From contig JAYTCK010000045.1 in assembly GCA_043736515.1 (NCBI GenBank), positions 1-49,553 on the forward strand: DNA of 49,553 nt. The letters run 5' to 3'. This stretch comes from a bacterium (GTDB lineage: Bacteria; Patescibacteriota; Minisyncoccia; Phycocordibacterales; UBA6899). The position numbers were made by a program, and so were the translations under genes. Below the pieces are notes generated by a model, which did not search any database, was not told where the DNA came from, and worked only from the letters and a program-made list of their open reading frames with translations. Positions 1 through 49,553 of this stretch are shown here, piece by piece. The first letter of the stretch is position 1; each line of letters begins with the position of its first letter.

Positions 1-84
1 AAATGAAGATTATCTGAAGAGTACGGGACATAATAGCGGGATAATTGAGTAATTTGTAGTGTATAAACTAACATTATTTTCATA

Positions 85-214
85 AAACGCAAGTCTCCCC
101 CAGCACTCCTCCAGCCAACGTCAGCGACTTGATTTTTGGGATACGCATCGGCTTGGAGATGCTTGCATCATTCTGATGATGCCACTCCAGGATGCCTCCT
201 GTGACCCGGCATCC
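85..214 (-). ncRNA. Candidate structured small RNA (unassigned family)
   Basis: Four adjacent stems: GGATGCC/GGCATCC (190-196/208-214), GCATCAT/ATGATGC (165-171/176-182), GCATC/GATGC (145-149/158-162) and CAAGTC/GACTTG (90-95/126-131), with a short T run after the last on the minus strand. A -10-like TAGTCT (219-224, minus) lies just upstream. No tmRNA, RNase P or SRP hallmark recognised; strand is inferred. Confidence 0.3.
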
Positions 215-267
215 GTTTAGACTAATAGACCAAAAAGCAGGTTGTGTAATAAGCACAATAAATGTTA

Positions 268-302
268 AAAACAAAAACTCCCACAGGGGGAGTTTTTGTT
301 TT
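268..302 (-). terminator. Intrinsic terminator downstream of the micro-ORF (probably bidirectional)
   Basis: Perfect 15-bp inverted repeat AAAACAAAAACTCCC-acagg-GGGAGTTTTTGTTTT with A/T tails on both sides. Confidence 0.85.
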
Positions 303-317
303 GTGGAAGAAAAGGAT

Positions 318-380
318 TTACGCCTTCTTCTTCTTTGCTGCCTTCTTGGCTACTTTCTTTGCCTTCTTCTTTGCTGCCAT
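318..380 (-). CDS. 20-aa Lys/Ala-rich basic micropeptide MAAKKKAKKVAKKAAKKKKA (histone-H1-tail-like)
   Basis: Hand-translated from ATG (378-380) to TAA (318-320). Codons are almost all AAG/GCA. Flanked by a sigma70-like promoter (495-523) and a strong terminator (268-302). Too short for the supplied ORF track. Confidence 0.7.
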   Translation of the reverse strand: MAAKKKAKKVAKKAAKKKKA

Positions 381-494
381 ATTAGTTGAAGTTAGAGGCT
401 AATAAAGATGATTGCTTCGACCGAGAGCATCATTCAACTGATGCGAGTGTTCTTGATAAAAATTTCATTGCTAGCAACGAACACTCCTATCATC

Positions 495-523
495 ATTATC
501 ACTCGCAACTGTTTTGTACTCAA
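495..523 (-). promoter_or_regulatory. Sigma70-like promoter of the micropeptide transcript
   Basis: TTGAGT (518-523) - 17 nt - GATAAT (495-500) on the minus strand; predicted start near 488, giving a leader of about 108 nt. Confidence 0.55.
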
Positions 524-541
524 TATGTTTTCAAAGAAACA

Positions 542-550
542 TGTGGATAA
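542..550. promoter_or_regulatory. Single consensus DnaA box
   Basis: TGTGGATAA (reverse complement of TTATCCACA), followed by a very AT-rich tract at about 551-620. Confidence 0.35.
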
Positions 551-606
551 CTATTTATAAAAAAATATCTTACAAAAAAATAAAAAATATATATTTTATT
601 TTTTTG

Positions 607-1632
607 TTATATATTTTTAACAAACACTACTTCGGGCTCGAGTGTTATGTGTGTTTCATTGAGTGCACGCTCTTGTATGTGCGCAGCAAAACTTTGTATC
701 TCTTGTGCAGATGCGCCGCCATAGTTGATGAGAACCAATGCTTGTTCGCTCCATGTACCCACATTTCCTTCACGCACGCCACGCATAGAGAGGACGCGAT
801 CAATGATCCACGCAGCGGAAAGCTTCACATTCCCATTTTCGAGGGGATAGTTAGGCGAATCAGGAAAACGCACTAAAAAACTCGCCGCGATTTCTGCAGC
901 AACAATTGGGTTTTTGAAAAAAGACCCGGCGGTACCAAATTTCGTGAGGTCAGGAAATTTGCACCCACGTATCGTAAGTATTGCACTCCGCATATCCGCA
1001 AGTGAGTTTATTGGTTTTATATCCCTCGCATAAGTTTCAATGTCTTTGTACCCAAGCGATAGCGTGCCTTTTTGTGAAAGCAGAAAAGCCACGCGAAGCA
1101 CAATAAGATCTTTGCCTGTGTCGCGTTTAAAAATGCTTTCACGATAGCCGAACTGTACATCTGCTGTAGCGATGCGTCGCACGGTATCCGCTTTTCTGTC
1201 ATACGCTTCGATCCACTCGACCCGTTCGCAAACTTCTACTCCGTACGCACCGATATTCTGCACAACTGACGCACCAACAGAGCCGGGTATTCCCGAAAGA
1301 TTTTCAAGCCCAAACAGTTTATGCTCCACACTCATTGCAACAAAGGTGTCCCACGTTACACCCGCATCGACAACGGCGCACAGTGAATCTCCTTTTGCCT
1401 CCCACAAAATACCTTCACTATGCATGTGGATGACGAGTCCTGAAAAACCCGAATCAGGGATAAGCACATTTGATCCTCCACCGAGCACTAAAAGTGGGAG
1501 TTTATTTTGTTTGGCAAACTGTACTGCCTCTCGTGCGTCTTCGGTGGTAGTAACAGGAACGTAGTAACCAGCAGGTCCACCAACTTTAAGCGTCGTATAA
1601 GGTGCCAGCAAAATGTTTTCTCGCATAATCAT
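607..1632 (-). CDS. murB: UDP-N-acetylenolpyruvoylglucosamine reductase
   Basis: Motifs TTLKVGGPA, LGGGSNVL, GIPGSVGASVVQNIGAYG, FGYRESIFK, GTAGSFFKNP, QALVLINYG, LEPEV. Confidence 0.95.
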   Translation of the reverse strand: MIMRENILLAPYTTLKVGGPAGYYVPVTTTEDAREAVQFAKQNKLPLLVLGGGSNVLIPDSGFSGLVIHMHSEGILWEAKGDSLCAVVDAGVTWDTFVAMSVEHKLFGLENLSGIPGSVGASVVQNIGAYGVEVCERVEWIEAYDRKADTVRRIATADVQFGYRESIFKRDTGKDLIVLRVAFLLSQKGTLSLGYKDIETYARDIKPINSLADMRSAILTIRGCKFPDLTKFGTAGSFFKNPIVAAEIAASFLVRFPDSPNYPLENGNVKLSAAWIIDRVLSMRGVREGNVGTWSEQALVLINYGGASAQEIQSFAAHIQERALNETHITLEPEVVFVKNI

Positions 1633-1678
1633 GTTGTCCTTTTAATATAGAATGTGCGGCAATGAATGTCGAATAAAC

Positions 1679-1709
1679 AAAACAACCTCTCAAATTGAGA
1701 GGTTGTTTT
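1679..1709 (-). terminator. Intrinsic terminator after the O-antigen-ligase/TPR gene
   Basis: Inverted repeat AAAACAACCTCTC-aaatt-GAGAGGTTGTTTT. Confidence 0.85.
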
Positions 1710-1724
1710 TTGACTGTCATCAAT

Positions 1725-3911
1725 TTAGTTCGATGCTTGGATCTGCCGGATCAGCTGATCTCCCTGTTCCTTCAAGCTGGCATCCAGGCTAATTCCCTTC
1801 TCGACGGCCTCGATAGCTTTCTGCTTTTGTCCAAGCTGTGCGTATCCGCCGGCAAGCGAAAGGTAATCACGTGCTACAGCCTGACCTTGTGCGATCTTTT
1901 CGTTAAGGATTGCAATCAATTTATCAGAATATCCGCCGATGCCGTATGCGTTTATCACGCGGCTATCAAACGCAGCTGATGATGTTCCTACGATAGCATC
2001 CGCTTCATTGGGCTTCTTCTGATAGATCAGCGCGACAGCGTAGGCAATCTTTGCTTCACCATTTTCTGGGACAAGGTCGTAGGCAATTTTTGCCGTTGCT
2101 TCAGCGTCAGCATAACGCTGCATCGCAACATAGGTCATTGAAAGATCCAGATACGTTGATTGGCGCCTAGGTGAAAGCTCGATCGCTTTTTCAAAATGCG
2201 TGAGTGCCTTGTCATACTGACCAAATCGGGCATAAAACATTGCGGCGAACGACTGTGTGCGCAAATTGTCCGGATCATCCTTAAGCGCAAGATCGAATTG
2301 CTCATTCGCGAGATCATAAAATTGCTGTCGGAGGGGTTCGGGTACTCGAGGATCGAGCGTCTGGAATGAGAGCTGAATGATCTGCTCGCGTGCCTCTCCT
2401 GTCCCAAAGCGATCTGGACTGACCACATCAGCGAGAGTAATCTTCTTGCCACCTTTGCCGTCGTCTACAAGTACACCTTCAGGGCGTATGCCATTGATGA
2501 GTGCGATGTTCGCATTGATATTGCGAATATTGATGAAGTAAATCATACCCACAGTAATGGCGACCACGATAGCTCCGACGATAGCAAAGTCCCCGGGCTC
2601 CATTGCATCATCTTTTTTGTGCTTGTGGGTAACAGCCTTCTCTTTCTCGGGGTTGGGCGCCTCAAGTGTGTGGAGGTATGCGAGCGCTCCAAAGAAGAAG
2701 ATGTAGCTGGTCAGGTTGTCGAACACAAAGATATTGTGAATAAAATACCCCGCGAGCATGCCCGTGAGAATACTTCGTTCAACTACCGTAAAATGGTGCT
2801 TACGCGAAAACCATAGATAGTAGATTGCTGCCCCAAATAGTGAGAGGTACGAAAGTATACCGAGCGCGCCTCCCGCAATCATCCAATCGAAGAATACATT
2901 GTGCGAGCGATCAAACCATGGCTCCTGATTATACATTTGCGGATTGTAGTGTTTGGAGAATACATAGAGGAAATTGTCCTGACCCCAACCCAAGACAGGG
3001 CGCTCTTTAAAACCTTCCCATGACATCTTCCAGATCATAAAGCGGGAATTGGTAGTCTTGTCTGCAAGCGAAATACCTGCCATACGAGAAAGTGTCGGAC
3101 TTGATTGAATGAACTCTGATTGTCTAAATGTGATAAACAGCGCAACGAGTGCGACCATTCCCACCAAACCCCCGATGGCGTATTTTTTAAGGGTTTTGTG
3201 TTCCTTATCGAAAAACGCAATAAGGAGGAGCGTGAGTGTCACACCGCCGACAACGGAAAGAATCGTACCGCGAGTACCGGTGTAGTAGAGAATGACGAGG
3301 TTGAGGGCTGCAGCGACAGGATAGAGCCAATGTAGTCCTTTTTGTTTGGAAGAGCGAAAGTAAAGAAAGATCGCAATGAATGCGTGGAAAAACATGTAAA
3401 TCGCAAGGTAGGTTGAATTGCCGAATGTTGCATCAACGCGGCCATGCATTTCGGTTTTCCCCGCAATTTGCGTAAACGCATAAATGACGACAATGAGCGA
3501 AGCCCCGAGTGATGTTCGCCAAAACCAGTTCCATATTTCTTCAGTGAGCAGTACAGAGCCTGCGATGACAAAGTAAAGAAAGAGGTGCACATGGGTGATA
3601 AGCCCTTCCATGCGCTCGTAATTAGACCAAAAACTGCGATATGGGTTCGCACCGAGAAAATCGGCGAGCGCAATGACACAGAGAAATGTGCCAGCTGCAC
3701 CTAAAATCCAAGAAAACTTCGGACGATACGTCGCATCGAGAAACATAAGAAGCACCCATGCGCCGAGCATTATTTCAACCAAAATACGAAAAGTGAAGTT
3801 CTTGCCCGTAATGAAGGGAAAAAACATCGTCTCTGCAACCAAAAGACAAATAAAAGGCGTGGCAAAGAAACACGCAAGTACAGTAAATCGTAGAATATCA
3901 CGTAATAGCAT
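1725..3911 (-). CDS. O-antigen ligase (Wzy_C)-family membrane protein with C-terminal TPRs
   Basis: About 12-13 hydrophobic segments; TGTRG, SRFMIW, RPVLGWG, RSHNVFFD (conserved His) motifs; TPR-like C-terminus (ALTHFEKAIELSP, AIEAVEKGISLD). Start placed at MLLRD (3911) because a TATAGT hexamer lies 7 nt upstream; the ORF track starts at 3947. Confidence 0.85.
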   Translation of the reverse strand: MLLRDILRFTVLACFFATPFICLLVAETMFFPFITGKNFTFRILVEIMLGAWVLLMFLDATYRPKFSWILGAAGTFLCVIALADFLGANPYRSFWSNYERMEGLITHVHLFLYFVIAGSVLLTEEIWNWFWRTSLGASLIVVIYAFTQIAGKTEMHGRVDATFGNSTYLAIYMFFHAFIAIFLYFRSSKQKGLHWLYPVAAALNLVILYYTGTRGTILSVVGGVTLTLLLIAFFDKEHKTLKKYAIGGLVGMVALVALFITFRQSEFIQSSPTLSRMAGISLADKTTNSRFMIWKMSWEGFKERPVLGWGQDNFLYVFSKHYNPQMYNQEPWFDRSHNVFFDWMIAGGALGILSYLSLFGAAIYYLWFSRKHHFTVVERSILTGMLAGYFIHNIFVFDNLTSYIFFFGALAYLHTLEAPNPEKEKAVTHKHKKDDAMEPGDFAIVGAIVVAITVGMIYFINIRNINANIALINGIRPEGVLVDDGKGGKKITLADVVSPDRFGTGEAREQIIQLSFQTLDPRVPEPLRQQFYDLANEQFDLALKDDPDNLRTQSFAAMFYARFGQYDKALTHFEKAIELSPRRQSTYLDLSMTYVAMQRYADAEATAKIAYDLVPENGEAKIAYAVALIYQKKPNEADAIVGTSSAAFDSRVINAYGIGGYSDKLIAILNEKIAQGQAVARDYLSLAGGYAQLGQKQKAIEAVEKGISLDASLKEQGDQLIRQIQASN

Positions 3912-3948
3912 GGGATTTACTATATAGGGTAAATACGATGAGCGCAAA

Positions 3949-4656
3949 TTACATCACTAAGGACGAGTCGAGGCGTTTGTAGCCAGTATTTTGGCTTAGC
4001 TCCTCAAGCGCGTGGGCGCCCATGCCGGCAGTGCGAGCGAAGACGAAGAGCGCTTTGGCGGCAGCGGGTCGCATACCAAATGAAAGCGTGGCAGCAGCAA
4101 ATGCACCGTCTACATTGAGGGGAAGTTTCTTGCCCTTGGACTCATGGAGCGCCGCTTCAATAGCATAGGCTTTCTCAAACGGTGCGAGTGAAACCCCTGA
4201 TGCCTTTGCTTTTGAATAAATGAGCGTGGCGCGGGGATCTTCATCTTTATAGATTCGATGACCGAAGCCGGGGATATTTTTCTTGGCACTCATATATTCC
4301 GCAACTATCTCGCGTGCACCACCTTCTCGGGCGAGCATGTGCGCAGCAGCTTCCCCTGCTCCACCGTGCGCTTCCCCCATGGCGAGCATGCCGGCAGCCA
4401 TCGCAGTGTGAACCGAATTTCCCGAAGCCACACTTATACGCGGCACGTATGCAGAAGGTGTTTCAATGCCATGTTCGGCGGCAGCAACAAGCAGCGTATC
4501 GAGAAGTGCACGCTCGCCAAGAGTGGGCAGCTTTCCGCTGTACAACAAAAAAATAACTTCAGTGAAGGTATGAGTCTTCATCAGCTCTGTCATCTTCACG
4601 CCGTAAATAGTATGTTCCTCCTTTTCAGACTTACTAATCTTTGTTTCAAATTTCAT
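3949..4656 (-). CDS. Citryl-CoA lyase-like protein (citrate synthase fold, short form)
   Basis: 235 aa; motifs AAAEHG, EAHGGAG, IPGFGHRIYKDEDPR (catalytic His), LNVDG (catalytic Asp); N-terminus FETKIS resembles the Ccl/ACL lyase module. Confidence 0.8.
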   Translation of the reverse strand: MKFETKISKSEKEEHTIYGVKMTELMKTHTFTEVIFLLYSGKLPTLGERALLDTLLVAAAEHGIETPSAYVPRISVASGNSVHTAMAAGMLAMGEAHGGAGEAAAHMLAREGGAREIVAEYMSAKKNIPGFGHRIYKDEDPRATLIYSKAKASGVSLAPFEKAYAIEAALHESKGKKLPLNVDGAFAAATLSFGMRPAAAKALFVFARTAGMGAHALEELSQNTGYKRLDSSLVM

Positions 4657-4662
4657 AGATGT

Positions 4663-5565
4663 CTACTTACCTGCTAATTTTTTGAGTATATCAACAATGT
4701 CTTCCGGAGTCTGTGCAATGTGTGCACCTGCAGCTTTCAGTGCTGCGATCTTAGTGGACGCCTTACCTTTATCGCCCTCGATGATCGCCCCTGCGTGTCC
4801 GAGTGCCGTCCCCCACGGTAATGACTCCGCAAAGATTCCCGCGATGAGCGCGATAACCGGTTTTGTGATTTCTTTCGCAATAATCGCACTGGCGAGCGTG
4901 TCTTCATATGTCCCTCCCACTTCTCCAAACACGACAATTGCTTTTGTTTCAGGATCTTTTTCAAATAGCAGGGCAATATCGCGAAAGTCGCTTCCAATAA
5001 GCGGGTCCCCTCCGGTACCGATTATGGTGCTTTGTCCGATACCATTTTCCGTGAGCATCCGCGAGATCTCCGCTGTCATCCCCCCGCTCTTTGAGATCAC
5101 CCCAACTGATCCTTTCAAAAAAATCTTATCTGCAAGGCCCGATGAACCAATGCTTCCAATCTTGGAGTTCCCTGGCGAGAGTATCCCCACAGATGACGGC
5201 CCCACAATACGTACGCCGTTGTTTCGAGCGAGTGCAATCAGTCGTGCGACATGCAGTATGGGAACTCGTTCACTCAAAATGTTGATCAGGGGAATATTCG
5301 CCGCAATAGATTCTTCTCCCGCGGCACCAACAAATTTTCCTGGCACGGCGATGAGGGCAGTATTAATCTCAGGAAATTTTTTGACCGCCTCGGCGACCGT
5401 GTTGAAGATGGGAACTCCTTCCGGTGTCACTTCACCTCCCTTTCCTGGAGTAACACCGGCCTCCACCTTGGTTCCGTACGCAAGCATTTCACGAGCAGCA
5501 CGCGAGCCTTCTTTGCCGGTGATGCCCTGTACGACCACCCTGGTATTTTTATTAACGAGAATCAT
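4663..5565 (-). CDS. Citryl-CoA synthetase/ATP-citrate lyase alpha-like subunit (SucD fold, CoA-binding)
   Basis: VVVQGITGKEG, GVTPGKGG, IVGPSSVG, SKSGGM (ACL-type; SucD usually SRSGTL), GTGGD, GEVGG and phospho-His motif GHAGA. Confidence 0.85.
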   Translation of the reverse strand: MILVNKNTRVVVQGITGKEGSRAAREMLAYGTKVEAGVTPGKGGEVTPEGVPIFNTVAEAVKKFPEINTALIAVPGKFVGAAGEESIAANIPLINILSERVPILHVARLIALARNNGVRIVGPSSVGILSPGNSKIGSIGSSGLADKIFLKGSVGVISKSGGMTAEISRMLTENGIGQSTIIGTGGDPLIGSDFRDIALLFEKDPETKAIVVFGEVGGTYEDTLASAIIAKEITKPVIALIAGIFAESLPWGTALGHAGAIIEGDKGKASTKIAALKAAGAHIAQTPEDIVDILKKLAGK

Positions 5566-6620
5566 ATTTGCTCTTTCATAAGTTTCATTAAGCGTACCGC
5601 TGATTCTGCCATAGAAATTTCTGATCCGAACACATGCATGTTATATCCTTCGTTCGCGACAACTTCCATAAGCATTGCTCTCGCCTCTTCTTGTCTCGGG
5701 CCATCACGACGAATCACGATGGGGTAGGTGGGCTTTGGGGTGACCTTGCGCAAACCATCCACGAACCCGGACATTGTTTCAAATATATCTGTAAAGTTTG
5801 CCGTGCCACCGACAACCCATACTCCCTTTAAATTTGGCTGTCCGAGCACGCGCATCGTCAGTTCCTCAACGACCTGCCTCTTCGGGTTTCCTGAATACTC
5901 GACATAGTTTGCGGGCTTTCCACCCGAGCGCATGAGAATGTCGATGTTGAGCATTGATGCTCCGCCCCCTGAGGCGATTACGGCAATGTCTCCGCCAAGT
6001 TCGATAAATGGCCGCTCATTTGTTTCTTTGAGTGCATCATCGTAAATCACTTTTGCATCACCCGCAACAACACTGCCGTCGGCAAACACAAAGAGCGGAT
6101 TGATTTCGGCCATCAGTACTCCCTCTTCACAAAAAAGTTTCCAAAGTTTGTTCACGAGTAGAAAAACATCGTCCGTAATGGGTTCACCAAATGCTTGAGT
6201 GAGCGCTGAATGGGAAAGTCCCGCAAGAATATCAATAGGAATAATTTTTGCATTATGGACACCCGTCCCTCCCCGAGCATTGAGTGCAAGCACGGGAGAA
6301 CGATACGACGTAGAGTACGAAAAACTTACGTACATTTCTGTTTCTGGAACAATCACTTCTTCGGCGAGAAGTAGGGCGGGCAAATATCCGTCAATTGGGA
6401 GCGCAAAAAGCTTTTGTTTTACAGCCACGAATTCTTCGGCGCTTTCAACGAGAACAATCCCCCCTTTTGCTTTTCTGTCACTTGCAGGAACTTGCGACTT
6501 AAGCATGAGCGGGAACGAAAGTGCGGTTTTTTGGGTTTCGGGATGAATTAACTCAAACGCGGGTACTGCAATACCGTATTTTTCAAAAAGCGCCTTCCCT
6601 TCATGTTCGCATATCTTCAT
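5562..6620 (-). CDS. Citryl-CoA synthetase/ATP-citrate lyase beta-like subunit (ATP-grasp plus citrate-binding domain)
   Basis: EHEGKALF and RKAKGG, EINPL, DAK; C-terminal GGGASM, NYVEYSGNP, GGTANFTDI and RRDGP match the ACL citrate-binding domain rather than SucC (NGAGLAM, NFLDVGG). Confidence 0.85.
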   Translation of the reverse strand: MKICEHEGKALFEKYGIAVPAFELIHPETQKTALSFPLMLKSQVPASDRKAKGGIVLVESAEEFVAVKQKLFALPIDGYLPALLLAEEVIVPETEMYVSFSYSTSYRSPVLALNARGGTGVHNAKIIPIDILAGLSHSALTQAFGEPITDDVFLLVNKLWKLFCEEGVLMAEINPLFVFADGSVVAGDAKVIYDDALKETNERPFIELGGDIAVIASGGGASMLNIDILMRSGGKPANYVEYSGNPKRQVVEELTMRVLGQPNLKGVWVVGGTANFTDIFETMSGFVDGLRKVTPKPTYPIVIRRDGPRQEEARAMLMEVVANEGYNMHVFGSEISMAESAVRLMKLMKEQI

Positions 6621-6643
6621 ACTTTATATACAACTCGGCTATA

Positions 6644-8134
6644 TCAGAATTGGAAGTAAATAAATTGCTGGCTTTCAGTTTTTGCAAAAATAATAATGAG
6701 GAGCAGCGCTGTCGCAACCAGGAACCACTGAATGCCGTATCGCGCAAACCGATTTTCTATTGCAAAAATACGACTCACATAATTATGAATGTAGAGATAT
6801 TCGGCGACAAGAAGGAGGCCAATGCCCCCAAGCGCCCAATAAAAATCATAATCTGATTTACCCATAAAAACGTATTCCTGATAAAAGTCTGTGCGACTCA
6901 TGCCTTCCGGGAACGCATCCCACCCCGTAAACATTTGCCCAATGATGTGGAAAGCGCTGCCGATGTTTTCAGCACGAAAAAAGACCCATGTAAGACAGAT
7001 AAGGGTGAACGTCAGAAGCGTTTGGAGGAGTATGACAAACGAGCGGACAAAAACGGACGCGCCATTCATGCTCACGGCAACGCCAAGCTTCTTCATAAGT
7101 GTTTCGAGCACCAGATAACATCCATTGAGCCCGCCCCAAATCACGTATGTCCAATTTGCTCCATGCCAAAGACCGGAAAGAAGAAATGTCACCATGAGAT
7201 TCCAGATATGACGACGCTCTCCCTTTTTACTTCCACCCAGCGGCACATACACATAATCTTTAAACCATGTGGAAAGCGAAATATGCCACCTCCTCCAGAA
7301 CTCACCGACTGAGCGCGAGAAATACGGCTGGCGAAAATTTTCCATAAGTGAAAATCCCATCACGCGTGCGGAGCCAATCGCAATATAGGAGTACCCCGCA
7401 AAATCACAATAGATCTGAAATGCGAAAAAGACGGTGGCGATAACAAAGCTGGGTGCAAGATACTCCAAGGGATGGTCATAAACCTGATCCACAAATGGTG
7501 CGAGATTGTCCGCGATGAAGAGCTTCATAAAAAAACCGTACACCATGAGCCGCAGGCCCTTCCCGATACGCCCAAATTCGACGTTATGCTTCTCGCGAAA
7601 TTGGTGGAGTAGGTTTTGTGGTCGCTCGATGGGACCTGCAACGAGCTGCGGATAGAACATCACATACGTAGCTAGGATGAGAAAGTTCTTCTCTGGCTTC
7701 TGGTTGCCGCGATACACCTCAATGGTATAGCTCAGGCTTTGGAAGACGTGAAATGAGAGACCGATGGGGAGAACGAGTGAAAGTGCTTCAAGCGAATAGT
7801 TCCAGTGCAAAAAGTCAGCGAGTCCGGCGAGGTTGGCGTTAAAAAAATTAAAATACTTAAAAATAAAGAGCGCGCCAACATTCGCAATAATACTTGCAAC
7901 TAAAAATTGTCTCCTTCTCTTGCCCTCTGCATTCGCAATGGCAATTCCCGCAAAGTAATCTACGGTGATCGTAAACGCCAAAATGAGAATGAACGCCGGA
8001 ATGAACGCCATGTAGAAATAGCAGCTCGCAGCAAGGAGCCACAATACGCGGTATCGATACGGCAGCATAAAATACATGGCCGTAACGATGGGGAAAAAGA
8101 TGAGAAAATTAATGGAGTTGAACAGCATAGACAA
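6644..8134 (-). CDS. MBOAT O-acyltransferase (AlgI/PatA/DltB-like)
   Basis: MLFNS start; LPIGLSFHVFQSLSY, PQLVAGPIER, QIYCDFAGYS, ENFRQPY, FWRRWHISLSTWFKDY, SGLWHGANWT (catalytic His), FIYFQF end. Confidence 0.95.
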   Translation of the reverse strand: MSMLFNSINFLIFFPIVTAMYFMLPYRYRVLWLLAASCYFYMAFIPAFILILAFTITVDYFAGIAIANAEGKRRRQFLVASIIANVGALFIFKYFNFFNANLAGLADFLHWNYSLEALSLVLPIGLSFHVFQSLSYTIEVYRGNQKPEKNFLILATYVMFYPQLVAGPIERPQNLLHQFREKHNVEFGRIGKGLRLMVYGFFMKLFIADNLAPFVDQVYDHPLEYLAPSFVIATVFFAFQIYCDFAGYSYIAIGSARVMGFSLMENFRQPYFSRSVGEFWRRWHISLSTWFKDYVYVPLGGSKKGERRHIWNLMVTFLLSGLWHGANWTYVIWGGLNGCYLVLETLMKKLGVAVSMNGASVFVRSFVILLQTLLTFTLICLTWVFFRAENIGSAFHIIGQMFTGWDAFPEGMSRTDFYQEYVFMGKSDYDFYWALGGIGLLLVAEYLYIHNYVSRIFAIENRFARYGIQWFLVATALLLIIIFAKTESQQFIYFQF

Positions 8135-8137
8135 TAA

Positions 8138-9247
8138 TTAGCGTGACGGGCACAGTGCATTATTTTTTAACAGCTCATCTTTTGTGTACTGATAGAGTAT
8201 CTGTGCCATAGCGCGATGTCCCTCCTCGTTAAAATGCCATGAGCAATCTACGCTGAGACACTTGCCATAACGCGCTCGGGCTTCACCGAGTTGATCCGCA
8301 GGATTAAAAACAGGAATTTGTTCTCCTGAAAGAAAATCAATAAGCTTAGTCATGCGTGGGTTATCCTTCCATGCACCTCGCTTCGCATAATCAGTCAATT
8401 CGCTTGGAACCATCACAACAGCAAAATGTTGCCCGTTTGCTGTGACGAGCTTACTAAACTTCGAAAAAATTTCGAACGTAAAAGTGTAATATTGGGAATC
8501 CTCTCCCATCTTCTCCGCTAATCCATCTTGGCTCTGCTTCGGCGGGAGCACGGTGGCACGATCGCCCTCAAGAATCCCGATCAACTCAAGTGTGTTTATG
8601 AATATTTCATTAGCAATGAGCTTGTGAAAGACAAACTTCGGGAGTTCAAATTTGAGTAAAAATTCTTTTAATCCTACCGCGCGACGCCCTTCGCCATAAT
8701 GCTCAAGATCAAATCCCGCTTTAAGGAGATTGTCGTCATAATCAGCCGTAAAAAAAACAAGCACATAGTCTGGGTCAAAGGGAGTAATCTTCTTCTTATA
8801 CGTTTGATATTCAGTAAATGTTCCGGCACTTCCCACGCCAAAATTCATAACCTCAAAACGCGTCTTTCCACACACACCACTCGTATTCAGTGTCGTCTCA
8901 AGAAGCTCAACAAAGTTTCGATAATAATCCACTTGTAGTGCTGCAAGTCCCGAATCCCCGAGCATCGCAATTCGGATCGTACTCGTCGGCTTCTCGATCG
9001 CCATCTCATCGCCGATGTACCCAAGACTATTGGTGCGGATATAGTTTTTTCTCGCGGAAAGCGCATCCCATGCATATCCATCATAGTTCTTCACATGAAT
9101 TGAACCTACGTCAGGGTCGGTGCGCAGAAGCGGAAAGGCAGTCTTCCCGATAACGCGAATTCCTGCTTCCCAATATGCCAGGGTCGCAAAAACGACCAGT
9201 CCGACAATGAGCATTTTTTTGACCACAGTTTTCCCCATATGTTGCAT
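8138..9247 (-). CDS. SGNH/GDSL-family protein with N-terminal membrane anchor (probable O-acetylation partner of the MBOAT)
   Basis: N-terminal TM; TNSLG, RIAMLGDS (block I), MNFGVGS, PDYVLV, HFNEEGH (block V). Start may be 9238. Confidence 0.85.
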   Translation of the reverse strand: MQHMGKTVVKKMLIVGLVVFATLAYWEAGIRVIGKTAFPLLRTDPDVGSIHVKNYDGYAWDALSARKNYIRTNSLGYIGDEMAIEKPTSTIRIAMLGDSGLAALQVDYYRNFVELLETTLNTSGVCGKTRFEVMNFGVGSAGTFTEYQTYKKKITPFDPDYVLVFFTADYDDNLLKAGFDLEHYGEGRRAVGLKEFLLKFELPKFVFHKLIANEIFINTLELIGILEGDRATVLPPKQSQDGLAEKMGEDSQYYTFTFEIFSKFSKLVTANGQHFAVVMVPSELTDYAKRGAWKDNPRMTKLIDFLSGEQIPVFNPADQLGEARARYGKCLSVDCSWHFNEEGHRAMAQILYQYTKDELLKNNALCPSR

Positions 9248-9262
9248 GAAGCCCCTAGGGCA

Positions 9263-9304
9263 AGATAGACAAATGGTACCTTTCTTTGTAACTTTGGTGA
9301 AGAT
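9263..9304. repeat. 42-bp direct repeat, copy 1 (contains a minus-strand promoter-like element)
   Basis: AGATAGACAAATGGTACCTTTCTTTGTAACTTTGGTGAAGAT, identical to 10312-10353. Minus strand reads TTCACC-17 nt-TACCAT, upstream of the SGNH gene. Confidence 0.95.
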
Positions 9305-9382
9305 GCGCGCAACATAGGCGTTAATACCTTCGACAAAATACCAGCTTTGAAAAATCGATGTAGTTTTCTGGCAGCTCCCGTG

Positions 9383-10018
9383 CTAAAGCGTTGTGGTATA
9401 TTTGGTTATCTCGACAAGCGCGCGATGAATTTCCTTCACGGGGTCGATGTGCTCAAACGTAGGCAAGATCTCAAGTGGAATCTTGGAGACTTCGTCGACC
9501 GCGGCGAGCGCGACGATCCAACTTGTTGGATCAATATTTGAGTATGTGGATTGCCAGTTCGTAAGCCACGTGCGCACATCAGCATTGTTGGCAATGCATG
9601 CAAGGTCAAAATAGTCTTTGTATTCTTCTCTTCCGCATATCGCAGAAAGTTTCATAATCGTGATGTCCTCTAGGCTCACCATGCGAAACGAGTCAACAAG
9701 AGTGACAGGCTTAAACAGAGGATCAAATCGAGATATGAAAGAAACCTTTACTCCGTCGATATTGCACCACAGTGTATTCTTTTCTTCGAAGATTATTTCG
9801 AGGCGCGCCGCGCCAAACAGCTCGCTTAATCGTCGACGCAGTTTTTCCACATCAATATCCTCAAGGATAAAATAATCAAGATCAGCACTCTTTCTATGCC
9901 CGATGAGCAAAGCAAGTGCCGTGCCTCCTGCAAGATAATATTGCTCGGGGAGTGATGTGAATACAGTCTTTGCGATTGCCAACATCTCAGGACTGACGGT
10001 CTCGTGATGAAGTGTCAT
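9383..10018 (-). CDS. AbiEii/AbiGii-family nucleotidyltransferase (type IV TA toxin-like, DUF1814/MenT-like)
   Basis: YYLAGGTALALLIGHRKSADLDYF signature; later MKLSAICGREEYKDYFD (K..A...R...KD..D). Confidence 0.9.
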   Translation of the reverse strand: MTLHHETVSPEMLAIAKTVFTSLPEQYYLAGGTALALLIGHRKSADLDYFILEDIDVEKLRRRLSELFGAARLEIIFEEKNTLWCNIDGVKVSFISRFDPLFKPVTLVDSFRMVSLEDITIMKLSAICGREEYKDYFDLACIANNADVRTWLTNWQSTYSNIDPTSWIVALAAVDEVSKIPLEILPTFEHIDPVKEIHRALVEITKYTTTL

Positions 10019-10248
10019 GAAAAAAGATAGGTCTTAAGATAGTGATATTTTCGTTTTGAAATTGCAGTGGTTTTCATTTCTTCAAATACATGTTTCACCG
10101 TAGCTCTATCATATTTTTTAATAAGCCATGAGATAAGAAAAATTCCCCCATACGAAAGTACGCGCTGCATGACAAATGAGTCCGGAAGCGTTGCGATCTT
10201 TTCGGGTTGAATATCCCAAAGCACTGTTTTTACATCGGGTGATTTCAT
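10015..10248 (-). CDS. Small DUF6922-like protein (putative cognate antitoxin)
   Basis: LWD..., FVMQRVLSYGG pattern; 4-bp ATGA overlap with the toxin gene. Start set at MKSPD (10248) because an extended -10 overlaps the longer ORF-track start. Confidence 0.7.
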   Translation of the reverse strand: MKSPDVKTVLWDIQPEKIATLPDSFVMQRVLSYGGIFLISWLIKKYDRATVKHVFEEMKTTAISKRKYHYLKTYLFS

Positions 10249-10254
10249 ATATTC

Positions 10255-10263
10255 ATTATACCA
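10255..10263 (-). promoter_or_regulatory. Extended -10 promoter, leaderless-type, for the TA pair
   Basis: TGG-TATAAT-GAATAT-ATG on the minus strand. Confidence 0.65.
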
Positions 10264-10311
10264 CAGTTTGAACAAAATAGGAATGTCACGAAAACTATTG
10301 AAGCCTCACTG

Positions 10312-10353
10312 AGATAGACAAATGGTACCTTTCTTTGTAACTTTGGTGAAGAT
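10312..10353. repeat. 42-bp direct repeat, copy 2
   Basis: Identical to 9263-9304; offset 1049 bp. Confidence 0.95.
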
Positions 10354-10378
10354 TCACATGTTCTTATAGGTATCGTAT

Positions 10379-11761
10379 ATGTCTACTTTTGCTGTCATTC
10401 TTGCGGGAGGCTCCGGTACGAGGCTGTGGCCCCTTTCCCGGAAAAACTTCCCAAAGCAGTTTTTGGATCTGTATGGAGACAAATCGCTGCTTCAGCACAC
10501 GTTCACGCGCATGGCAGAGCTAGCATCACCTGAAGGAGTCTATGCTGTCACCAATCAGGACCACTTCTACAATGTCCTCAATCAGCTCCGCGAAGTTTTC
10601 CCCGGCTTTCCCGAGGACCACATCATTGTGGAGCCCGAAGGTCGCAATACCTTCCCTGCAATCGTGCTTGCCCTGCGTACGCTTTCCGATCGTGATGCAA
10701 AAGGTAATGACCCCATCATTTTCACTCCCGCTGATGCTTATATCGCAAATGAGGAGGAGTATCGTGCCACACTCACTCTTGCGAGTCTTCATGCGGGAAA
10801 AGGTTTAGTTGTTGTAGGAATAACACCAACTTCCCCCGAAACGGGCTATGGTTATATTGAGGTTGGTGAGGATGCAGGCGGAATATTGCGCACAAGCGCA
10901 TTCCACGAAAAGCCTGATGCGGCTACTGCAGAGGCGTATCTCAATTCGGGGATGCATCTTTGGAACTCCGGACTGTATGTGGGCACGCATGACGCATTCC
11001 TTGCAGAAATTCTGGAGCACACACCCGAAGTGCACAAGCTGTACGAACAAGGATTCGCTGCACTTTCTGAAAATTTTGGCGCATTACCAAATCTTTCAGT
11101 TGACCACGCGCTCGCTGAGCGGTCACGCAACGTGTATGTTGCACAGGGAGCATTCGGATGGAGCGATGTTGGCTCGTTCGATGCGCTTGCAAAAGTACTC
11201 GAAGAGCGGGGAACTTCCTACCCCAAACACGTGAGCGTTGATTCGACGGGAATTTTTGTACACAGCGCAGAGGGCAGGCTGGTGGTAACAGTTGGCGTGG
11301 ACGACCTCGTCATTGTCGATCATCGTGATAGTCTCCTTATCCATAAAAAAGGGAGGAGCGATGAAGTTGGTGCTGTGCTCAAATCACTGATCGCTGCTGG
11401 ACACAAAGAAGCCGAGCATAATCTTCTTGTGCATCGGCCATGGGGCCAGTACCACGTGTTGATCGATTCGCCGAACTACAAAGTGAAGAAGATTGTAGTC
11501 TATCCCGGCGCAAAGTTAAGCCTCCAGTCGCACGAACATCGCGCAGAGCATTGGGTCGTCGTTCACGGCACCGCAGAAGCCACAGTGGGCGAAGATGTGC
11601 TTACCCTCAATGCAAATGAAAGCGCATACATCCCCGCCGGCACACAACACCGCCTTGCAAACCCCGGAAACATCAACCTTGAGATCGTCGAAGTACAAAC
11701 AGGCACCTACCTCGGCGAAGACGACATCAAACGCTACGAAGACAACTATAAACGCAGATAA
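10379..11761 (+). CDS. manC: Mannose-1-phosphate guanylyltransferase / mannose-6-phosphate isomerase
   Basis: ILAGGSGTRLWPLSRKNFPKQF, EPEGRNT, PETGYGYI, WNSG, GWSDVGS; C-terminal cupin RPWG, LSLQSHEHRAEHWVVV, EVQTGTYLGEDDIKR. Confidence 0.95.
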   Translation: MSTFAVILAGGSGTRLWPLSRKNFPKQFLDLYGDKSLLQHTFTRMAELASPEGVYAVTNQDHFYNVLNQLREVFPGFPEDHIIVEPEGRNTFPAIVLALRTLSDRDAKGNDPIIFTPADAYIANEEEYRATLTLASLHAGKGLVVVGITPTSPETGYGYIEVGEDAGGILRTSAFHEKPDAATAEAYLNSGMHLWNSGLYVGTHDAFLAEILEHTPEVHKLYEQGFAALSENFGALPNLSVDHALAERSRNVYVAQGAFGWSDVGSFDALAKVLEERGTSYPKHVSVDSTGIFVHSAEGRLVVTVGVDDLVIVDHRDSLLIHKKGRSDEVGAVLKSLIAAGHKEAEHNLLVHRPWGQYHVLIDSPNYKVKKIVVYPGAKLSLQSHEHRAEHWVVVHGTAEATVGEDVLTLNANESAYIPAGTQHRLANPGNINLEIVEVQTGTYLGEDDIKRYEDNYKRR

Positions 11762-11763
11762 TC

Positions 11764-11788
11764 AAAACACCGATCTTGTCGGTGTTTT
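11764..11788. terminator. Bidirectional intrinsic terminator between convergent genes
   Basis: AAAACACCGA-tcttg-TCGGTGTTTT. Confidence 0.85.
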
Positions 11789-11798
11789 TCTTTTTATC

Positions 11799-12557
11799 TT
11801 ACGAAAGCAGTATTGGTATTTTTTGTTTTATATTGGCATTTATGTTTACAATGTCGGGTCGTTTCTTCAAAAAATTAATGACATCTGAAGCAGCAAAATC
11901 ATTGTTCTCTAAATAAAGCGCGTCGTAGACCTCGCTGATCACTCGATAATCTTCTGGAGTATCAAGGGTGAGCCTCAGTTCCGGCCACAGCATCTCCCCT
12001 TTCGCCCGAAGCGCCAATATTTTATATCGCTTCGGGTCCGTCTTGATATGCACTGTCACATGCTCGCGCATTTCTGGGTGTGTTGCTTCGTTATACCCAT
12101 CTTCAAGTGCTTTTATCGTGAATACTGTTGCATCAAATCCGTCGGGTACGGGGGCATCCCCCATCTCATTTGAAACCAAATCAAAATTCCCTTCAAAAAG
12201 TTTAAGGATAAGATCGTCGACAATTCTGTGGTCAACGAGCGGACTGTCTCCCATGCCGCGGTACACGATATCTGCATCACAACTTTTTGCTGCTTCATAT
12301 ACGCGAGCGAGCACATCGGCTTCACTGCCGCGATAACATCGGTACTGACGCTCCGCGCAGAAGGTTTCGATCGCATCATCATTGGGATTGACCGTTGTGG
12401 CGATGATTATCTCATCAATGTATTTACTACGGCTGATACGCTCCACTATACGGGCGAGCACAGGCTCACCCGCAAGTGGCATGAGCACCTTGCCTGGAAG
12501 TCTCGTCGATCCCATGCGCGCGGAAATAGTGGCAATAGCACGTCTTCCGTTAATCAT
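11799..12557 (-). CDS. SpsF-like acylneuraminate cytidylyltransferase-family protein, copy 1
   Basis: ARMGSTRLPGKVL, RGSEADVLAR, REHVT, ELRLTLDTPEDY. Real start MINGRR (12557); the ORF-track extension overlaps the upstream gene. Confidence 0.85.
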   Translation of the reverse strand: MINGRRAIATISARMGSTRLPGKVLMPLAGEPVLARIVERISRSKYIDEIIIATTVNPNDDAIETFCAERQYRCYRGSEADVLARVYEAAKSCDADIVYRGMGDSPLVDHRIVDDLILKLFEGNFDLVSNEMGDAPVPDGFDATVFTIKALEDGYNEATHPEMREHVTVHIKTDPKRYKILALRAKGEMLWPELRLTLDTPEDYRVISEVYDALYLENNDFAASDVINFLKKRPDIVNINANIKQKIPILLS

Positions 12558-12558
12558 G

Positions 12559-13773
12559 TTATTTCTTATTAAAAAATGCGATGGTTTGTTGTAATATCTC
12601 TGCCTGTTTTTCCGCTCGTTCCCACTCCCAATAATTTGTCTTGAATGCGAGAATCTGTTGCTGTACTTTTTCCGCGACAGGACAGAGTCCGGGTTTCCAT
12701 GCTTGGAGGGTACCTTTATAGGTAGCCTTAATAACCTCTTCCTTGCCCGCAAAGTTCATCTCTTGGAACATTGGTTCTTGGTAAGTAAGTTTCCATGTCG
12801 CATAGATACCATCACCACCCAATTCTTTGAATTTCAGACGAAAATCAGCCCAAGAAACAGGTGCGTCGACGAGTCGTACGGCGAGCCCCCAATACACGTT
12901 TTTATATCCTTCTGGTGTGTACTGTGGCACAAGCCAGTCGCATCCTTTCATCGCCTTCATAAACAAGTTTGCCGCATCAATACGTCGCTCTACAAGTTCA
13001 TCCATGCGTTCGATCTGCCCAAGAACCACAGCTGCGCAAAGATCCGGCATGCGATAGTTATAACCCATTGAAGCGTGACGATTGTAATTTGGATTTTGAA
13101 TATCGTCTTTAGAAATCTTGCCTGCTTTTGCAGAAACCGACGCATAGCCAAGAACAGAAAATCGCCGCACACGATCTGCCGCATCGACATCATTCGTGCA
13201 CACCATTCCTCCTTCTCCGGCGGTAAGGTGTTTTGTGCTTTGAAAACTGAAGCTTGAGTAGTGCCCGATTGTACCAGCGAGCCGCCCTTTGTATTCCCCC
13301 AAAAAACACTGCGCATTGTCTTCAATGACTGCGAGGTTGTGCTTCTTTGCAATCTCCATAATGGGATCCATATCAGGTGAGAGTCCATAGAGTGCAACAG
13401 TAATGATGGCCCTTGTTCGGGGAGTAATTAATTTTTCAATCGACTTCGGGTCAATCTGTAATGTCTCTTCGATAACATCCGCAAACACCGGTACTGCATC
13501 CTGTTGCAACACCGCCATTGTTGTAGCAGCCATTGTTAGTGGGGGCACAATTACTTCATCACCAGCCCGAACGCCGGCTGCATACAGCGCAGAGTGGAGT
13601 GTCGCTGTGCCATTGATGTGCCCCACCGAATACTGTACCCCTATACGACCTGAAAAAGCTTCTTCTGCCCTCTTGAGCATTTTAGTATCACGCGGTCCTC
13701 GGAATTGAGAAAGAAGTACTTCTTTTACATATGCTTCTTCCTTTTCACTGATGCGTTTTATGTTGGGTTTCAT
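12559..13773 (-). CDS. DegT/DnrJ/EryC1/StrS PLP aminotransferase, copy 1
   Basis: NGTATLH, GDEVIVP, IEDNAQ, FSFQSTKHLTAGEGG (PLP Lys), GYNYRM. Confidence 0.93.
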   Translation of the reverse strand: MKPNIKRISEKEEAYVKEVLLSQFRGPRDTKMLKRAEEAFSGRIGVQYSVGHINGTATLHSALYAAGVRAGDEVIVPPLTMAATTMAVLQQDAVPVFADVIEETLQIDPKSIEKLITPRTRAIITVALYGLSPDMDPIMEIAKKHNLAVIEDNAQCFLGEYKGRLAGTIGHYSSFSFQSTKHLTAGEGGMVCTNDVDAADRVRRFSVLGYASVSAKAGKISKDDIQNPNYNRHASMGYNYRMPDLCAAVVLGQIERMDELVERRIDAANLFMKAMKGCDWLVPQYTPEGYKNVYWGLAVRLVDAPVSWADFRLKFKELGGDGIYATWKLTYQEPMFQEMNFAGKEEVIKATYKGTLQAWKPGLCPVAEKVQQQILAFKTNYWEWERAEKQAEILQQTIAFFNKK

Positions 13774-13794
13774 ATAGGTGTGATAACTTAAGCA

Positions 13795-14433
13795 TTACAG
13801 CAATTGTGTCACCGCGCCATAAGCGGGACGAAGCGAAAGATGACGATGCACATTAAAGCCGTTCTTGTTAATTTTCTTGGGATCGCTATACCGTCCAGTA
13901 TAAATACGGTCCCCGTTCTTGTCCTTGTCGCTACACCAAATGAAGTCATTTTTCCAGAGCAGTGCACCCTCATATAAATAATAATAGACAAAAAAAACAT
14001 ACGCAGTGAGCACCGCCGAGGGAAATTGTTCACCTTTTTTAAGTTTTCCCTCTATAATATCGGGTCTAACTCCACGTGTTTCCTTAATGACGTTCTTTCG
14101 GATAAGATACCATCGGTTTTTAAGCGTTGTGCTCTGTGCAAATTTTTCATTAAGATACCAATCCTGATTATAAAAGCAGGGTTCATTCTTTGCAGGATCA
14201 AATCCAAAGTAGGCGCGCATGTTGTTAAGCGTCAAAGGCTTTCCGTCTTTTGATTTTGTAACACCGAGTATCAGCAAATAATCCTTCGCTGCTTTGTTAA
14301 GCACTTGCGCATCGTAGTTTACTTTGGGAATAGTTAATGCTGGCGCCCCAATAAATTCACTTGCAATCAAGCTGAGCTCATCGGGCCCAATAAAATTTTT
14401 ACCCATTATTTTTTTTGCATCCTGCCAATTCAT
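13795..14433 (-). CDS. Hypothetical soluble protein (213 aa)
   Basis: Intact ORF, 1-bp gap from the upstream gene, protein-like composition (FYNQDWY, WYLIRK, GDRIYTG); no family confidently recognised. Confidence 0.75.
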   Translation of the reverse strand: MNWQDAKKIMGKNFIGPDELSLIASEFIGAPALTIPKVNYDAQVLNKAAKDYLLILGVTKSKDGKPLTLNNMRAYFGFDPAKNEPCFYNQDWYLNEKFAQSTTLKNRWYLIRKNVIKETRGVRPDIIEGKLKKGEQFPSAVLTAYVFFVYYYLYEGALLWKNDFIWCSDKDKNGDRIYTGRYSDPKKINKNGFNVHRHLSLRPAYGAVTQLL

Positions 14434-14434
14434 A

Positions 14435-14770
14435 TTATTTCTTTTCACTACTTAATTTAGTCATAAAATATTTTGCTCGATTTTGTATATGTTTATTTCC
14501 ATCCATTTCACTCCAGCGAACCAGCTCTGCCTCTTTCAGGAAATCAGTCAGTCCTAAGAGTAAAAACGTTTCGGGAGGAAGCGTAGCAGTAAGATCATAT
14601 TTTCGAAAAAGCTTTCCGATTGCGGTACGAAGATTTTGAGTACGAGTAACACCGCCCTCGCCGAGCTCACCAAACATTTCCATAGTCGTCGCAAAGACGA
14701 GGTGATTATACAAAATGCCCACCATTGCCTTCTCCTCTAGTTCGGTCAAATTCAAACTTTCTTTTTCCAT
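14435..14770 (-). CDS. Hypothetical protein (111 aa)
   Basis: Intact ORF with its own TGT-TAGGAT hexamer 7 nt before the ATG; no recognisable motif. Confidence 0.7.
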   Translation of the reverse strand: MEKESLNLTELEEKAMVGILYNHLVFATTMEMFGELGEGGVTRTQNLRTAIGKLFRKYDLTATLPPETFLLLGLTDFLKEAELVRWSEMDGNKHIQNRAKYFMTKLSSEKK

Positions 14771-14788
14771 GTCGATTATCCTAACACA

Positions 14789-15352
14789 CTATTTATTTTG
14801 CAAATAGAAGATTCCCTCCTGCCATAAAGCGACATCTCCCTTTTGTTGATATGCAGCAATACGCTCCAGCTCGGCGACAATAGCCTCTTCGTGGGTCTTA
14901 CTGTGAAATGAGGGGAATTTATACTCGGGGACCATTGTAAGTTCAATATTTACGTTCATATCACGCATGGCCTTCACAAAAGTGAGGAAAGCGCGATATT
15001 GATGAAACTCGGTTGTCACAAGGAGCAAACTTCTCCAACCGTGTTTTTGAGCAAGGTGAAGTGTGGATTCTGCTTCTTCCCGCGTGTGCGCTCCTGTCTC
15101 CTCCCAGACAATATGCTCTTCTGGTAAACCGAGCGCAACCAATTTTCGGATCAGTACGTGTGCGGGAAGGCTTCCGTATGCATGGTCGTGCGCACTGCTT
15201 GTCACCACAACCTTCGGAGCTAGCCCTAAATGATAGAGTTCCGCAACTTTAAGAGTACGGTGAAAGCGGTCCCCCGCTAGCAAAACGATAGCGTCGGCTT
15301 TTCGGGGCGCATCCGTCAAAAGCAATTTTTTTAATTCTTCAAATTCGTTCAT
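14789..15352 (-). CDS. YdcF/ElyC (DUF218) family protein
   Basis: ADAIVLLAG, ETGAHTREEA (S.NT.EN-like), LLVTTEFHQYRA. Start set at MNEFE (15352). Confidence 0.8.
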   Translation of the reverse strand: MNEFEELKKLLLTDAPRKADAIVLLAGDRFHRTLKVAELYHLGLAPKVVVTSSAHDHAYGSLPAHVLIRKLVALGLPEEHIVWEETGAHTREEAESTLHLAQKHGWRSLLLVTTEFHQYRAFLTFVKAMRDMNVNIELTMVPEYKFPSFHSKTHEEAIVAELERIAAYQQKGDVALWQEGIFYLQNK

Positions 15353-15360
15353 AAATAAAA

Positions 15361-15383
15361 CTAAGGGCACAGTGTGCCCTTAG
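15361..15383 (-). terminator. Intrinsic terminator-like hairpin after the NeuB-family gene
   Basis: CTAAGGGCAC-agt-GTGCCCTTAG followed on the minus strand by TTTTATTT. Confidence 0.7.
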
Positions 15384-15389
15384 TATGCT

Positions 15390-16457
15390 TTAACCGAGCG
15401 ATTCCCAGTGAATCGCTTCTCCTTCTTCGATATCTCTCTTTGCGGTTAGTCCCGCGACTTCATTTTTGTATTTTGGATAGATACCAAGCGCCGGACGGAG
15501 CTCAATAAGTCGCTCAACACCGATGATTTCGCCCTGCTTGATCGGAGCGGCGGCGTAAAGTGAGCGACGCTGCACAACGACCGTTTCCGACTCTTCGGCA
15601 ACAACTTCTTTGCGTGCACTGCCGAGGGCCGACTCCATATCACGAATCCTTACCATCATCTCGGCAAACTGCTTCGGCTCCATCGAGTGGGGGTGGTCAG
15701 GGCCAGCGTTCTTTTTATCGTCGGTAAAATGCTTCTCAATCACTTTCGCGCCACGTGCAATTGCACCGAGAACTACAGTATCGGAGTGTGTGTGATCGGA
15801 ATAGCCGACCATGACCTCAAATGCTGTCTTATAAGTATCCATCACACGAATGTTCGCACTTTCGATCTTTGAGGGATAATTGGTGATGCACTGAAGAAGC
15901 GCGACGTCTTTATTGCCTGTTGATTCGATCACGCGAAGTGCCTCATCGACTTCGGCAAGCGTGGACGCACCGGTTGCGAGTACGACAGGTTTCCCTTTTT
16001 TTGCAATGTACTCGACCATTTCAAGCCAAGTAATATCGCCCGAACCAATTTTGTAGAAAGGAACATTCGCTTCATCCATAATGTCCACCGCCCCATAATC
16101 ATATGGACTCGATGTGGCGAGGATGCCGATCTCTCGGCAATAGTCGAAAAATTCTTTATGCCACTCGCGTGGAAATTCCGCCGACTTAAATACTTCCTCA
16201 ACCGGCTTGCCCCAACTACCATGTACACCTTTCAGCTTCATTGATGCGAATCCTTTGCCGGAAACTATTTTTTTTGCAAGAAAGCTCTGAATTTTCACAA
16301 CATCCGCCCCGGCTTCTTTAACAAGTTTCGCAAGCTTCTTTGCCTTCTCGATGCTTCCATCAAAATTGCCACCGAGATCCGCGATAACGAGCGCAGGCTG
16401 CCCTTCCCCCACAAGTCGGCTGCCAATCTTAAACGTTTTTGAGAATCTTTCTGTCAT
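15390..16457 (-). CDS. N-acetylneuraminate synthase family (NeuB/PseI/SpsE) with C-terminal SAF domain
   Basis: GADVVKIQ, YKIGSGDIT, LATGA, LLQCITNYP, GYSDHT, IEKHFT, GPDHPHS, RRSLYA, ELRPALG. Start MTERF (16457) follows a GGAAGG SD. Confidence 0.95.
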   Translation of the reverse strand: MTERFSKTFKIGSRLVGEGQPALVIADLGGNFDGSIEKAKKLAKLVKEAGADVVKIQSFLAKKIVSGKGFASMKLKGVHGSWGKPVEEVFKSAEFPREWHKEFFDYCREIGILATSSPYDYGAVDIMDEANVPFYKIGSGDITWLEMVEYIAKKGKPVVLATGASTLAEVDEALRVIESTGNKDVALLQCITNYPSKIESANIRVMDTYKTAFEVMVGYSDHTHSDTVVLGAIARGAKVIEKHFTDDKKNAGPDHPHSMEPKQFAEMMVRIRDMESALGSARKEVVAEESETVVVQRRSLYAAAPIKQGEIIGVERLIELRPALGIYPKYKNEVAGLTAKRDIEEGEAIHWESLG

Positions 16458-16560
16458 GGTATTACCTTCCAAAAATGAATTAATGACTACAAATCTATAC
16501 CGCATCCTACACAGAACAGCAACATTCGCAACAAGAGAAAGGTGACAAATTCACTACTAT

Positions 16561-17112
16561 TTATATCTTCTTGTTCTTCCACTCGCTCCGCAATAAGCCG
16601 AAATGGAGTATATCCTTCCACTTGCCCCCTTTAAATATTGCTTGGCGCGAGCGTCCTTCCTCTTTAAACCCGAGTGCAAGAGCGAGTTTCTGCATCCCCG
16701 CATTATCTTCTGTTGTACCCAAGAAAATACGATTTAAATTGAGCGCAGTGAAACCGTGATTGACAATGAGGTTGGTTGCTTCCCGACCGACTCCCTTTCC
16801 CCAGTATTTTTTGTTGCCAATAACGATTGCGAACTCAGCTGACTGATTGAGTACGTCGATGCTTTGCAGACTGACATTTCCAATGTGTACATCATCTTCT
16901 ATGGTAGCAATGGCAAGGACAAGATTCTCATGCGACTTGATCACATTTTCATAATATTCGCGCATATTTGCATCGTAGTTCGGAAATCTGTGATGTGAAT
17001 TGAATTCACATACATCGGCATCATTAAACCACTCGCGGTAGGTCGCATTCAGGTCCGCCTCAACGAGGGTGCGAAGGTAAACTGTACTTCCGATCAGAAA
17101 AGGATTATTCAT
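16561..17112 (-). CDS. GNAT (RimJ/RimL-type) N-acyltransferase, PseH/SpsD-like role
   Basis: HIGNVSL, AEFAIVIGNKKYWGKGVG, NLNRI, GFKEEG; adjacent to pseB and neuB. Confidence 0.85.
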   Translation of the reverse strand: MNNPFLIGSTVYLRTLVEADLNATYREWFNDADVCEFNSHHRFPNYDANMREYYENVIKSHENLVLAIATIEDDVHIGNVSLQSIDVLNQSAEFAIVIGNKKYWGKGVGREATNLIVNHGFTALNLNRIFLGTTEDNAGMQKLALALGFKEEGRSRQAIFKGGKWKDILHFGLLRSEWKNKKI

Positions 17113-17135
17113 GGTTACGCTTCACAAAACACTCT

Positions 17136-18143
17136 TTATTGATTAATGAGCTGTTCCATTCGATCAACAATACGAAGTAGCTCTTCCTTGGTCATCTTTT
17201 TCTCGGCATTATTACTGGAAAAATGAAAATCTCCAGCTAGGCTTTTTCCGTTTTGGGTAAATTTCTTTAATTTTTCTTGAGTGGCCTCGCTTGCGTGTTC
17301 GGGTAATATCACATAGTAGTCATCCAGCTCTACTGCATGTCGCGATTCCTCGGTGGTCAGCAATATCTCGTGCACCTTTTCGCCAGGCCTTATGCCCATG
17401 ACATTGCGCTTGGCATTCGGGACAATGATGTCGAATAAGTCGCTCACTTTCATGGTGGGGGCCTTCGGAATAAATGTTTCTCCTCCCTCCATGTTTGCAA
17501 GCGCAAACAGAACAATCTCAAACGCCTGCTCAAGATCGATCCAGAAACGTGTCATGCGCTCATCGGTAATATGGACAGTATGGGCATCTCGGTTTTTTAT
17601 CAATTTCTCTACTATGCTGCCACGACTCCCCACCACGTTGCCGTAACGAACGACGCTGAACTTTGTCTCACCTCCATACGCATTACCGGCAACAAATAGT
17701 TTCTCCGCACATAATTTTGTAGAGCCGTAGAGATTGGCCGGCATCGCCGCTTTGTCTGTCGAAACAAGCAATACTTTTTCAACGCCGCGATCAATGGCGG
17801 CCTCGATCACATTTTGACTGCCAAGAATATTCGTCTTTACCGCTTCAAAAGGATTAAATTCGAGAGCGGGCACCTGCTTAAGAGCAGCGGCATGCACCAC
17901 AATATCCACGCCATGAAATGCGCGCTGTAGCCGTGGCAAGTCACGTACATCACCAAGAAAGTAGCGCATTCGCTCATCCTGTATCTCCGCCTCCATGACC
18001 GATTGCTTGAGTTCATCTCGCGAAAATACAATAACTTTCTTTGCATCAGAATTAGCAAGGATATATTTTATGAAATTACTTCCAAAAGAACCGGTTCCCC
18101 CAGTAATGAGCACTGTTTTATTTTTTAATATATTGAGATCCAT
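17136..18143 (-). CDS. pseB: UDP-N-acetylglucosamine 4,6-dehydratase (inverting), PseB/FlaA1 type
   Basis: LITGGTGSFG, FSRDELKQ, HAAALKQVP, STDKA, NLYGSTK, VRYGNVVGSRGS, MTRFWI, GIRPGEKVHE. Confidence 0.92.
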   Translation of the reverse strand: MDLNILKNKTVLITGGTGSFGSNFIKYILANSDAKKVIVFSRDELKQSVMEAEIQDERMRYFLGDVRDLPRLQRAFHGVDIVVHAAALKQVPALEFNPFEAVKTNILGSQNVIEAAIDRGVEKVLLVSTDKAAMPANLYGSTKLCAEKLFVAGNAYGGETKFSVVRYGNVVGSRGSIVEKLIKNRDAHTVHITDERMTRFWIDLEQAFEIVLFALANMEGGETFIPKAPTMKVSDLFDIIVPNAKRNVMGIRPGEKVHEILLTTEESRHAVELDDYYVILPEHASEATQEKLKKFTQNGKSLAGDFHFSSNNAEKKMTKEELLRIVDRMEQLINQ

Positions 18144-18173
18144 AGTGTGTTTTATATTACGGACATGAGGCGT

Positions 18174-19073
18174 TTAAATCAAGTTGGCAATATCCCTTAC
18201 ACGGCGAACGTGAATTATTTCACTAAAGGGCAGTTGTGATTTCTTGCCGGGAGGCGTTATGCTTATCGTCTTTATTCCTGAAAGCGAAGCAACTGCCATG
18301 GCTACCGTTTCAGTACCGATAACTACCCGGGCACGCAAAAGGTCGCGTACAATGTCATTTTCCGTAGATTTTTTTACTTGGATCTGCTTCAGGTACTTTT
18401 TTATAATTGCATCATAGCGGGTACGGTCATCGGCGGGATGAAAGCGGATGTAGAGCGAAAGCGAATTTTTTTTCTTTACCAGTATTGCCAAAAGGGTCTC
18501 AAATATCTGTTCCAATCCTGGGGCAACATCACTCAAAAAGAGAATCCCACGATCTTTCATGTGGGATGCACGCGCATCGCGATAGCGTTTCACAAAAGAG
18601 TGAAAATACTGATTGGGAACCAGTTTAATTTTGGTTTGAGGGAAACAATTTTTTGCTATTACTGATGCGTGTTTATCACCTACCCACATCTCATTAGGAA
18701 GATTTTTTTGCCAGCTTTTTTCAGGATACCCAAATCGCTCGCGGTAGCCGGACCATGATTCGAGATAAACTACTGTTTTCAGGTTATTTTTTTTTGCTTC
18801 TACGAGTGCGTCTCTTTCAATCGTTGTCATCCAGCCTGTTCCCAGGAGCACAAATTCTACATCTTTGTTTTTCTGCACAAGACGTGACAAGCCCTTCTTG
18901 GCAATAGGAACTTTTTTGAATGGAATATCTTCCCTTCGGAAAACTCGCGCGCCTGGTCCAGCCGCGTACACATGAAAATCCTTTTCAAGAAGATGTTTTT
19001 TAACGTACGCCGCAATAATCTCAGATCCCCCCGCATCATGTGTCACCACAAGGACCTTTTTCTTCATAGTCAT
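18174..19073 (-). CDS. GT-B-fold-like hypothetical protein (candidate UDP-sugar hydrolase or nonulosonate transferase)
   Basis: N-terminal VVTHDAGG, central RFHP and C-terminal VIGTETVAM..A...G..TIS pattern resemble the two Rossmann domains of GT-B proteins. Function is inference. Confidence 0.6.
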   Translation of the reverse strand: MTMKKKVLVVTHDAGGSEIIAAYVKKHLLEKDFHVYAAGPGARVFRREDIPFKKVPIAKKGLSRLVQKNKDVEFVLLGTGWMTTIERDALVEAKKNNLKTVVYLESWSGYRERFGYPEKSWQKNLPNEMWVGDKHASVIAKNCFPQTKIKLVPNQYFHSFVKRYRDARASHMKDRGILFLSDVAPGLEQIFETLLAILVKKKNSLSLYIRFHPADDRTRYDAIIKKYLKQIQVKKSTENDIVRDLLRARVVIGTETVAMAVASLSGIKTISITPPGKKSQLPFSEIIHVRRVRDIANLI

Positions 19074-20380
19074 GTTAGCTCTGCACGATTTTCATAAACT
19101 TTGTGAAATGCAGCAATAACATCATCGAGATCTGCTTGCGTCATTCCTGGCCGCATCATGTCATGGGTAAACATTTCTTTTTCATGCAAGCGCTCCACAA
19201 TGGGACACATGCCCTTTTCATAACGAGCTGTACCTTTATAGTATTCGGAGCGAAACGGATATCCTTTAGAGCCAAATGCGATTTGCTTTTGAAATAGCGG
19301 CAACATATAGATCGGTTTTACATACCCTCCACCCATGAGCACGCCCTCCTCCTCCTGAAGTAGCGTCGGGGGAAGCTCTGCATCAATCGCGGCAATAAAT
19401 TTTTCACGAGATACTCCGGTTTTTTCTTCGTCATAGAGAAACGGCTGCATGTAAAATACGTGTGTAGTCCCCGGGCGGACTTTTGCCGGCCTAAAGCCAG
19501 GCATATCCTGAGTGCGCGCATCAATGTATGCACAATTTTTCAGCCGCTCCGCCACCAGACCATCTAATTTTTTGAGCTGTTCGCGACCAATGGCAGCGAT
19601 TACTTCCGTCATCCTGAAATTATGGCCGACCATATTGGCAAGGTTGGTAACCCCCATGTCTCCCACAACTGCTTCGGCGTGATTGCGAATTAGCTGTAGT
19701 CTCTCTGCTAAGTCATCGTCATTCGTGACAACCACAGTCCCTTCGCCCGTATGAATATGCTTATGAAAATTAAGCGAGTACACACCAATATCAGACTGGG
19801 TGCCCGCAAATTTGCCATTATACTTACCACTTGGCACCTGTGCACTGTCCGCAATGACTTTGAGTCCGTGCTTTTTTGCGATCGCGTTTATTGCATCAGA
19901 ATCATGCGCCCCTCCAAAAAGATCAACTACGATAATCGCTTTCGTGCGCGGAGTGATCTTTTCCTCTATAGACTTAGGATCAAGACAGAAATATTCAGGC
20001 TCAACGTCAGCAAAAACTGGCACAGCTCCGTAGAATAAGGGCGCTGTGGCAGAGATGCACATACTATATGGAGTAACGATCACTTCATCGCCCGCCTCAA
20101 TGCCGATAGCTCCCATTGCGGCAATAAGCCCGGATGTTGCCGAGTTCATTGAAATGGCATGCTTCACATTGAATTTTTCACGCCACTCTTTCTCAAATGA
20201 CAGGACTTCGATTCCACCGAGAAACTGTTCGCCGTACGATCCTATAAACTTTGAAAGTGCGCCGCTTTCAATAACGCGCACAGCCGCTTTTTTTTCTTCT
20301 TCTCCTATTGGCTTATAGGCAGGAAACGGTCGGTCCTTTGCGCGCACTGGTGTGCCGCCATTAATGGCAAGTTTTTTCAT
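19070..20380 (-). CDS. DegT-family PLP aminotransferase, copy 2
   Basis: KLAINGG start, NSATSGL, IADSAQ, YSLNFHKHIHTGEG (PLP Lys), GHNFRMTE. Confidence 0.93.
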   Translation of the reverse strand: MKKLAINGGTPVRAKDRPFPAYKPIGEEEKKAAVRVIESGALSKFIGSYGEQFLGGIEVLSFEKEWREKFNVKHAISMNSATSGLIAAMGAIGIEAGDEVIVTPYSMCISATAPLFYGAVPVFADVEPEYFCLDPKSIEEKITPRTKAIIVVDLFGGAHDSDAINAIAKKHGLKVIADSAQVPSGKYNGKFAGTQSDIGVYSLNFHKHIHTGEGTVVVTNDDDLAERLQLIRNHAEAVVGDMGVTNLANMVGHNFRMTEVIAAIGREQLKKLDGLVAERLKNCAYIDARTQDMPGFRPAKVRPGTTHVFYMQPFLYDEEKTGVSREKFIAAIDAELPPTLLQEEEGVLMGGGYVKPIYMLPLFQKQIAFGSKGYPFRSEYYKGTARYEKGMCPIVERLHEKEMFTHDMMRPGMTQADLDDVIAAFHKVYENRAELT

Positions 20381-21360
20381 TATTTTTTAAGTGATCCTAA
20401 TAATCGGTAACAGGTTTCCTGGGTGCGCAATGCCTCTTCAAGGGATGATCTGGGGCTCTCCTTCCCGTCTGCAACGCAAACCACGTGTTCTACCATTCTT
20501 GTCATTGCATCAGCTAATTGCGTTTTCTTTGTTGTGGCTTTTCCAAGTACTCTATCGTCTGGATAAACGGAGTCAGAAATTACCTCCTGAATGACCATCT
20601 GCCTGCCTTCATCGATGAAGCGAATGCGTCTTTTTTCGGTAATGATATCAAACTCAAACACATAGAAACTGCGTTCATCTCCAGTCATAAGATAAAACTG
20701 GGGACAGCGTTCGAAGGTTACTACTCCGCCCATGGAGGGCTCACCGTCAGGAAAGTCGTTTACAATAAAGTGCATTTTCGAGGTCGTTGCTTCACCAAAC
20801 AGATACCGTGCAAGATCAATCATGTGGGACCCGTTGTGCAGTATCCCCTTGGAATAAATACCGCTTGCTGTGAGCACGCTTCCATATCGTCCTTTTATAA
20901 GCGCGTCACGCACCTCATTTACTGCCCCATCAAACCGGCGGCGAAAATTCACGATAACCGGGATTCCTGCTTTTTTTGCTGCACGACGAACTATTTCTAT
21001 TTCACTTTTTTCATTCACCACTGGTTTTTCAACAACTACGACTCTGGGGTTGCGGGCAAGTACATCAAGTAATATTTTTTTATGAGTAGCGTCCGGGGTT
21101 GCAATAACCACGATCTCTGGCCTGAGAACGTTGAGCATTAATTTGTGATCATTAAAATATGCTACCCCCCACTTGTCTGCCTCTTTTTTTCCACGAATTG
21201 CATCTATATCAGAAATGCCCACAAGCTCAGTCCGAACATTATTTGTTAAGGCATGGGCGTGCGTGAGTATACGGCTTGAGTGCGGTTTATCATAGCCCGA
21301 TGCAATCCGCCCCGCACCGATAATCACAGCTTTGTATTTGGTTTGTTTTTTAGAGCTCAT
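20380..21360 (-). CDS. Gfo/Idh/MocA NAD(P)-dependent oxidoreductase
   Basis: AVIIGAGRIA, IATPDATH, VEKPV, VNFRRRF, HNGSHMID. Start MSSKK (21360). Confidence 0.9.
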   Translation of the reverse strand: MSSKKQTKYKAVIIGAGRIASGYDKPHSSRILTHAHALTNNVRTELVGISDIDAIRGKKEADKWGVAYFNDHKLMLNVLRPEIVVIATPDATHKKILLDVLARNPRVVVVEKPVVNEKSEIEIVRRAAKKAGIPVIVNFRRRFDGAVNEVRDALIKGRYGSVLTASGIYSKGILHNGSHMIDLARYLFGEATTSKMHFIVNDFPDGEPSMGGVVTFERCPQFYLMTGDERSFYVFEFDIITEKRRIRFIDEGRQMVIQEVISDSVYPDDRVLGKATTKKTQLADAMTRMVEHVVCVADGKESPRSSLEEALRTQETCYRLLGSLKK

Positions 21361-22108
21361 GTGCTTCTTTTTGTTTAACAGTAGCATTTATTGCTACAAC
21401 TTCGGGATGCATCCGTAAGTGGTTAGTCACATCCGCAACCGTGAAATTTGGATTTGTAATCATCAAAGCATCACAGACGGCGCAGATAGCCTCATAATCC
21501 GAATGCTCATCAAGAGTCATGCGAAACTGGGGGGCAACAAGTTCTGGCGGTGCCACCCAGTTATACGTACGATATTTTTCAGGATGCTTGTATATATAAT
21601 ATGTTACATGCGTGCGATCGATGATGTCATCAGTCAAGCGTGCAACCTCAGCAAGTACGCTGGTCGGAAATACTTGCACCTCAAAGCCCACGGCATAAGT
21701 ATCCTTGATGCAATTTGCCGCATAATCAACATCGTGGGTAAAAAATTCTTCGATACCCCGATCGACAAGCTCAGGGTCGACAAACGGCGAATCCGCCATC
21801 GCTTCAACGATGATGTCGGCATGAACCGATTGAGCCGCTCCGAGTACCCTGCCTAGCACATCGGATTCACTCCCCCTGAACACATCAACTCCGAGTTTTT
21901 TGCCGAGTGCCTCCACCACATCATCGTTACTGTTTGTTGTGGTTGCGATGCATATGCCGTCAAGGTGTGTACTGCGCTTCAGTCTGTTTATCATTACCTC
22001 CAAAACAGGCACCCCGCCGATCGGAAGCAATACTTTTCCCGGTAAGCGCGAGGAGGTCATACGCGCCTCTATGGTTGCAACAATTTTCTCCTTTCTTCCG
22101 TTATACAT
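21350..22108 (-). CDS. SpsF-like cytidylyltransferase-family protein, copy 2
   Basis: EARMTSSRLPGKVL, RGSESDVLGR, RTHVT, RMTLDEHSDY. Confidence 0.87.
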   Translation of the reverse strand: MYNGRKEKIVATIEARMTSSRLPGKVLLPIGGVPVLEVMINRLKRSTHLDGICIATTTNSNDDVVEALGKKLGVDVFRGSESDVLGRVLGAAQSVHADIIVEAMADSPFVDPELVDRGIEEFFTHDVDYAANCIKDTYAVGFEVQVFPTSVLAEVARLTDDIIDRTHVTYYIYKHPEKYRTYNWVAPPELVAPQFRMTLDEHSDYEAICAVCDALMITNPNFTVADVTNHLRMHPEVVAINATVKQKEAHEL

Positions 22109-22114
22109 AGGCGT

Positions 22115-22123
22115 ATAATAACA
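22115..22123 (-). promoter_or_regulatory. Extended -10 promoter, leaderless-type
   Basis: TGT-TATTAT-6 nt-ATG (22108). Confidence 0.55.
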
Positions 22124-22194
22124 AACTCAAACCTCTTTCTCTAGGTTGCAGTATTATGTTATGGTACATCGAGTTTACGGTGAAATACTATAAA

Positions 22195-23409
22195 ATGAAA
22201 CCCATCGACGCAAAACCATTGTTTGACCATCTAAAGTACTGTACTCGCTGCTGTATCCCTGAGACGCAAGAAGGCATGAAGTTTGACGAGATGGGGATAT
22301 GCCAAGCATGTCAATCTTCCGAACAAAAAATTCATATCAACTGGATAGAGCGTGAAAAACAATTACAAAAAATTCTAGTCGATGCCAAGGCAAAGGCGGG
22401 TTCGAATTACGATTGTATTATCCCGATAAGTGGGGGCAAAGACAGCACGTATCAATTGCACGTTCTTACTAAAGTATATGGCATGAAACCTCTTGCTGTC
22501 ACATTCAGCCACAACTGGTGGAGTGAGACTGGATGGTATAACCTCCAAAATTCGCTAGAGATGTTCAATGTGGATCATATGACCTTCACTCCTAATCGTG
22601 CGCTCATCAACAAATTAGTAAAACGTTCTGTTGCAGAAATTGGAGATGTAAGCTGGCATGATCACGGTGGTGTTGGGTCATTTCCACTTCAGGTCGCGAC
22701 GCGCTTCAAGATACCCCTTCTTATCTGGGGAGAATCACTGGCAGAAAACTCGGGTCGCGCGACATACAATGACCCTGTGCACACCTTTGATAGAGAGTAC
22801 TTTATCAAACAGTCCGCAAAATTACGTGCTGATCAAATGGTGGGGGGGGATATTACTGCCAAGGACATGCATCCATTCGAAGTGCCCAGCCAAGAAGAAA
22901 TTGATGCCGTAGGTGTGTGGGGAATTCACCTCGGTGATTTTCTTTTTTGGGATGATGAGCGTCAAACAGAATTTTTGCGTGACACATATGGGTGGCGCGA
23001 AACAGAGATGGAGGGCACCTACAAGCGATATAAGAGTGTCGAAGATATTATGTACGGTATGCATGATTTTACTTGTTATCTCAAGCGGGGGTACGGAAGA
23101 ACAACAGAACTCGCGAGTCTCGATGTGAGGAACGGTCTCTTGACGCGAGATGAGGGATTCCAATTGATACAAAAACATGACCCGGAGCGGCCGGAGGCAC
23201 TGGATTATTACCTTGCCATTACCGGAGAAACAGAAGCAGAATTTTATGCAAAAATGGAGAGCATTCGCCACCCAAAGATGCGGGGAGTAGACATACCTGT
23301 CAAAGCAAAAACGCACAAAAATTCCGAACGAATTCTCCCTTTTCCCGAGCAACTCATAGCAAAATTTAATCAAAGCGGTGCCAAACGCTCATATATAGAT
23401 CAATTTTAA
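22195..23409 (+). CDS. N-acetyl sugar amidotransferase (WbuX/PseA-like, PP-loop ATP pyrophosphatase)
   Basis: N-terminal CTRC...CQAC, YDCIIPISGGKDS PP-loop, WGES, YLKRGYGR. Start set at MKPID (22195). Confidence 0.92.
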   Translation: MKPIDAKPLFDHLKYCTRCCIPETQEGMKFDEMGICQACQSSEQKIHINWIEREKQLQKILVDAKAKAGSNYDCIIPISGGKDSTYQLHVLTKVYGMKPLAVTFSHNWWSETGWYNLQNSLEMFNVDHMTFTPNRALINKLVKRSVAEIGDVSWHDHGGVGSFPLQVATRFKIPLLIWGESLAENSGRATYNDPVHTFDREYFIKQSAKLRADQMVGGDITAKDMHPFEVPSQEEIDAVGVWGIHLGDFLFWDDERQTEFLRDTYGWRETEMEGTYKRYKSVEDIMYGMHDFTCYLKRGYGRTTELASLDVRNGLLTRDEGFQLIQKHDPERPEALDYYLAITGETEAEFYAKMESIRHPKMRGVDIPVKAKTHKNSERILPFPEQLIAKFNQSGAKRSYIDQF

Positions 23410-23411
23410 AC

Positions 23412-24776
23412 ATGAACCGCTTATTTATCGACAACTCCATTGGAGAGATCATAGAAAAAATACGCACAAAGGAGCTTCTGCCTAGAAATGTAATGGGCGC
23501 TTCGCTTGAAAATATTAATGAGCTCGACAGTAAGTACAAAGCATGGGAAGCATACCGTGACCTAAACTGGCAGGAGCCAAATTTAAAAAATCCCATGGAT
23601 GGACCTGTACTTAGCGGGGCACTGCTTCCCCACATCCCGGTCGGAGTAAAAGACATCTACAATACTCACGACTTCCCTACGCAAATGGGGAGTAGTTTGT
23701 GGAAAGGATTTACTCCAGGAAACGATGCCCGTGCCGTATTTAATCTTAAAAGGCAGGGCGGTGTTGTAGTGGGAAAAACCGTTACAGCTGAATTCGCCGT
23801 ACACGCACTTGAGAAGACACTTAATCCCTGGGATATCACCAAAACACCAGGAACTTCATCGAGCGGATCGGCTGTCGCCGTGTCGCTTGGGCAAGTTCCT
23901 ATTGCAACAGGAACACAAACTGCCGGCTCCATTATTCGCCCCGCAAGCTTTTGTGGTGTTTTCGGGTGCAAGCCCTCTTTTGGGTTCATCCCACGAACAG
24001 GAATGCTCAAAACCACCGACTCGCTCGATACACCGGGTTTTTTTGTTATCCATCAAAAAGATCTCCGTCGAGGTTTTGATTCAATGCGCATAAGTGGAAA
24101 AGATTATCCCGTAAGCGACGCGGCGCTCTCTGACGTTACGCGTCAGCAAAAACATTCTGGACGGCCGTGGCGTGTCTGTTTTGTTAAAACACACACGTGG
24201 CACAATACGCCAAAATACGCAAAAGAGGCTATGGAAAATTTTATACAAAAGCTTTCATCTCAAAAAGGAGTTGTGGTCAGTGAGGCAAAACTCCCGTCAC
24301 AAATGGAGCATGCGCACGAGGTGCACGAAACTATCTACAACAAGGCTCTCTCGTACTATTTTCAACATGAGTATACGCAGGCAAACCAAATTTCTCCAAT
24401 AATGAGGGAGCTTATTGACCGCGGAGAGAAAGTATCACTTGCTGATTACAATCAAGCGATTAGCAGCCAAACGGAAATGATGTACGCTATGGACACTTTT
24501 TTAAAGGATTACGACGTACTCATCTCACTTAGTACCGCAGGCGAAGCTCCTCCCCGTGAAATCGCCGAACTCCCCGATCCGGCACTCATGTGGACGCTTA
24601 CCCACTTACCGGTCGTTTCTGTTCCTCAATTTACTTCGCCCTCGGGACTGCCGTTTGGCATGCAAGTGGTTGCAAGAAAATACAATGACTATTTATTGTT
24701 TGATTTTTTGGAACACATCGCCTCCTTGGGAATTATTCCTCAAAAAGCAGGATTTGCTGTTTCCAACAAGGTCTGA
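23412..24776 (+). CDS. Amidase-signature (GatA-like) enzyme
   Basis: GVKD (catalytic Lys), NPW, PGTSSSGS (cis-Ser), GTQTAGSIIRPASFCGV (nucleophile Ser), GLPFGMQ. Confidence 0.92.
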   Translation: MNRLFIDNSIGEIIEKIRTKELLPRNVMGASLENINELDSKYKAWEAYRDLNWQEPNLKNPMDGPVLSGALLPHIPVGVKDIYNTHDFPTQMGSSLWKGFTPGNDARAVFNLKRQGGVVVGKTVTAEFAVHALEKTLNPWDITKTPGTSSSGSAVAVSLGQVPIATGTQTAGSIIRPASFCGVFGCKPSFGFIPRTGMLKTTDSLDTPGFFVIHQKDLRRGFDSMRISGKDYPVSDAALSDVTRQQKHSGRPWRVCFVKTHTWHNTPKYAKEAMENFIQKLSSQKGVVVSEAKLPSQMEHAHEVHETIYNKALSYYFQHEYTQANQISPIMRELIDRGEKVSLADYNQAISSQTEMMYAMDTFLKDYDVLISLSTAGEAPPREIAELPDPALMWTLTHLPVVSVPQFTSPSGLPFGMQVVARKYNDYLLFDFLEHIASLGIIPQKAGFAVSNKV

Positions 24777-24804
24777 CATTAATTAATTTGCCCATACCCC
24801 TAAT

Positions 24805-26316
24805 ATGAAAATTTGTTTTTTTCTCCAGCGCCGTTTTGCTTACATTGGCCACGCCATGGCATGTAATATTAAAGAGTATTCACCCGGAGCCGAATTTTGC
24901 GCTGTGGTGCAATCGCGATTAAGTCTCGAGTTTATTCAGGCTCAGAAAGATATTACCTATACTTCCGTTCTGTTTGACGAAGATGTGCACCGCACACTTT
25001 ATAAAGAAGAACTTGACCTTGAGTATTTAAAGAGCATTGAAAAAGAATACGGCATCCCAAATCTTTGGCCATACCTCTATATTGATCGCGTCATTATGAA
25101 CGGTCAGCTTGTGCGCGAATACCCTTTCAACCATCCCACACTCTCGTATCGAGACATGCAGCGATGTCTTCAGGTAAACGCAAAAGCAATTATTGAATTT
25201 CTTGAAAAAGAAAAGCCAGACGCAGTTGTCATTTCTGTTGTTGGGTCTGTAGCAAGTACCATGCTCTATCACCTTGCAAAAAAGAAAGGCATCCAGGTTA
25301 TTAATATTGAATTCGCTCGGATCGGGAACCGTATCGCATATTCCGAAGATGATCGAACGTTCACGTGGGTAAAAAAACGCTTTGATGAAATCCAGGGTGG
25401 CCGCGTGTCAGCAGAGTTGGAATCAGCAAAAAAGTTTTTAGCAGAATTTCGTAATAATCCCGCCCCTTACGACGCAGAACATCAGCAAGAATACTATGGT
25501 AAAAAAGGTCGTTTCACGGCCTTGAAATTTTTGCATCCCAAACGACTGAGCAAAAACATTCCGTGGCACATCAAGACGTTTTTTGGTGACATCCGCAAGC
25601 GCAAAAATAAAGACTACATTGATATTTTTATCTGGTGGGCACTGTGGGACAAATTGAATCGTACCATTCGTAGCGTTATTGGCTTCGCGGATTTTTATAC
25701 TAAACCGGATTGGGGAGAGCGATTTGCGTATTTTCCACTCCACACAGAACCAGAAATTGCGATGATGCGCTATGCTCCGTACTACCCAAACCAACAAGAG
25801 CTTATCAGAGCGATCGCGCATGCCCTTCCCATTGATATGCTCCTCTATGTTAAAGAGCACCCGGGTATGGTCGGGTATCGTACACGTGCATATTATAAAG
25901 AGCTGTTAAAAATTCCCAATGTTCGCTTAATCAGCCCGAATGTTCCCGGTAATGATTTATCCCGACAAGCAGCGTTGACCACCACCATAACGAGTACCGC
26001 GGGCTGGGAAGCACTGTTGTGTAAAAAACCAGTAATAACCTTTGGGGACGCTTATTACAACGATGTTCCTGGGGTTTTGCGGTGCCGGGGGTTTGAAGAA
26101 CTACCCCATCTTGTAAAACAGCAATTAAACGAATGGGAAAATAATGATCAAACGCTACTCAATTACATAAGTGCATTATTGGAAGATTCTGTTGCTGTTG
26201 ACTTTGCTGCACTGTGGAATGAGGCAGCCCCCTTTGAAAAAATAGTAAGTGACACGGGTATGATAAATTTATCACGCGTTTTGGCAGATAAAATTAAACA
26301 CAATAAGCCTCAGTGA
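24805..26316 (+). CDS. Capsule polysaccharide synthesis family (KpsS/LipB-like) protein; putative ulosonic acid transferase
   Basis: C-terminal YFPLHTEPE, YVKEHP, TITSTAGWEALL..KPVITFG..YY pattern. Confidence 0.75.
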   Translation: MKICFFLQRRFAYIGHAMACNIKEYSPGAEFCAVVQSRLSLEFIQAQKDITYTSVLFDEDVHRTLYKEELDLEYLKSIEKEYGIPNLWPYLYIDRVIMNGQLVREYPFNHPTLSYRDMQRCLQVNAKAIIEFLEKEKPDAVVISVVGSVASTMLYHLAKKKGIQVINIEFARIGNRIAYSEDDRTFTWVKKRFDEIQGGRVSAELESAKKFLAEFRNNPAPYDAEHQQEYYGKKGRFTALKFLHPKRLSKNIPWHIKTFFGDIRKRKNKDYIDIFIWWALWDKLNRTIRSVIGFADFYTKPDWGERFAYFPLHTEPEIAMMRYAPYYPNQQELIRAIAHALPIDMLLYVKEHPGMVGYRTRAYYKELLKIPNVRLISPNVPGNDLSRQAALTTTITSTAGWEALLCKKPVITFGDAYYNDVPGVLRCRGFEELPHLVKQQLNEWENNDQTLLNYISALLEDSVAVDFAALWNEAAPFEKIVSDTGMINLSRVLADKIKHNKPQ

Positions 26317-26325
26317 CCAACATCA

Positions 26326-27846
26326 ATGAATCATCAAATTAAACAACCTAAGGGGTCGACTGATCCTGTTATTCCCAGTGACATTCTGCAAAAATCACTT
26401 TCTGCTGGCCACTGGTTTTTCCTTGATGTCGTTATGCAGAAAGTCCTTATTTTTGGGTCGTTTTTTATTACTGCAAGACTCCTTACTCCAGAAGATTTTG
26501 GTATTATTGCTTTGGCGATGATCTATCCTCATCTTCTTGATTCACTGACTGCCATTGCGTTTGACCTTGCCATAACGCAGAAAAAAGATGGGGAAGAAAA
26601 ACCCTACCTCAATGCGGTCTGGACATTTAACCTCTTGCGACTTGGCCTTGTGTTCTGTGTTGTTTTTTTGTCCGCTACGTTTGCTGCAGATTTTTTCAAT
26701 GCTTCCCATGCAGTTTTTCTTTTTCAACTAAGCACGCTTCCTCTCCTTTTTCAGGCAATGAGCAATATCGGACAAATATATTTTTTTCGCAATATTGATC
26801 TTAAAAAAGTTTTTATTCGAGATATGTTCCATTATGGAACAGCCGCAGTGGTTTCAATTGTCGGAGCAATACTATTGCATTCATATTGGGCGCTTTTTAT
26901 CGGAAGCGTATCGGGCATCTTCGTTGCGGCAGTATCAACATACTTTCTCAGTAGCTACCGCCCTCGTGTCGATTTCAAACTACAAAAACTGAGACCCTTG
27001 CTCAAATACAGTGAGTGGGTATTTGGACAGGGTATAGTCACTCGCATTGCGCAGACACTCGAAGATACGCTCGTTGGACATTTCACCAATGCAACAAGTG
27101 TGGGGTTCTATAGCAAAGCAAAATCCCTTGCATATGCACCAACTTCCCCTCTTGGAAACATCATCAGTAAAATTGGTTTTTCGGCCATAGTTGCGGTGCA
27201 AGATTCCTTGTCTCGCGTGCGTGAGGGATTTTACAAGAGTTTCGACCTTGCAACCGCTGTCGCCCTTCCTTTTGTTGCGGCGATTTGGATTGCGGGTGAC
27301 CGCTTGGTGTTAATCGTCCTCGGACCTACGTGGCTTGGTATTACCCCCCTTCTCGGGATTCTTGTCGTTGTGGCGGCACTCAATTCTTCAATTCTCAATA
27401 TCTCCACTGCAATGCTAAATGCACTGGGCAAGCCACAGCTTGTGTTTCGATTGAATATGCTTTCACTTGTATGTGCAGTCATTTTTTTGCCGCTGCTCGT
27501 TGTGCAAAATGGGATACAGGGCGCGGCAACAGCGATTCTGCTCACCTCAATAGCAGTAAACACCTACTCTCTGTTTCTCATTAATAAAATTATTGACCCG
27601 AGTTGGATTCGGCTTGGAGGAAGCGCTGCGGTTACTCTTTTCGCTGCGTCACTTCCTCTTTTATTTACTCCCCTACTTCTTAAGTTTGAACTCACCAATA
27701 CCACTTGGGGCTTTTTACTCATCGGAGTATTGATGGGTATTTTGTACATATCAACAATACTATTTTTTGGTAAATTTTTTCAAAAAGGGCCCTACGGTAC
27801 ACTTTTGATAATCCTACAATCTTTTCACAAACGGGGGCAGAAATAA
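26326..27846 (+). CDS. wzx: Oligosaccharide flippase (Wzx/MOP family)
   Basis: ARLLTPEDFGIIALA, about 12-14 TM segments, VGFYSKA, LVLIVLGPTW. Confidence 0.9.
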   Translation: MNHQIKQPKGSTDPVIPSDILQKSLSAGHWFFLDVVMQKVLIFGSFFITARLLTPEDFGIIALAMIYPHLLDSLTAIAFDLAITQKKDGEEKPYLNAVWTFNLLRLGLVFCVVFLSATFAADFFNASHAVFLFQLSTLPLLFQAMSNIGQIYFFRNIDLKKVFIRDMFHYGTAAVVSIVGAILLHSYWALFIGSVSGIFVAAVSTYFLSSYRPRVDFKLQKLRPLLKYSEWVFGQGIVTRIAQTLEDTLVGHFTNATSVGFYSKAKSLAYAPTSPLGNIISKIGFSAIVAVQDSLSRVREGFYKSFDLATAVALPFVAAIWIAGDRLVLIVLGPTWLGITPLLGILVVVAALNSSILNISTAMLNALGKPQLVFRLNMLSLVCAVIFLPLLVVQNGIQGAATAILLTSIAVNTYSLFLINKIIDPSWIRLGGSAAVTLFAASLPLLFTPLLLKFELTNTTWGFLLIGVLMGILYISTILFFGKFFQKGPYGTLLIILQSFHKRGQK

Positions 27847-27893
27847 AAAGAAACCTACTCGCCTAAACATAATAAAAACAGTAATATACAATC

Positions 27894-29111
27894 ATGAACT
27901 GCGCGGTCTGTCGGAGCACCAACCTTACAAAATTTCTTTCACTGGGACACCAACCTCCCAGTGATGCATTTTTAGATAAGCAAAATTTAGAACAGCCGGA
28001 GACTACCTTTCCCCTCGATCTTTACTTCTGCTCAGACTGCGCCCTCGTACAACTTGGCTATGCGGTTGATCCCGAAATTTTGTTTCGCGACTACGTATAC
28101 AATAGCGGGACCAACAATAGCTTAAAGGTGAACTTTGCTGCCCTGGTGGAAAAAATTGTTACAGAATACAAACTTACCGAAAATGATCTGGCGGTCGATG
28201 TCGGATCAAATGACGGAACGCTCCTTGAGAACTATATTGCGCACAAGGTAAAAATACTTGGCATCGATCCTTCAAGCAGCACCTCGATCGCTATCGAAAA
28301 GGGCATCCCCACTATTGTCGACTTTTTCAATAAATCAACTTCGGAAAAAGCTGTTACGATGTACGGTAAAGCAAAAGTGATCACAGCAACGAATGTTTTT
28401 GCGCATGTCGCAGCTCTTGATTCGTTTATGAATGGCATTACTGCTCTTTTGGCTGATGATGGAATTTTCATTACTGAGTCGGGGTATGTCGTAGATATGG
28501 TCGAGGGTATGCAATATGATTCGATCTATCATGAACACCTGCGCTATTACTCCCTCAAGCCGCTTATTAAACTTTTTGAAGGATACGGAATGGAGATTAT
28601 CGATATCGAGCACATCACCACTCACGGGGGGTCAATTCGGGTCTATGCAGCACGGAAAGATACGCAGAAAATAAATACTCGGGTAAGCGAGTGTCTCGAA
28701 AAAGAACGCGCGACAGGGTATCACGATATTGCGCTGTATCATGCATTTGCAAAAAACATTATTCTGACAAAATTTAAGCTACTCGATATTATTTTTTCGC
28801 TTAAAAAAGAGGGCGCTCGGATTGTGGGGATCGGGGCTCCGGCAAAAGGAAATACGCTTCTTAATTTTTGTAAAATTGATAGCGATATGATCAGCTACCT
28901 CACCGAAAAGAGTGCGCTGAAAATAGGTTTATTCTCTCCGGGGATGCACATACCCGTCATTGACGAACAGCGGATGCTTGAAGAGCAGCCCGAAGCAGCC
29001 CTTATACTTTCGTGGAATATCGCGGAAGAATTAAAGACGAAACTACGAAGTCTCGGGTATCGAGGGAAATTTATCACTCCTAATCCTATACCAAGGATAC
29101 TTGAGGATTAA
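27894..29111 (+). CDS. NDP-sugar C-methyltransferase (Zn-binding N-terminus; TcaB9-like), copy 1
   Basis: CAVC...CSDC zinc ligands, DVGSNDG, ATNVFAHV, YHEHLRYY, HGGSIR, GAPAKGNT, ILSWN. Confidence 0.9.
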   Translation: MNCAVCRSTNLTKFLSLGHQPPSDAFLDKQNLEQPETTFPLDLYFCSDCALVQLGYAVDPEILFRDYVYNSGTNNSLKVNFAALVEKIVTEYKLTENDLAVDVGSNDGTLLENYIAHKVKILGIDPSSSTSIAIEKGIPTIVDFFNKSTSEKAVTMYGKAKVITATNVFAHVAALDSFMNGITALLADDGIFITESGYVVDMVEGMQYDSIYHEHLRYYSLKPLIKLFEGYGMEIIDIEHITTHGGSIRVYAARKDTQKINTRVSECLEKERATGYHDIALYHAFAKNIILTKFKLLDIIFSLKKEGARIVGIGAPAKGNTLLNFCKIDSDMISYLTEKSALKIGLFSPGMHIPVIDEQRMLEEQPEAALILSWNIAEELKTKLRSLGYRGKFITPNPIPRILED

Positions 29112-29120
29112 TCTCATCAT

Positions 29121-29915
29121 ATGCAAAATATTCCACTCCTCGGCATGGGAACATGGGGCATGGGCGGCAAATTTGAACGCGATGCTAGTAATTTTGATGA
29201 ATCAGTCCTCGCCTTGCGCTATGGATTATCGCTCGGAATAAACCTCATTGATGTAGCTGAAATTTATGGGGAAGGCCTCTCAGAAGAGATCGTTGGTAAA
29301 GCTATCGAGTCATGCGAAAGAGAAGATGTGTATGTCATAAGCAAAGTATGGAAAGCAAATCTCCATTATGATGATGTGTTAAAAGCCGCTGAAGGAAGTC
29401 TGCAAAGACTTGGCACAGACCATATTGATCTCTACCTCATTCATTGGCCAAACGAAGAGATTCCGTTAAAAGAAACGATCGCAGCAATGGAGGTGCTGCT
29501 CGCGCAAAAAAAGATACGCGCAATCGGTTTGAGTAACTTTTTGGTGCCCCAAATAAAAGAAGCGCAAAGTTATCTTACAAACGCCACAATCGCAGCCAAC
29601 CAGATCGAATACAATTTAGGTGCACAGAGTGCGGATTTAGATATCATCCCCTATTGTAGAGATAATGATATCCGAGTAATCGGGTATCGACCTTTTGCAA
29701 AAGGCATACTAGCCAGCAACGCAAGTGTGCTCCAAAATGAACTCGCAAAAAAGTACAACAAAACTCCAAATCAGATCGCACTCAATTGGTTGATTGCGCA
29801 AGGTATCACTGCGATTCCCAAAGCAAGCAGTCATGAACATCTCAAAGAGAACGCCGGTGCACTGGGCTGGCAACTCAGTGAGGCAGATGTAGAGCTTTTA
29901 CGCTCAAGCAAATAA
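29121..29915 (+). CDS. Aldo/keto reductase
   Basis: LGMGTWGMG, DVAEIYG, SKVW, LQRLGTDHIDLYLIHWP, IGLSNF, NQIEY, AIPKA. Confidence 0.93.
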   Translation: MQNIPLLGMGTWGMGGKFERDASNFDESVLALRYGLSLGINLIDVAEIYGEGLSEEIVGKAIESCEREDVYVISKVWKANLHYDDVLKAAEGSLQRLGTDHIDLYLIHWPNEEIPLKETIAAMEVLLAQKKIRAIGLSNFLVPQIKEAQSYLTNATIAANQIEYNLGAQSADLDIIPYCRDNDIRVIGYRPFAKGILASNASVLQNELAKKYNKTPNQIALNWLIAQGITAIPKASSHEHLKENAGALGWQLSEADVELLRSSK

Positions 29916-30102
29916 TAGGCTCGCACAGCACAAAATTTCTTCCACAAGGTGGTACTTTACCGTGCTACTTTTTCTTAATCTGGAAGGTTAAAAACAGTGA
30001 AATCATTTAAAGAAAAAAATTACTGTGCACACAAAACATGACACAATATTTTAAAAAACGTAAATAGTTATTTTAGTGATTCTGTTATAACATAACACCA
30101 CC

Positions 30103-31236
30103 ATGGCAAAAACAAAGCAAAAAAAGGCACTTATTACTGGCATCACGGGACAGGACGGTTCGTATTTGGCGGGATTACTGCTTGAGAAGGGATACGAAGT
30201 ATACGGCATACAGCGACGAAGTTCCCTGCCCAATACTGATCGAGTGGATGAACTTTTTAGCAACAAAAAAAATGGGCGTTTTTTTATGCTTTATGGAGAT
30301 CTCACTGATAGTTCCAATCTTGCAAATATTATCCACAAAGTTCGCCCTGATGAGATCTACAACCTCGGTGCTCAAAGCCACGTCGGCATAAGTTTTGATG
30401 TTCCTGAATACACGGCAAATGTTGATGCGCTCGGACCGCTCCGTCTACTTGAAATCATTCGAGGTCTCGACTACCCAGTCAAATACTATCAAGCAAGCTC
30501 CTCAGAAATGTTTGGCAAGGTAGTTGAAACTCCACAAAGCGAGACGACTCCTTTTAACCCGCAGTCTCCCTATGGCGCATCGAAGGTATTCGCCTTTAAT
30601 GTTACCAAACTCTATCGGACAGGCTATGGAATATTTGCAGCAAACGGAATTTTGTTTAACCACGAATCTCCTCGCCGAGGACTTAATTTTGTTACCAGAA
30701 AGATTACCATCGGCCTTTCGCGGGTAAAACTAGGACTTCAACCCGTCCTTCGTATCGGCAACCTCGAATCGAAACGGGACTGGGGATATTCAAAAGATTA
30801 TGTCGAAGCCATCTGGCTTATTCTCCAGCAAAAAAAAGCTGACGATTATGTTATTGCAACTGGCGAAACTCACACGGTACGCGAATTCATCAATGAGGCA
30901 TCAAAACATCTCGATATGCATATTGAGTGGCGAGGAAAAGGCCTGAACGAAAAAGGGATTGATAAAATAACCGGCAAGGTTGTTGTTGAAGTGGACCCAC
31001 TTTATTTCAGACCAAATGAAGTTGACCTTTTGCTGGGCGACTCAAGAAAGGCGAAGAAAGTACTCGGCTGGAAACCAAAGGTCACCTTTAAGAAACTGGC
31101 GGAAATGATGGCGCTCGAAGACCTTGAATACGCAAAACGTGAAGCCATTCTTCGTACTCCCGTTGTTTCTCAGCGCAAATCTGCAAATTATGGACAAGAT
31201 ACTTTACAAAAACGAGCTCCTCGGAATAAGAATTAA
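30103..31236 (+). CDS. gmd: GDP-mannose 4,6-dehydratase
   Basis: [68 protein letters not shown]. Confidence 0.97.
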
Positions 31237-31579
31237 AAAACTGAAGAGTGGTTCAGTTGCCATTACGGAAAGTGGGGCTTCTTTGCAGCTCCTTACGCTA
31301 AAAAACAAGAAGGGTCACACAGTCACGCCGCATTACCACAAGTCAACAAAACGAGTGACGCATGAGCTACAAGAATGTATTGTAATTCTCAAAGGAAAAG
31401 TACGTGTCGATCTGTATGCTGCGGGGAATAAGGTCGTTAAGCGCGTGGTACTCAAGCAGGGAGAGGCGTTTATTACGATTTCTGGAGGACACAGTATTCA
31501 TTTTCTTGAAAACTCAGAGATTATTGAGACGAAAAACGGTCCGTTTGTAAGTGACCGAATGCCCATTGTATCCGCATGA
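31190..31579 (+). CDS. Small cupin-fold protein (WbuC/WxcM-like)
   Basis: [27 protein letters not shown]. Start MDKIL (31190) overlaps the gmd 3' end by 47 bp. Confidence 0.75.
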
Positions 31580-32757
31580 AAATCCTTCTCCTGACGTCAA
31601 AATTAAACTTTAAAACAGCTGGAGGCTCCGTCATGGACCTTCACCTTAAGGCAAAGGGGCTCGTCGAGGCAGGGCACGAAGTCACCGTGGTGACAGCTTT
31701 TTCGCGTGCAAATATAATTTCTGATTCCCTCCCCTATGCGGTTATCGAGACAGACACCACAGCGCGAGGATTACTGGGAATACAGTACCATGGATACAAG
31801 ATCTTAAAAAAATACCAGTTGCATGCAGATGTGATGTATGTTGATGGTCAAATATTTATTTATGCAGGAGGCCTGTATCGTATGTTTGGAGGAAAGATTC
31901 CCGTGGTTCCTTTCTTTAATACGCGACTCAACTGCATGGGTGATACCTCAGGAAGTGCGAACACTACCCAATCATTCATCCAAAAAATAAAGAAGGCGCT
32001 CCGGCTTGCGATCGAGCACAAGATCGGAGTACCCATTGCCAACCGTTGCAATGCGTTCATTTTTAATACTCCACATGTGCAAGAGATATACCGCACGTTT
32101 GGCTTTGACACCAAAAGAAGTACGGTCATAGAAGATTTTGTGGACACGCAGAGTACCATCACGAAATACAGCATTACAAACGAGACAATTGCCCTTCAGC
32201 AGAAAACCAGTGGGGTGATCACCCTTTTTTCAACGGGCAGAATGCTCCCCGAAAAAGGCTTTGATATTATTGTGCGGGCGTTTGCATTGCTCCCCAATAA
32301 AGAAAAATACCACGTGATCCTTTCGGGTGGAGGGCCGGACAAAGAACGAATCGAAAAACTCATCAAAGAGATGAGGCTTGAAGAATATTTCACTCTTCCG
32401 GGTTGGGTGGACAAAGAAACCCTCGCCCATTATTTCCTTACCTCACAAATATTTATATTTCCCAAATGGTGGATCGAATATGGTTCAGCACTTTTGACCG
32501 AAGCACTGGCCTTCGGACTCCCCTGTATTATTCCCGGGGGCGGTGCACTCGAGTGGCTCACGGAGAGTAACTCACCTGTGTTTAAAAACGACGACCCAAA
32601 AGAGCTGGCACTGCGTATTTTAGAGCTGGGAGAAGATGAGAAACTCCGGATTTCCTATGGGATGAAGAGTCTCAAACGAGCGGAGACACTGGATTCCAGA
32701 AAACTTTCAAATAAACTTATTGCAATGCTCACCAAAATTGAGAGCGCGCGCGCCTAA
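31576..32757 (+). CDS. Glycosyltransferase family 4
   Basis: GHEVTV, STGRMLPEKGFD, SGGGP, PGWV, EYGSALLTEALAFGLP (E-x7-E variant). Confidence 0.9.
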   Translation: MKILLLTSKLNFKTAGGSVMDLHLKAKGLVEAGHEVTVVTAFSRANIISDSLPYAVIETDTTARGLLGIQYHGYKILKKYQLHADVMYVDGQIFIYAGGLYRMFGGKIPVVPFFNTRLNCMGDTSGSANTTQSFIQKIKKALRLAIEHKIGVPIANRCNAFIFNTPHVQEIYRTFGFDTKRSTVIEDFVDTQSTITKYSITNETIALQQKTSGVITLFSTGRMLPEKGFDIIVRAFALLPNKEKYHVILSGGGPDKERIEKLIKEMRLEEYFTLPGWVDKETLAHYFLTSQIFIFPKWWIEYGSALLTEALAFGLPCIIPGGGALEWLTESNSPVFKNDDPKELALRILELGEDEKLRISYGMKSLKRAETLDSRKLSNKLIAMLTKIESARA

Positions 32758-33566
32758 GTGAGCTCGGTATTGGTCGCGAGATAGACCTTGGGGTGTGTCG
32801 GAGTGCGAACCACACTGAATCCTTTTTCTTTCAAAAATGTAATGAGCTCTTCTGCGGGGTGGTCCTTGTGGTCATGAATCTCAAGAGTAATATACCGCAC
32901 CATTTTGTAGACATCATCAGGAAGGGCAAATAAAAGATCATACTCCAATCCTTCAATGTCCATTTTAATGAGGTCGATGCGGGCAAGTTTATGCTCAGAA
33001 ATAATTTCCGGGATACTCGTGCAGCGAACTTTCTCACTTTTGGCGATATGCTCAGTTTCAACTTGATCAGCAATAAGACTGTGCGCAAACTCTTCGTCAG
33101 AGTAAGTCATCATTGCTTCTCCTGGTGCCACTGCCACTGCGAGTTGAAATGCCTTTACCTCGTTCTCAAGGTGATTAAGCGCAATATTTTTTTTGAGAAT
33201 TTCAAAATTAGTGCTGGCCGGTTCATAAGCAAATACGCGGGAAAGAGGAAAACACTTTTCAGCAAAAAGCGTGAAGGCGCCAATGTTTGCCCCGATGTCA
33301 AAAATTATGGGCGCGCTCCCAAGCGGTAAATCCTTGATCTGATAATCATCGCGCGAAAACATTTCGTGTACGACAACCCAATCCGGTCCAAAAATATTTC
33401 TTACATACACACTCGGTCCATTTCTGATCGTAATAATCTTCGCTTTCCCACCCAAACGATTTAGGGGCCAAACTAATGAATACCAATTACTATAGGCATT
33501 AATTCGAGACAAGACATGAGCAAAACGGGAAATAGAATTATTGTCCTCAGTGGTTATTTCATTCAT
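32754..33566 (-). CDS. FkbM-family methyltransferase
   Basis: FDIGANIGAF, YEP, IDLIKMDIEGLE. Confidence 0.92.
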   Translation of the reverse strand: MNEITTEDNNSISRFAHVLSRINAYSNWYSLVWPLNRLGGKAKIITIRNGPSVYVRNIFGPDWVVVHEMFSRDDYQIKDLPLGSAPIIFDIGANIGAFTLFAEKCFPLSRVFAYEPASTNFEILKKNIALNHLENEVKAFQLAVAVAPGEAMMTYSDEEFAHSLIADQVETEHIAKSEKVRCTSIPEIISEHKLARIDLIKMDIEGLEYDLLFALPDDVYKMVRYITLEIHDHKDHPAEELITFLKEKGFSVVRTPTHPKVYLATNTELT

Positions 33567-33593
33567 AAGTGTGATTATATTAGCATTCCTATC

Positions 33594-35333
33594 TCAAAAA
33601 GCATAGAAATAAAACCTGCTAGTTGAGGTAGCCAAAGTGAGTCCTGGAAGCTCATTTTTGAGGCTGGGTGAGATTGGGGCCTCTGAAGCAAGGTAATCCA
33701 TGCGATAGGCCAATACTTGCTCCTTGAGGTCTTCTTGAACAAAACTTCGGTATTTTTCCACAAGCTCAGGGATTTGCGCCAAGACCCACGGATCAGCGCC
33801 TTCGGCAAACATATTGGTCCAGTTGGTAAAGAAGTATATATGGATATCCTCGGGGTGGGCTTCCATGTATTCACGAGCCTGCTCTGGGTCTATTCCGGCT
33901 AATCGCAGGCGCAAAAGATAGTTATGGAGAACCCGCTCATTTGTGATCCCAAAAAAAGTAGATGTGGTGGTATATGTATTACAGTGCGTATACGCCGGAA
34001 TAAGGCGCTCAAATTGCTCATTGTTTTCTTTGATCAACACAACACAATCTTTTTGCGCCTGAGTATTCAAAAAATCAAACGCACCGGCATATTGTTGCAG
34101 CTTCCGAAAATCCCCGACCTTGTACACATAACTGAATGCATACAAGGTACCTACTGCGAGACAAAGTGTGACGCCGATGCTTATTCCCAAAAACCACAAT
34201 GTGCGCAAATATCGACGCCACACTAAATAAGACACGAGCACTGAAACCAAAAGTGTGATTGGAATAGTATATTGAACAAAATGGTGGTACCAAATTGCTC
34301 TTCCAGTAATTATTTGTTGATTAAACGCTATCCAGCTTCCGAGCATAAGTGCGGACATAAATAACCACACCTTACTATTTTCTTCAATATATTCGCGATC
34401 TTTCTTGAAATAATATGAATAACAAAAGCTGATCACAAAGAAGAGTGTTGTGGCGATAAGCAGTTTATTAAAAACAGGACTGTGAGTAAAATATAGTCCA
34501 TTTCGCTCGGCAAGCATCTTCCCCTCCTCCCCCCCGACAGCCGTCAGGGTGTTATACCAATAAGGGGCATCAATGATCAGGGAGATAAGCAAGGCGATTC
34601 CTAATTCTTTCACAATCACATACTCCTTTCGCAAAATAAAAATTCCTATTGTAGACACCAGAATTGAAATCGAGATACCGAGCGTAAAAAAATACCCTAC
34701 TGTCGCCGCAAGCAGGACGCCGACCCCAACATATGCATAGCGATATTTTCGCGCGACAACCCACCAAATTAGGTTCAGTAGTCCAAAGATCATGAGTGCC
34801 CCGATAATCGGATTAGCCGGACGTGTCCACAACAAAAGACTTGTCTCGTGATTCATGCCCCGGAGTAAAGGAATGGAGACTTGATAATTTACCAGTTCGG
34901 TCCCAAATATGACTAAAAGTCCGGATGTAAGTGCGGCTAATTTTGCGTATTCCCTTTCTCTGCCAATCATATTGACCACCAAAAAATAGGCGAGGAAAAA
35001 CAACATTGCGGGGAAAAGGAATTTGCTTGCGATCATTACAAACGAGAGACCGAACAATAACGCAGGAATAGCATAAAAATATTCGTTAATCGGGGGCATG
35101 ATCACAGAATCATTTTTGTACTCATAGAGGTGAAACGAGGCAACCGCCAAGTGTCCATCAAGTATCTCCTGTATGCGCGCGCGGTAGTGATCTTCATTGT
35201 CTAAATACAGAAATTGTACCCCCCTGTAATCTTCCCCAAGCGCAAAAGGCGCAAGGATAGAGGGCAGAACCGCCAAAATGCCGACAAAGACAGCGAAGCA
35301 AAGTGCTAAAAAATATTCCCGGAAAAATCTCAT
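33594..35333 (-). CDS. Polytopic membrane protein, probable GT-C-fold glycosyltransferase
   Basis: About 12-13 TM segments; acidic loop after TM1 (LDNEDHYRARI); soluble C-terminal domain. Start MRFFR (35333) with a TAATG overlap. Confidence 0.6.
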   Translation of the reverse strand: MRFFREYFLALCFAVFVGILAVLPSILAPFALGEDYRGVQFLYLDNEDHYRARIQEILDGHLAVASFHLYEYKNDSVIMPPINEYFYAIPALLFGLSFVMIASKFLFPAMLFFLAYFLVVNMIGREREYAKLAALTSGLLVIFGTELVNYQVSIPLLRGMNHETSLLLWTRPANPIIGALMIFGLLNLIWWVVARKYRYAYVGVGVLLAATVGYFFTLGISISILVSTIGIFILRKEYVIVKELGIALLISLIIDAPYWYNTLTAVGGEEGKMLAERNGLYFTHSPVFNKLLIATTLFFVISFCYSYYFKKDREYIEENSKVWLFMSALMLGSWIAFNQQIITGRAIWYHHFVQYTIPITLLVSVLVSYLVWRRYLRTLWFLGISIGVTLCLAVGTLYAFSYVYKVGDFRKLQQYAGAFDFLNTQAQKDCVVLIKENNEQFERLIPAYTHCNTYTTTSTFFGITNERVLHNYLLRLRLAGIDPEQAREYMEAHPEDIHIYFFTNWTNMFAEGADPWVLAQIPELVEKYRSFVQEDLKEQVLAYRMDYLASEAPISPSLKNELPGLTLATSTSRFYFYAF

Positions 35334-36052
35334 TATTTCTTTTTTGCTACGCAATAGAGAACAGCAGACATCGTCTCAGCATGCGGCCAATAATTAAAAA
35401 TGAGGTCGAGTAGTTTGATTGGAAATGTGGTGAACATCACGGTATTCAAGATCAGCGAATAGAAAAATGGGGATCCGAACGAGAAAATCGTGGCAAAAAG
35501 ATGATTAATATAGACAGTGAACGCCGAAAACGGTCCGGCGCGAACACCAATCTCCATGATATCAAATCCCTCAAAAAGCACACTAATCCCCTCGTGCGTA
35601 AATCGCTGATAATCTGACGGGGAGGAATGAAATGGATACAAAAACGGAATAGCAACGTACACCAGCCCGCCAGAATGAAGCAGGCGCCACATTTCACGAA
35701 CGGCCGCTTGCGGATCTTTTACATGCTCAAGGACATTATCAGAAATGATTCGAGACACAGCACCCCCCTCCAGAGGAACCGCTAATACGTCCGCAACGAT
35801 CCCCACCCCCGCATAAGGATAGATATCTACATTTATTACACTTGGGTCGCTCATTAATCTTGGTCCCGAACCAAGATTAAGAGTTTTACCGTTAGATGGA
35901 TATTTTTTTAGAAACTTCTCACCCGAAAGTCCGCAAAACATCATCGGACCAAAGACCGTTCCTATAAAATAATAAAATTTTGGCCAACGTTTAAAAAAAA
36001 CACGAATATCAAATGTTGCAATAGTATTTTCTTGTTCTGTTTTTTTGCTCAT
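35333..36052 (-). CDS. Class I SAM-dependent methyltransferase
   Basis: LNLGSG, NVDI, NVLEHV, PFLYPFHSSPSDYQRFT. Start MSKKT (36052). Confidence 0.88.
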   Translation of the reverse strand: MSKKTEQENTIATFDIRVFFKRWPKFYYFIGTVFGPMMFCGLSGEKFLKKYPSNGKTLNLGSGPRLMSDPSVINVDIYPYAGVGIVADVLAVPLEGGAVSRIISDNVLEHVKDPQAAVREMWRLLHSGGLVYVAIPFLYPFHSSPSDYQRFTHEGISVLFEGFDIMEIGVRAGPFSAFTVYINHLFATIFSFGSPFFYSLILNTVMFTTFPIKLLDLIFNYWPHAETMSAVLYCVAKKK

Positions 36053-36816
36053 TTTTTTGTTGCAGTAAGTATCCATCCTGAATTATTCGGTGGAGGAGTG
36101 ACTTTAATATTTTGTAGCGGAAATCCTTCAACAAGGGCAATCACTTCTTCTTTCTTCCAGTAATTCGCCACATCAGGAATAAGTTGATCAAACACAATGC
36201 TATGCACATGCCAAAAATCAAAAGTTGAAAGTTGTTTCAAATAGTTACTGGGACCCTTGAATATCTTTATAAAAACATACAGTGGGATCGAGCAAAAATA
36301 CGAGAGAAAATGCACGAGTCCTAATGGGAGTTTCGATGTGAGGTGGATACGTACAGGGTCTACGTAGCGCACTATCCACTCATTACCTTCATAACCGTAT
36401 ACCCAGATGAGGAGCTTCCCACCTGGCTTCAGCGCCTTTACCATGTTCGCAACTGCAAGCTTCGGTTCCTTGAGGTGATGAATCACCCCAATAGAGAAGG
36501 TAATATCAAATGCGTTGTTCCAGTCGATTTCATAAATACTTTTATACAAAACTTTTGCCGTGACAAATTCTTTGAGTGTTTCTTTTGCGCGCTCGACCGA
36601 ACGCTCATCGAAATCAAAAGCGGTGATAGAAGCCGCGCCCCACTTCATCGGCCAAAAGCTATTGCGCCCCATGCCACAGCCAGCATCCAGCACGTCTTTG
36701 CCTTTCCAATCAGTTGGTGTTAAGGGGTGTGTCCAATTAAGAAACTGCCCCTCGTAGTCTTTTGCGACCCAAGAGTATTTATCCCACTCGTACCCGAAAC
36801 GGTTTTGAGATGACAT
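36049..36816 (-). CDS. Class I SAM-dependent methyltransferase
   Basis: VLDAGCGMGR, FDF, SIGVIHH, LKPGG. Confidence 0.92.
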   Translation of the reverse strand: MSSQNRFGYEWDKYSWVAKDYEGQFLNWTHPLTPTDWKGKDVLDAGCGMGRNSFWPMKWGAASITAFDFDERSVERAKETLKEFVTAKVLYKSIYEIDWNNAFDITFSIGVIHHLKEPKLAVANMVKALKPGGKLLIWVYGYEGNEWIVRYVDPVRIHLTSKLPLGLVHFLSYFCSIPLYVFIKIFKGPSNYLKQLSTFDFWHVHSIVFDQLIPDVANYWKKEEVIALVEGFPLQNIKVTPPPNNSGWILTATKK

Positions 36817-36820
36817 GATT

Positions 36821-37402
36821 TTATTCAGCTTTTATAAACAAAAATTCTATTTCATCGAATCCTCCGACCCAGAAGCACCAAATCCGGCTGGTGGATGCGG
36901 GAGAAATATTTGCGAGAAAAGATATACATGCATTCACTACACGCAAGAAAGCAATTGTCATTTTCCCATATCCCATATATGGGAGTAGGTGAAAAAATGC
37001 AAGCCACGAAAAACGCATAGATTTCAAATTAAGGGGAACGCCGTAATAACCAGATTTTGTGAAATTCTTGTTGAAGTAAAGTGGGAATGTCACATCAAAT
37101 CCGTGTGAATGCTCTGCGTGTGTAAATCCACGACTAAAGTGCGGAACCTTTACATGTAGAGTCCCACCCACCTTGAGCATGCGATGAAACTCTTTCATGA
37201 TGACAAATGGCTTATCAAGATGCTCGAGTACGTGAAATGCTTCAATGAGGTCTACGGAATTATCTTTAAAAGGATATGGGGCAGCATTAAGGTCGTGGAC
37301 GACATCTGGCCTCGCTAGTTGGGACCAGTCGACATTAATATAGCCAACCTTGTGGTCTTCCCCGCAACCGAGGTTGAGTTTATTTAAAACATTGTCACTC
37401 AT
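36821..37402 (-). CDS. Class I SAM-dependent methyltransferase (short form)
   Basis: LNLGCG, GYINVD, HDLN..PYPF, HVLEHL, LKVGG...VKVPH. Confidence 0.88.
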   Translation of the reverse strand: MSDNVLNKLNLGCGEDHKVGYINVDWSQLARPDVVHDLNAAPYPFKDNSVDLIEAFHVLEHLDKPFVIMKEFHRMLKVGGTLHVKVPHFSRGFTHAEHSHGFDVTFPLYFNKNFTKSGYYGVPLNLKSMRFSWLAFFHLLPYMGYGKMTIAFLRVVNACISFLANISPASTSRIWCFWVGGFDEIEFLFIKAE

Positions 37403-37444
37403 AAAGTCAGTCTAGTCTATCAACAATAATCAGTATAAACAACT

Positions 37445-39307
37445 TTACAGAAACCGCTTTTGCCACTCGAGGAATACGAGAATATTCCAGAGTTTTTTGC
37501 GGTGGTCGCGCTTCCCGGACTGATGTTCCTGCCAAAGCTCCTGGATGTATTTTTTGTTCACTATGTCATCGTTTCCAACTGACCCTATGAGCTCCTCTCC
37601 CCATGGGCGAAGCGGGCCACGAAGCCAAGCACCGACAGGTACCCCAAAGCCCTTCTTTTTGCGATGCACGATGTGCCGCGGTAGTTTTGTCTCCATCAGT
37701 TTTTTGAGCAGATATTTTGTCGTTAGTCCGCGCAGCTTGTACTGATACGGAAGACGGTTAGCGAATTCAACAAGTTCATAGTCGAGAAACGGCGCGCGCG
37801 TTTCAAGTGACGCATACATACTTGCGCGATCAACTTTTACCATCACCTGATCCATCATATACGTGCGCTGATAGGCGTAAAGTAATCGGTTGCGTTCATC
37901 CTCTGCGACGAACTCACTTCCGTATCGCTCGGCACTTTCGTACGGGTTTTCTTTTTGAACCACATTCCACACTTCCCGCGAAAAGAGTTGCGCACGCTCC
38001 TCTTCATTCCAAGTGCCAAGCCAGCGCATATGCCTTCGCACAATATTATTTTCTTCTGCACCACCCATAAATTGTCTCAATTTGAATTCGAGGCTCATGT
38101 TTGCGGAAGAAGCGGGCAGATGCTCAAGTGCAAATCTGCTAATTCCCTCGCGTATTCCTTTTGGAAATGTGCGGTAGGTGTTCATCATTCGCTCCGCCTG
38201 AAAGGTGGGATATCCGGCAAAAAGTTCGTCTCCCCCATCCCCTCCAAGTGCGACCGTCACGTGCTCTTTAGTAAAGCGCGAGAGCAGATAGGTAGGAATG
38301 ATCGATACGTCCGCAAGCGGTTCATCAAGCATGCTCAAGATCTTTGGTAGGATATCTATGGAATCCTTTCCGGAAAGTACTTTGTGGTGATGTTTCGTAT
38401 TAAGAAATGATGCGACCTCCTTGGCATACTGCGACTCGTCAAAACTTGCCTCATCAAATCCGATAGAAAAGGTGTGAATTGTTTCACCTTTTGCCTTGGC
38501 GGCGTAGTACGCGATTGTCGAGCTATCCAGCCCCCCGCTCAAAAATATACCCACGGGAACATCCGCGACAAGCCGTTTTTGGGTTGCTTCGGAAAGGTGA
38601 CGATCGAGCCCGACAAGTGCCTCACGAAAACTGATTGGAGACTCCTTAAACTCCGGGTTCCAAAATTTTTCTTTGCGTATTTGCCCTTCCTCATATACCA
38701 AAAATGTTCCGGGTTCAAGTTTGGAAATACCCCTATAGATAGATGCGGGAGTTGGCACATAGTCGAGTGCAAAATACGCGTTAAGTGCCGATGGGTCAAT
38801 CTCTTTTTTTACTCCCCTGTGTGCGAGGAGTGCCTTGGGTTCTGATTCAAACATGAACACTGTGTTTTTTTCATGCAACCAATACAGAGGTTTTTTTCCC
38901 ATCCGGTAACGAGCCACGACAAGTTTTTTGCGATGCGCATCATAAAGAGCAATTGCAAACATGCCACTCAATTTTGCAAAACATGCTTCTCCATATTTTT
39001 CATAGAGCGCAATGATTACCTCAGTGTCAGAAGTACTTTGAAATGGGTAGACTCCCAGTTCTTTTTTGAGCTCTCTGTAGTTGTAGATCTCACCATTAAA
39101 AATTATTGCGATGGTACGTGAGGAATTCCACATCGGTTGGTGCCCCGAGGGCGAAAGATCGATAATAGACAAACGTGCGTGCCCAAGACCAACGTTGTGC
39201 TCAAAATAGGTCCCCTCATCATCAGGTCCGCGGTGTGCGAGTGTTGCGAGCATTGCTTTCAAGTCTCGTTCATCTCCTTTCCCAACAAAGCCGGTGATTC
39301 CGCACAT
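37445..39307 (-). CDS. asnB: Asparagine synthase (glutamine-hydrolysing)-like amidotransferase, glycan-associated
   Basis: MCGI Ntn N-terminus, HRGPD, RLSIID, FNGEIYN, SDTE, LSGGLDSS, ALGGDGGDELFAGY, KVDRASM, RAPFLD, KKKGF. Confidence 0.93.
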   Translation of the reverse strand: MCGITGFVGKGDERDLKAMLATLAHRGPDDEGTYFEHNVGLGHARLSIIDLSPSGHQPMWNSSRTIAIIFNGEIYNYRELKKELGVYPFQSTSDTEVIIALYEKYGEACFAKLSGMFAIALYDAHRKKLVVARYRMGKKPLYWLHEKNTVFMFESEPKALLAHRGVKKEIDPSALNAYFALDYVPTPASIYRGISKLEPGTFLVYEEGQIRKEKFWNPEFKESPISFREALVGLDRHLSEATQKRLVADVPVGIFLSGGLDSSTIAYYAAKAKGETIHTFSIGFDEASFDESQYAKEVASFLNTKHHHKVLSGKDSIDILPKILSMLDEPLADVSIIPTYLLSRFTKEHVTVALGGDGGDELFAGYPTFQAERMMNTYRTFPKGIREGISRFALEHLPASSANMSLEFKLRQFMGGAEENNIVRRHMRWLGTWNEEERAQLFSREVWNVVQKENPYESAERYGSEFVAEDERNRLLYAYQRTYMMDQVMVKVDRASMYASLETRAPFLDYELVEFANRLPYQYKLRGLTTKYLLKKLMETKLPRHIVHRKKKGFGVPVGAWLRGPLRPWGEELIGSVGNDDIVNKKYIQELWQEHQSGKRDHRKKLWNILVFLEWQKRFL

Positions 39308-39309
39308 GG

Positions 39310-40266
39310 CTAGTCAAGATTTAACGTCTTCTTTATCATGTATGGTCGTTTGCCCTGAGATTCATAATAAGTACGCATGAGCATTTCGGCGACAATACCC
39401 ATCAAAAAGAATTGCATGGCGACAATAAAAAACATTGCGGAAAGTGTCGGAAGAGGAGTTTGAATGAGAGAAATATTTAATGCAATACGCATGTAGATTG
39501 CCAGACTGATCGCAATAAACGAAACAAGGAGGGACCAGAAGCCCGCATAGGCAAAAAAGTGCATCGGACGATTCATGTATTTTTCGAGGAATTTAAGGAG
39601 GAGGAGGTCCGGTAGTACCCGAAGCAAGCGAGAGAAGCCGTAATTGCTCTTGCCGTGAATGCGGGGTGCAAAACGCACCTCTACTTCGCCTATGCGCGCA
39701 CCTTGTCTCTTAGCATATGCCGGAATGAAGCGATGCATCTCACCGTAGAGCATAATGTTTTTGATCACGTCGCGACGATAACCCTTAAGCGTGCATCCGA
39801 AATCATTCAGATTCACGCCGGTTACCCACGAGATGAGACCGTTTGCCGCGAGCGATGGAATTTTCCTTCTCAGCATTTGCCCTTTCCAACGGTTCTTTCT
39901 CCATCCCGAAACAACATCATAACCCTCATCCATTTTGTCTATAATTGTCTTAATATCTTCTGGGTCATTCTCCAGATCACTATCAATCAGGATGACGATG
40001 TCTCCTGTGGAAGCATCAATACCCGCTGAAAGCGCGGCGGTTTGACCAAAATTATGACGAAAGTGGATGACTTTGACATGGGGGTCTTTAGCGGCGAGTT
40101 CCGCAAGAACTGCGAAACTATTATCTTTGGATCCATCGTCAACCAATATAATCTCGTATTCGTATCCAAGTTTCCTCAAAACAGCTGTCACTCGTTCATA
40201 GAAAATCGGCAGATTGAGGGCCTCATTGTATGCAGGAACCACAATGGAAATGGTCTCATTTTTCAT
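39310..40266 (-). CDS. GT2 polyprenyl-phosphate glycosyltransferase (ArnC/GtrB-like) with two C-terminal TMs
   Basis: VVPAYNE, VDDGSKD, NFGQTAA, DSDLENDP, DFGCTLK, EMHRFIP; C-terminal hydrophobic pair. Confidence 0.92.
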   Translation of the reverse strand: MKNETISIVVPAYNEALNLPIFYERVTAVLRKLGYEYEIILVDDGSKDNSFAVLAELAAKDPHVKVIHFRHNFGQTAALSAGIDASTGDIVILIDSDLENDPEDIKTIIDKMDEGYDVVSGWRKNRWKGQMLRRKIPSLAANGLISWVTGVNLNDFGCTLKGYRRDVIKNIMLYGEMHRFIPAYAKRQGARIGEVEVRFAPRIHGKSNYGFSRLLRVLPDLLLLKFLEKYMNRPMHFFAYAGFWSLLVSFIAISLAIYMRIALNISLIQTPLPTLSAMFFIVAMQFFLMGIVAEMLMRTYYESQGKRPYMIKKTLNLD

Positions 40267-40272
40267 TTGCCT

Positions 40273-40301
40273 ATCATAGCAACCAAGGTCAAGGAGAGCA
40301 A
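40273..40301 (-). promoter_or_regulatory. Sigma70-like promoter, leaderless-type
   Basis: TTGCTC-17 nt-TATGAT (preceded by TGC)-6 nt-ATG (40266). Confidence 0.65.
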
Positions 40302-40357
40302 CGAAAGAGTGAGAATACGCATTATTAAAATATCTTCTTGTGCTGTATCATAAAAAA

Positions 40358-41716
40358 ATGGATTTTTGGAAAAAGCACAATGTGCTTATACTGCTGTTTG
40401 TTATTGCGTTTTCTCTACGCCTAATCTTTGCCCTCCCCTCGCTGAACACACCTCAGCTTTCCGGATCCACAATCACCGCTGACGGGTATTATGAAATTAC
40501 CCAAAATCTACTTCAGGGCAACGGATTTAGTAGATCGGCAATTAATGCTCCAGCTGTGGTTCCGGACTCAGTGCGCATGCCCCTCTACCCACTTCTCATT
40601 GCTTTTATGGTTTGGCTCACCGGGAACTTCAAAATCTTTTTACTTTTTCAGATCGTTATCGGGAGTTTTATTCCAATCCTCGCCCGGAAGATCGCATTCA
40701 TGCTTACTGCAAAGGATACGATCGCCATTATGGTGGGATTATTCCTGGCCCTAGAACCGCTTAATGCATGGCTGTCGACATTTTTGCTTACGGAAACATT
40801 TTTCACATTCTTTTTTCTCAGCGCTTGTATTTACTTTCTTTCCTATCTTGATCAAAGAAAAATTTTCCACCTCGCACTCTGTGGACTCCTTCTGGGTGTA
40901 GCGACACTCGTACGTCCAACGACACAATTTCTTCCGATACTGCTTGCAATACTGCTTCTTATAAAACATTGGCAGTATCGGCGTGAAATAGTTAAGGCAA
41001 TTTTTGTTTTTCTTTTAGTTTTTTATTGCACACTAACCCCTTGGATGGTCCGCAACTATAACGTATTCGGCAGTGCGGCACTCAATGTACAGAGTACGAG
41101 CATCCTCTATGCATTTTTCGTGCCATCAGTAATTGCGCTCGAAGAACATATCAGCTTTGGTGAAGCGCAGCGCAAGTTCACAGGAAGCGACAATATCGGG
41201 GGTATTGAAGATGTGAATCTTGGTAATAGCGCAGAGTACAAAAAACAAGCACTGAGAGAACTGCAAAAACACCCCGTTGGAATTGCGAAATCTTTATGGA
41301 CAACTTTTTATGCATTCTTTACCAATGACGGATATCGCGCCATTACACCGTATTACCCACTGCTCTCGTTTGACGCCCCGGGAGTGGGAATGTCACAAAT
41401 ATTAAAACAGCCCAAAGATTTCATCCCGCTCTTTGCTTCGCCGGGCATACAGCTCATCATCTTTGGCAGACTCCTGTGGATCACCATCAGTATGTTCTTT
41501 TTTGTTGGTCTCTATCTCTTTATAAAAGAAAAGGAATATTCAGCCCCCTCCCTCTTCGTCGCCCTTCTCCTGTGTTATTTTCTTGCAACCACCGCATTGG
41601 TTGGCCTTGCCGTAAATGGGAGATTCCGTATTCCCGTTGAGGTTTTCATCATCACACTGGCGCTTTATTCCTTTCAGTATTTCATGTACCGATTCCGCAC
41701 TAAAGCAGAAACTTAA
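40358..41716 (+). CDS. GT-C glycosyltransferase, family 39 (ArnT/PMT-like)
   Basis: ADGYYEITQNLLQGNGF, RMPLYPL, LTETFF, ATLVRP, WMVRNY, RFRIP; about 11 TMs. Start MDFWK (40358). Confidence 0.85.
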   Translation: MDFWKKHNVLILLFVIAFSLRLIFALPSLNTPQLSGSTITADGYYEITQNLLQGNGFSRSAINAPAVVPDSVRMPLYPLLIAFMVWLTGNFKIFLLFQIVIGSFIPILARKIAFMLTAKDTIAIMVGLFLALEPLNAWLSTFLLTETFFTFFFLSACIYFLSYLDQRKIFHLALCGLLLGVATLVRPTTQFLPILLAILLLIKHWQYRREIVKAIFVFLLVFYCTLTPWMVRNYNVFGSAALNVQSTSILYAFFVPSVIALEEHISFGEAQRKFTGSDNIGGIEDVNLGNSAEYKKQALRELQKHPVGIAKSLWTTFYAFFTNDGYRAITPYYPLLSFDAPGVGMSQILKQPKDFIPLFASPGIQLIIFGRLLWITISMFFFVGLYLFIKEKEYSAPSLFVALLLCYFLATTALVGLAVNGRFRIPVEVFIITLALYSFQYFMYRFRTKAET

Positions 41717-41720
41717 TCCC

Positions 41721-41749
41721 TTGCAGCACTTGGTGTCATTCAGTATACT
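41721..41749 (+). promoter_or_regulatory. Sigma70-like promoter, leaderless-type
   Basis: TTGCAG-17 nt-TATACT-6 nt-ATG (41756). Confidence 0.7.
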
Positions 41750-41755
41750 CGTTCT

Positions 41756-43003
41756 ATGAATTCACCCTGTGTAGAAAAGAAAATATGCCGACTTTGCAAA
41801 AGCGCCGCACTTGAGCCTTTTTTAGATCTCGGGGAGCAACCTCCCGCAAATTCCTTCCTTAAACCCGAGGACTTCAAGAGCGAAGTATCTTTCCCACTCG
41901 CGGTAAAACGTTGCACAGAAACAAACTGTGGCTTCGTACAACTCGCACACGTCGTCGACCCCGAAATACTTTTTGCAAATTATGTATACGTCTCCTCTAC
42001 TTCTCCTGTGTTTGTCCGTCACTTCGAAGAATATGCACAAGCAATGCATGAACGACTCAATTTAAAAGGTGCGCTGACGCTCGACATCGGCTCAAACGAC
42101 GGAGTGCTCGTACGTCCCCTTAAAAATCTTGGTGCAAAAGCATTGGGGGTAGATCCGGCAAAAATGATTGCTGAGCAAGCGACAGCGAGTGGGTGTGAAA
42201 CAATCCACGGATACTTCAGTGAATCCTTTGCAAAAGAACTCGCAGCAAAACGCACTAAAGCAAAACTCATCACAGCAAATAATGTCTTCGCACACATCGA
42301 TGATCTTGACGATGTGACGCTGGGTGTAAAAGCCCTCCTTGCACAAGATGGACTCTTTGCAATCGAGGCGCCCTACTTGGTAGACTTTATTGAAAAGAAG
42401 CTTTTTGATACGGTTTATCACGAACATCTTTCCTATCTTGCCCTCCGCCCCCTTGAAGCATTTTTCAAACGCTATGATATGCGCATTGTCGATGTCGAGC
42501 GCGTGAATACTCACGGAGGATCAGTGCGCATACTCGTTGCCCACCAGGACTCTCCTTTTACAAAGACATCGACCGTGGATGAGATGATTAAGTATGAGGA
42601 AAAAATAGGACTTCACACGCCGGCGATCTACCGCCAGTTTTCTGACGAAGTACTTAAAAACAAAGAAGCCCTGCACTCACTCCTTGGGGCGCTAAAAAAG
42701 GAGGGTAAAAAGATCGCTGGCTATGGCGCACCCGCAAAGGGTAATACCCTGCTGAATTTCGTGCAAATTGACTCCCAAACGCTCGATTATATAGTGGATG
42801 ATAGTCCGCTCAAACAAGGACTTTTTACTCCTGGAACTCACATTCCCGTGCGTGGGAGTGCAGCGCTCACCGAGACCCCTCCCGATTATCTCTTCATACT
42901 CGCATGGAACTTTGCCGAATCGATTATGAAAAAGAATGATGTGTTTGTACAAAATGGCGGCAAGTTCATTATCCCCGTCCCTACCCCGAGTATTATTTCA
43001 TAA
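41756..43003 (+). CDS. NDP-sugar C-methyltransferase, copy 2
   Basis: CRLC...CTETNC zinc ligands, DIGSNDG, ANNVFAHI, YHEHLSY, HGGSVR, GYGAPAKGNT, ILAWN. Confidence 0.9.
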   Translation: MNSPCVEKKICRLCKSAALEPFLDLGEQPPANSFLKPEDFKSEVSFPLAVKRCTETNCGFVQLAHVVDPEILFANYVYVSSTSPVFVRHFEEYAQAMHERLNLKGALTLDIGSNDGVLVRPLKNLGAKALGVDPAKMIAEQATASGCETIHGYFSESFAKELAAKRTKAKLITANNVFAHIDDLDDVTLGVKALLAQDGLFAIEAPYLVDFIEKKLFDTVYHEHLSYLALRPLEAFFKRYDMRIVDVERVNTHGGSVRILVAHQDSPFTKTSTVDEMIKYEEKIGLHTPAIYRQFSDEVLKNKEALHSLLGALKKEGKKIAGYGAPAKGNTLLNFVQIDSQTLDYIVDDSPLKQGLFTPGTHIPVRGSAALTETPPDYLFILAWNFAESIMKKNDVFVQNGGKFIIPVPTPSIIS

Positions 43004-43024
43004 AATTAATTAATTACATTTACT

Positions 43025-44098
43025 ATGCGTCAATTCATAAACCAGGAGCTTGCAGAATTAGCACAAAAATTAGGGCCGCTCACCGATGAATTTGAGGGCA
43101 AGACGGTGCTTATTAATGGCGCCGCGGGATTTTTGGGTAATTATTTTGTCGGACTTTTCCAATATTTAAATCGGGAGCAATTTACAAAACCCGTAAAAGT
43201 CATAGCGCTTGATAATTTTATTACCGGCGCAAAAGACAGCCCATTTTTTGATCTTGAAGATCCCAATCTGCAATTTATTGGCCATGACGTACGTGTACCC
43301 TTCGACACTGAAGAGCCAATTGACTATATCATTCATGCAGCGGGTATTGCCTCGCCAGTATTTTATGCAAAATATCCAATGGAAACGATTGCCGCGACCA
43401 TAGACGGGATCAAGAATACGCTCGAACTCGCGCGCCTCAAAAAACCGAAAGCCGTCGTCTATTTTAGCTCAAGCGAAATTTACGGAGACCCAGAGCCGAG
43501 CGCGATTCCTACAAAAGAAGACTACCGCGGCTCTGTTTCCTGCACAGGACTCCGGGCTTGCTACGATGAATCAAAACGCATGGGTGAAACTATTGCGACG
43601 ATACACCAACGTCTTCACGATATACCCGTTATGATCATCCGCCCTTTCAACGTCTATGGGCCAGGCATGAAGATTGATGACCAGCGCGTGTTGCCAAACT
43701 TTTTGAATGCCGCGATTGACGGCAAGACCATCGAGATTCATAACCGCGGAGAGCAGACGCGCACCTTTGCCTATGTGACCGACGCAGTGAACGGCTTCTT
43801 CCGCGTACTCCTCCTTGGCCGCCCCGGTGAGGCATACAATATTGGCTCGGATGATGAAGAGACCTCGATATATGAACTCGCCAAAAAAGTGGAGAAAGTT
43901 CACGGTAAGCCCTTGGACATTAAACTTTCGGATTACCCTCCAGGCTACCCTGTCGGTGACCCAAACCGCCGCCAGCCTGATCTCACCAAAGCGCGAACTG
44001 AACTCGGCTATAAACCGGAATCAACGATGGATGAGGGTCTTAAGCGCATGATGAAGTGGTATCTACTCTTGCGAGAGAGAGAACGCGCCAAACAATAA
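43025..44098 (+). CDS. NAD-dependent epimerase/dehydratase, UDP-glucuronate decarboxylase (UXS)-like
   Basis: GAAGFLG, HAAGIASP, SSSEIYGDP, RACYDESKR (YxxxK), IRPFNVYGP, DPNRRQPD. Confidence 0.88.
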   Translation: MRQFINQELAELAQKLGPLTDEFEGKTVLINGAAGFLGNYFVGLFQYLNREQFTKPVKVIALDNFITGAKDSPFFDLEDPNLQFIGHDVRVPFDTEEPIDYIIHAAGIASPVFYAKYPMETIAATIDGIKNTLELARLKKPKAVVYFSSSEIYGDPEPSAIPTKEDYRGSVSCTGLRACYDESKRMGETIATIHQRLHDIPVMIIRPFNVYGPGMKIDDQRVLPNFLNAAIDGKTIEIHNRGEQTRTFAYVTDAVNGFFRVLLLGRPGEAYNIGSDDEETSIYELAKKVEKVHGKPLDIKLSDYPPGYPVGDPNRRQPDLTKARTELGYKPESTMDEGLKRMMKWYLLLRERERAKQ

Positions 44099-44112
44099 AC
44101 CTCTCAAAATAA

Positions 44113-44191
44113 GTGGCGTCACGAGTGGTGCCCTGCTGAAACCGTGGAGCCACGAGCTAGGAGCACGTACCTACCGCGAACGTTGTCGTGC
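44113..44191. other. Two-hairpin element between convergent genes
   Basis: GTGGCGTCACG/CGTGGAGCCAC (44113-44123/44143-44153; one mismatch, one G-U) and GCACG/CGTGC (44163-44167/44187-44191), each with a 19-nt loop; no U-tract. Confidence 0.35.
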
Positions 44192-44210
44192 AAGATATTT
44201 TTGTCTTTGC

Positions 44211-44972
44211 TTATGCTACTGTGCAATTCTTGCAATGAAAAAACTTTGTCTTGAAACCCATTTGCGCAAAAGCGTATTGAAAAAGTGTGCCAAATGTTTG
44301 GAATGCATATACGACTGATTTTTTAATACTGATCGAGGAGTGCTCTTTGGAGTAATCACATCTGATCGCAAGTTCACCGATGCGCAGGTTGCAATAACGC
44401 GCTTGTGCAATGATCTCGAAACTATAAAGAAAATCATCAGAAGTGCCGGTGAAATCGACAGTCTCGACGAGCTTGCGCGAATACACACGAAATCCTGTAT
44501 GGAATTCGGTAAGCGGTACCCCGAGTACGATCCTGTCTATTGTGGAAAGCGCAATGTTTGCAGACCAGCGCGCAAAAGACATTTTGTCACGTAGTGGCTG
44601 CATCACATCGGTAAAACGAGAACCGAGCAAAAAGTCCTTCCCCTCTCGCATAATCTCAAGCGCTCGTGGAATAAAGGATGGATCATACTGCCCATCGCCG
44701 TGAATCTCCACCATGTAATCAGCGCCGAGCTCAACCGCCTTGTGAAGACCAAATTTAATGTTGGCACCATAGCCACCATGAGGATGCGTGAATGCCTTGA
44801 TGCCGAGTTTTTGAGCCACCGCAAACGTATCATCGGTCGACCCATCGTCCACAAGAATAATCTCGTCGAAATATTCTTTCGGTACGCGGTTCCAGATCCC
44901 CTCTACCATACTGGCGCAATTCCACGTCATGATAATGCCGACAACTTTGTCTTTTTTCTGTTCAGTAGTCAT
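44211..44972 (-). CDS. GT2 glycosyltransferase (DPM-synthase-like)
   Basis: LVDDGSTD, GYGANIK, HGDGQY, GSRF, EFHTGFRVY. Confidence 0.9.
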   Translation of the reverse strand: MTTEQKKDKVVGIIMTWNCASMVEGIWNRVPKEYFDEIILVDDGSTDDTFAVAQKLGIKAFTHPHGGYGANIKFGLHKAVELGADYMVEIHGDGQYDPSFIPRALEIMREGKDFLLGSRFTDVMQPLRDKMSFARWSANIALSTIDRIVLGVPLTEFHTGFRVYSRKLVETVDFTGTSDDFLYSFEIIAQARYCNLRIGELAIRCDYSKEHSSISIKKSVVYAFQTFGTLFQYAFAQMGFKTKFFHCKNCTVA

Positions 44973-45014
44973 TGTAAGAAAATATTTTAAAAAAACTCCG
45001 AAAAATACATCGTT

Positions 45015-45644
45015 CTATTTTATCAGAAAAAGATTATATCCACTCACCTGACTACTTTTGATCTTGCCCGTCAAACGATCAAGCACGTAAAACACGTTGC
45101 AAATAGATTTACTTCTTCCAAGTGGTGAATTTCTAATCCATGTCTCGAGAGCCCCTCGCACTGATTGTAGCTCCATCTGTGCAAATGGTTTCGACAAGAG
45201 TGTCAGCGTATCCTTGGTAAAGCGCCAATAATCCGCATAATATCCTTTCTCCGCATGATAATAGTACAGAAATGGCACGTAAATGAAGCAATATCCGCCC
45301 GGCTTGAGTACGCGATACATTTCTTCAAATGCCTTGATAGGATTCTCCACATGTTCAAGTACCGAAATACAAATTATTGCGTCAACTGAATTATCCGCAA
45401 ATGGCAAATCATGAATATCCCCCACTATATCGGGATGATAATCTGGCACGGGATCCATAACCTTGTAGTCAGTTTTTTCGGCGTACGGCAAAATCCATGC
45501 GCGACTTTTGTCAAAACGATTATTTTTCTCTTTTGCGATTCGCAACCCCCCACCGATATCAATAATAAGTTTTTTCTCAGTAAAAAGTTTTTTAATCTTT
45601 TCCTCAAAAAAGATCTCCCAAGGTTTTTTGGGCCATAAATTCAT
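45015..45644 (-). CDS. Class I SAM-dependent methyltransferase
   Basis: IDIGGG, GDIHDLPF, SVLEHV, LKPGG, PFLYYYH...DYWRFT. Confidence 0.9.
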   Translation of the reverse strand: MNLWPKKPWEIFFEEKIKKLFTEKKLIIDIGGGLRIAKEKNNRFDKSRAWILPYAEKTDYKVMDPVPDYHPDIVGDIHDLPFADNSVDAIICISVLEHVENPIKAFEEMYRVLKPGGYCFIYVPFLYYYHAEKGYYADYWRFTKDTLTLLSKPFAQMELQSVRGALETWIRNSPLGRSKSICNVFYVLDRLTGKIKSSQVSGYNLFLIK

Positions 45645-45719
45645 TTGTCTATTATAAAGAGCACCGATAGATAATCAAGCTTGTGAACACCCAACTTAGT
45701 GGTGTAGGATACATGGAGC

Positions 45720-46466
45720 ATGAAAGGAGTCATTCTTGCGGGAGGCAGTGGTACACGTCTTCATCCGCTCACTAAGATCACCAATAAACATTTGCTTCCG
45801 CTCTACAACAAGCCGGTGATTTTTCATGCAGTGGAAAAACTTGTGCATGCGGGCATAGACCGCATCATGATTGTTGTCTCTCCTGCCTACCTCGACGACT
45901 TTGTGAGTGTTTTGGGTTCGGGGCAGGATTTCAGGACACAAAATGGGCATCAAATTCAGATTATCTACGGCATCCAAAATGAGCCAGGTGGGATTGCGCA
46001 AGGACTTTGTATAGCCAAAGACTTCGTTGGCACCGAAAGCTGCGTGCTACATCTTGGCGACAATATTATTGAGGATGATATATCCGAACATGTTGCAAAC
46101 TTCATTTCAGGAGCAAAAATATTTCTTAAGGCGGTGCATGATCCGGAGCGCTTTGGTGTTGCGACACTCGACAAAGCCGGTAGCGTCACCGAGGTGATTG
46201 AAAAACCAAAGCAACCAAAAACAAACCTCGCCGTCGTCGGTGTGTACATTTATGATAATTCTGTTTTCGCAAAAATGATTGGACAACCCGTATCTGATCG
46301 TGGCGAATACGAGATCACTTGGGTGACAAACAAATACATTGAGGAAGGCACGCTCAAATCGGGACACGTTGAAGGTGCATGGTTTGATATTGGCACTTTT
46401 GACAGCTTACTCAATGCGTCGCAATACATGAAAGAAAAAAATCAAAAAAGCGGCTCATCAAAATAA
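45720..46466 (+). CDS. rmlA: Glucose-1-phosphate thymidylyltransferase (short SpsI/RmlA-type)
   Basis: GVILAGGSGTRLHPLT, KHLLP, GDNI, PERFGV, EKP, RGEYEIT, WFDIGT. Confidence 0.85.
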   Translation: MKGVILAGGSGTRLHPLTKITNKHLLPLYNKPVIFHAVEKLVHAGIDRIMIVVSPAYLDDFVSVLGSGQDFRTQNGHQIQIIYGIQNEPGGIAQGLCIAKDFVGTESCVLHLGDNIIEDDISEHVANFISGAKIFLKAVHDPERFGVATLDKAGSVTEVIEKPKQPKTNLAVVGVYIYDNSVFAKMIGQPVSDRGEYEITWVTNKYIEEGTLKSGHVEGAWFDIGTFDSLLNASQYMKEKNQKSGSSK

Positions 46467-46469
46467 CCC

Positions 46470-47426
46470 ATGAGTTACGACAAAACTATCCTTGTTACAG
46501 GCGGAGCAGGCTTTATCGGAAGCAATTATTTAAATACGGTAGTACCCAAATATTCCAACTATCAATTTATTAATATTGATGCGTTGACCTATGCTGCCAA
46601 TAGACAAAACATTGGTGTTGAGAATGAGCCAAACTATGTGTTCGTAGAGACAGACATTCGAGACAAAAAAGCGTTGGAGCTCATCTTCAATAAATTTTCT
46701 CCAACACATGTCATTAACTTTGCAGCAGAAAGCCATGTTGATAACTCTATCTCGGGCCCTCTCATTTTTGTTGAGACAAATATTGTTGGCACAGAAAATC
46801 TTCTCGAATGTGCGCGCCAACAAAACATCGTGCGGTTTCACCAGATCTCGACGGACGAAGTGTATGGGTCGTTAGCACCCGATGCAAAACCGACAACTGA
46901 AGATGCGCCACTCCTTCCCAATAGCCCCTATAGCGCCTCAAAAGCGAGCGCAGACCTACTCGTGCGCTCTTATCACAAGACTTTCGAGCTCGACACCATC
47001 ATCACCCGTGCTTCAAATAATTACGGACCAAATCAGCATCAAGAAAAACTTATCCCCCGCTTCATTACCAACCTTCTCGAGAATAAAAAAATCCCCGTAT
47101 ACGGTGAGGGGCTGAATATACGTGACTGGATACACGTATCCGATCACGTGGAAGGGATCGATGCGGCATTCCACAAAGGAAAAAGTGGTGAAATCTACAA
47201 CCTTGGAGGTGGTCAAGAGTTAACGAATCTCAGCATCACGAACGAGGTACTCGGACTCCTTGGTAAGGGTGATGAAATGATCGAGCATGTCACCGATCGA
47301 CTTGGCCATGATTTTCGTTATAGTCTTGATTCGTCGAAAGCAGAGCAAGATCTCGGCTGGACACCCAAAAAAGATTTTTCAACTGGACTGAAAGAGACTG
47401 TTGGATACTACGCAAATAAAAAATAA
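46470..47426 (+). CDS. rmlB: dTDP-glucose 4,6-dehydratase
   Basis: TGGAGFIGSN, DALTYA, FAAESHVD, ISTDEVYG, PNSPYSASK, SNNYGP, RDWIHV, DRLGHDFRY. Confidence 0.96.
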   Translation: MSYDKTILVTGGAGFIGSNYLNTVVPKYSNYQFINIDALTYAANRQNIGVENEPNYVFVETDIRDKKALELIFNKFSPTHVINFAAESHVDNSISGPLIFVETNIVGTENLLECARQQNIVRFHQISTDEVYGSLAPDAKPTTEDAPLLPNSPYSASKASADLLVRSYHKTFELDTIITRASNNYGPNQHQEKLIPRFITNLLENKKIPVYGEGLNIRDWIHVSDHVEGIDAAFHKGKSGEIYNLGGGQELTNLSITNEVLGLLGKGDEMIEHVTDRLGHDFRYSLDSSKAEQDLGWTPKKDFSTGLKETVGYYANKK

Positions 47427-47453
47427 CAGCCCCCATCTCTGGGGGTTGTTATT
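47422..47453. terminator. Bidirectional intrinsic terminator
   Basis: AATAACAGCCCCC-atctct-GGGGGTTGTTATT between convergent genes. Confidence 0.8.
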
Positions 47454-47501
47454 AGGAGTTGTTAACGCAATCTGGCTAAGTGTGAGCCATTTAATTTGGG
47501 T

Positions 47502-48830
47502 TTACAATGCGTTCGTGGTGGTTGCCGTAACAATCATATTGTCAAAGCTTAAACCGTCACCTCCTTCTTGTTCATCGTTAACAAATACCTGGTCAAGCAC
47601 CGGCACAAATCCTCCCAACGGGGCCGACACATTGAATACTTGAGTACCATTGGAGACACTTATCTTCAGCTCATTGTTCACGATAGTGAGGGTAAAGAAG
47701 TATGTTACACCGGCGTCAAACTGAAATGGAGTAGGCATAAAAGATGCCAGGTTGGTTGGTGACTGTCCGTCATACTTGAACAAGTATATTCCCGAATTAC
47801 CATAAGCAAAGCTCGGACGAGAGAGATTCACGCTTAATCCTTTTATTGGACGATACGACAAATATTGATCAACCGGAGCCCCAGGATAGTAAGTGAAACC
47901 GGAGGCTGCATTCATGAGTCCGACCGACTGGGTCACGCGACCAAAGCCACCAGGAGTGTACGTGAATGTCATGGTAGCATCCCGAGTGCTCGTAGCCATC
48001 GGAGCATAAGCGTAAGGCTGTGCATGGTGACAACAGGCAATTGGGTCAGGCGGAGCGTAGCGATATTGAAGCGAACCATTTCGGAGTTCGATATGCGCCG
48101 GATACTGGGTTTGCCCAGATGCAGAAACCGTTTGCGTAAAAAGTTCGTTTCCTTTTGCCCAAATTCCCCCAACCTGCGCGCTTCCCAACGCAAGACTGTC
48201 TGGGCGAGTAAAGTCATCCTTAAAAATGATACGCGGACCAACTGATACTGGAGGGGGTGGAGGTAAGATTTGAGCGAGCGTAGTAAATGATTGTTTACTA
48301 CTCGTTGCTGTGTTTCCACTTGCATCGCGAGAGACAACAACATAGTTGTATGTTTTTGATGCCGTCAGTCCGTTAATGCTTAAGCGGTGACTTACCACAA
48401 ACTGAGCATCGCTTCCAACTGCAGGGGATGTCGTTGGGAATAAATAAATTTTACTATCAGATAATTCATTTGTGGTCCACGTAATCGTTGCCGTTGTTTT
48501 GGTGGTTGTTGACCTAATGCCTGAGATCACCGGCGCGGTCGTGTCGGGTACATTTGAACTGCCGCCACCTGGGATCGCGGGGACTGCTGGGATTGCCGGA
48601 TTGGGACCACCACCTTGCTCGTTCCCCGAAGATGGGATTGCCGGTATCGCGGGAATCGTACCCGACGGAGTTACTGCGTGGCGATTCTCCGCGCGATTTT
48701 CCAAACCAGGGGGTATCGAGCTTCTCGTATTACCAGCATCATTTCTGCCGGAACTTGAATTCGCTGACACCAGTGAGACGAGACCGACAGCAAACACAAC
48801 AAACGCAATGCCAAGTAATTTTATTTGCAT
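47502..48830 (-). CDS. Secreted protein: signal peptide, Pro/Ala/Gly-rich linker, FN3-like domain, poly-Pro linker, beta-rich C-terminal domain
   Basis: MQIKLLGIAFVVFAVGLVSLVSA signal; IPAIPAIP repeats; DTTAPVIS...ITWTTNE...TYNYVVVSRDASGN FN3-like; PPPPP; FKDDFTR...GGIW. Confidence 0.75.
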   Translation of the reverse strand: MQIKLLGIAFVVFAVGLVSLVSANSSSGRNDAGNTRSSIPPGLENRAENRHAVTPSGTIPAIPAIPSSGNEQGGGPNPAIPAVPAIPGGGSSNVPDTTAPVISGIRSTTTKTTATITWTTNELSDSKIYLFPTTSPAVGSDAQFVVSHRLSINGLTASKTYNYVVVSRDASGNTATSSKQSFTTLAQILPPPPPVSVGPRIIFKDDFTRPDSLALGSAQVGGIWAKGNELFTQTVSASGQTQYPAHIELRNGSLQYRYAPPDPIACCHHAQPYAYAPMATSTRDATMTFTYTPGGFGRVTQSVGLMNAASGFTYYPGAPVDQYLSYRPIKGLSVNLSRPSFAYGNSGIYLFKYDGQSPTNLASFMPTPFQFDAGVTYFFTLTIVNNELKISVSNGTQVFNVSAPLGGFVPVLDQVFVNDEQEGGDGLSFDNMIVTATTTNAL

Positions 48831-48956
48831 ATGATTAAATTATATACCAACTCGGCCTCGCGGCAACTAATACCAACGTGGTACACAGCAGCTGGTGCAA
48901 AGAATTGTGCGTGGGATACCGATAGTATACAATACGAAAACACATTATCTTCATAT

Positions 48957-49553
48957 ATGAAAATACTCATCTTTGGAAACGGATTTCTCGGAAAACAAAT
49001 GGCGGATTATCTTGAGGCAGAATTAAGTTCTGCCCGAATTACTACTCCAGAAGATCTTGAGATCAGTATCACACAAAAGCCAGACATCATTATTAATGCC
49101 GTTGCAAAAACAGGCCGTCCAAATGTTGACTGGTGTGAGGACAACAGAGAAGAAACGTACTTTGCAAACGTGGAGGTGCCCAAAATACTTGCTGATTATG
49201 CAAATCGTGAAGGAATTCGTATGGTGCAATTTTCGAGCGGCTGTATCTATGAGGGCGACAAGGGAGGTGCGGGCTTCGACGAAGACGATCAGCCAAATTT
49301 TGAAAAATCTTATTATTCATATACTAAAGCTGAAGCAGAGCGTGCACTCGCCAAGTACGACAACATTCTCACCCTTCGGCCGCGCATGCCCATTACGGCA
49401 GTCCCTTCCGATCGCAATCTCATCAACAAGCTCCTTGGATACAAAAGTATCATTGAAACTCCAAACTCAGTGACAGTAATCGAGGATCTCCTTCCTGCAC
49501 TAAAAGGACTTATTGAGGGTGGGCATACGGGCACTTTTAACATAATTAACCCC
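48957..49553 (+). CDS. NRS/ER-like dTDP/UDP-4-keto-6-deoxyglucose 3,5-epimerase/4-reductase (RmlD-fold), truncated by the window end
   Basis: Hand-translated: MKILIFGNGFLG, KTGRPNVDWCE, FSSGCIYE, SYYSYTK, LRPRMPI, NSVT, GTFNIINP. No stop before the window end, so absent from the ORF track. Confidence 0.85.
   Translation, partial: MKILIFGNGFLGKQMADYLEAELSSARITTPEDLEISITQKPDIIINAVAKTGRPNVDWCEDNREETYFANVEVPKILADYANREGIRMVQFSSGCIYEGDKGGAGFDEDDQPNFEKSYYSYTKAEAERALAKYDNILTLRPRMPITAVPSDRNLINKLLGYKSIIETPNSVTVIEDLLPALKGLIEGGHTGTFNIINP

Follow-up and report, generated by a model that had tools for sequence, protein, structure and literature searches.

A conserved transcription unit downstream of murB in Parcubacteria that very probably encodes a lysine- and alanine-rich micropeptide

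The 49.5-kb stretch of bacterial DNA analyzed here (the window) carries murB on the minus strand (1632-607) and, downstream of it, a compact transcription unit whose parts all lie on that strand. The initial annotation, made from the sequence alone, had described a unit for a 20-residue peptide, and we found each of its elements in place. The promoter, TTGAGT-17-GATAAT (523-495), consists of a -35 hexamer at 518..523 and a -10 hexamer at 495..500, and is followed by a 5' leader of about 108 nt (381..488) that runs from a predicted start near A488 to an ATG at 380. The micro-ORF that begins there, MAAKKKAKKVAKKAAKKKKA followed by a TAA stop (318..380), encodes 20 amino acids (11 K, 7 A, 1 V, 1 M and no acidic residue), giving a peptide of 90% K+A with a net charge of about +11. 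An intrinsic terminator (268..302), built from an A-tract, a G+C-rich core of ~4-6 bp and a U-tract, closes the unit; its arms (302-288 and 282-268) are 100% complementary and form a symmetric 15-bp stem overall, with a 5-nt loop and a T run behind it. We corrected the proposed boundary at the other end: the conserved part reaches upstream to 550-551 and takes in a GTTATCCACA box (542..551) with an exact DnaA-box-like 9-mer, TTATCCACA, at 550-542, 18 nt upstream of the -35 hexamer. The minus-strand gene that comes next appears to begin near position 35 and extends beyond the window edge, as judged from its own sequence and from comparison with loci L004-L006.

Three stems had been described in the leader, and all three are present. 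P1, an 8-bp helix at the extreme 5' end (445..486), is formed by GAGTGTTC/GAACACTC, so that in the RNA GAGUGUUC (486-479) pairs with GAACACUC (452-445). P2 (427..444; GCATCA/TGATGC in the DNA) pairs GCAUCA (444-439) with UGAUGC (432-427). The P3 hairpin (408..433; ATGATGCT.../...AGCAATCAT, with one bulge) pairs AUGAUGCU.. (433-423) with ..AGCAaUCAU (418-408) and has a conserved nGGUCGAAGC loop and closing sequence. P2 and P3 are mutually exclusive, because both use AUGC. Long invariant blocks, AGGAGTGTT, CACTC and GGTCGAA, run through the leader, and the stretch before the ATG (381..405) is G-poor and predicted to be open, lacks a Shine-Dalgarno sequence and carries a conserved AGCCnCUAACUUC motif. 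In the 3' UTR, a pyrimidine box, CCUUUUCUUCC (305..315), is complementary to the last Lys codons of the micro-ORF (GAAGAAGAAGG). The description of the leader as structured stood in part: its helices are conserved, but the leader alone folds no better than shuffled sequences (z = -1.35; 22 of 200 shuffles equal). The full transcript does fold better than its shuffles (z = -3.8), with the terminator as the main contributor.

Relatives of the unit were found both by MurB look-ups and by a metagenome scan whose pattern consisted of three leader blocks only, with promoter, ORF and terminator not asked for. The unit lay directly after murB at every MurB look-up locus, at MurB identities of 99, 81, 75, 70, 59, 58, 57, 55 and 51%; at L002 (MurB 50% identity) no unit followed murB. 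The scan returned 19 loci with the leader pattern, 18 of them true, each with a promoter, a K/A ORF and a terminator; the GC-rich locus L015 was a chance match of the DNA pattern and was left out. In total we found 23 distinct versions of the unit, in metagenomes and in metagenome-assembled genomes of Parcubacteria that include Candidatus Lloydbacteria, and the best named relatives of MurB likewise come from Parcubacteria, Paceibacterota and Candidatus Lloydbacteria. The carriers form a clade of ultra-small groundwater bacteria. murB lies upstream in every case with upstream sequence. The gene that follows is secA in L010, L014, L016, L022, L026, L029, L041 and L043, and is not secA in the window, in L004-L007 or in L031. 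A covariance model built on the leaders (R1) matched each locus exactly once; elsewhere in the 49.5-kb window it gave no other convincing match, the one weak hit being an overlapping match on the opposite strand (19.7 bits, E 0.12). Look-ups and scan thus agree that a micropeptide unit lies downstream of murB in genomes of the candidate phyla radiation (CPR), and the joint recurrence of promoter, leader, ORF and terminator in 23 distinct sequences bears out the view of a stand-alone transcription unit. Because the whole unit recurs in sequences from other samples, its occurrence is beyond chance as judged by comparison.

For the promoter comparison, 21 distinct upstream sequences were aligned, and L041 and L043 were read directly. 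The -35 hexamer is kept as TTGAGT, TTGAAC, TTGAAT or TTGAGC and the -10 hexamer as nATAAT, while the sequence of the 17-nt spacer varies freely across the 21 aligned sequences; in an alignment, conserved hexamers around a variable spacer are the mark of a working promoter, as expected of a real one. Conservation starts abruptly at GTTATCCACA, and the sequence just upstream of this box is not conserved. The 9-mer TTATCCACA occupies a fixed position in 22 of the 23 distinct units, and L043, from Lloydbacteria, has TTATCCCCA, with one mismatch. It agrees with the DnaA-box sequence definition TTATNCACA, its exact sequence occurs 2 times in the 49.5-kb window, and it was selected for neither by the search pattern nor by the MurB look-ups. 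The economical reading would be that this box serves as one operator, bound by DnaA or by a different factor of that specificity; to our knowledge, no small polycationic peptide belongs to any DnaA regulon. We also considered a replication origin and rejected it, because the box is single, neither the window nor L041 has a cluster of boxes, and no AT-rich unwinding region is conserved, the upstream AT-rich tract being missing in L016, L017, L024 and L026.

The invariant A488 sits 7 nt after the -10 hexamer, and the RNA probably begins AGGAGUGUUC, with its 5' end placed from the position of that hexamer. In P1, 97.8% of cells are paired across the family. The sequence that the helix encloses is variable, measures 18-38 nt and in some members folds into small hairpins, and the sole changes in the 7-bp core of the helix are two A-to-G substitutions giving U.G wobbles, in L041 and L043, both of which were found independently of the leader search pattern; no compensatory double change in P1 was seen across the family. 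Of the 23 units, 22 have a hairpin at the P3 position, and 87% of cells pair in the common register. Its outer part varies by lineage and stays complementary, as UUUUAUGC/GCAUAAAA in L010 and UUGAUG/CAUCAA in L018, and L043 has a rebuilt stem. P2 is present in most members (75% of cells paired, no covariation) and absent in L007, L010, L018, L019 and L043, and we found no support for it beyond complementarity. Taken together, P1 and P3 have 91.5% of cells paired, compared with 30-49% in slid controls, with one cell changed on both sides and helices that are almost invariant. In the covariation analysis that had been suggested for the leader, none of P1, P2 and P3 showed convincing covariation among the 23 units, since the helices vary too little to be informative. 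A fourth helix, in which the conserved GGUCGAAG would pair with the CUUC motif before the ATG and mask the initiation region, was rejected, its duplex energies being no better than those of shuffles (mean -5.7 versus -5.9 kcal/mol).

Nucleotides of the leader and the 3' UTR are more conserved than the neighboring protein-coding DNA. From this comparison the leader is clearly under strong selection, stronger than murB at the DNA level, and conservation this high would not be explained by a simple 'stability' role. Rfam gave zero matches in the window at gathering thresholds and, at E <= 10, merely sub-threshold, terminator-driven ones, and a tRNA and tmRNA search found none. At the 3' end, the motif YCUUUCUUCC-ACAAAA is conserved in readable units, and in the predicted fold the pairing of the CCUUUUCUUCC box with the last Lys codons puts the stop codon into a hairpin loop. 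The terminator is found in every unit that reaches that far. Its core changes on both sides by lineage (CUCCC/GGGAG, CCCGC/GCGGG, UCCAC/GUGGA, UUCCUGC/GCAGGAA), and is the one place in the unit with plain compensatory change.

Homologous ORFs are present in the 21 complete distinct units that we surveyed; two further units end at contig ends. The initial annotation had staked its case on conservation of the ORF, its start and its stop in relatives, and all three are conserved: the conserved ATG is in frame with the conserved GCR-TAA that closes the purine tract in the complete units, with the exception of L031, in which TAA is changed to ATA and the frame reads through to 57 aa. The family peptides fall into ten length classes (13, 14, 15, 20, 22, 24, 25, 37, 42 and 43 aa; for example MAKKKKAAKKKKA, MAAKKKAAKKVAKKATKKVAKKKKA and MATKKKAAKKVVKKAAPKKKVAKKAVKKAAPKKKAAAKKKKA), and after the initial M all 21 complete ones contain no residues other than K, A, V, P, T and S. 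Their ends, MA... and ...KKKA, are conserved, in contrast to length and order. Between the stop codon and CACAAA, the spacer varies by 1-3 nt, and so is under no multiple-of-three constraint.

The pattern of substitutions within the ORF also points to coding. Of the 5 sites that vary within the 20-aa group, 4 are third positions with synonymous changes, the pattern that had been proposed as a check; outside this group the same-length codon comparison was uninformative, with K and A positions shifting internally. Across 16 distinct ORFs, which as related sequences do not give independent counts, Ala is encoded by GCA, GCG, GCC and GCT and Val by all four GTN codons, T counts at codon positions 1, 2 and 3 are 1, 25 and 19 over 350 codons, and of the two other frames one is interrupted by stops in 7 and the other in 3 of the 16 ORFs. 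As a caveat, a T-free repeat tract cannot contain stops, and slippage of AAG/GCA repeats alone could yield 3n indels in the absence of coding constraint. Lysine is encoded by 184 AAG and 15 AAA codons in the family (92% AAG), compared with 34% AAG in 44 long ORFs of the window, where the highest single gene reaches 71% and Lys-Lys is preferably AAA-AAA. Ribosomes and polymerases slip on A-runs, and the avoidance of such runs fits selection for faithful poly-Lys synthesis; the AAG bias could also reflect a constraint at the RNA level, such as pairing with the CCUUUUCUUCC box. From these patterns we consider translation of the micro-ORF highly likely, and the unit is very probably a real micropeptide gene.

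The region in which ribosomes would load has features of its own. G makes up 4.4% of the 25 nt that precede the ATG, compared with 20% in the rest of the leader, and the predicted mean unpaired probability is 0.58 compared with 0.40. No Shine-Dalgarno sequence precedes the micro-ORF ATG, which is unremarkable because the genes of the window generally lack one: upstream of 44 window genes GGAG was found 2 times against 6.9 expected, and GGAG/GAGG are depleted (2-3 versus 6-7). An epsilon-like translation enhancer, UAACUU, a motif of phage T7 gene 10, is a tentative candidate here; upstream of the same 44 genes TAAC occurs 8 times against 3.2 expected and TAACTT 0 times.

The gene had been expected to fall below the thresholds of gene callers, and public annotation agrees, since callers either miss the micro-ORF or choose wrong frames. 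The locus is empty in the public gene calls of the NCBI Lloydbacteria contig, and wrong calls elsewhere are an ORF of 35 aa on the antisense strand, one of 57 aa with an N-terminal extension, and calls of 85 and 90 aa that are out of frame. L006 has a 105-aa call over the micro-ORF position. A full-text literature search returned no description of this micropeptide gene or of its leader RNA. K/A-rich, histone-like polycations are already known as a kind; what is new here is the conserved leader RNA and the unusual promoter architecture.

Five family peptides had no matches in Pfam, and in NCBIfam the best match was NF038053, with the 43-aa relative only (E = 8.8, 6.5 bits against a cut-off of 80). 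Among the PDB chains listed at E <= 10 there was no ribosomal chain; those listed were N-terminal tails of eukaryotic histone H3 and one Cse4/CENP-A chain (best E 0.53), and this histone-tail likeness is a compositional effect. A protein search with a 42-aa relative did not retrieve the family peptides themselves from the protein collection, which therefore lacks them, and returned only short K/A/V/P ORFs of another lineage (E >= 0.01). These ORFs (L032-L038) encode 30-37 aa, for example MATAKKAAPKKKVAKKAVKKAAPKKKVAKKK, and have a clear Shine-Dalgarno sequence, their own promoters and different neighbors. Judged from such sequences, stand-alone polycationic micro-ORFs may be a wider, unstudied class.

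K/A-rich low-complexity chains, such as the histone H1 tail, Hc1/Hc2 and AlgP, bind and condense DNA, and from composition the peptide could bind or condense DNA or RNA. Because charge, composition and ends are conserved while length and order are not, we favor a nucleic-acid polycation; disordered polycationic tails evolve in this manner, and small ribosomal proteins do not. On the reading that we prefer, and to which we give about an even chance, the unit would be a real monocistronic gene of Parcubacteria (Paceibacteria) for a very basic K/A micropeptide acting as a sequence-unspecific nucleic-acid polycation. Transcription would start at a sigma-70-type promoter flanked by a DnaA-box-like operator, and the 5'-terminal stem-loop P1 and the strong terminator would stabilize the short mRNA. 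Translation would begin without a Shine-Dalgarno sequence, in the G-poor open stretch, and the near-exclusive use of AAG for lysine would avoid slippery A-runs. The peptide, presumably abundant and by its composition a free-standing counterpart of the C-terminal tail of histone H1 or HU, might then neutralize the charge of the nucleoid or of RNA and compact it, and selection would keep charge and composition, not length or exact order. Control would likely be exerted at the conserved P3 hairpin and at the box that precedes the promoter, with the leader serving both as a 5' stabilizer and as the binding site of a regulator, possibly the peptide itself.

Association with the ribosome is the main rival to the polycation reading. 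In this account the peptide would belong to the very small ribosomal or ribosome-bound proteins, specific to its lineage and comparable to bTHX, bS22 or eL41, and the leader would be an rRNA-mimicking autoregulatory site. It would suit a tiny, very basic product of a solitary gene equipped with a good promoter and terminator, an arrangement shared by several small ribosomal protein genes; the invariant leader blocks suggest a specific binding partner, and CPR ribosomes are missing some universal proteins. However, the peptide ranges from 13 to 43 aa across lineages with almost identical leaders, alignable over nearly their whole length, whereas ribosomal pockets usually fix length and sequence, and it is K/A-rich rather than R/K-rich; the gene lies outside any ribosomal protein operon, and the PDB likenesses are to histone H3 tails only (E > 0.5), with none to a ribosomal chain. 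We therefore regard this account as unlikely. We rate the remaining alternatives lower. In one of them the product would be a non-coding RNA: the purine-rich (AAG)n tract and the conserved leader would work at the RNA level, perhaps by sequestering or pairing with a pyrimidine-rich RNA or protein, and the ORF would be incidental. This would explain why leader and 3' UTR are conserved above the neighboring coding DNA, and is consistent with the T-free tract being free of stops, with the 3n indels expected of trinucleotide slippage, and with the complementarity of AAG to the conserved CUUUCUUCC box. Against an incidental ORF, the conserved ATG and TAA share a frame in each of the 21 complete units apart from L031, third positions of GCN and GTN codons are degenerate, T is avoided at codon position 1, stops occur in the other frames, and the initiation region is G-poor and predicted to be open; moreover, a separate lineage has similar K/A/V/P ORFs behind a clear Shine-Dalgarno sequence. 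A purely RNA-level role is thus improbable.

Polycationic peptides bind membranes and cell walls, and CPR bacteria live attached to hosts, so the product could instead be released or surface-acting, a poly-lysine-like peptide with which an epibiotic cell would act on its host or neighbors. The genes nearby are envelope-related (murB, a Wzy_C/TPR protein, and secA or a large secreted protein), but the synteny is with housekeeping genes, there is no adjacent exporter, maturation or immunity gene, and the peptide has no signal peptide and no hydrophobic or amphipathic face, which makes this role very improbable. The position of secA as the next gene in the eight relatives named above recalls SecM, which acts on secA, and attenuator leader peptides, which control a downstream gene; translation of a Lys-rich regulatory uORF might by analogy sense lysyl-tRNA or secretion status and control the next gene, and Rfam gave weak sub-threshold matches to Phe_leader. 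Against such a uORF, a strong terminator follows the ORF with no antiterminator pairing found and no segment that pairs with the terminator 5' arm, the next gene is 140-480 nt away and is not always secA (the window, L004-L007 and L031 being the exceptions), the ORF has no arrest motif and is unconstrained in length, and the Phe_leader alignment (23 bits against a cut-off of 55) covers the terminator only; we consider this a slim prospect. Finally, gene callers placed a 35-aa antisense ORF in L007 and L008, and there is a weak match to the model of the ohsC antitoxin RNA (32.9 bits against a cut-off of 50), as if the gene were on the opposite strand and encoded a hydrophobic Phe/Ala/Leu-rich peptide (262-402 of the window, plus strand) in the style of a type I toxin, with the K/A strand as its antisense RNA. 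We rejected this ORF: its start is not conserved (ATG, GTG, TTG or none) and often lies inside the terminator, the Phe-rich frame is interrupted in three units (L018, L021 and L031), no promoter was found on the plus strand, and the ohsC alignment is limited to the terminator hairpin. Its chance of being right is negligible.

CPR bacteria, or Patescibacteria, have minimal genomes and few recognized nucleoid proteins and are largely uncultured, and a conserved, probably highly expressed gene that pipelines miss or mis-call is a gap in their parts lists. Low-complexity micro-ORFs of this type call for comparative, not composition-based, detection. The leader is a new conserved RNA element, absent from Rfam, and the layout of DnaA box plus promoter offers a rare testable handle on regulation in these bacteria. 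If the peptide is a free polycation, it would show how far a DNA- or RNA-compacting factor can shrink, and it would make a simple, synthesizable test reagent. A bolder version of the polycation reading, which we put forward tentatively and think rather doubtful, would make it the smallest nucleoid- or RNA-associated 'protein' known, a gene-encoded free chain of 13-43 residues that stands in for polyamines or acts as a histone tail reduced to its minimum. In this version the DnaA box would couple its synthesis to the replication initiator and the leader hairpin would couple it to the peptide's own level, and the L032-L038 ORFs would make such chains a widespread, overlooked class.

Parts of the unit have counterparts in known systems. 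DnaA-regulated promoters include those of dnaA and nrdAB in E. coli and of sda in B. subtilis, and the unit shares with them a perfect TTATCCACA just upstream of the -35 hexamer, whereas it has a single candidate box. 5'-terminal stem-loops and STAB-SD elements stabilize mRNAs, as in the E. coli ompA leader and Bacillus cryIIIA; the unit likewise has a helix at the predicted 5' end of its transcript, and an SD-like AGGAG at that end, far from the start codon, but its leader is far more conserved than stabilization needs. With leader-peptide attenuators such as Phe_leader it has in common a short ORF rich in one residue with an intrinsic terminator close behind, and it differs in having no antiterminator pairing and no lysine-related gene downstream, where secA, a gene for a secreted protein or others are found. 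The small ribosomal proteins bTHX, bS22 and eL41 share its size range, high positive charge and escape from gene callers; they are Arg/Lys-rich and fixed in length and sequence per lineage, whereas the length of the family peptide varies threefold. The closest likeness in composition is to chlamydial Hc1/Hc2, Pseudomonas AlgP, the Burkholderiales proteins of NF038053 and the C-terminal HU tails of mycobacteria and streptomycetes, with which the peptide shares K/A(/V/P) low complexity, AAPKKK- and AKKA-type repeats and the lack of acidic residues. By this composition, electrostatic, sequence-unspecific binding of nucleic acids would be expected of it, as of H1-type proteins. Those examples, however, are ~100-200 or more aa long or are tails on a folded protein, whereas the family described here, which has no detectable homology to them, consists of free chains of 13-43 aa with no folded domain, produced from a unit with its own conserved leader and a box upstream of its promoter.

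Upstream of the 44 long ORFs in the window, Shine-Dalgarno motifs are rarer than expected ahead of the start codons (GGAG occurs twice against 6.9 expected), and TATA-like words are enriched 4-6-fold at distances of up to 40 nt from the starts of the same ORFs. Together, these sequence patterns suggest that initiation in this genome is mostly independent of Shine-Dalgarno motifs, with mRNAs that would be leaderless or have short leaders. Against such a background, the 108-nt leader of the micro-ORF is exceptional.

Among the relatives, L031 is the only member with an altered stop codon: its micro-ORF carries ATA in place of TAA (GCGATAATTCC vs the usual GCGTAAATTCC), which lengthens the ORF to 57 aa and takes it through the terminator. 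This variant unit lies at 5798-5920 on the minus strand of the locus, with the ORF after the unit included in the region 5600-5800. The sister sequences L018 and L021 keep the normal stop. Either the sequence or its assembly is in error at the ATA, or L031 is a natural read-through variant. Automatic gene calls at the micropeptide locus are wrong or doubtful in five relatives (L007:5293-5400, L008:5227-5334, L042:4224-4397, L004:3604-3861 and L041:4227-4499), the types of call being an antisense ORF of 35 aa, an in-frame ORF extended upstream to 57 aa, and two ORFs (85 and 90 aa) that are out of frame. In the NCBI Candidatus Lloydbacteria record (L043), no gene at all is called at this locus.

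Directly after the murB stop codon, the window contains a loopless inverted repeat made only of A and T (561-618; 29-nt arms, 90% complementary), which may be a murB terminator or mere low-complexity spacer. Relatives also have A/T-rich DNA after murB, without conservation of the details of this repeat. On the other side of the unit, the spacer that separates the terminator from the following gene (100-240) is completely unlike that of L004-L006, which have a hairpin, GGGGATGTAC...GTACACCCCC, in its place. Within the window spacer, the hairpin GCATCATTCTGATGATGC (165-182) is 83% identical to the leader hairpin P2 (427-444), a likeness that may be due to chance or left over from a partial duplication.

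Another lineage has a second set of stand-alone micro-ORFs, unrelated to the first, which are rich in K/A/V/P and 30-37 aa long (e.g. MATAKKAAPKKKVAKKAVKKAAPKKKVAKKK; L032:3001-3093, L035:1667-1762 and L037:790-885; also P0124, P0128 and P0129). These lack the Parcubacteria leader and the DnaA-box-like 9-mer; they have a TTGACG-17-TAAAAT promoter, a clear Shine-Dalgarno sequence (AAAGGAGG) and mixed AAA and AAG lysine codons, and adjoin genes for a SPOR/NlpC_P60 protein and an ABC ATPase. Among the related matches, one bears the name Endomicrobia.

Upstream of murB, the window encodes a 740-aa membrane protein (1725-3947, minus strand) that combines an O-antigen ligase-like domain (Wzy_C) with TPR repeats at its C-terminus. 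The order Wzy_C/TPR gene, murB, micropeptide unit recurs in most loci having upstream DNA, except that the first two are separated in L043 by a DUF5671 gene and a small ORF. Three neighboring minus-strand genes lie at 3949-6620, encoding ATP-grasp_2 plus Citrate_bind domains, CoA_binding plus Ligase_CoA domains and the C-terminal part of citrate synthase. This trio, also present in relatives L001, L003, L007 and L008, seems unusual for a Parcubacteria genome; its domain make-up matches either a split ATP-citrate lyase or a citryl-CoA synthetase plus lyase.

Follow-up and report, generated by a model that had tools for sequence, protein, structure and literature searches.

The window analysed here, a 49,553-nucleotide stretch of DNA from an ultra-small Patescibacteria bacterium, carries at positions 1725-9247 a block of six minus-strand genes (g1 to g6; Table 1) that encode, in this order, an SGNH protein, an MBOAT, citryl-CoA synthetase (CCS) beta-like and alpha-like subunits, a citryl-CoA lyase (CCL) and a Wzy_C/TPR protein. 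In the ORF list the intergenic gaps from g1 to g6 measure 3, 23, -4, 6 and 1 nt, the g4 start overlapping the g3 stop by 4 nt; with the ATG start that the public gene call on locus L001 gives for g6, the g5-g6 gap becomes 37 nt. For g2 the public start gives a protein of 474 aa and a g1-g2 gap of 69 nt, but the 496-aa form is favoured because the L082 orthologue is 494 aa long and follows a 1-nt gap. The hairpin that closes the block has a folding energy of -21.6 kcal/mol (z = -4.9 against shuffled sequence) and is followed by an interrupted T-tract. ORF list, domains and hairpin energy confirm the earlier note's description of six tightly spaced genes on one strand with a strong closing terminator. 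Inside the block, promoter and terminator patterns do not exceed their counts in shuffled sequence, and a single transcript is therefore plausible. The identical six-gene order recurs on the independent contigs L082/L083, L087, L094 and L095, with g3 identity down to 63-69%, and is thus neither a chance arrangement nor an assembly artefact.

Table 1. Features in and around the six-gene block, with window coordinates.
Feature	Position	Strand	Details
MurB (UDP-N-acetylmuramate dehydrogenase), first gene downstream of terminator	607-1632	-	NF000755, 316 bits vs cutoff 277
Intrinsic-terminator-like hairpin closing the block	1679-1709	-	14-bp stem, 3-nt loop
g6, polytopic Wzy_C (O-antigen ligase/polymerase-like) + C-terminal TPR	1725-3947	-	740 aa; PF04932 1.5e-21 + several TPR families
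g5, citryl-CoA lyase, truncated citrate-synthase fold	3949-4656	-	235 aa; Citrate_synt C-terminal half
g4, citryl-CoA synthetase small (alpha) subunit-like	4663-5565	-	300 aa; CoA_binding PF02629 + Ligase_CoA PF00549
g3, citryl-CoA synthetase large (beta) subunit-like	5562-6620	-	352 aa; ATP-grasp_2 PF08442 + Citrate_bind PF16114
g2, MBOAT-family membrane O-acyltransferase, AlgI/PatA-like	6644-8134	-	496 aa; PF03062 7e-33
g1, membrane-anchored extracytoplasmic SGNH/GDSL-fold protein	8138-9247	-	369 aa
Nonulosonate (Pse/Leg-like) sugar cluster, upstream of block	11799-22108	-	Pfam; synteny
NeuB	15390-16505	-	Pfam
PseH-like GNAT	16561-17112	-	Pfam
PseB-like	17136-18143	-	Pfam

The three central genes bear the hallmarks of a two-step citrate-cleavage system in their domains, solved relatives and conserved residues, in agreement with the function first proposed for them. 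The citrate-binding domain of g3 is of the ACL type (4e-21), and its best solved matches are the citryl-CoA synthetase large subunit 6HXQ_B and ACL beta, 6HXJ_A; K41, R49, E172, N174, D188 and the motifs ASGGGAS, ANFTD and RRDGP show full or almost full conservation among 106 homologues. The citrate-pocket motifs align with SIANFTN (343-349) and RRGGP (378-382) of human ACLY, residues which, from the ACLY structures, we take to bind citrate. The ACLY numbering follows PMC9504748. In g4 the histidine of the GHAGA phospho-His motif, H257, is conserved in 123 of 123 sequences; the protein is nearest to SCS alpha (255 bits), followed by the CCS small subunit (181) and ACL alpha (155), and SucD models reach 278 bits against a cutoff of 336. 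The best NCBIfam model for g5 is citryl-CoA lyase (NF004869; 203 bits, just under the cutoff of 212) and its best solved match the citryl-CoA lyase 6HXP_A (1e-40), with H97, H133 and D183 invariant (110/110) and likewise R208 (108/108). All catalytic and citrate-pocket residues of g3-g5 are intact, and among 106-126 Patescibacteria homologues they vary little or not at all. From these sequence features we infer that g3, g4 and g5 form a compact cytoplasmic module, or cassette, with citrate as the probable substrate and acetyl-CoA as the probable product.

The same genes could be read as a succinyl-CoA (or malyl-CoA) synthetase joined by a short citrate synthase, and the JGI annotation 'succinyl-CoA synthetase beta subunit', the resemblance of g4 to SucD and the match of the N-terminal half of g3 to SucC models all lean that way. 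We hold this to be extremely improbable: in its C-terminal half g3 carries the ACL citrate-binding domain instead of the CoA-ligase domain of SCS, the GGGAS, ANFTD and RRxGP motifs there are of the ACL type and differ in the SCS alignment, and the SCS models, SCS-beta on g3 included, and malate-CoA ligase models all fall far under their cutoffs. Moreover, the N-terminal part of citrate synthase is missing from g5, whose best match is CCL. In a preprint, too, CPR sequences group with CCS and CCL, and their SCS/CS annotations are judged incorrect (10.1101/2022.10.25.513756).

In Hydrogenobacter thermophilus, CCS and CCL carry out the two-step citrate cleavage of the reductive TCA cycle. The g3-g5 products resemble this CcsA/CcsB plus Ccl system (6HXQ, 6HXP) in being three separate polypeptides with the identical domain set; it provides the best solved matches of g3 and g5, and g3-g5 retain its phospho-His, citrate-pocket and His/His/Asp lyase residues. 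On the other hand, CcsA and ACL-beta exceed g3 in length by ~40-75 residues, g4 resembles SucD more than it does CcsB, and the context is one of amino-sugar and glycan acetylation, not carbon fixation. The host, unlike H. thermophilus, does not live autotrophically, and its phylum is described as largely devoid of the TCA and rTCA cycles (PMC13293708), which makes a role in carbon fixation unlikely. Overall chemistry and homologous domains are also shared with ATP-citrate lyase (bacterial and archaeal AclAB, eukaryotic ACLY). However, the lyase module of ACL is fused to the alpha subunit whereas g4 and g5 are separate genes 6 nt apart, so the system is not a strict ACL, and the labels 'ACL beta/alpha-like' given earlier should be replaced by CCS plus a separate CCL.

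The two genes that precede the cassette resemble an export-coupled O-acetylation pair. The Pfam GDSL match of g1 is weak (17.8 bits, under the cutoff), yet its SGNH assignment stands on the family, the residues and the predicted fold: many members of this small family (24 clusters) have precomputed PF13472 or PF00657 matches; the family alignment reveals an N-terminal TM helix, four conserved Cys, invariant G97-D98-S99, NDxxDN, H338 and G343 and a near-invariant H344; and the AlphaFold (AF2) model (pLDDT 76) has GDSL/SGNH esterases as its top Foldseek matches in the PDB, with PatB (7tjb) at rank 43. In g2 the histidines of WRRWH and WHGANW are conserved in 11 of 11 homologues. Its only relatives of solved structure are DltB proteins (7e-25); an identity as DltB was rejected (DltB model 147 bits against a cutoff of 375), and no DltA, DltC or DltD genes were found near g2. 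The combination of an MBOAT with a conserved catalytic His and an adjacent anchored extracytoplasmic SGNH-fold protein recalls PatA/PatB (peptidoglycan), AlgI/AlgJ/AlgX (alginate) and PatA1/PatB1 (secondary cell-wall polymer), and g1 is likely the MBOAT partner in a PatB/AlgJ-like role. Unlike PatB and AlgJ it falls into a small Patescibacteria-specific family without significant matches to PatB or AlgJ models. That acetyl-CoA is the donor of AlgI/PatA-type MBOATs is an assumption of the field, which we adopt for g2. Literature searches found no acetyl-CoA-generating module in the operons of the described PatA/PatB-, AlgI/AlgJ/AlgX- and PatA1/PatB1-type systems, and we know of no described glycan O-acetylation system that has one. 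At the other end of the block, MurB follows the g6 orthologues in L008, L082 and L088, which links g6 more closely with MurB than with the citrate module.

The nonulosonate cluster upstream comprises CTP_transf_3, GFO, DegT, PseB-like, PseH-like GNAT, NeuB, DUF218, DegT and CTP_transf_3 genes. On the synteny map, five loci of sister lineages (L002, L005, L008, L085, L086) hold the cassette between PseB/GNAT and NeuB, i.e. in the slot that corresponds to the window's GNAT/NeuB junction, which substantiates the suggested link of the module to the nonulosonate GNAT. In the window's clade the cassette is shifted by ~10 kb and now lies between MBOAT and Wzy in the same glycan island. L088 has SGNH-MBOAT-Wzy-MurB without a cassette and belongs to the same genome as L005, with its PseB-GNAT-cassette order. 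Judging from these gene orders, the MBOAT/Wzy position is a derived relocation. The earlier note had named an adjacency unique to this genome, with the ACL genes elsewhere in relatives, as evidence against its reading; the outcome is mixed, the adjacency being conserved in one clade but as this derived relocation within the island.

A cassette placed in the operon specifically to feed MBOAT/SGNH O-acetylation would fit the immediate adjacency (gaps of 23 and 3 nt, one terminator), the retention of the layout within the clade down to 63% g3 identity, and the recurrence of MBOAT adjacency, which by gene order arose several times and in three layouts (the type I clade; type II, L027, L047, L051/L053 and L142; type III, the divergent L090). 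Such exclusive coupling is nevertheless improbable. Only 4 of 80 species-level loci have an MBOAT adjoining the cassette, in sister lineages the cassette stays by PseB/GNAT, the orthologous SGNH-MBOAT-Wzy-MurB unit stands without it, and the single cassette in the window faces several acetyl-CoA users, the PseH-like GNAT among them. With related SGNH-MBOAT pairs free of the module (L088, L089, L092) and with GlmS, GlmU-like proteins, YvcK and GNATs as commoner partners, the claim that the module is 'dedicated' to the MBOAT is not supported.

Across the phylum the citrate-cleavage triad is colinear in ~140 non-redundant Patescibacteria loci, including 80/80 species-level loci on sufficiently long contigs. 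Its usual neighbours are GlmS (TIGR01135, 787 bits), an archaeal-type GlmU-like acetyltransferase (254 bits against an NCBIfam cutoff of 292), the UDP-GlcNAc-binding YvcK (TIGR01826, 320 bits), small GNATs and PseB/PseH-like genes. In 25 of the 80 loci GlmS is no farther than 3 kb away, and in 18 no farther than 300 bp; chance would place this single-copy gene of a ~1 Mb genome within 3 kb in ~0.6% of loci. GlmU-like genes (26/80), YvcK (17/80), GNATs (15/80), PseB (10/80) and MBOAT (4/80) also occur within 3 kb, in counts that are not independent events since the loci share phylogeny. At least one amino-sugar or acetyl partner occurs within 3 kb in 63/80 loci and none was detected at that distance in 17/80; among such 'empty' loci, L014 contributes a hexapeptide acetyltransferase and L037 a UDP-sugar dehydrogenase. 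The density of acetyltransferase genes in the first kb around the cassette exceeds that at 2-10 kb at least 10-fold: per 100 kb it is 21.5, 7.2 and 0.8 for the first, second and third kb and 0-2 from there to 10 kb, and in a second data set of 60 non-redundant metagenome loci 23.7, 6.8, 2.2, 0, 0 and then 0-6.6. The partner HMMs were built from the cassette neighbours themselves and may miss distant acetyltransferase subfamilies farther out, so this decay is possibly exaggerated; the single-copy GlmS is unaffected. In this survey, which the earlier note had called for, the module is thus repeatedly and strongly associated with acetyl-CoA-consuming sugar enzymes, MBOATs in three layouts included. 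LeuRS, Sua5 and Trp/TyrRS are further recurrent neighbours. No conserved citrate transporter was found near any cassette, only a single MFS gene (L005) and Nramp in Microgenomates.

GlmU performs the sole acetyl-CoA step of the GlmS-GlmU UDP-GlcNAc pathway. Many Parcubacteria cassettes are flanked by GlmS, YvcK and a GlmU-like bifunctional enzyme, much like the Firmicutes GlmS-GlmU-GlmR(YvcK) arrangement for UDP-GlcNAc supply and control; the Patescibacteria GlmU-like protein differs in being of archaeal type, and the Firmicute arrangement is without citrate-cleavage genes.

These neighbourhoods could also arise by hitch-hiking, the cassette being a general housekeeping source of acetyl-CoA or oxaloacetate, or a remnant TCA fragment, whose adjacency has no functional meaning. 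Patescibacteria genomes are small, dense and rich in envelope genes, the tRNA synthetases and Sua5 recur as neighbours as well, and the partnerless loci and the shared phylogeny of the counts would fit. However, GlmU-like LbH proteins, two GNAT families, a hexapeptide transferase and MBOATs fill the slot next to the cassette in different orders and different deep lineages, which makes inherited synteny alone hard to credit, both data sets show a steep drop in density within 2 kb, and the relocation took the whole cassette from one acetyltransferase junction to a second one. We regard hitch-hiking as unlikely, while granting it some weight.

On balance, and with modest confidence, we favour a cassette that supplies citrate-derived acetyl-CoA for envelope-sugar acetylation in general. 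In this model g3 and g4 would convert citrate, ATP and CoA to citryl-CoA, ADP and Pi through a phospho-histidine on g4, and g5 would split citryl-CoA into acetyl-CoA and oxaloacetate. Supply would be the selective reason for keeping the cassette beside spenders of acetyl-CoA, namely GlmU-like proteins (with GlmS and YvcK), GNATs, PseH-like GNATs, hexapeptide acetyltransferases and MBOATs. In the window's clade its place in a single large glycan island, all on one strand, has changed from the PseB/GNAT|NeuB junction to the MBOAT|Wzy junction, where the cassette would be co-expressed with g2. The MBOAT may then pass acetyl groups across the membrane to the anchored g1, which would move them onto an exported glycan handled by g6, the putative acceptor being peptidoglycan or a wall-linked polymer. 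By analogy, such a role would parallel that of eukaryotic ACLY, which turns imported citrate into cytosolic acetyl-CoA for use in acetylation and biosynthesis.

The ACL/CCS-CCL reaction lies near equilibrium, and in Desulfobacter ACL reportedly works as an ATP-forming citrate synthase. The cassette might accordingly run in reverse, making citrate and ATP from acetyl-CoA, oxaloacetate, ADP and Pi as substrate-level phosphorylation in a fermenter, a form of energy conservation on which CPR bacteria depend (PMC7143001). This is very unlikely: it would need a steady supply of oxaloacetate and waste carbon as citrate, an ADP-forming acetyl-CoA synthetase is a simpler means to the same end, and the persistent adjacency to acetyl-CoA consumers and GlmS/YvcK would be left unexplained. 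Counting against the favoured supply role are the nearness of g4 to SucD, the score of g5 under the CCL cutoff, the 17 partnerless loci, the want of a conserved transporter near the cassettes and the three cassette-free SGNH-MBOAT pairs. PFOR and ACS provide acetyl-CoA in at least some CPR bacteria (PMC7143001), so that the module may not be needed as a source. Our literature searches found no published description of a coupling between citrate cleavage and envelope acetylation. If true, it suggests that reduced bacteria draw the acetyl groups of their envelope from citrate.

The three central genes of the block, g3, g4 and g5, encode proteins with the domains and residues of citrate cleavage. 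The g3 product combines an ATP-grasp_2 domain (PF08442) with the citrate-binding domain of ATP-citrate lyase (ACL; PF16114, 75.7 bits against a cutoff of 26.8), which stands in place of the CoA-ligase domain of the succinyl-CoA synthetase (SCS) beta subunit, PF00549 having no Pfam match on g3. Its best PDB matches are the large subunit of the Hydrogenobacter citryl-CoA synthetase (CCS; 6HXQ_B) and the Chlorobium ACL-beta (6HXJ_A), and its ASGGGAS (216-222), ANFT (274-277) and RRDGP (304-308) motifs align with both ACL and CCS. GGGAS, ANFTD and RRxGP are common to g3, 6HXQ_B and 6HXJ_A, whereas the alignment of the Thermus SCS-beta differs at all three. Positions 343-349 and 378-382 of human ACLY form the citrate pocket in ACLY structures, and the citrate-pocket motif residues of g3 are kept in 97 to 106 of 106 homologues. 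The g3 motifs correspond to these two ACLY segments (N346, T348 and R379 in the numbering of PMC9504748). The g4 product carries the CoA_binding (PF02629) and Ligase_CoA (PF00549) domains and a GHAGA phosphohistidine loop, with H257 kept in 123 of 123 sequences. The g5 product corresponds to the last two-thirds of the citrate synthase (CS) fold, the PF00285 match spanning only positions 167-351, and retains the active-site His/His/Asp/Arg of that enzyme as H97 (AHGGA), H133 (GFGHRIYK) and D183 (NVDG), each conserved in 110 of 110 homologues, and R208 (108 of 108). Among NCBIfam models it matches citryl-CoA lyase best (CCL; NF004869), at 203.2 bits just below the curated cutoff of 212, and its best PDB match is the CCL 6HXP_A (1e-40). 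Overall, the catalytic and pocket residues of g3-g5 are invariant or nearly so across 106-126 distinct homologues from Patescibacteria.

Judged from sequence, g3, g4 and g5 would together form a citrate-cleavage system of the CCS plus CCL type, with citrate as the probable substrate and cleavage as the probable direction. The assignment to CCS plus CCL, and not to a fused ACL, follows from the separate g4 and g5 genes: in AclAB and ACLY the alpha subunit carries the lyase module at its C-terminal end, whereas here the two are encoded by distinct ORFs 6 nt apart, and they are unfused in all surveyed loci. The earlier note had spoken of ACL-like genes with a citryl-CoA lyase; the citrate-cleavage domains and residues are there, but the enzyme is not an ACL in the strict sense. 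A rival but improbable identity for the trio is SCS plus CS. The g4 protein is closer to SucD than to CcsB; against the curated SucC and SucD equivalogs g3 reaches 125 bits (cutoff 370) and g4 278 bits (cutoff 336), and the models of malate-CoA ligase likewise score far below their cutoffs. In a preprint, sequences from Patescibacteria (CPR) had been placed with CCS and CCL on phylogenetic trees, and their SCS and CS annotations called wrong (10.1101/2022.10.25.513756). If the CCS plus CCL reading is true, many public labels ('succinyl-CoA synthetase', 'citrate synthase', 'hypothetical') need correction. In the Logan contig L085 (11062-11968), the alpha-subunit homologue is broken into ORFs of 221 and 87 aa, by a frameshift or an assembly error.

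The window does contain, as first described, six consecutive same-strand genes closed by a hairpin. From g1 to g6 the intergenic gaps are 3, 23, -4, 6 and 1 nt, the last becoming 37 nt if g6 begins at the ATG that public annotation assigns to it on L001, an identical Logan contig; g6 encodes Wzy_C and TPR domains (Pfam/NCBIfam), and a stable hairpin at 1709-1679 ends the block, with MurB coming next. This layout suggests co-transcription of all six genes. Promoter and terminator patterns inside the block are no more frequent than expected from shuffled sequence and are therefore uninformative on sub-operons, either way. The GC and GC3 of g3-g5 do not depart from the range of the neighbouring genes and so give no indication that the trio was recently acquired by horizontal transfer.

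Features of the window by position
Feature	Position	Strand	Length	Remark
g1, SGNH	8138-9247	-	369 aa	ORF list
g2, MBOAT	6644-8134	-	496 aa	ORF list
g3, CCS beta-like	5562-6620	-	352 aa	ORF list
g4, CCS alpha-like	4663-5565	-	300 aa	ORF list
g5, CCL-like	3949-4656	-	235 aa	ORF list
g6, Wzy_C/TPR	1725-3947	-	740 aa	ORF list
AbiEii-family toxin gene and small upstream ORF	9383-10275	-		between ManC and the SGNH gene
Nonulosonate (Pse/Leg-like) cluster	11799-22108	-		two DegT aminotransferases, two CTP_transf_3 cytidylyltransferases
Rest of window, one glycan island	22156-49553			
Wzx-type flippase	26326-27846			
GDP-mannose 4,6-dehydratase	30103-31236			
AsnB-like amidotransferase	37445-39307			
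Sugar-1-P nucleotidylyltransferase, plain	45720-46466			

By annotation, the window outside g3-g5 is devoted to glycan biosynthesis only. The AbiEii slot is occupied by AAA_14/DUF4143 ATPase genes in the related loci L082 and L091 and looks like a variable insertion site inside the glycan island. The doubled DegT and CTP_transf_3 genes possibly represent two nonulosonate branches; the ORF at 11799-12752 shares about 190 nt with DegT and matches Pfam only from residue 74 onward, which makes a start further inside the ORF probable. The remainder of the island also encodes an amidase, Capsule_synth, two C-methyltransferases, an aldo-keto reductase, GT4, GT2 and PMT-like transferases, FkbM and other methyltransferases, and three ORFs without a Pfam match (22156-23409, 33594-35354 and 47502-48830). 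The window holds no true GlmS, the candidate being the AsnB-like protein, and the GlmU candidate is the plain nucleotidylyltransferase.

Relatives of g3 number about 2000 in the databases at E <= 1e-10, and among the best 120 of them all organism-named matches are Patescibacteria. An alignment-based scan of species-representative genomes yielded 80 loci, which belong to lineages of the Parcubacteria and Microgenomates types, and the g3-g4-g5 homologues (the cassette) are colinear in every locus with a sufficiently long contig. Complete or high-quality Patescibacteria genomes with the cassette include CP066686.1 and OY969413.1. Flanking genes were clustered, the clusters named by Pfam and NCBIfam, and their profiles then searched across each ±10-kb locus. 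At distances of up to 3 kb, the cassette is accompanied by an archaeal-type GlmU-like sugar-1-P nucleotidylyltransferase/acetyltransferase (26 of the 80 loci), GlmS (25, of which 18 are within 300 bp and nearly always immediately upstream), the UDP-GlcNAc-binding YvcK (17), PseB and a first GNAT family (10 each), a second GNAT family and DegT (5 each), and MBOAT (4). At least one of these partners is found at that distance in 63 loci, and among the 17 'empty' ones the gene directly behind the lyase encodes a hexapeptide acetyltransferase in L014 and a UDP-sugar dehydrogenase in L037. The linkage to glycan genes raised by the earlier note is widespread; MBOAT itself is a partner in four of these 80 loci. 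Per 100 kb there are 21.5 acetyltransferase genes up to 1 kb away from the cassette, 7.2 between 1 and 2 kb and 0-2 at greater distances; for successive kilobases, 60 non-redundant metagenome loci give 23.7, 6.8, 2.2, 0 and 0, then 0-6.6. A less probable alternative is that the cassette is hitch-hiking in compact genomes. The surveyed loci are phylogenetically related to one another, and the distance decay may be overstated for multi-family enzymes because the partner profiles were built from the neighbours themselves; the GlmS count is free of this bias, as GlmS is a single-copy gene.

In 10 species loci, among them L006, L010, L011, L013, L020, L022 and L023, the gene next after the lyase is YvcK (GlmR-like); many of these loci have GlmS directly upstream of the cassette, an order that suggests a regulated UDP-GlcNAc unit including the cassette. 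Submitters gave several public records of metagenome-assembled genomes (MAGs) with Microgenomates-type cassettes the title 'uncultured Gammaproteobacteria bacterium', and many with Parcubacteria-type cassettes the title 'uncultured Candidatus Saccharibacteria' (examples of such titles are L042, L062-L065, L068, L071 and L072); given their gene content and nearest relatives, these submitter labels look unreliable.

The adjacency of the window is not unique to this genome. The order SGNH-MBOAT-cassette-Wzy/TPR(-MurB) recurs in L082/L083, L087, L094 and L095, whose g3 is 63-86% identical to that of the window; L084 (86%) belongs with the same group, although its contig begins at g3 and the SGNH-MBOAT side is not visible. 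Together these contigs form one clade on the g3 tree, nested in a group (L002, L004, L005, L008, L085 and L086) with the order CTP-transferase-GFO-DegT-x-PseB-(GNAT)-[cassette]-NeuB-DUF218. In these relatives the cassette does lie elsewhere: it is embedded in the nonulosonate sugar cluster, with the acetyltransferase of that cluster immediately before it and NeuB after it. In the window's own nonulosonate cluster PseB, GNAT and NeuB are contiguous, with no cassette between, and elsewhere in the genome of L005 (L088, same contig) SGNH-MBOAT-Wzy/TPR-MurB occurs with nothing between MBOAT and Wzy. The simplest reading is a single relocation of the three-gene cassette between acetyltransferase junctions within one same-strand glycan island. 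MBOAT adjacency has arisen elsewhere too: a cassette followed by MBOAT and an unrelated partner of about 390 aa (type II) occurs in L027, L047, L051, L053 and L142, scattered among MBOAT-less relatives, and L090 has a divergently transcribed MBOAT and a cassette only 30-39% identical to that of the window. Three related SGNH-MBOAT pairs (L088, L089 and L092) have no adjoining cassette, the truncated gene after MBOAT in L092 being neither g3 nor g6; the contigs of L091 and L093 end at or just past the SGNH gene and are uninformative.

The g1 protein reaches only 17.8 bits with Pfam GDSL, but it is an SGNH protein on the evidence of its family and its predicted structure. The small family (24 clusters) carries precomputed GDSL matches, and its alignment contains an invariant GDS and H338, an NDxxDN block, a C-terminal H-x4-GH and four conserved cysteines; the AlphaFold model (pLDDT 76) retrieves GDSL/SGNH esterases, acetyl-xylan esterases and Neisseria PatB in Foldseek. 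Its N-terminus is a membrane helix. The g2 protein is an MBOAT by Pfam, the histidine of its WHGANW motif aligns with that of GFWHG in DltB, and H324 and H284 are kept in 11 of 11 sequences. As in PatA/PatB and AlgI/AlgJ, an MBOAT with a catalytic-type histidine thus adjoins an extracytoplasmic SGNH partner with Ser and His, and the pair is kept in L082, L087, L088, L089, L090 and L092. DltB-type D-alanylation was rejected (147 bits against the DltB cutoff of 375), and the window annotation contains no DltA, DltC or DltD. The pair would transfer acetyl groups from a cytoplasmic donor to an exported glycan, and its repeated adjacency to a cassette predicted to form acetyl-CoA would give indirect genomic support for acetyl-CoA as the donor of AlgI/PatA-type MBOATs. 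In phmmer and hmmsearch searches g1 showed no resemblance to the proteins that follow MBOAT in type-II loci, so the two layouts use different partner proteins. The type-II proteins (370-420 aa, no Pfam or NCBIfam match; L027 14163-15272, L047 16400-17578, L053 6654-7919) are probably a different extracytoplasmic partner.

As to the source of citrate, no recurrent citrate transporter emerged when all 559 proteins encoded near the cassettes were screened for multi-pass membrane families that recur. The only recurrent family is Nramp, a divalent-metal transporter 1.5-3 kb upstream of the cassette and before GlmU-like in 8-10 Microgenomates loci (L062-L080), which may reflect inherited synteny or metal-citrate uptake. 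Other membrane neighbours are glycan machinery (PMT-type GT-C, Wzx, GT4, BacA and SecY), plus one MFS_1 gene immediately after the lyase in L005 (12812-13993, plus strand), the only transporter candidate adjoining any cassette. The 49.5-kb window contains no reverse TCA genes (2-oxoglutarate:ferredoxin oxidoreductase, fumarate reductase or the rest of the cycle); a review describes both the TCA and the reverse TCA cycle as largely missing from the phylum (PMC13293708), and some CPR genomes have PFOR and ACS (PMC7143001).

In the mechanism that we propose, CCS (g3 and g4) would spend ATP to convert citrate into citryl-CoA by way of a phosphohistidine on g4, and CCL (g5) would cleave citryl-CoA to acetyl-CoA and oxaloacetate, the acetyl-CoA being consumed by adjoining transferases. 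Less probably, the same three proteins might operate in reverse, yielding ATP. With cleavage as the preferred direction, one consumer in the window would be the MBOAT g2, relaying acetyl to the extracytoplasmic SGNH protein g1 and from there to a glycan that g6 handles, and another the PseH-like GNAT encoded 8 kb upstream. This role would fall to GlmU-like enzymes, GNATs and hexapeptide transferases in other lineages. The supply module of the earlier note is retained, but not as one 'dedicated' to surface-glycan acetylation: it widens to the N- and O-acetylation of envelope sugars in general. CCS and CCL homologues in CPR have been mentioned phylogenetically (10.1101/2022.10.25.513756), aclAB enrichment was reported in Saccharimonadia (PMC12577380), and a 2026 review of the phylum mentions neither citrate nor acetyl-CoA (PMC13293708). 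Full-text searches of the literature found no description of a systematic CCS/CCL linkage to GlmS, GlmU, YvcK, GNAT, Pse or MBOAT genes, nor a proposed role in envelope acetyl-CoA supply or coupling to acetylation. The enzymes are of a known kind; what would be new is their functional and genomic context.

A large part of bacterial diversity belongs to the Patescibacteria, which are almost all uncultured and whose sources of central metabolites are poorly understood. The linkage of the cassette points to a possible host dependency that is concrete and testable. If the mechanism is true, it would explain how wall sugars come to be N- and O-acetylated in organisms that lack a TCA cycle and often show no obvious pathway to acetyl-CoA, make citrate a candidate host-derived nutrient, and give the ancient CCS/CCL system a bacterial role that is anabolic and not autotrophic, parallel to that of ACLY in eukaryotes. 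A further step, which we consider possible but rather doubtful, is that many Patescibacteria obtain acetyl-CoA mainly or solely through the cassette, with citrate from the host or environment as an obligate acetyl precursor for UDP-GlcNAc, nonulosonates and glycan O-acetylation. Were this so, bacteria would have an equivalent of the way in which eukaryotes use ACLY, these symbionts would depend on their hosts for a concrete metabolite, and citrate supply could be exploited for cultivation.

What the first reader, a model, noticed from the sequence alone, without database searches (positions are those of the whole stretch)
9263..10353. AbiEii-type toxin/antitoxin cassette bounded by an exact 42-bp duplication of a promoter
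Seen: identical 42-bp repeats 1049 bp apart enclose only the DUF6922-like and nucleotidyltransferase genes. The repeat contains a minus-strand TTCACC-17-TACCAT element, so one copy sits in front of the SGNH-MBOAT operon and the other in front of the TA pair. Weaker similarity (TGAAGCC) extends leftward. No integrase or transposase is in the window. Inference: the cassette entered by recombination or target duplication at a promoter without silencing the downstream operon. It could excise cleanly by repeat recombination, with post-segregational toxicity stabilising it. AbiEii/MenT family members are known TA or abortive-infection toxins, some acting on tRNA.
Basis: partly seen in the sequence, partly recalled or inferred. 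Interest (0 to 1): 0.65.

Follow-up and report, generated by a model that had tools for sequence, protein, structure and literature searches.

The report
Toxin-antitoxin cassette inserted with target duplication
A small, self-contained toxin-antitoxin gene pair has been inserted into the shared control region between two sugar-coat genes of a Patescibacteria genome, duplicating 42 bp so that both neighbours keep their upstream sequence; related strains still carry the uninterrupted site, so this is a clean example of a known but poorly understood way in which selfish gene pairs move.

Summary
Exact 42-bp direct repeats at 9263-9304 and 10312-10353 enclose only a 77-aa DUF6922-like gene and a 211-aa AbiEii/MenT-fold nucleotidyltransferase gene.

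The predicted empty allele exists. JGI contig L007 and Logan contigs from other metagenomes read SGNH, one 42-bp copy, then manC, with the window's outer flanks.

Three points need correcting:
- **Age.** The 42 bp (46 bp with TGCC) is invariant in all alleles I could read as sequence, even where flanking genes are about 17-27% diverged. Repeat identity reflects constraint and does not date the event.
- **Promoter.** The pair has its own extended -10 promoter (TGnTATAAT, 6 nt, ATG; leaderless), conserved in about 30 Patescibacteria loci. It does not need the repeat.
- **Antitoxin.** It is not AbiEi.

In co-occurring strains a 1.66-kb tract containing the cassette is about 99.8% identical, inside flanks with dense differences. 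The filled allele therefore spreads by homologous recombination.

Four of 37 other loci of this family, and other small cassettes nearby (one with a PemK/MazF-like toxin, one DUF3800), are bracketed by unrelated 20-219-nt host duplications at gene starts or stops.

This matches "insertion with long target duplication", described for restriction-modification systems. It is a new member of a known kind. The insertion mechanism is unresolved.

The parts
9263..9304 (.). Left copy of the 42-bp repeat, directly upstream of the SGNH start codon region
   Evidence: Its left flank (..CATGAAGCCCCTAGGGCA) matches the empty-site flank in L007.
10312..10353 (.). Right copy of the 42-bp repeat, 25 nt upstream of the manC ATG
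   Evidence: Its right flank (TCACATGTTCTTATAGGTATCGTATATG) is identical to the empty site in L007. The same position relative to manC is seen in L002-4.
9383..10018 (-). Toxin gene: 211-aa nucleotidyltransferase with the AbiEii/MenT fold
   Evidence: PF08843 at 1.6e-13. PADLOC AbiEii at 2e-8. AF2 model with pLDDT 94.5. Foldseek hits to JHP933, MenT3/TglT, MenT1 and MenT4 (E 3.5e-8 to 1.4e-4, TM about 0.53). Invariant G31 G32 T33, D46 and D48.
10015..10248 (-). Putative antitoxin gene: 77 aa, DUF6922-like, all-helical. Its stop overlaps the toxin start (ATGA).
   Evidence: DUF6922 at 26.4 bits against a cut-off of 27. Homologues precede the toxin gene in 37 of 38 loci examined. No PADLOC or NCBIfam hit. 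AF2 pLDDT 78, no PDB fold match.
10249..10287 (-). The cassette's own promoter region: extended -10 TGGTATAAT (10255-10263) 6 nt before the ATG, implying a leaderless mRNA
   Evidence: The same TGnTATAAT plus 6-7 nt plus ATG arrangement occurs in about 30 of 38 loci. Homology with L002, L005 and L006 begins here, at about 10278-10287.
10288..10311 (.). 24-nt cassette-proximal junction sequence, containing TGAAGCC (10299-10305)
   Evidence: GGCTTCA also occurs in the SGNH 5' leader (9247-9253). X13 has the variant GCTTCA and L002 the diverged GTCTCA at the same place. Similarity is marginal, p about 0.05.
9305..9382 (.). 78-nt spacer between the toxin stop and the left repeat copy; origin unknown
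   Evidence: No similarity to the sequence downstream of the toxin gene in L002-L006. No consensus terminator.
8138..9247 (-). Left neighbour: SGNH/GDSL-like gene, first gene of the SGNH-MBOAT pair (MBOAT at 6644-8134)
   Evidence: 88% aa identity to the SGNH gene that abuts the single 42-bp copy in L007.
10379..11761 (+). Right neighbour: manC (mannose-1-phosphate guanylyltransferase / mannose-6-phosphate isomerase)
   Evidence: 89% aa identity to manC in L007.

Best explanation
A self-contained toxin-antitoxin module was inserted into the divergent control region between the SGNH-MBOAT operon and manC of a Patescibacteria surface-glycan locus. The module comprises its own extended -10 promoter, a leaderless 77-aa DUF6922-like antitoxin gene, and a 211-aa MenT/AbiEii-fold nucleotidyltransferase toxin gene overlapping it by 4 nt.

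The insertion duplicated at least the 42-bp conserved core of that region. SGNH-MBOAT keeps one full copy and manC keeps the other. [quoted passage not shown]

Shown: the repeat, the empty allele, the module's autonomy, and the absence of mobility genes, terminal inverted repeats or a shared att core.

Shown: both copies of the core are identical to every other allele whose sequence I hold. The identity therefore reflects purifying selection on both copies, not recency.

Shown: the filled allele is shared between co-occurring strains as a 1.66-kb near-identical tract inside flanks with dense differences. It now spreads by homologous recombination in the flanks.

Inferred: the toxin blocks translation by nucleotidylating tRNA 3' ends, as MenT toxins do, and the small protein neutralises it. 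Addiction (post-segregational killing) would penalise loss of the cassette.

Inferred and unresolved: how the first insertion happened. The two candidates are illegitimate joining of foreign DNA at a staggered break with fill-in, or single-crossover integration of a circularised fragment that carried a diverged copy of the target.
For: Repeat and gene content.

Empty allele: L007, with manC 89% and SGNH 88% aa identical to the window. Independent empty-site contigs in runs X10 (278 bp, exact) and X11 (249 bp, 29 differences, none listed inside the core).

Invariance of the core in the window (both copies), L002-4 and L007, against about 73-88% flanking nt identity.

Autonomy: shared homology among window, L002, L005 and L006 runs only from about 10287 to the toxin stop. 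The TGnTATAAT + 6 nt + ATG arrangement is conserved.

Toxin fold. MenT mechanism from PMC7450476, PMC10435456 and PMC11375011.

Two copies per genome and no visible empty subpopulation.

Recombination tract 9066-10728 with 4 SNPs, bounded by 19 differences in 8963-9065 and 12 in 10729-10777.

Recurrence: four of 37 other loci of this family are bracketed by unrelated host duplications. These are L035 (71 nt, the start of the prepilin peptidase gene), L034 (219 nt), L013 (47+ nt) and L030 (26 nt, the 3' end of an upstream gene). L012 (25 nt) and L045 (20 nt) add two more at other spacings. Random placements reached this level in 1.7% of cases.

Precedent and criteria: PMC2853133.
Against: Relatives L002-4, and a contig in X13, carry the same pair next to manC with only one core copy and a SWIM-domain gene instead of SGNH on the other side. 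The order of events is therefore not proven: insertion first and replacement of the left side later, or the reverse.

No read or contig other than the window itself spans the left junction.

No excision product, circle or transcript data could be obtained. All runs are held only as k=31 contigs, and no RNA run holds the region.

The rest of the genome could not be searched for further copies of the 42-mer. The genome is not in the representative-genome collection, and the metagenome scan found only L007.

Toxicity and neutralisation are untested.
Confidence: 0.75

Rival explanations
1. The toxin-antitoxin pair was already next to manC, as in the L002-type allele, and what moved was the SGNH-MBOAT operon. 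It was imported to the far side of the pair together with its own copy of the conserved core, for example by homology-facilitated illegitimate recombination. On this reading the repeat is a by-product of operon gain, not of cassette insertion.
For: L002-4 and X13 have manC, one core copy and the TA pair, with no SGNH. The TA-to-core junction has a similar architecture in the window and in X13/L002, which suggests one ancestral right junction. The locus is mosaic between strains.
Against: SGNH-core-manC with no TA occurs in several mutually divergent strains (L007/X10 and X11; X16 also shows an SGNH start beside a single core). The sequence downstream of the toxin stop in the window has no similarity to that in L002-4, so L002-type is not the recipient. 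The same TA family, and other small cassettes, are repeatedly bracketed by target duplications elsewhere.
Confidence: 0.12
2. The 42-46-bp core is an attachment site. The cassette was integrated there by a site-specific recombinase acting in trans (a tyrosine integrase or the host Xer system), and the repeats are attL and attR.
For: The core is extraordinarily conserved, and the TA pair is found at this same core in two different allele types. The repeats are exact.
Against: No recombinase gene was found among the scanned neighbours (window 607-6620 and 11799-16505). There are no tRNA genes in the window. Other members of the same family are flanked by duplications of unrelated sequence and very different lengths (20-219 nt), so there is no common core. 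Conservation of the core is equally seen in empty sites, where it sits between two divergently oriented genes, as expected of a regulatory element.
Confidence: 0.06
3. The structure is an assembly artefact. The population really holds an empty chromosome site plus a separate 1049-bp circular or tandem molecule, which has the same k-mer content.
For: Logan k=31 unitigs break at the 42-bp repeat in X1-X3, so they cannot by themselves distinguish the two resolutions.
Against: Cassette depth equals flank depth in three samples, and the repeat is at about 2x. A free circle would not be expected to hold that ratio. The X4 contig 10154-10554 joins antitoxin, repeat and manC directly. The 49.5-kb window assembly resolved both junctions.
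Confidence: 0.03
4. The two copies are independent instances of a dispersed regulatory motif (an operator of a glycan regulon) and have nothing to do with insertion.
For: The element is under strong constraint and sits upstream of glycan genes.
Against: Only two copies occur in 49.5 kb, even with 3 mismatches allowed. The empty allele shows that the two copies correspond to one ancestral copy, whose left and right flanks are now split between them.
Confidence: 0.03

Closest known systems
Insertion with long target duplication of restriction-modification gene complexes (Nobusato et al. 2000, Gene 259:99; Furuta, Abe & Kobayashi 2010, PMC2853133)
   Same: An addiction-type gene pair with no mobility genes is bracketed by direct repeats longer than 30 bp. 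The repeats correspond to a single copy at an empty site in a related genome. Repeat length varies from case to case. Repeats tend to span a neighbour's start or stop, so the neighbours stay intact.
   Different: The cargo is a toxin-antitoxin pair, not a restriction-modification system. The host is a Patescibacteria (CPR) genome. The duplicated target is an ultra-conserved divergent control region, so both copies stay identical under selection. In the paper library, 9 papers hold 'long target duplication' together with 'toxin'. By title they concern restriction-modification systems or are general TA reviews, and the two I checked only cite Nobusato 2000.
MenAT / AbiE nucleotidyltransferase toxin-antitoxin systems (DUF1814/PF08843; PMC7450476, PMC10435456, PMC11375011)
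   Same: The toxin matches PF08843 and PADLOC AbiEii models. Its model superposes on MenT1, MenT3/TglT, MenT4 and JHP933. The GG[ST] and DxD active-site residues are invariant. The antitoxin gene lies upstream and overlaps the toxin gene.
   Different: The toxin is shorter (211 aa against about 290 for MenT3/4 and AbiEii). There is no sequence-level PDB match better than E 0.045. The antitoxin is a 77-aa DUF6922-like helical protein, not AbiEi/COG5340, with no fold match in the PDB. The operon is leaderless.
Minimal mobile elements / allelic cassette exchange by natural transformation (Neisseria; from my own knowledge, not checked in a paper here)
   Same: An accessory cassette sits between conserved flanking genes, with alternative alleles (empty, TA, TA plus SWIM gene) exchanged by homologous recombination in the flanks.
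   Different: Minimal mobile elements are not defined by a duplication of the target. Here a duplication marks the original insertion.

Membership tests
Insertion with long target duplication (criteria of PMC2853133) | Direct repeats longer than 30 bp flank the insert | tested here: met
   42/42 nt.
Insertion with long target duplication (criteria of PMC2853133) | A related genome has an empty site with one copy of the repeated sequence and matching outer flanks | tested here: met
   L007. Contigs in X10 and X11.
Insertion with long target duplication (criteria of PMC2853133) | The insert is shorter than 20 kb, holds the complete addiction module, and holds no mobility gene | tested here: met
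   The 1007-nt insert holds only the two genes. No integrase or transposase domain in the thirteen neighbouring genes scanned with Pfam; one of them matched no family. No terminal inverted repeats at the insert ends.
Insertion with long target duplication (criteria of PMC2853133) | The repeated sequence is not a dispersed repeat of the genome | tested here: inconclusive
   Only two copies in the 49.5-kb window. The rest of the genome is not available, as it is not in genome contigs.
AbiE (AbiEi/AbiEii) type IV TA / abortive infection system | AbiEii (PF08843/DUF1814) nucleotidyltransferase toxin with the GG[ST]...DxD motif | tested here: met
   51.6 bits against a cut-off of 22.5. PADLOC AbiEii. 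G31 G32 T33, D46 and D48 are invariant in 46 sequences.
AbiE (AbiEi/AbiEii) type IV TA / abortive infection system | AbiEi antitoxin (COG5340: winged helix-turn-helix plus C-terminal domain, about 200 aa) | tested here: not met
   The partner is 77 aa, DUF6922-like at 26.4 bits, with no PADLOC or NCBIfam hit.
AbiE (AbiEi/AbiEii) type IV TA / abortive infection system | Abortive-infection phenotype against phage; toxicity neutralised by the partner | not testable with these tools
   Needs expression and phage assays.
MenAT nucleotidyltransferase TA family | MenT-like fold | tested here: met
   Foldseek: MenT3/TglT 3e-6, MenT1 1.2e-5, MenT4 4e-5, TM 0.51-0.54. The best hit is JHP933 at 3.5e-8.
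MenAT nucleotidyltransferase TA family | Nucleotide addition to tRNA acceptor ends; antitoxin-induced auto-phosphorylation of the active-site Ser/Thr | not testable with these tools
   T33 of the invariant GGT is the candidate acceptor by analogy with MenT1 T39 (PMC11375011). This is inference only.
Site-specific integrative element (att sites) | A recombinase gene in the element or nearby, and a common att core across related insertions | tested here: not met
   No recombinase domain. No tRNA gene. Flanking repeats of related cassettes are unrelated in sequence and length.
Transposon / insertion sequence | Terminal inverted repeats, a transposase, and a short target duplication of fixed length | tested here: not met
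   No inverted repeat pairs the insert ends. No transposase. The duplication is 42 nt here and 20-219 nt in relatives.

The most novel reading that the evidence does not exclude
Patescibacteria, and perhaps many naturally transformable bacteria, have a general recombinase-free route that installs self-contained, leaderless toxin-antitoxin and defence cassettes exactly at gene boundaries, with long target duplications of variable length. In about 400 kb of fetched Patescibacteria loci I saw about ten such events: AbiEii-type pairs, a pair with a PemK/MazF-like toxin, a MazE-like antitoxin with a small partner gene, DUF3800, a DUF4143 ATPase and an AstE-like gene. If the cassettes or their toxins themselves provoke the breaks or the repair that insert them, as Kobayashi's group proposed for restriction enzymes, these would be autonomous minimal mobile elements without a recombinase.
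Probability: 0.25. Interest if true: 0.7.

Novelty: new member of a known kind. Interest (0 to 1): 0.45.

Why it matters
How chromosomal toxin-antitoxin pairs move without any recombinase of their own is a long-standing loose end. This locus provides a filled site, several empty sites, a third allele and evidence of spread by flanking recombination, all within one clade. The same family shows several independent repeat-bracketed insertions in other Patescibacteria.

That makes the "long target duplication" route, so far documented for restriction-modification systems, testable for toxin-antitoxin cassettes.

The locus also pinpoints a 42-46-bp element that must be functionally important, because both duplicated copies have been kept identical. 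It is a candidate bidirectional promoter or operator in a phylum whose transcription signals are almost unstudied. The leaderless TGnTATAAT-N6-ATG architecture is a second concrete handle on Patescibacteria gene expression.

Tried and rejected
- **Exact-protein look-ups.** The toxin and the SGNH protein were not on record. manC gave only a Logan contig that starts at base 1 of the repeat.
- **Metagenome scan.** A scan with a 28-mer of the core found only one contig, L007. L002-4 were reached through the toxin protein instead.
- **Own genome.** It is not among the GTDB representatives, where the best toxin match is 60%. Further copies of the 42-mer in the genome could not be searched.
- **Transcripts.** No RNA run holds the region.
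- **Read-level data.** All DNA runs are k=31 contigs, so junction-spanning reads, excision junctions and circles could not be looked for.
- **Homology beyond the 42 bp.** GGCTTCA on the SGNH side is marginal (p about 0.05) and the manC side is not significant (p about 0.5). I therefore do not claim a longer original duplication, only that it is possible.
- **Promoter and terminator scan.** The consensus scan calls nothing in the repeat or the 78-nt spacer.
- **Rfam.** Nothing in the region or in L002.
- **PDB sequence search with the toxin profile.** Nothing below E 0.045.
- **Antitoxin.** The word-based search found only two close homologues. The model has no fold match.
- **Second empty site.** I searched for an empty site of the Moranbacteria case L035. 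The apparent 1387-nt "joint" in four runs is better explained by a variant pilin allele that joins the upstream repeat copy. Depths add up only that way, so no empty site was found.
- **uORF.** I rejected a peptide-coding explanation for conservation of the core (15-codon uORF at 10322-10369). Conservation is at the nucleotide level, and the uORF's C-terminus changes in L002.
Full report
**1. The observation.** The window holds two identical 42-nt direct repeats (AGATAGACAAATGGTACCTTTCTTTGTAACTTTGGTGAAGAT) at 9263-9304 and 10312-10353, spaced 1049 nt start to start. No third copy appears even with three mismatches allowed, and none appears in 100 shuffles.

Only two genes lie between them, both on the minus strand:
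- a 211-aa ORF (9383-10018) that matches Pfam AbiEii (PF08843, 51.6 bits);
- a small ORF that matches DUF6922 at 26.4 bits, just under the cut-off of 27.

Gene callers in relatives start the small gene at the ATG that corresponds to 10248, which gives 77 aa. Its stop overlaps the toxin start (ATGA at 10018-10015).

To the left are an SGNH/GDSL-like gene (8138-9247) and an MBOAT gene (6644-8134). To the right is manC (10379-11761).

The wider context is a cell-envelope and nonulosonic-acid glycan locus: MurB, an O-antigen-ligase-like protein, a CMP-sugar cytidylyltransferase, a DegT aminotransferase and NeuB. None of the ten neighbouring genes scanned showed a recombinase domain, though one of them (13795-14448) matched no family. 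The window has no tRNA gene.

Named relatives of MurB and of the toxin are all Patescibacteria of the Parcubacteria/Paceibacteria type.

**2. The repeat is real.** Logan k=31 unitigs of three sediment metagenomes break at the repeat, as they must for a repeat longer than k. The depths are as follows.

| Run | 42-bp unitig | Flanks and cassette |
|---|---|---|
| X2 | 24.1 | 9-12.6 |
| X3 | 26.9 | 9.6-12.9 |

In both runs the repeat is at about twice the depth of the flanks, and cassette depth equals flank depth. That fits two copies per genome. It argues against a free circle beside an empty site, and against a sizeable empty-site subpopulation.

In a fourth run from another study (X4), one 401-bp contig reads antitoxin, repeat and manC without a difference.

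**3. The empty site exists.** A scan of JGI metagenome contigs with a 28-mer from the core returned one contig, L007. Read in the window's orientation, it gives:
- the SGNH start (…CATAAAGCCCCCTAGGGCA);
- one exact copy of the 42-mer;
- TCACATGTTCTTATAGGTATCGTATATG and manC.

The left flank of the window's left copy and the right flank of its right copy are the two flanks of this single copy. L007's manC and SGNH are 89% and 88% identical to the window's proteins (83% and 81% at the DNA level), yet the intergenic region is almost unchanged.

Contigs laid on L007 give four more alleles:
- **X10:** an exact 278-bp empty-site contig.
- **X11:** a 249-bp empty-site contig from a more divergent strain. 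It has 29 differences, none listed within the core.
- **X16:** the core plus TGCC, followed by a different leader and the SGNH start.
- **X13:** the core plus TGCC, followed by sequence like the TA-bearing allele described next.

**4. A third allele.** The closest toxin relatives with context (L002-4, 89% aa identity) carry the same pair next to manC. They have a single exact copy of the 42-mer at the same distance from manC. The other side holds a SWIM-domain gene rather than SGNH, and there is no second copy.

The core (42 nt, or 46 with TGCC) is therefore invariant in every allele I could read as sequence. The TA coding DNA differs by about 12% and manC by 12-27%. Two consequences follow:
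- The perfect identity of the window's two copies reflects constraint and does not date the insertion.
- Both copies are being kept intact, which suggests each serves its adjacent gene.

The element is very likely part of the divergent promoter/operator region. Promoter activity is therefore inferred from conservation and is not shown.

**5. The cassette is autonomous.** Homology between the window and relatives in unrelated contexts (L005, L006) runs only from about 10287 to the toxin stop at 9383. In about 30 of 38 loci the antitoxin ATG is preceded, at 6-7 nt, by an extended -10 (TGnTATAAT). In the window this is TGGTATAAT at 10255-10263. The pair therefore brings its own promoter, and the spacing implies a leaderless mRNA. 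It does not depend on the 42-bp element, which in L002-4 lies about 245 nt further upstream.

**6. The proteins.** The toxin model is confident (pLDDT 94.5). Its best PDB fold matches are JHP933 of H. pylori (3.5e-8), MenT3/TglT, MenT1 and MenT4 of M. tuberculosis, with TM about 0.53. The GGT and DxD residues are invariant in 46 family members.

MenT toxins add nucleotides to tRNA acceptor ends. They are switched off by antitoxin-induced auto-phosphorylation of an active-site Ser/Thr (PMC7450476, PMC10435456, PMC11375011). By analogy T33 is the candidate acceptor here, which is inference.

The partner protein is not AbiEi. It is a 77-aa helical protein with no PADLOC, NCBIfam or PDB fold match. 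The system works like a MenAT/AbiE pair, but it is not a canonical AbiE system.

**7. Spread between strains.** In X2 and X3 a second strain coexists with the window strain.

| Window interval | Differences between the two strains |
|---|---|
| 8963-9065 | 19 |
| 9066-10728 (contains the cassette) | 4 |
| 10729-10777 | 12 |

A near-identical 1.66-kb tract that contains the cassette, embedded in flanks with dense differences, is the signature of recent homologous recombination. The filled allele is being passed between strains through its flanks.

**8. Recurrence.** I fetched 40 loci from representative genomes using a toxin alignment. For each I measured the longest exact word shared by the flank upstream of the antitoxin gene and the flank downstream of the toxin gene.

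Besides the window (42 nt), four of 37 other loci stand out:

| Locus | Repeat | What is duplicated |
|---|---|---|
| L035 | 50 nt exact (71 nt at 90%) | ATG and first about 21 codons of the prepilin peptidase gene |
| L034 | 26 nt exact (219 nt at 84%) | a whole small membrane-protein gene; the downstream copy has a stop |
| L013 | 47+ nt at 79% | cut by the contig end |
| L030 | 26 nt at 85% | 3' end of the upstream gene (release-factor-like by eye; not scanned) |

In 1157 random placements of the same geometry, 1.7% reached 15 nt. That gives a binomial p of about 0.004 for four of 37.

A general scan for exact repeats added more cases:
- L012: 25 nt, around this TA pair plus a second pair (a MazE-like antitoxin and an 80-aa gene with no Pfam match).
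- L045: 20 nt, around a distant AbiEii pair.
- L024: 39 nt, around a 99-aa gene plus a PemK/MazF-like toxin gene.
- L027: 69 nt, around a DUF3800 gene.
- L032: 60 nt, around an AstE-like gene.
- L006: 71 nt at 83%, around an AAA_14/DUF4143 ATPase gene; the repeats are copies of the manC 3' end.

The repeats are unrelated to each other, vary from 20 to 219 nt, and typically span a neighbour's start or stop.

**9. Comparison with what is known.** This is the pattern that Nobusato et al. (2000) and Furuta et al. (2010, PMC2853133) named "insertion with long target duplication" for restriction-modification systems. Its features are:
- repeats longer than 30 bp and of variable length;
- no mobility genes;
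- an empty site with one copy in a related genome;
- repeats often spanning start or stop sites;
- occurrence mostly in naturally competent species.

The mechanism is unknown, and the authors suggested DNA breakage.

The window meets three of the four criteria I drew from that paper. The fourth, uniqueness of the repeat in the genome, could be tested only within the 49.5-kb window.

In the paper library, 9 papers hold "long target duplication" together with "toxin". By title they concern restriction-modification systems or are general TA reviews, and the two I checked only cite Nobusato 2000. I therefore rate this a new member of a known kind.

**10. Mechanism and what stays open.** A transposase is unlikely: there are no terminal inverted repeats, and the duplications are long and variable. 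A site-specific recombinase is also unlikely: there is no recombinase gene and no common core.

Two routes remain:
- **Route (a):** illegitimate capture of foreign DNA at a staggered break, with fill-in of the overhangs.
- **Route (b):** single-crossover integration of a circularised fragment that carried a diverged copy of the target.

The repeat edges coincide almost exactly with the edges of the invariant core. This is easier to explain if the originally homologous or duplicated segment was longer and only the constrained part stayed identical. However, the evidence for similarity beyond 42 bp is weak: GGCTTCA gives p about 0.05, and the manC side is not significant.

The order of events relative to the L002-type allele is also unproven (rival 1, 0.12). 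Excision through the repeats and addiction remain plausible but untested.

The finding is a clean and well-documented example rather than a new principle. Its added value lies in extending this insertion mode to toxin-antitoxin cassettes, and in the hint that the mode is common in Patescibacteria.

Noticed in passing
window 10249-10263; the corresponding positions in L002-L038: The antitoxin ATG is preceded at 6-7 nt by an extended -10 (TGnTATAAT) in about 30 of 38 loci across Patescibacteria. This implies a leaderless TA operon and gives a concrete promoter consensus for this phylum.
   Followed up: partly
L002 about 1198-1385 (also L003, L004): A 200-nt insert lies between the conserved core and the TA promoter. 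It is absent from the window and from the X13 allele, and is rich in related hairpins. A 231-nt stretch containing it (L002 1170-1400) folds at -90.6 kcal/mol, z = -4.1. There is no Rfam match, so it may be a MITE-like or structured-RNA element.
   Followed up: partly
L006 979-1049 and 2415-2485: An AAA_14/DUF4143 ATPase gene (1233-2386) sits right beside a 76%-identical copy of this TA pair. It is bracketed by 71-nt repeats (83% identical) that are copies of the manC 3' end (window 11640-11789).
   Followed up: partly
L024 2750-3460; L012 5702-7336; L027 9-1507; L032 8401-9350; L045 5714-7026: Other small cassettes are bracketed by exact 20-69-nt duplications of a neighbour's start or stop. 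They are a 99-aa gene plus a PemK/MazF-like toxin; the AbiEii-type pair plus a MazE-like antitoxin and an 80-aa gene; a DUF3800 gene; an AstE/AspA-like gene; and a distant AbiEii pair in a Pseudobdellovibrionaceae MAG.
   Followed up: partly
window 8963-9065 and 10729-10777: Two short patches carry 19 and 12 differences between two strains that coexist in runs X2 and X3 and are otherwise near-identical across 9066-10728. This is a sharp recombination mosaic in the glycan locus.
   Followed up: partly
window 10322-10369 (and 9273-9317 in the left copy): A 15-codon upstream ORF starts inside the core (MVPFFVTLVKIHMFL*) and ends 9 nt before the manC ATG. The left copy encodes a variant tail (…KMRAT*). 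Conservation is at the nucleotide level, so a peptide role seems unlikely.
   Followed up: partly
window 9219-9228 and 10260-10269: An exact 10-nt match (ACCACAGTTT; AAACTGTGGT on the minus strand) links codons 6-9 of SGNH and the -10 region of the TA promoter, offset by 11 nt from the main repeat register. It is absent from L007 and only partial in L002. It may be chance or a trace of recombination.
   Followed up: no
window 3949-6620: Three genes with ATP-citrate-lyase / succinyl-CoA-ligase-like domains (ATP-grasp_2 + Citrate_bind; CoA_binding + Ligase_CoA; Citrate_synt C-terminal) lie directly upstream of MBOAT on the same strand. They may supply acetyl-CoA for glycan O-acetylation, which would be unusual for a Patescibacteria genome.
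   Followed up: no
L035 634-887: In Crystal-Geyser-type groundwater runs the 3' part of the type IV pilin gene next to the TA cassette exists as at least two very different alleles. A 236-nt replacement is carried by the majority, which suggests a hypervariable pilin C-terminus.
   Followed up: no
one search hit list: Many Logan contigs carrying this toxin family are only about 1.0-1.3 kb, roughly the size of the cassette. This would fit frequent graph breaks at cassette boundaries (repeats or presence/absence polymorphism). The collection's median contig is also about 1 kb, so this is not evidence by itself.
   Followed up: no

Follow-up and report, generated by a model that had tools for sequence, protein, structure and literature searches.

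Where does a WbuX-type sugar amidotransferase obtain its ammonia when its gene is followed by that of an amidase and genes for HisH and HisF are missing from the neighbourhood? This question is raised by a gene pair at positions 22195–24776 of the window, i.e., the whole 49,553-nt stretch of DNA that was analyzed. An earlier note on this DNA had suggested that the amidase, described there as a GatA-like glutaminase, takes the place of HisH/HisF.

The gene pair and its surroundings

The features of the pair, all on the forward strand, are as follows.

22195–23409 (+): N-acetyl sugar amidotransferase (NASAT) of the WbuX/PseA family, a PP-loop ATP pyrophosphatase of 404 aa, with TIGR03573 and 8WEX matches
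22240–22311 (+): Zn-binding tetracysteine CxxC...GxCxxC (Cys16, Cys19, Cys36, Cys39), reading CTRC...GICQAC; invariant in alignment A1, codons verified
22429–22446 (+): PP-loop SGGKDS, residues 79–84; S79, G80, G81, D83 and S84 invariant in A1, codons verified
23275–23409 (+): WbuX C-terminal tail with ERILPFPEQLI, a candidate docking element
23412–24776 (+): amidase-signature enzyme, malonamidase-E2-like, 454 aa, PF01425
23649–23651, 23856–23858 and 23928–23930 (+): catalytic triad codons for Lys80, cis-Ser149 and the nucleophile Ser173, respectively, verified at codon level

The open reading frame of the first gene (22156..23409, forward strand) contains two ATG codons, at 22156 and 22195. 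The second one is the likely start, since the resulting 404 aa fit the length of the homologs (401–407 aa). The product matched the TIGR03573 model ('WbuX, N-acetyl sugar amidotransferase'; NCBIfam) over model positions 2–343 of 344 with 328.6 bits vs. a cutoff of 203.2, and the solved Legionella NASAT (8WEX) with E = 1e-40. Its WbuX homologs are 68–88% identical to it. Signatures of the NASAT family are a PP-loop SGGxDS and a Zn tetracysteine CxxCxn[GN]xCxxC (PMC10607449). The tail carrying ERILPFPEQLI occurs in the core loci linked to the amidase, and none of the 73 other WbuX ORFs has it, these bearing another tail; it is confined to this core subclade and is a putative docking element.

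The stop codon TAA of this gene (23407–23409) is followed by 'AC' and then by the ATG at 23412, which leaves a gap of exactly 2 nt. The second product scored 218.9 bits with PF01425 (Amidase; Pfam) vs. a gathering threshold of 27, and its Gly/Ser-rich signature reads GTSSSGSAVAV...GTQTAGSIIRPA. Residues K80, S149 and S173 align with K79, S154 and S178 of SaGatA and with the triad of malonamidase E2, and were invariant in 127 of 127 clade members; from this triad the amidase is predicted to be catalytically competent. The family scores, the gap and the motifs thus confirm the arrangement given in the earlier note, a WbuX/PseA-type gene with an intact amidase gene 2 bp downstream. The 22195–23409 product is proposed to be the synthetase subunit, and the 23412–24776 product the ammonia-generating subunit, of one enzyme.

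The label 'GatA-like' is appropriate at the level of the amidase-signature family and fails in detail. The window amidase fell far below the cutoff of every named NCBIfam amidase model. Against TIGR00132 (GatA) it reached 176.3 bits vs. an equivalog cutoff of 481.1, with an alignment that covered mainly the N-terminal 300 residues. Malonamidase E2 scored better than GatA among the solved relatives (185 vs. 119 bits) and is the nearest of them by sequence as well as fold (~32% identity, TM-score of 0.86–0.87); deletions relative to GatA are common to it and the window amidase. The glutamine-binding residues of GatA were defined as Tyr309, Arg358 and Asp425 in S. aureus numbering (10.1101/733030). 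When aligned with SaGatA, whose reference sequence was verified against 2DF4, the window amidase has none of the three: the segments with Tyr309 and Asp425 are missing, and Ala or Ser stands in the Arg358 column. Because these residues are absent and the protein is closer to malonamidase E2 than to GatA, glutaminase activity cannot be assumed; given also the score below the TIGR00132 cutoff, we rejected membership of the GatA-like glutaminases. Neither can malonamate specificity be transferred to the window amidase, as ~32% identity is too low for this. FAAH, ClbL, aryl acylamidase and 6-aminohexanoate dimer hydrolase are also among the listed solved relatives. Homologs of the amidase show 59–78% identity.

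The pair lies between a divergent operon and two further genes of its own operon.

15390–22108 (−): divergent nonulosonic-acid operon, assigned by Pfam/NCBIfam family matches
15390–16505 (−): NeuB/PseI-like synthase (family matches)
16561–17112 (−): GNAT N-acetyltransferase, Acetyltransf_3, with weak PseH similarity
17136–18143 (−): PseB, 423 bits vs. a cutoff of 407.75
18174–19073 (−): conserved 299-aa protein; only 4 of 9 members match TIGR04396 ('surface carbohydrate biosynthesis protein'), weakly
19070–20380 (−): DegT aminotransferase (family matches)
20380–21387 (−): GFO_IDH_MocA oxidoreductase (family matches)
21350–22108 (−): CMP-sugar cytidylyltransferase (family matches)
24805–26316 (+): Capsule_synth/BFO_1060-like protein, candidate nonulosonic acid transferase, in the same operon downstream of the pair
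26326–27846 (+): Wzx flippase, in the same operon downstream of the pair

The gene set of the divergent operon also accompanies the WbuX-amidase pair in all 22 related loci (L001–L022), and the downstream genes (24805..27846) recur in the same order in L001 and as the same genes in L004. A 9-sequence profile of the 299-aa protein gave no PDB match. In most related loci a homolog of this GNAT is encoded just ahead of WbuX, whereas in the window the GNAT does not adjoin the pair; in six proteins (P0467, P0474–P0476, P0479, P0482) it is fused to WbuX. The N-acetyl group that is later converted is probably put in place by this GNAT. The reported lack of hisH/hisF in the window also held: no PF00117 or PF00977 domain was detected in the 46 large ORFs of the 49.5-kb window, and HMMs derived from WbuY and WbuZ matched none of its ORFs of at least 70 aa at E ≤ 1e-5. 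GatB and GatC domains were found neither in any window ORF nor in the gene tables of the related loci.

Conservation, exclusivity and natural fusions of the pair

Among close relatives with readable flanks, the amidase gene lies immediately downstream of WbuX in 22 of 22 independent contexts from over 10 phyla (L001–L007 together with L008–L022, the latter 15/15), often with a 4-nt overlap. Carriers of the pair include Patescibacteria, Thermodesulfobacteriota, Desulfobacterales, Desulfarculia, Rubrivivax/Ramlibacter, Ignavibacteria, Selenomonadales, Sulfuricurvum, Acidobacteria, Actinomycetota and Alphaproteobacteria. A reverse survey comprised 80 amidase-anchored metagenome loci, 70 of which had enough upstream sequence. 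WbuX was located directly upstream of the amidase in 66 of these 70, and within ~1 kb or in swapped order in three more, which gives 69/70. The order of the neighbouring genes varies among loci and the pair stays together. The adjacency is therefore near-obligate and not due to chance, and the conservation expected for the pair was seen in both directions and across phyla. Taken as pairs or fusions, amidases joined to a WbuX-type enzyme span hundreds of bacteria. Close homologs of both proteins carry names from Kaiserbacteria, Minisyncoccia and Paceibacterota, and L001 is syntenic with the window.

HisH/HisF adjoined 60 of the 88 WbuX genes surveyed in species-representative genomes, and the amidase adjoined 15; 13 genes had neither as a neighbour, and no gene had both (Fisher p = 1.2e-9). 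HisH/HisF was likewise absent within 10 kb of the pair in the 22 related loci. Identity values fall into two groups with a gap between them, at least 53% for amidase-linked WbuX proteins and 30–39% for HisH/HisF-linked members, and in a NJ tree the amidase-linked proteins are monophyletic, with the window protein included. The exclusivity is hence specific to a clade and applies to each WbuX gene. At the level of the genome or cluster we rejected it: two clusters (L088, L089) bear a WbuX+HisH+HisF set together with a WbuX-amidase set, and each of their WbuX paralogs retains its own partner. The HisH/HisF pair of these clusters could in principle supply both paralogs.

The two domains also occur in one polypeptide. 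We counted ~70 distinct natural WbuX-amidase fusions, namely 59 distinct proteins of 848–922 aa, one of 874 aa (P0244) and 8 three-domain forms of 1123–1183 aa. One in-frame fusion is located on a Desulfarculia chromosome (L015). HisF-WbuX (P0269) and WbuX-HisH (P0271) proteins represent parallel fusions with the other partners. An AlphaFold2 model of a natural WbuX-amidase fusion (875 residues; pLDDT 93.8, pTM 0.80) agrees with a defined arrangement of the two domains. Hydrolase and synthetase genes that are co-inherited and fused are the mark of a two-component or fused amidotransferase, and both are observed here. Of the earlier suggestion that an amidase-signature glutaminase replaces HisH/HisF, the dedicated partnership (conserved, exclusive, confined to a clade and fused) stands, while glutaminase activity specifically finds no support.

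The proposed reaction and competing readings

On the strength of gene content and protein comparisons we consider it likely that both genes encode two subunits of one amidotransferase, in which the amidase would supply ammonia, in place of HisH and HisF, for the formation of an acetamidino group on a pseudaminic-type nonulosonic acid. The PP-loop subunit would bind ATP and the substrate provided by the divergent operon (a nucleotide-activated 5,7-diamino nonulosonic acid or its UDP-hexose precursor), whose amino group would have been acetylated beforehand by a GNAT of the neighbouring type. It would then adenylate the carbonyl oxygen of the N-acetyl group. Hydrolysis of a small amide donor by the Ser-cisSer-Lys triad of the amidase would release ammonia; our guess for the donor is glutamine by default, although the pocket is malonamidase-like and not GatA-like. 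Direct transfer of this ammonia to the adenylated intermediate would yield the acetamidino (N-acetimidoyl) group, AMP and PPi. With release and direct transfer combined, one amidase would cover both the HisH (glutaminase) and the HisF (channel) roles of other WbuX enzymes. Within this scheme we infer that ammonia is generated and channelled, which donor and which sugar are involved, and where and at what stage the modification takes place.

Two other functions for the pair have to be weighed. The amidase might, as the earlier note also considered, be an N-deacylase or editing enzyme that frees an amino sugar of its N-acetyl or other N-acyl group for another group. WbuX would then draw its ammonia from solution or from a HisH/HisF pair whose genes lie elsewhere. 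The hydrolysis of bulky amides by amidase-signature FAAH, aryl acylamidase and 6-aminohexanoate dimer hydrolase would fit such a role, as would the missing GatA glutamine-binding residues and the variation of N-acyl groups in nonulosonic acids (PMC5378307). Still, this would leave unexplained both the presence of the amidase exactly where WbuX lacks HisH/HisF (0 of 88 genes with both) and its fusion to an ATP-dependent enzyme in so many distinct proteins. A deacylase adjoining the GNAT would moreover undo the work of the latter, and the nearest fold is that of malonamidase E2, a small-substrate enzyme; we therefore regard this function as unlikely. We also think it improbable that the pair catalyses some reaction other than acetamidino formation, with the PP-loop enzyme adenylating a carboxylate or another carbonyl and the ammonia from the amidase giving a carboxamide, or with the amidase acting as a ClbL-like transacylase on an adenylated or acylated intermediate. 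The low identity (30–39%) of the amidase-linked clade to HisH/HisF-linked members, its own C-terminal tail, the extra GFO_IDH_MocA and DegT module of the clusters and the presence of ClbL, an amide-bond-forming amidase, among the solved relatives leave some room for it. In opposition to these, the TIGR03573 score is well over the cutoff, the PP-loop and Zn-Cys4 of the family are kept, the GNAT-WbuX fusions link WbuX to a freshly made N-acetyl group, and the parallel HisH and HisF fusions point to the same overall reaction.

Adjacency could also lack functional meaning, the amidase being a passenger in a mobile glycan cassette. Glycan clusters are indeed mosaic and horizontally transferred, and both proteins are unusually conserved across phyla (60–88% identity), as a mobile cassette predicts. 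Yet the pair remains intact despite the changing gene order (22/22 in the forward and 69/70 in the reverse direction), the catalytic triad is invariant, and fusion has occurred repeatedly. The fusions effectively refute this reading, which we hold to be highly improbable.

Beyond the proposal that the amidase supplies ammonia to WbuX, we incline, with less assurance, to a wider view. A malonamidase-E2-like amidase may have been recruited, independently of GatA, as the ammonia module of a PP-loop sugar amidotransferase; it would constitute the second known amidase-signature amidotransferase and the first with a PP-loop synthetase, and its donor may differ from glutamine. Together with the GNAT, it would form an acetylate/adenylate/amidinate line that decorates nonulosonic acids in Patescibacteria and many anaerobes.

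Relation to known amidotransferases

The synthetase family of the window is shared with LpNASAT (8WEX), WbuX/WbuY/WbuZ of E. coli O145, WbpG with HisH2/HisF2 of P. aeruginosa O5, PseA of C. jejuni and MMP1081–1083 of Methanococcus maripaludis. We take MMP1082 and MMP1083 to be the HisH/HisF-type partners of MMP1081. The glycan context of WbuX/Y/Z-type systems is alike, and their ATP-dependent conversion of N-acetyl to acetamidino is presumably the same reaction as that of the window pair. MMP1081 is genetically required for the acetamidino group (PMC2952790), and so are WbpG and WbuX for acetamidino groups (PMC10607449). These systems combine a HisH-like glutaminase with a HisF-like barrel, whereas the window has a single amidase-signature protein instead; in addition, the window synthetase belongs to a clade separate from HisH/HisF-linked WbuX, is at most 39% identical to its members and has a C-terminal tail of its own. 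HisH-like (WbuY) and HisF-like (WbuZ) genes are the usual companions of the WbuX family and not its defining feature.

GatCAB resembles the window pair in that a Ser-cisSer-Lys amidase (GatA) works together with an ATP-dependent synthetase in need of ammonia. GatB is however of the kinase type and acts on tRNA, whereas in the window the partner is a PP-loop enzyme with a sugar as its substrate, with no GatB or GatC nearby. To our knowledge, no amidase-signature ammonia donor other than GatA has been established. Malonamidase E2 of Bradyrhizobium japonicum (PDB 1OBI, 1OCL and others) hydrolyses malonamate as a stand-alone enzyme without a synthetase, while for the window amidase a NASAT is the near-obligate neighbour or fusion partner. 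AtzE-AtzG (1-carboxybiuret hydrolase; 6C62) exemplifies a GatA-related amidase-signature enzyme in a new role, with TM-scores of 0.83–0.84 to the window amidase; AtzE has kept a GatC-like partner and is purely hydrolytic, and the window pair has no GatC-like gene. Amidase-signature enzymes also include deacylases and transacylases, e.g., FAAH and ClbL.

Amidotransferases are a textbook case of modular evolution, in which a small set of glutaminase folds has been joined to many different synthetases. The PP-loop synthetases GuaA, NadE and AsnB use interchangeable glutaminase modules, and the hydrolase modules of GMP synthetase and NAD+ synthetase are attached covalently or non-covalently, so that separate and fused forms occur. 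GMP synthetase, with its class I GATase, and NAD+ synthetase, which bears a nitrilase-type domain, are PP-loop amidotransferases in which a carbonyl is adenylated by the ATP pyrophosphatase and ammonia comes from an amide hydrolase; the window pair would follow the same logic. We know of no previous report of an amidase-signature hydrolase module with a PP-loop synthetase, and in the open-access literature we found no description of the WbuX/NASAT-amidase pairing.

If the proposed function is true, the pair would be a second, widespread amidase-signature amidotransferase besides GatCAB, and with a PP-loop partner in split and fused forms it would join modules in a new way; it would also lend itself to the study of how ammonia channels originate. 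A more precise annotation would then be within reach for hundreds of genes annotated as 'amidase' or 'GatA family' in glycan clusters, and for ~870-aa proteins whose only label is 'N-acetyl sugar amidotransferase'. Patescibacteria, sulfate reducers and others would be predicted to carry positively charged acetamidino nonulosonic acids on their surfaces or flagella, where acetamidino groups are relevant to phage recognition and surface charge. One WbuX-amidase fusion (P0407) is encoded by the cultured Solidesulfovibrio alcoholivorans, and in this carrier the hypothesis is directly testable.

The WbuX-type synthetase and its amidase

The two genes under study are:

22195-23409, + strand, WbuX-type N-acetyl sugar amidotransferase (NASAT), 404 aa, with a longer ORF from 22156
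23412-24776, + strand, amidase-signature protein, 454 aa (PF01425, 218.9 bits)

The first gene product matched NCBIfam TIGR03573 (WbuX, N-acetyl sugar amidotransferase) with 328.6 bits (cutoff 203.2) and the NASAT of Legionella pneumophila (LpNASAT, PDB 8WEX), the sole solved structure in the family, with E = 1e-40; the Pfam scan gave no model for it. The hallmarks of NASATs described with the LpNASAT structure are a PP-loop and a Zn-binding CxxC...GxCxxC motif (PMC10607449). Both were present, the former as SGGKDS at residues 79-84 and the latter as Cys16, Cys19, Cys36, and Cys39. Judged by these matches, the synthetase genuinely belongs to the NASAT family. Its TAA stop codon is followed by two bases and the amidase ATG at 23412. 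The PP-loop enzyme and the 2-bp gap of the earlier note were thus confirmed, as was an intact amidase with Lys80, cis-Ser149, and Ser173. Since this triad was unchanged in 127/127 aligned members of the amidase clade, the protein is probably active as a hydrolase rather than a mere scaffold.

The same note had called the amidase GatA-like, a description that is valid only for the family as a whole. The GatA model TIGR00132 scored 176 bits vs. a cutoff of 481. Among solved relatives, malonamidase E2 ranked top by sequence (185 bits; GatA, 119 bits) and came first in a Foldseek search with the predicted structure (TM 0.86-0.87, vs. 0.83-0.84 for AtzE and 0.76-0.79 for GatA). GatA binds glutamine through Tyr309, Arg358, and Asp425 (10.1101/733030). 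After checking the Staphylococcus aureus GatA sequence against PDB 2DF4, we aligned it with the amidase clade: the segments carrying Tyr309 and Asp425 are deleted, likewise in malonamidase E2, and the position of Arg358 is occupied by Ala or Ser. On these grounds GatA identity was rejected. By sequence, the protein belongs to the amidase-signature family, and malonamidase activity cannot be assigned to it. Because the glutamine-binding residues of GatA are missing, sequence does not fix the amide donor; glutamine is the default guess on general grounds, and it would have to be bound in a way unlike that of GatA.

Pfam scans of 46 large ORFs of the 49.5-kb window detected no HisH, HisF, GatB, or GatC domains, and HMMs of WbuY/WbuZ type, built from such sequences, found no HisH/HisF in it, in agreement with the earlier reading. 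The pair heads a + strand operon and lies opposite a divergent one:

+ strand, after the pair: Capsule_synth/BFO_1060-like protein, Wzx flippase, C-methyltransferase, aldo-keto reductase, Gmd, GT4 glycosyltransferase
divergent, - strand, nonulosonic acid operon: CMP-sugar cytidylyltransferase, GFO_IDH_MocA oxidoreductase, DegT aminotransferase, 299-aa conserved protein, PseB (423 bits, above cutoff), GNAT, NeuB/PseI-type synthase

The entire window is a surface-glycan island. The nearest named homologs of both WbuX and amidase belong to Patescibacteria (Kaiserbacteria, Minisyncoccia, Paceibacterota), and a metagenomic contig, L001, is syntenic with the window over more than 20 kb.

Distribution of amidase and HisH/HisF partners

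Context look-ups were anchored on amidase homologs (three) and on WbuX homologs (two). In all seven loci L001-L007, which include two near-duplicates, the amidase directly followed WbuX, often with a 4-nt overlap, and a GNAT gene was usually located directly upstream. We then used a diverse alignment of WbuX proteins to scan GTDB genomes, one for each species (at least 80 loci), and surveyed at least 80 metagenome loci anchored on amidase relatives of 41-69% identity; both surveys are samples. Among the matches listed in the species genomes, all 15 WbuX genes with readable flanks and 53-72% identity to that of the window had the amidase immediately downstream, and none had HisH/HisF within 10 kb. 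They came from Desulfobacterales, Desulfarculia, Ramlibacter, Rubrivivax, Selenomonadales, Ignavibacteria, Sulfuricurvum, Acidobacteria, Actinomycetota, and Gamma- and Alphaproteobacteria. In the reverse direction, 70 of the listed loci had enough upstream sequence to be evaluated; WbuX was directly upstream in 66, at most about 1 kb away or with the gene order swapped in three, and missing in one. The pairing was therefore conserved, and among the matches listed it is near-obligate whichever gene is taken as the starting point. Gene order around the pair varies between loci.

Within the matches listed from the species genomes, identity to the window WbuX falls abruptly from 52% to 39%. Counting all 88 listed WbuX genes and taking adjacency as within 1.5 kb, we found a HisH and/or HisF neighbor for 60, an amidase neighbor for 15, neither for 13 (several on short contigs), and both for none (Fisher p = 1.2e-9). 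In a neighbor-joining tree of WbuX domains (BLOSUM distances), the amidase-linked proteins and all fusions formed one clade, with the HisH/HisF-linked ones outside. The mutual exclusivity named as a check in the earlier note applies per WbuX gene and not per genome or cluster, because the clusters L088 (Solidesulfovibrio alcoholivorans) and L089 hold both sets: HisH and HisF lie behind one WbuX paralog, and the amidase is fused to the other or lies behind it. The two paralogs thus have a partner each, as would be expected of enzymes that dock physically to pass ammonia.

Domain fusions and the proposed reaction

A full-library search revealed WbuX-amidase fusion proteins of several architectures. 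The follow-up search yielded 59 distinct fusions of 848-922 aa, together with P0244 (874 aa), and eight three-domain forms (1123-1183 aa) in which a WbuX domain, a degenerate second WbuX domain, and an amidase are joined. In a Desulfarculia chromosome (L015) the fusion is an uninterrupted 869-codon ORF with a Pro/Gly-rich linker; further carriers of fusions are cultured S. alcoholivorans (P0407) and Dehalococcoidia. The same full-library search found HisF-WbuX (P0269) and WbuX-HisH (P0271) proteins, and thus, in domain-fusion terms, the amidase fills the slot that known ammonia suppliers take elsewhere. GNAT-WbuX fusions with a separate amidase behind (P0475/L090) link the three activities. 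An AlphaFold2 model of P0407 (140-sequence alignment, 875 residues, mean pLDDT 93.8, pTM 0.80) would fit WbuX and amidase domains that are fixed relative to each other.

We consider it probable that WbuX and the amidase act as an ammonia-coupled amidotransferase forming an acetamidino sugar. GNAT would acetylate the nonulosonic acid, or its nucleotide-hexose precursor, at an amino group, and WbuX would adenylate the acetamido carbonyl. The amidase would hydrolyze an amide donor and hand ammonia to the synthetase, giving AMP, PPi, and the acetamidino sugar. This sugar would next be transferred, with the BFO_1060-like protein as a possible transferase, and then flipped by Wzx. The data show the identities of the domains, their catalytic motifs, the recurrent adjacency, the exclusivity by clade, and the fusions; in this scheme we infer the generation and channelling of ammonia, the donor, the sugar, the position modified, and the stage. 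The amidase might instead be a deacylase or editing enzyme, which seems improbable to us, or the WbuX clade might perform a different reaction, to which we give equally little credence. Both readings leave unexplained that the amidase occurs exactly where HisH/HisF are missing and that it is fused to an ATP-dependent enzyme.

The ammonia-coupled pair would resemble WbuX/WbuY/WbuZ in its way of working, but here one protein of another fold replaces two; its likeness to GatCAB is limited to an amidase-signature hydrolase as nitrogen source. Glutaminase modules are interchangeable among PP-loop amidotransferases, e.g., GMP synthetase and NAD+ synthetase. We know of no report of an amidase-signature module with a PP-loop synthetase, and a search of the open-access literature found no description of the amidase-NASAT pairing. 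On the comparative genomic evidence, the putative system is widespread and well supported.

Further genes of the glycan clusters

A degenerate second domain of WbuX type, sharing about 27-29% identity with the first WbuX domain, was also observed in P0241, P0242, P0246, P0248, P0420-P0437, P0477-P0502, L089 (7968-9833), and L118; proteins of about 600 aa have it at the N terminus, and those of about 1150 aa between WbuX and amidase. Because LpNASAT crystallizes as a dimer (PMC10607449), this domain may be a built-in pseudo-dimer partner. Other WbuX proteins are fused to a Formyl_trans_N domain (P0468), which suggests that N-formyl groups might be converted to formamidino too, or to an APS-kinase/AAA_33-type domain (P0473). 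In L088 (14015-16065) an uncharacterized protein of 436 aa and a pair of radical SAM/SPASM enzymes come after the fusion, suggesting further unusual sugar tailoring. In a Thermodesulfobacteriota MAG (L006, 12636-15554) the pair precedes a Maf-type protein (MptE-like, Maf_flag10_N) with TPR repeats; the modified nonulosonic acid there probably decorates flagellin, not polysaccharide.

Additional genes of the window are:

24805-26316, + strand, 503-aa protein directly 3′ of the amidase, with weak Capsule_synth (PF05159) and BFO_1060-family glycosyltransferase matches
18174-19073, - strand, protein of about 300 aa, no Pfam match
3949-6620, - strand, three genes for a split ATP-citrate-lyase or citryl-CoA-type enzyme
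37445-39307, - strand, AsnB-type glutamine amidotransferase (GATase_7 + Asn_synthase)
9383-10018, - strand, AbiEii-type nucleotidyltransferase toxin (type IV toxin-antitoxin/abortive infection), between glycan genes
11799-12752 and 12559-13773, - strand, second cytidylyltransferase and upstream DegT gene

The 503-aa protein, kept beside Wzx in L001 and L004, is a candidate nonulosonic acid transferase. In these clusters the protein of about 300 aa is encoded together with DegT and GFO_IDH_MocA, with homologs in L001, L004, L009, L011, L012, L020, L022, and L030. Profile searches gave no PDB match for its family, only 4/9 members of which matched, weakly, TIGR04396 (surface carbohydrate biosynthesis protein). 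The protein may serve as the UDP-sugar hydrolase (PseG equivalent) that is otherwise missing. In many clusters, among them L011, L020, L022, L009, and that of the window (19070-21387), a sub-module of GFO_IDH_MocA oxidoreductase, DegT aminotransferase, GNAT, WbuX, and amidase is added to the standard PseB/DegT/NeuB set. It resembles the WbpB-WbpE-WbpD-WbpG logic; speculatively, an extra amino group would be made, acetylated, and amidinated, perhaps giving a triamino nonulosonic acid.

The citrate-lyase-like trio encodes a citrate-synthase C-terminal domain, CoA_binding + Ligase_CoA, and ATP-grasp_2 + Citrate_bind. It recurs in the Patescibacteria-like loci L001 (1-2093) and L003 (5439-8151), directly adjoining GNAT-WbuX-amidase or PseB genes. 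In organisms of minimal metabolism it could be the source of the acetyl-CoA, or of some other acyl-CoA, with which sugars are N-acylated. The AsnB-type gene, flanked by a GT2 gene and three SAM methyltransferase genes, adds another amidation activity, complete in itself, which probably serves to make a uronic acid amide. The second cytidylyltransferase ORF starts at TTG and overlaps the DegT gene by about 190 nt; as its Pfam match covers nothing before residue 72-74, translation probably starts about 70 codons downstream.
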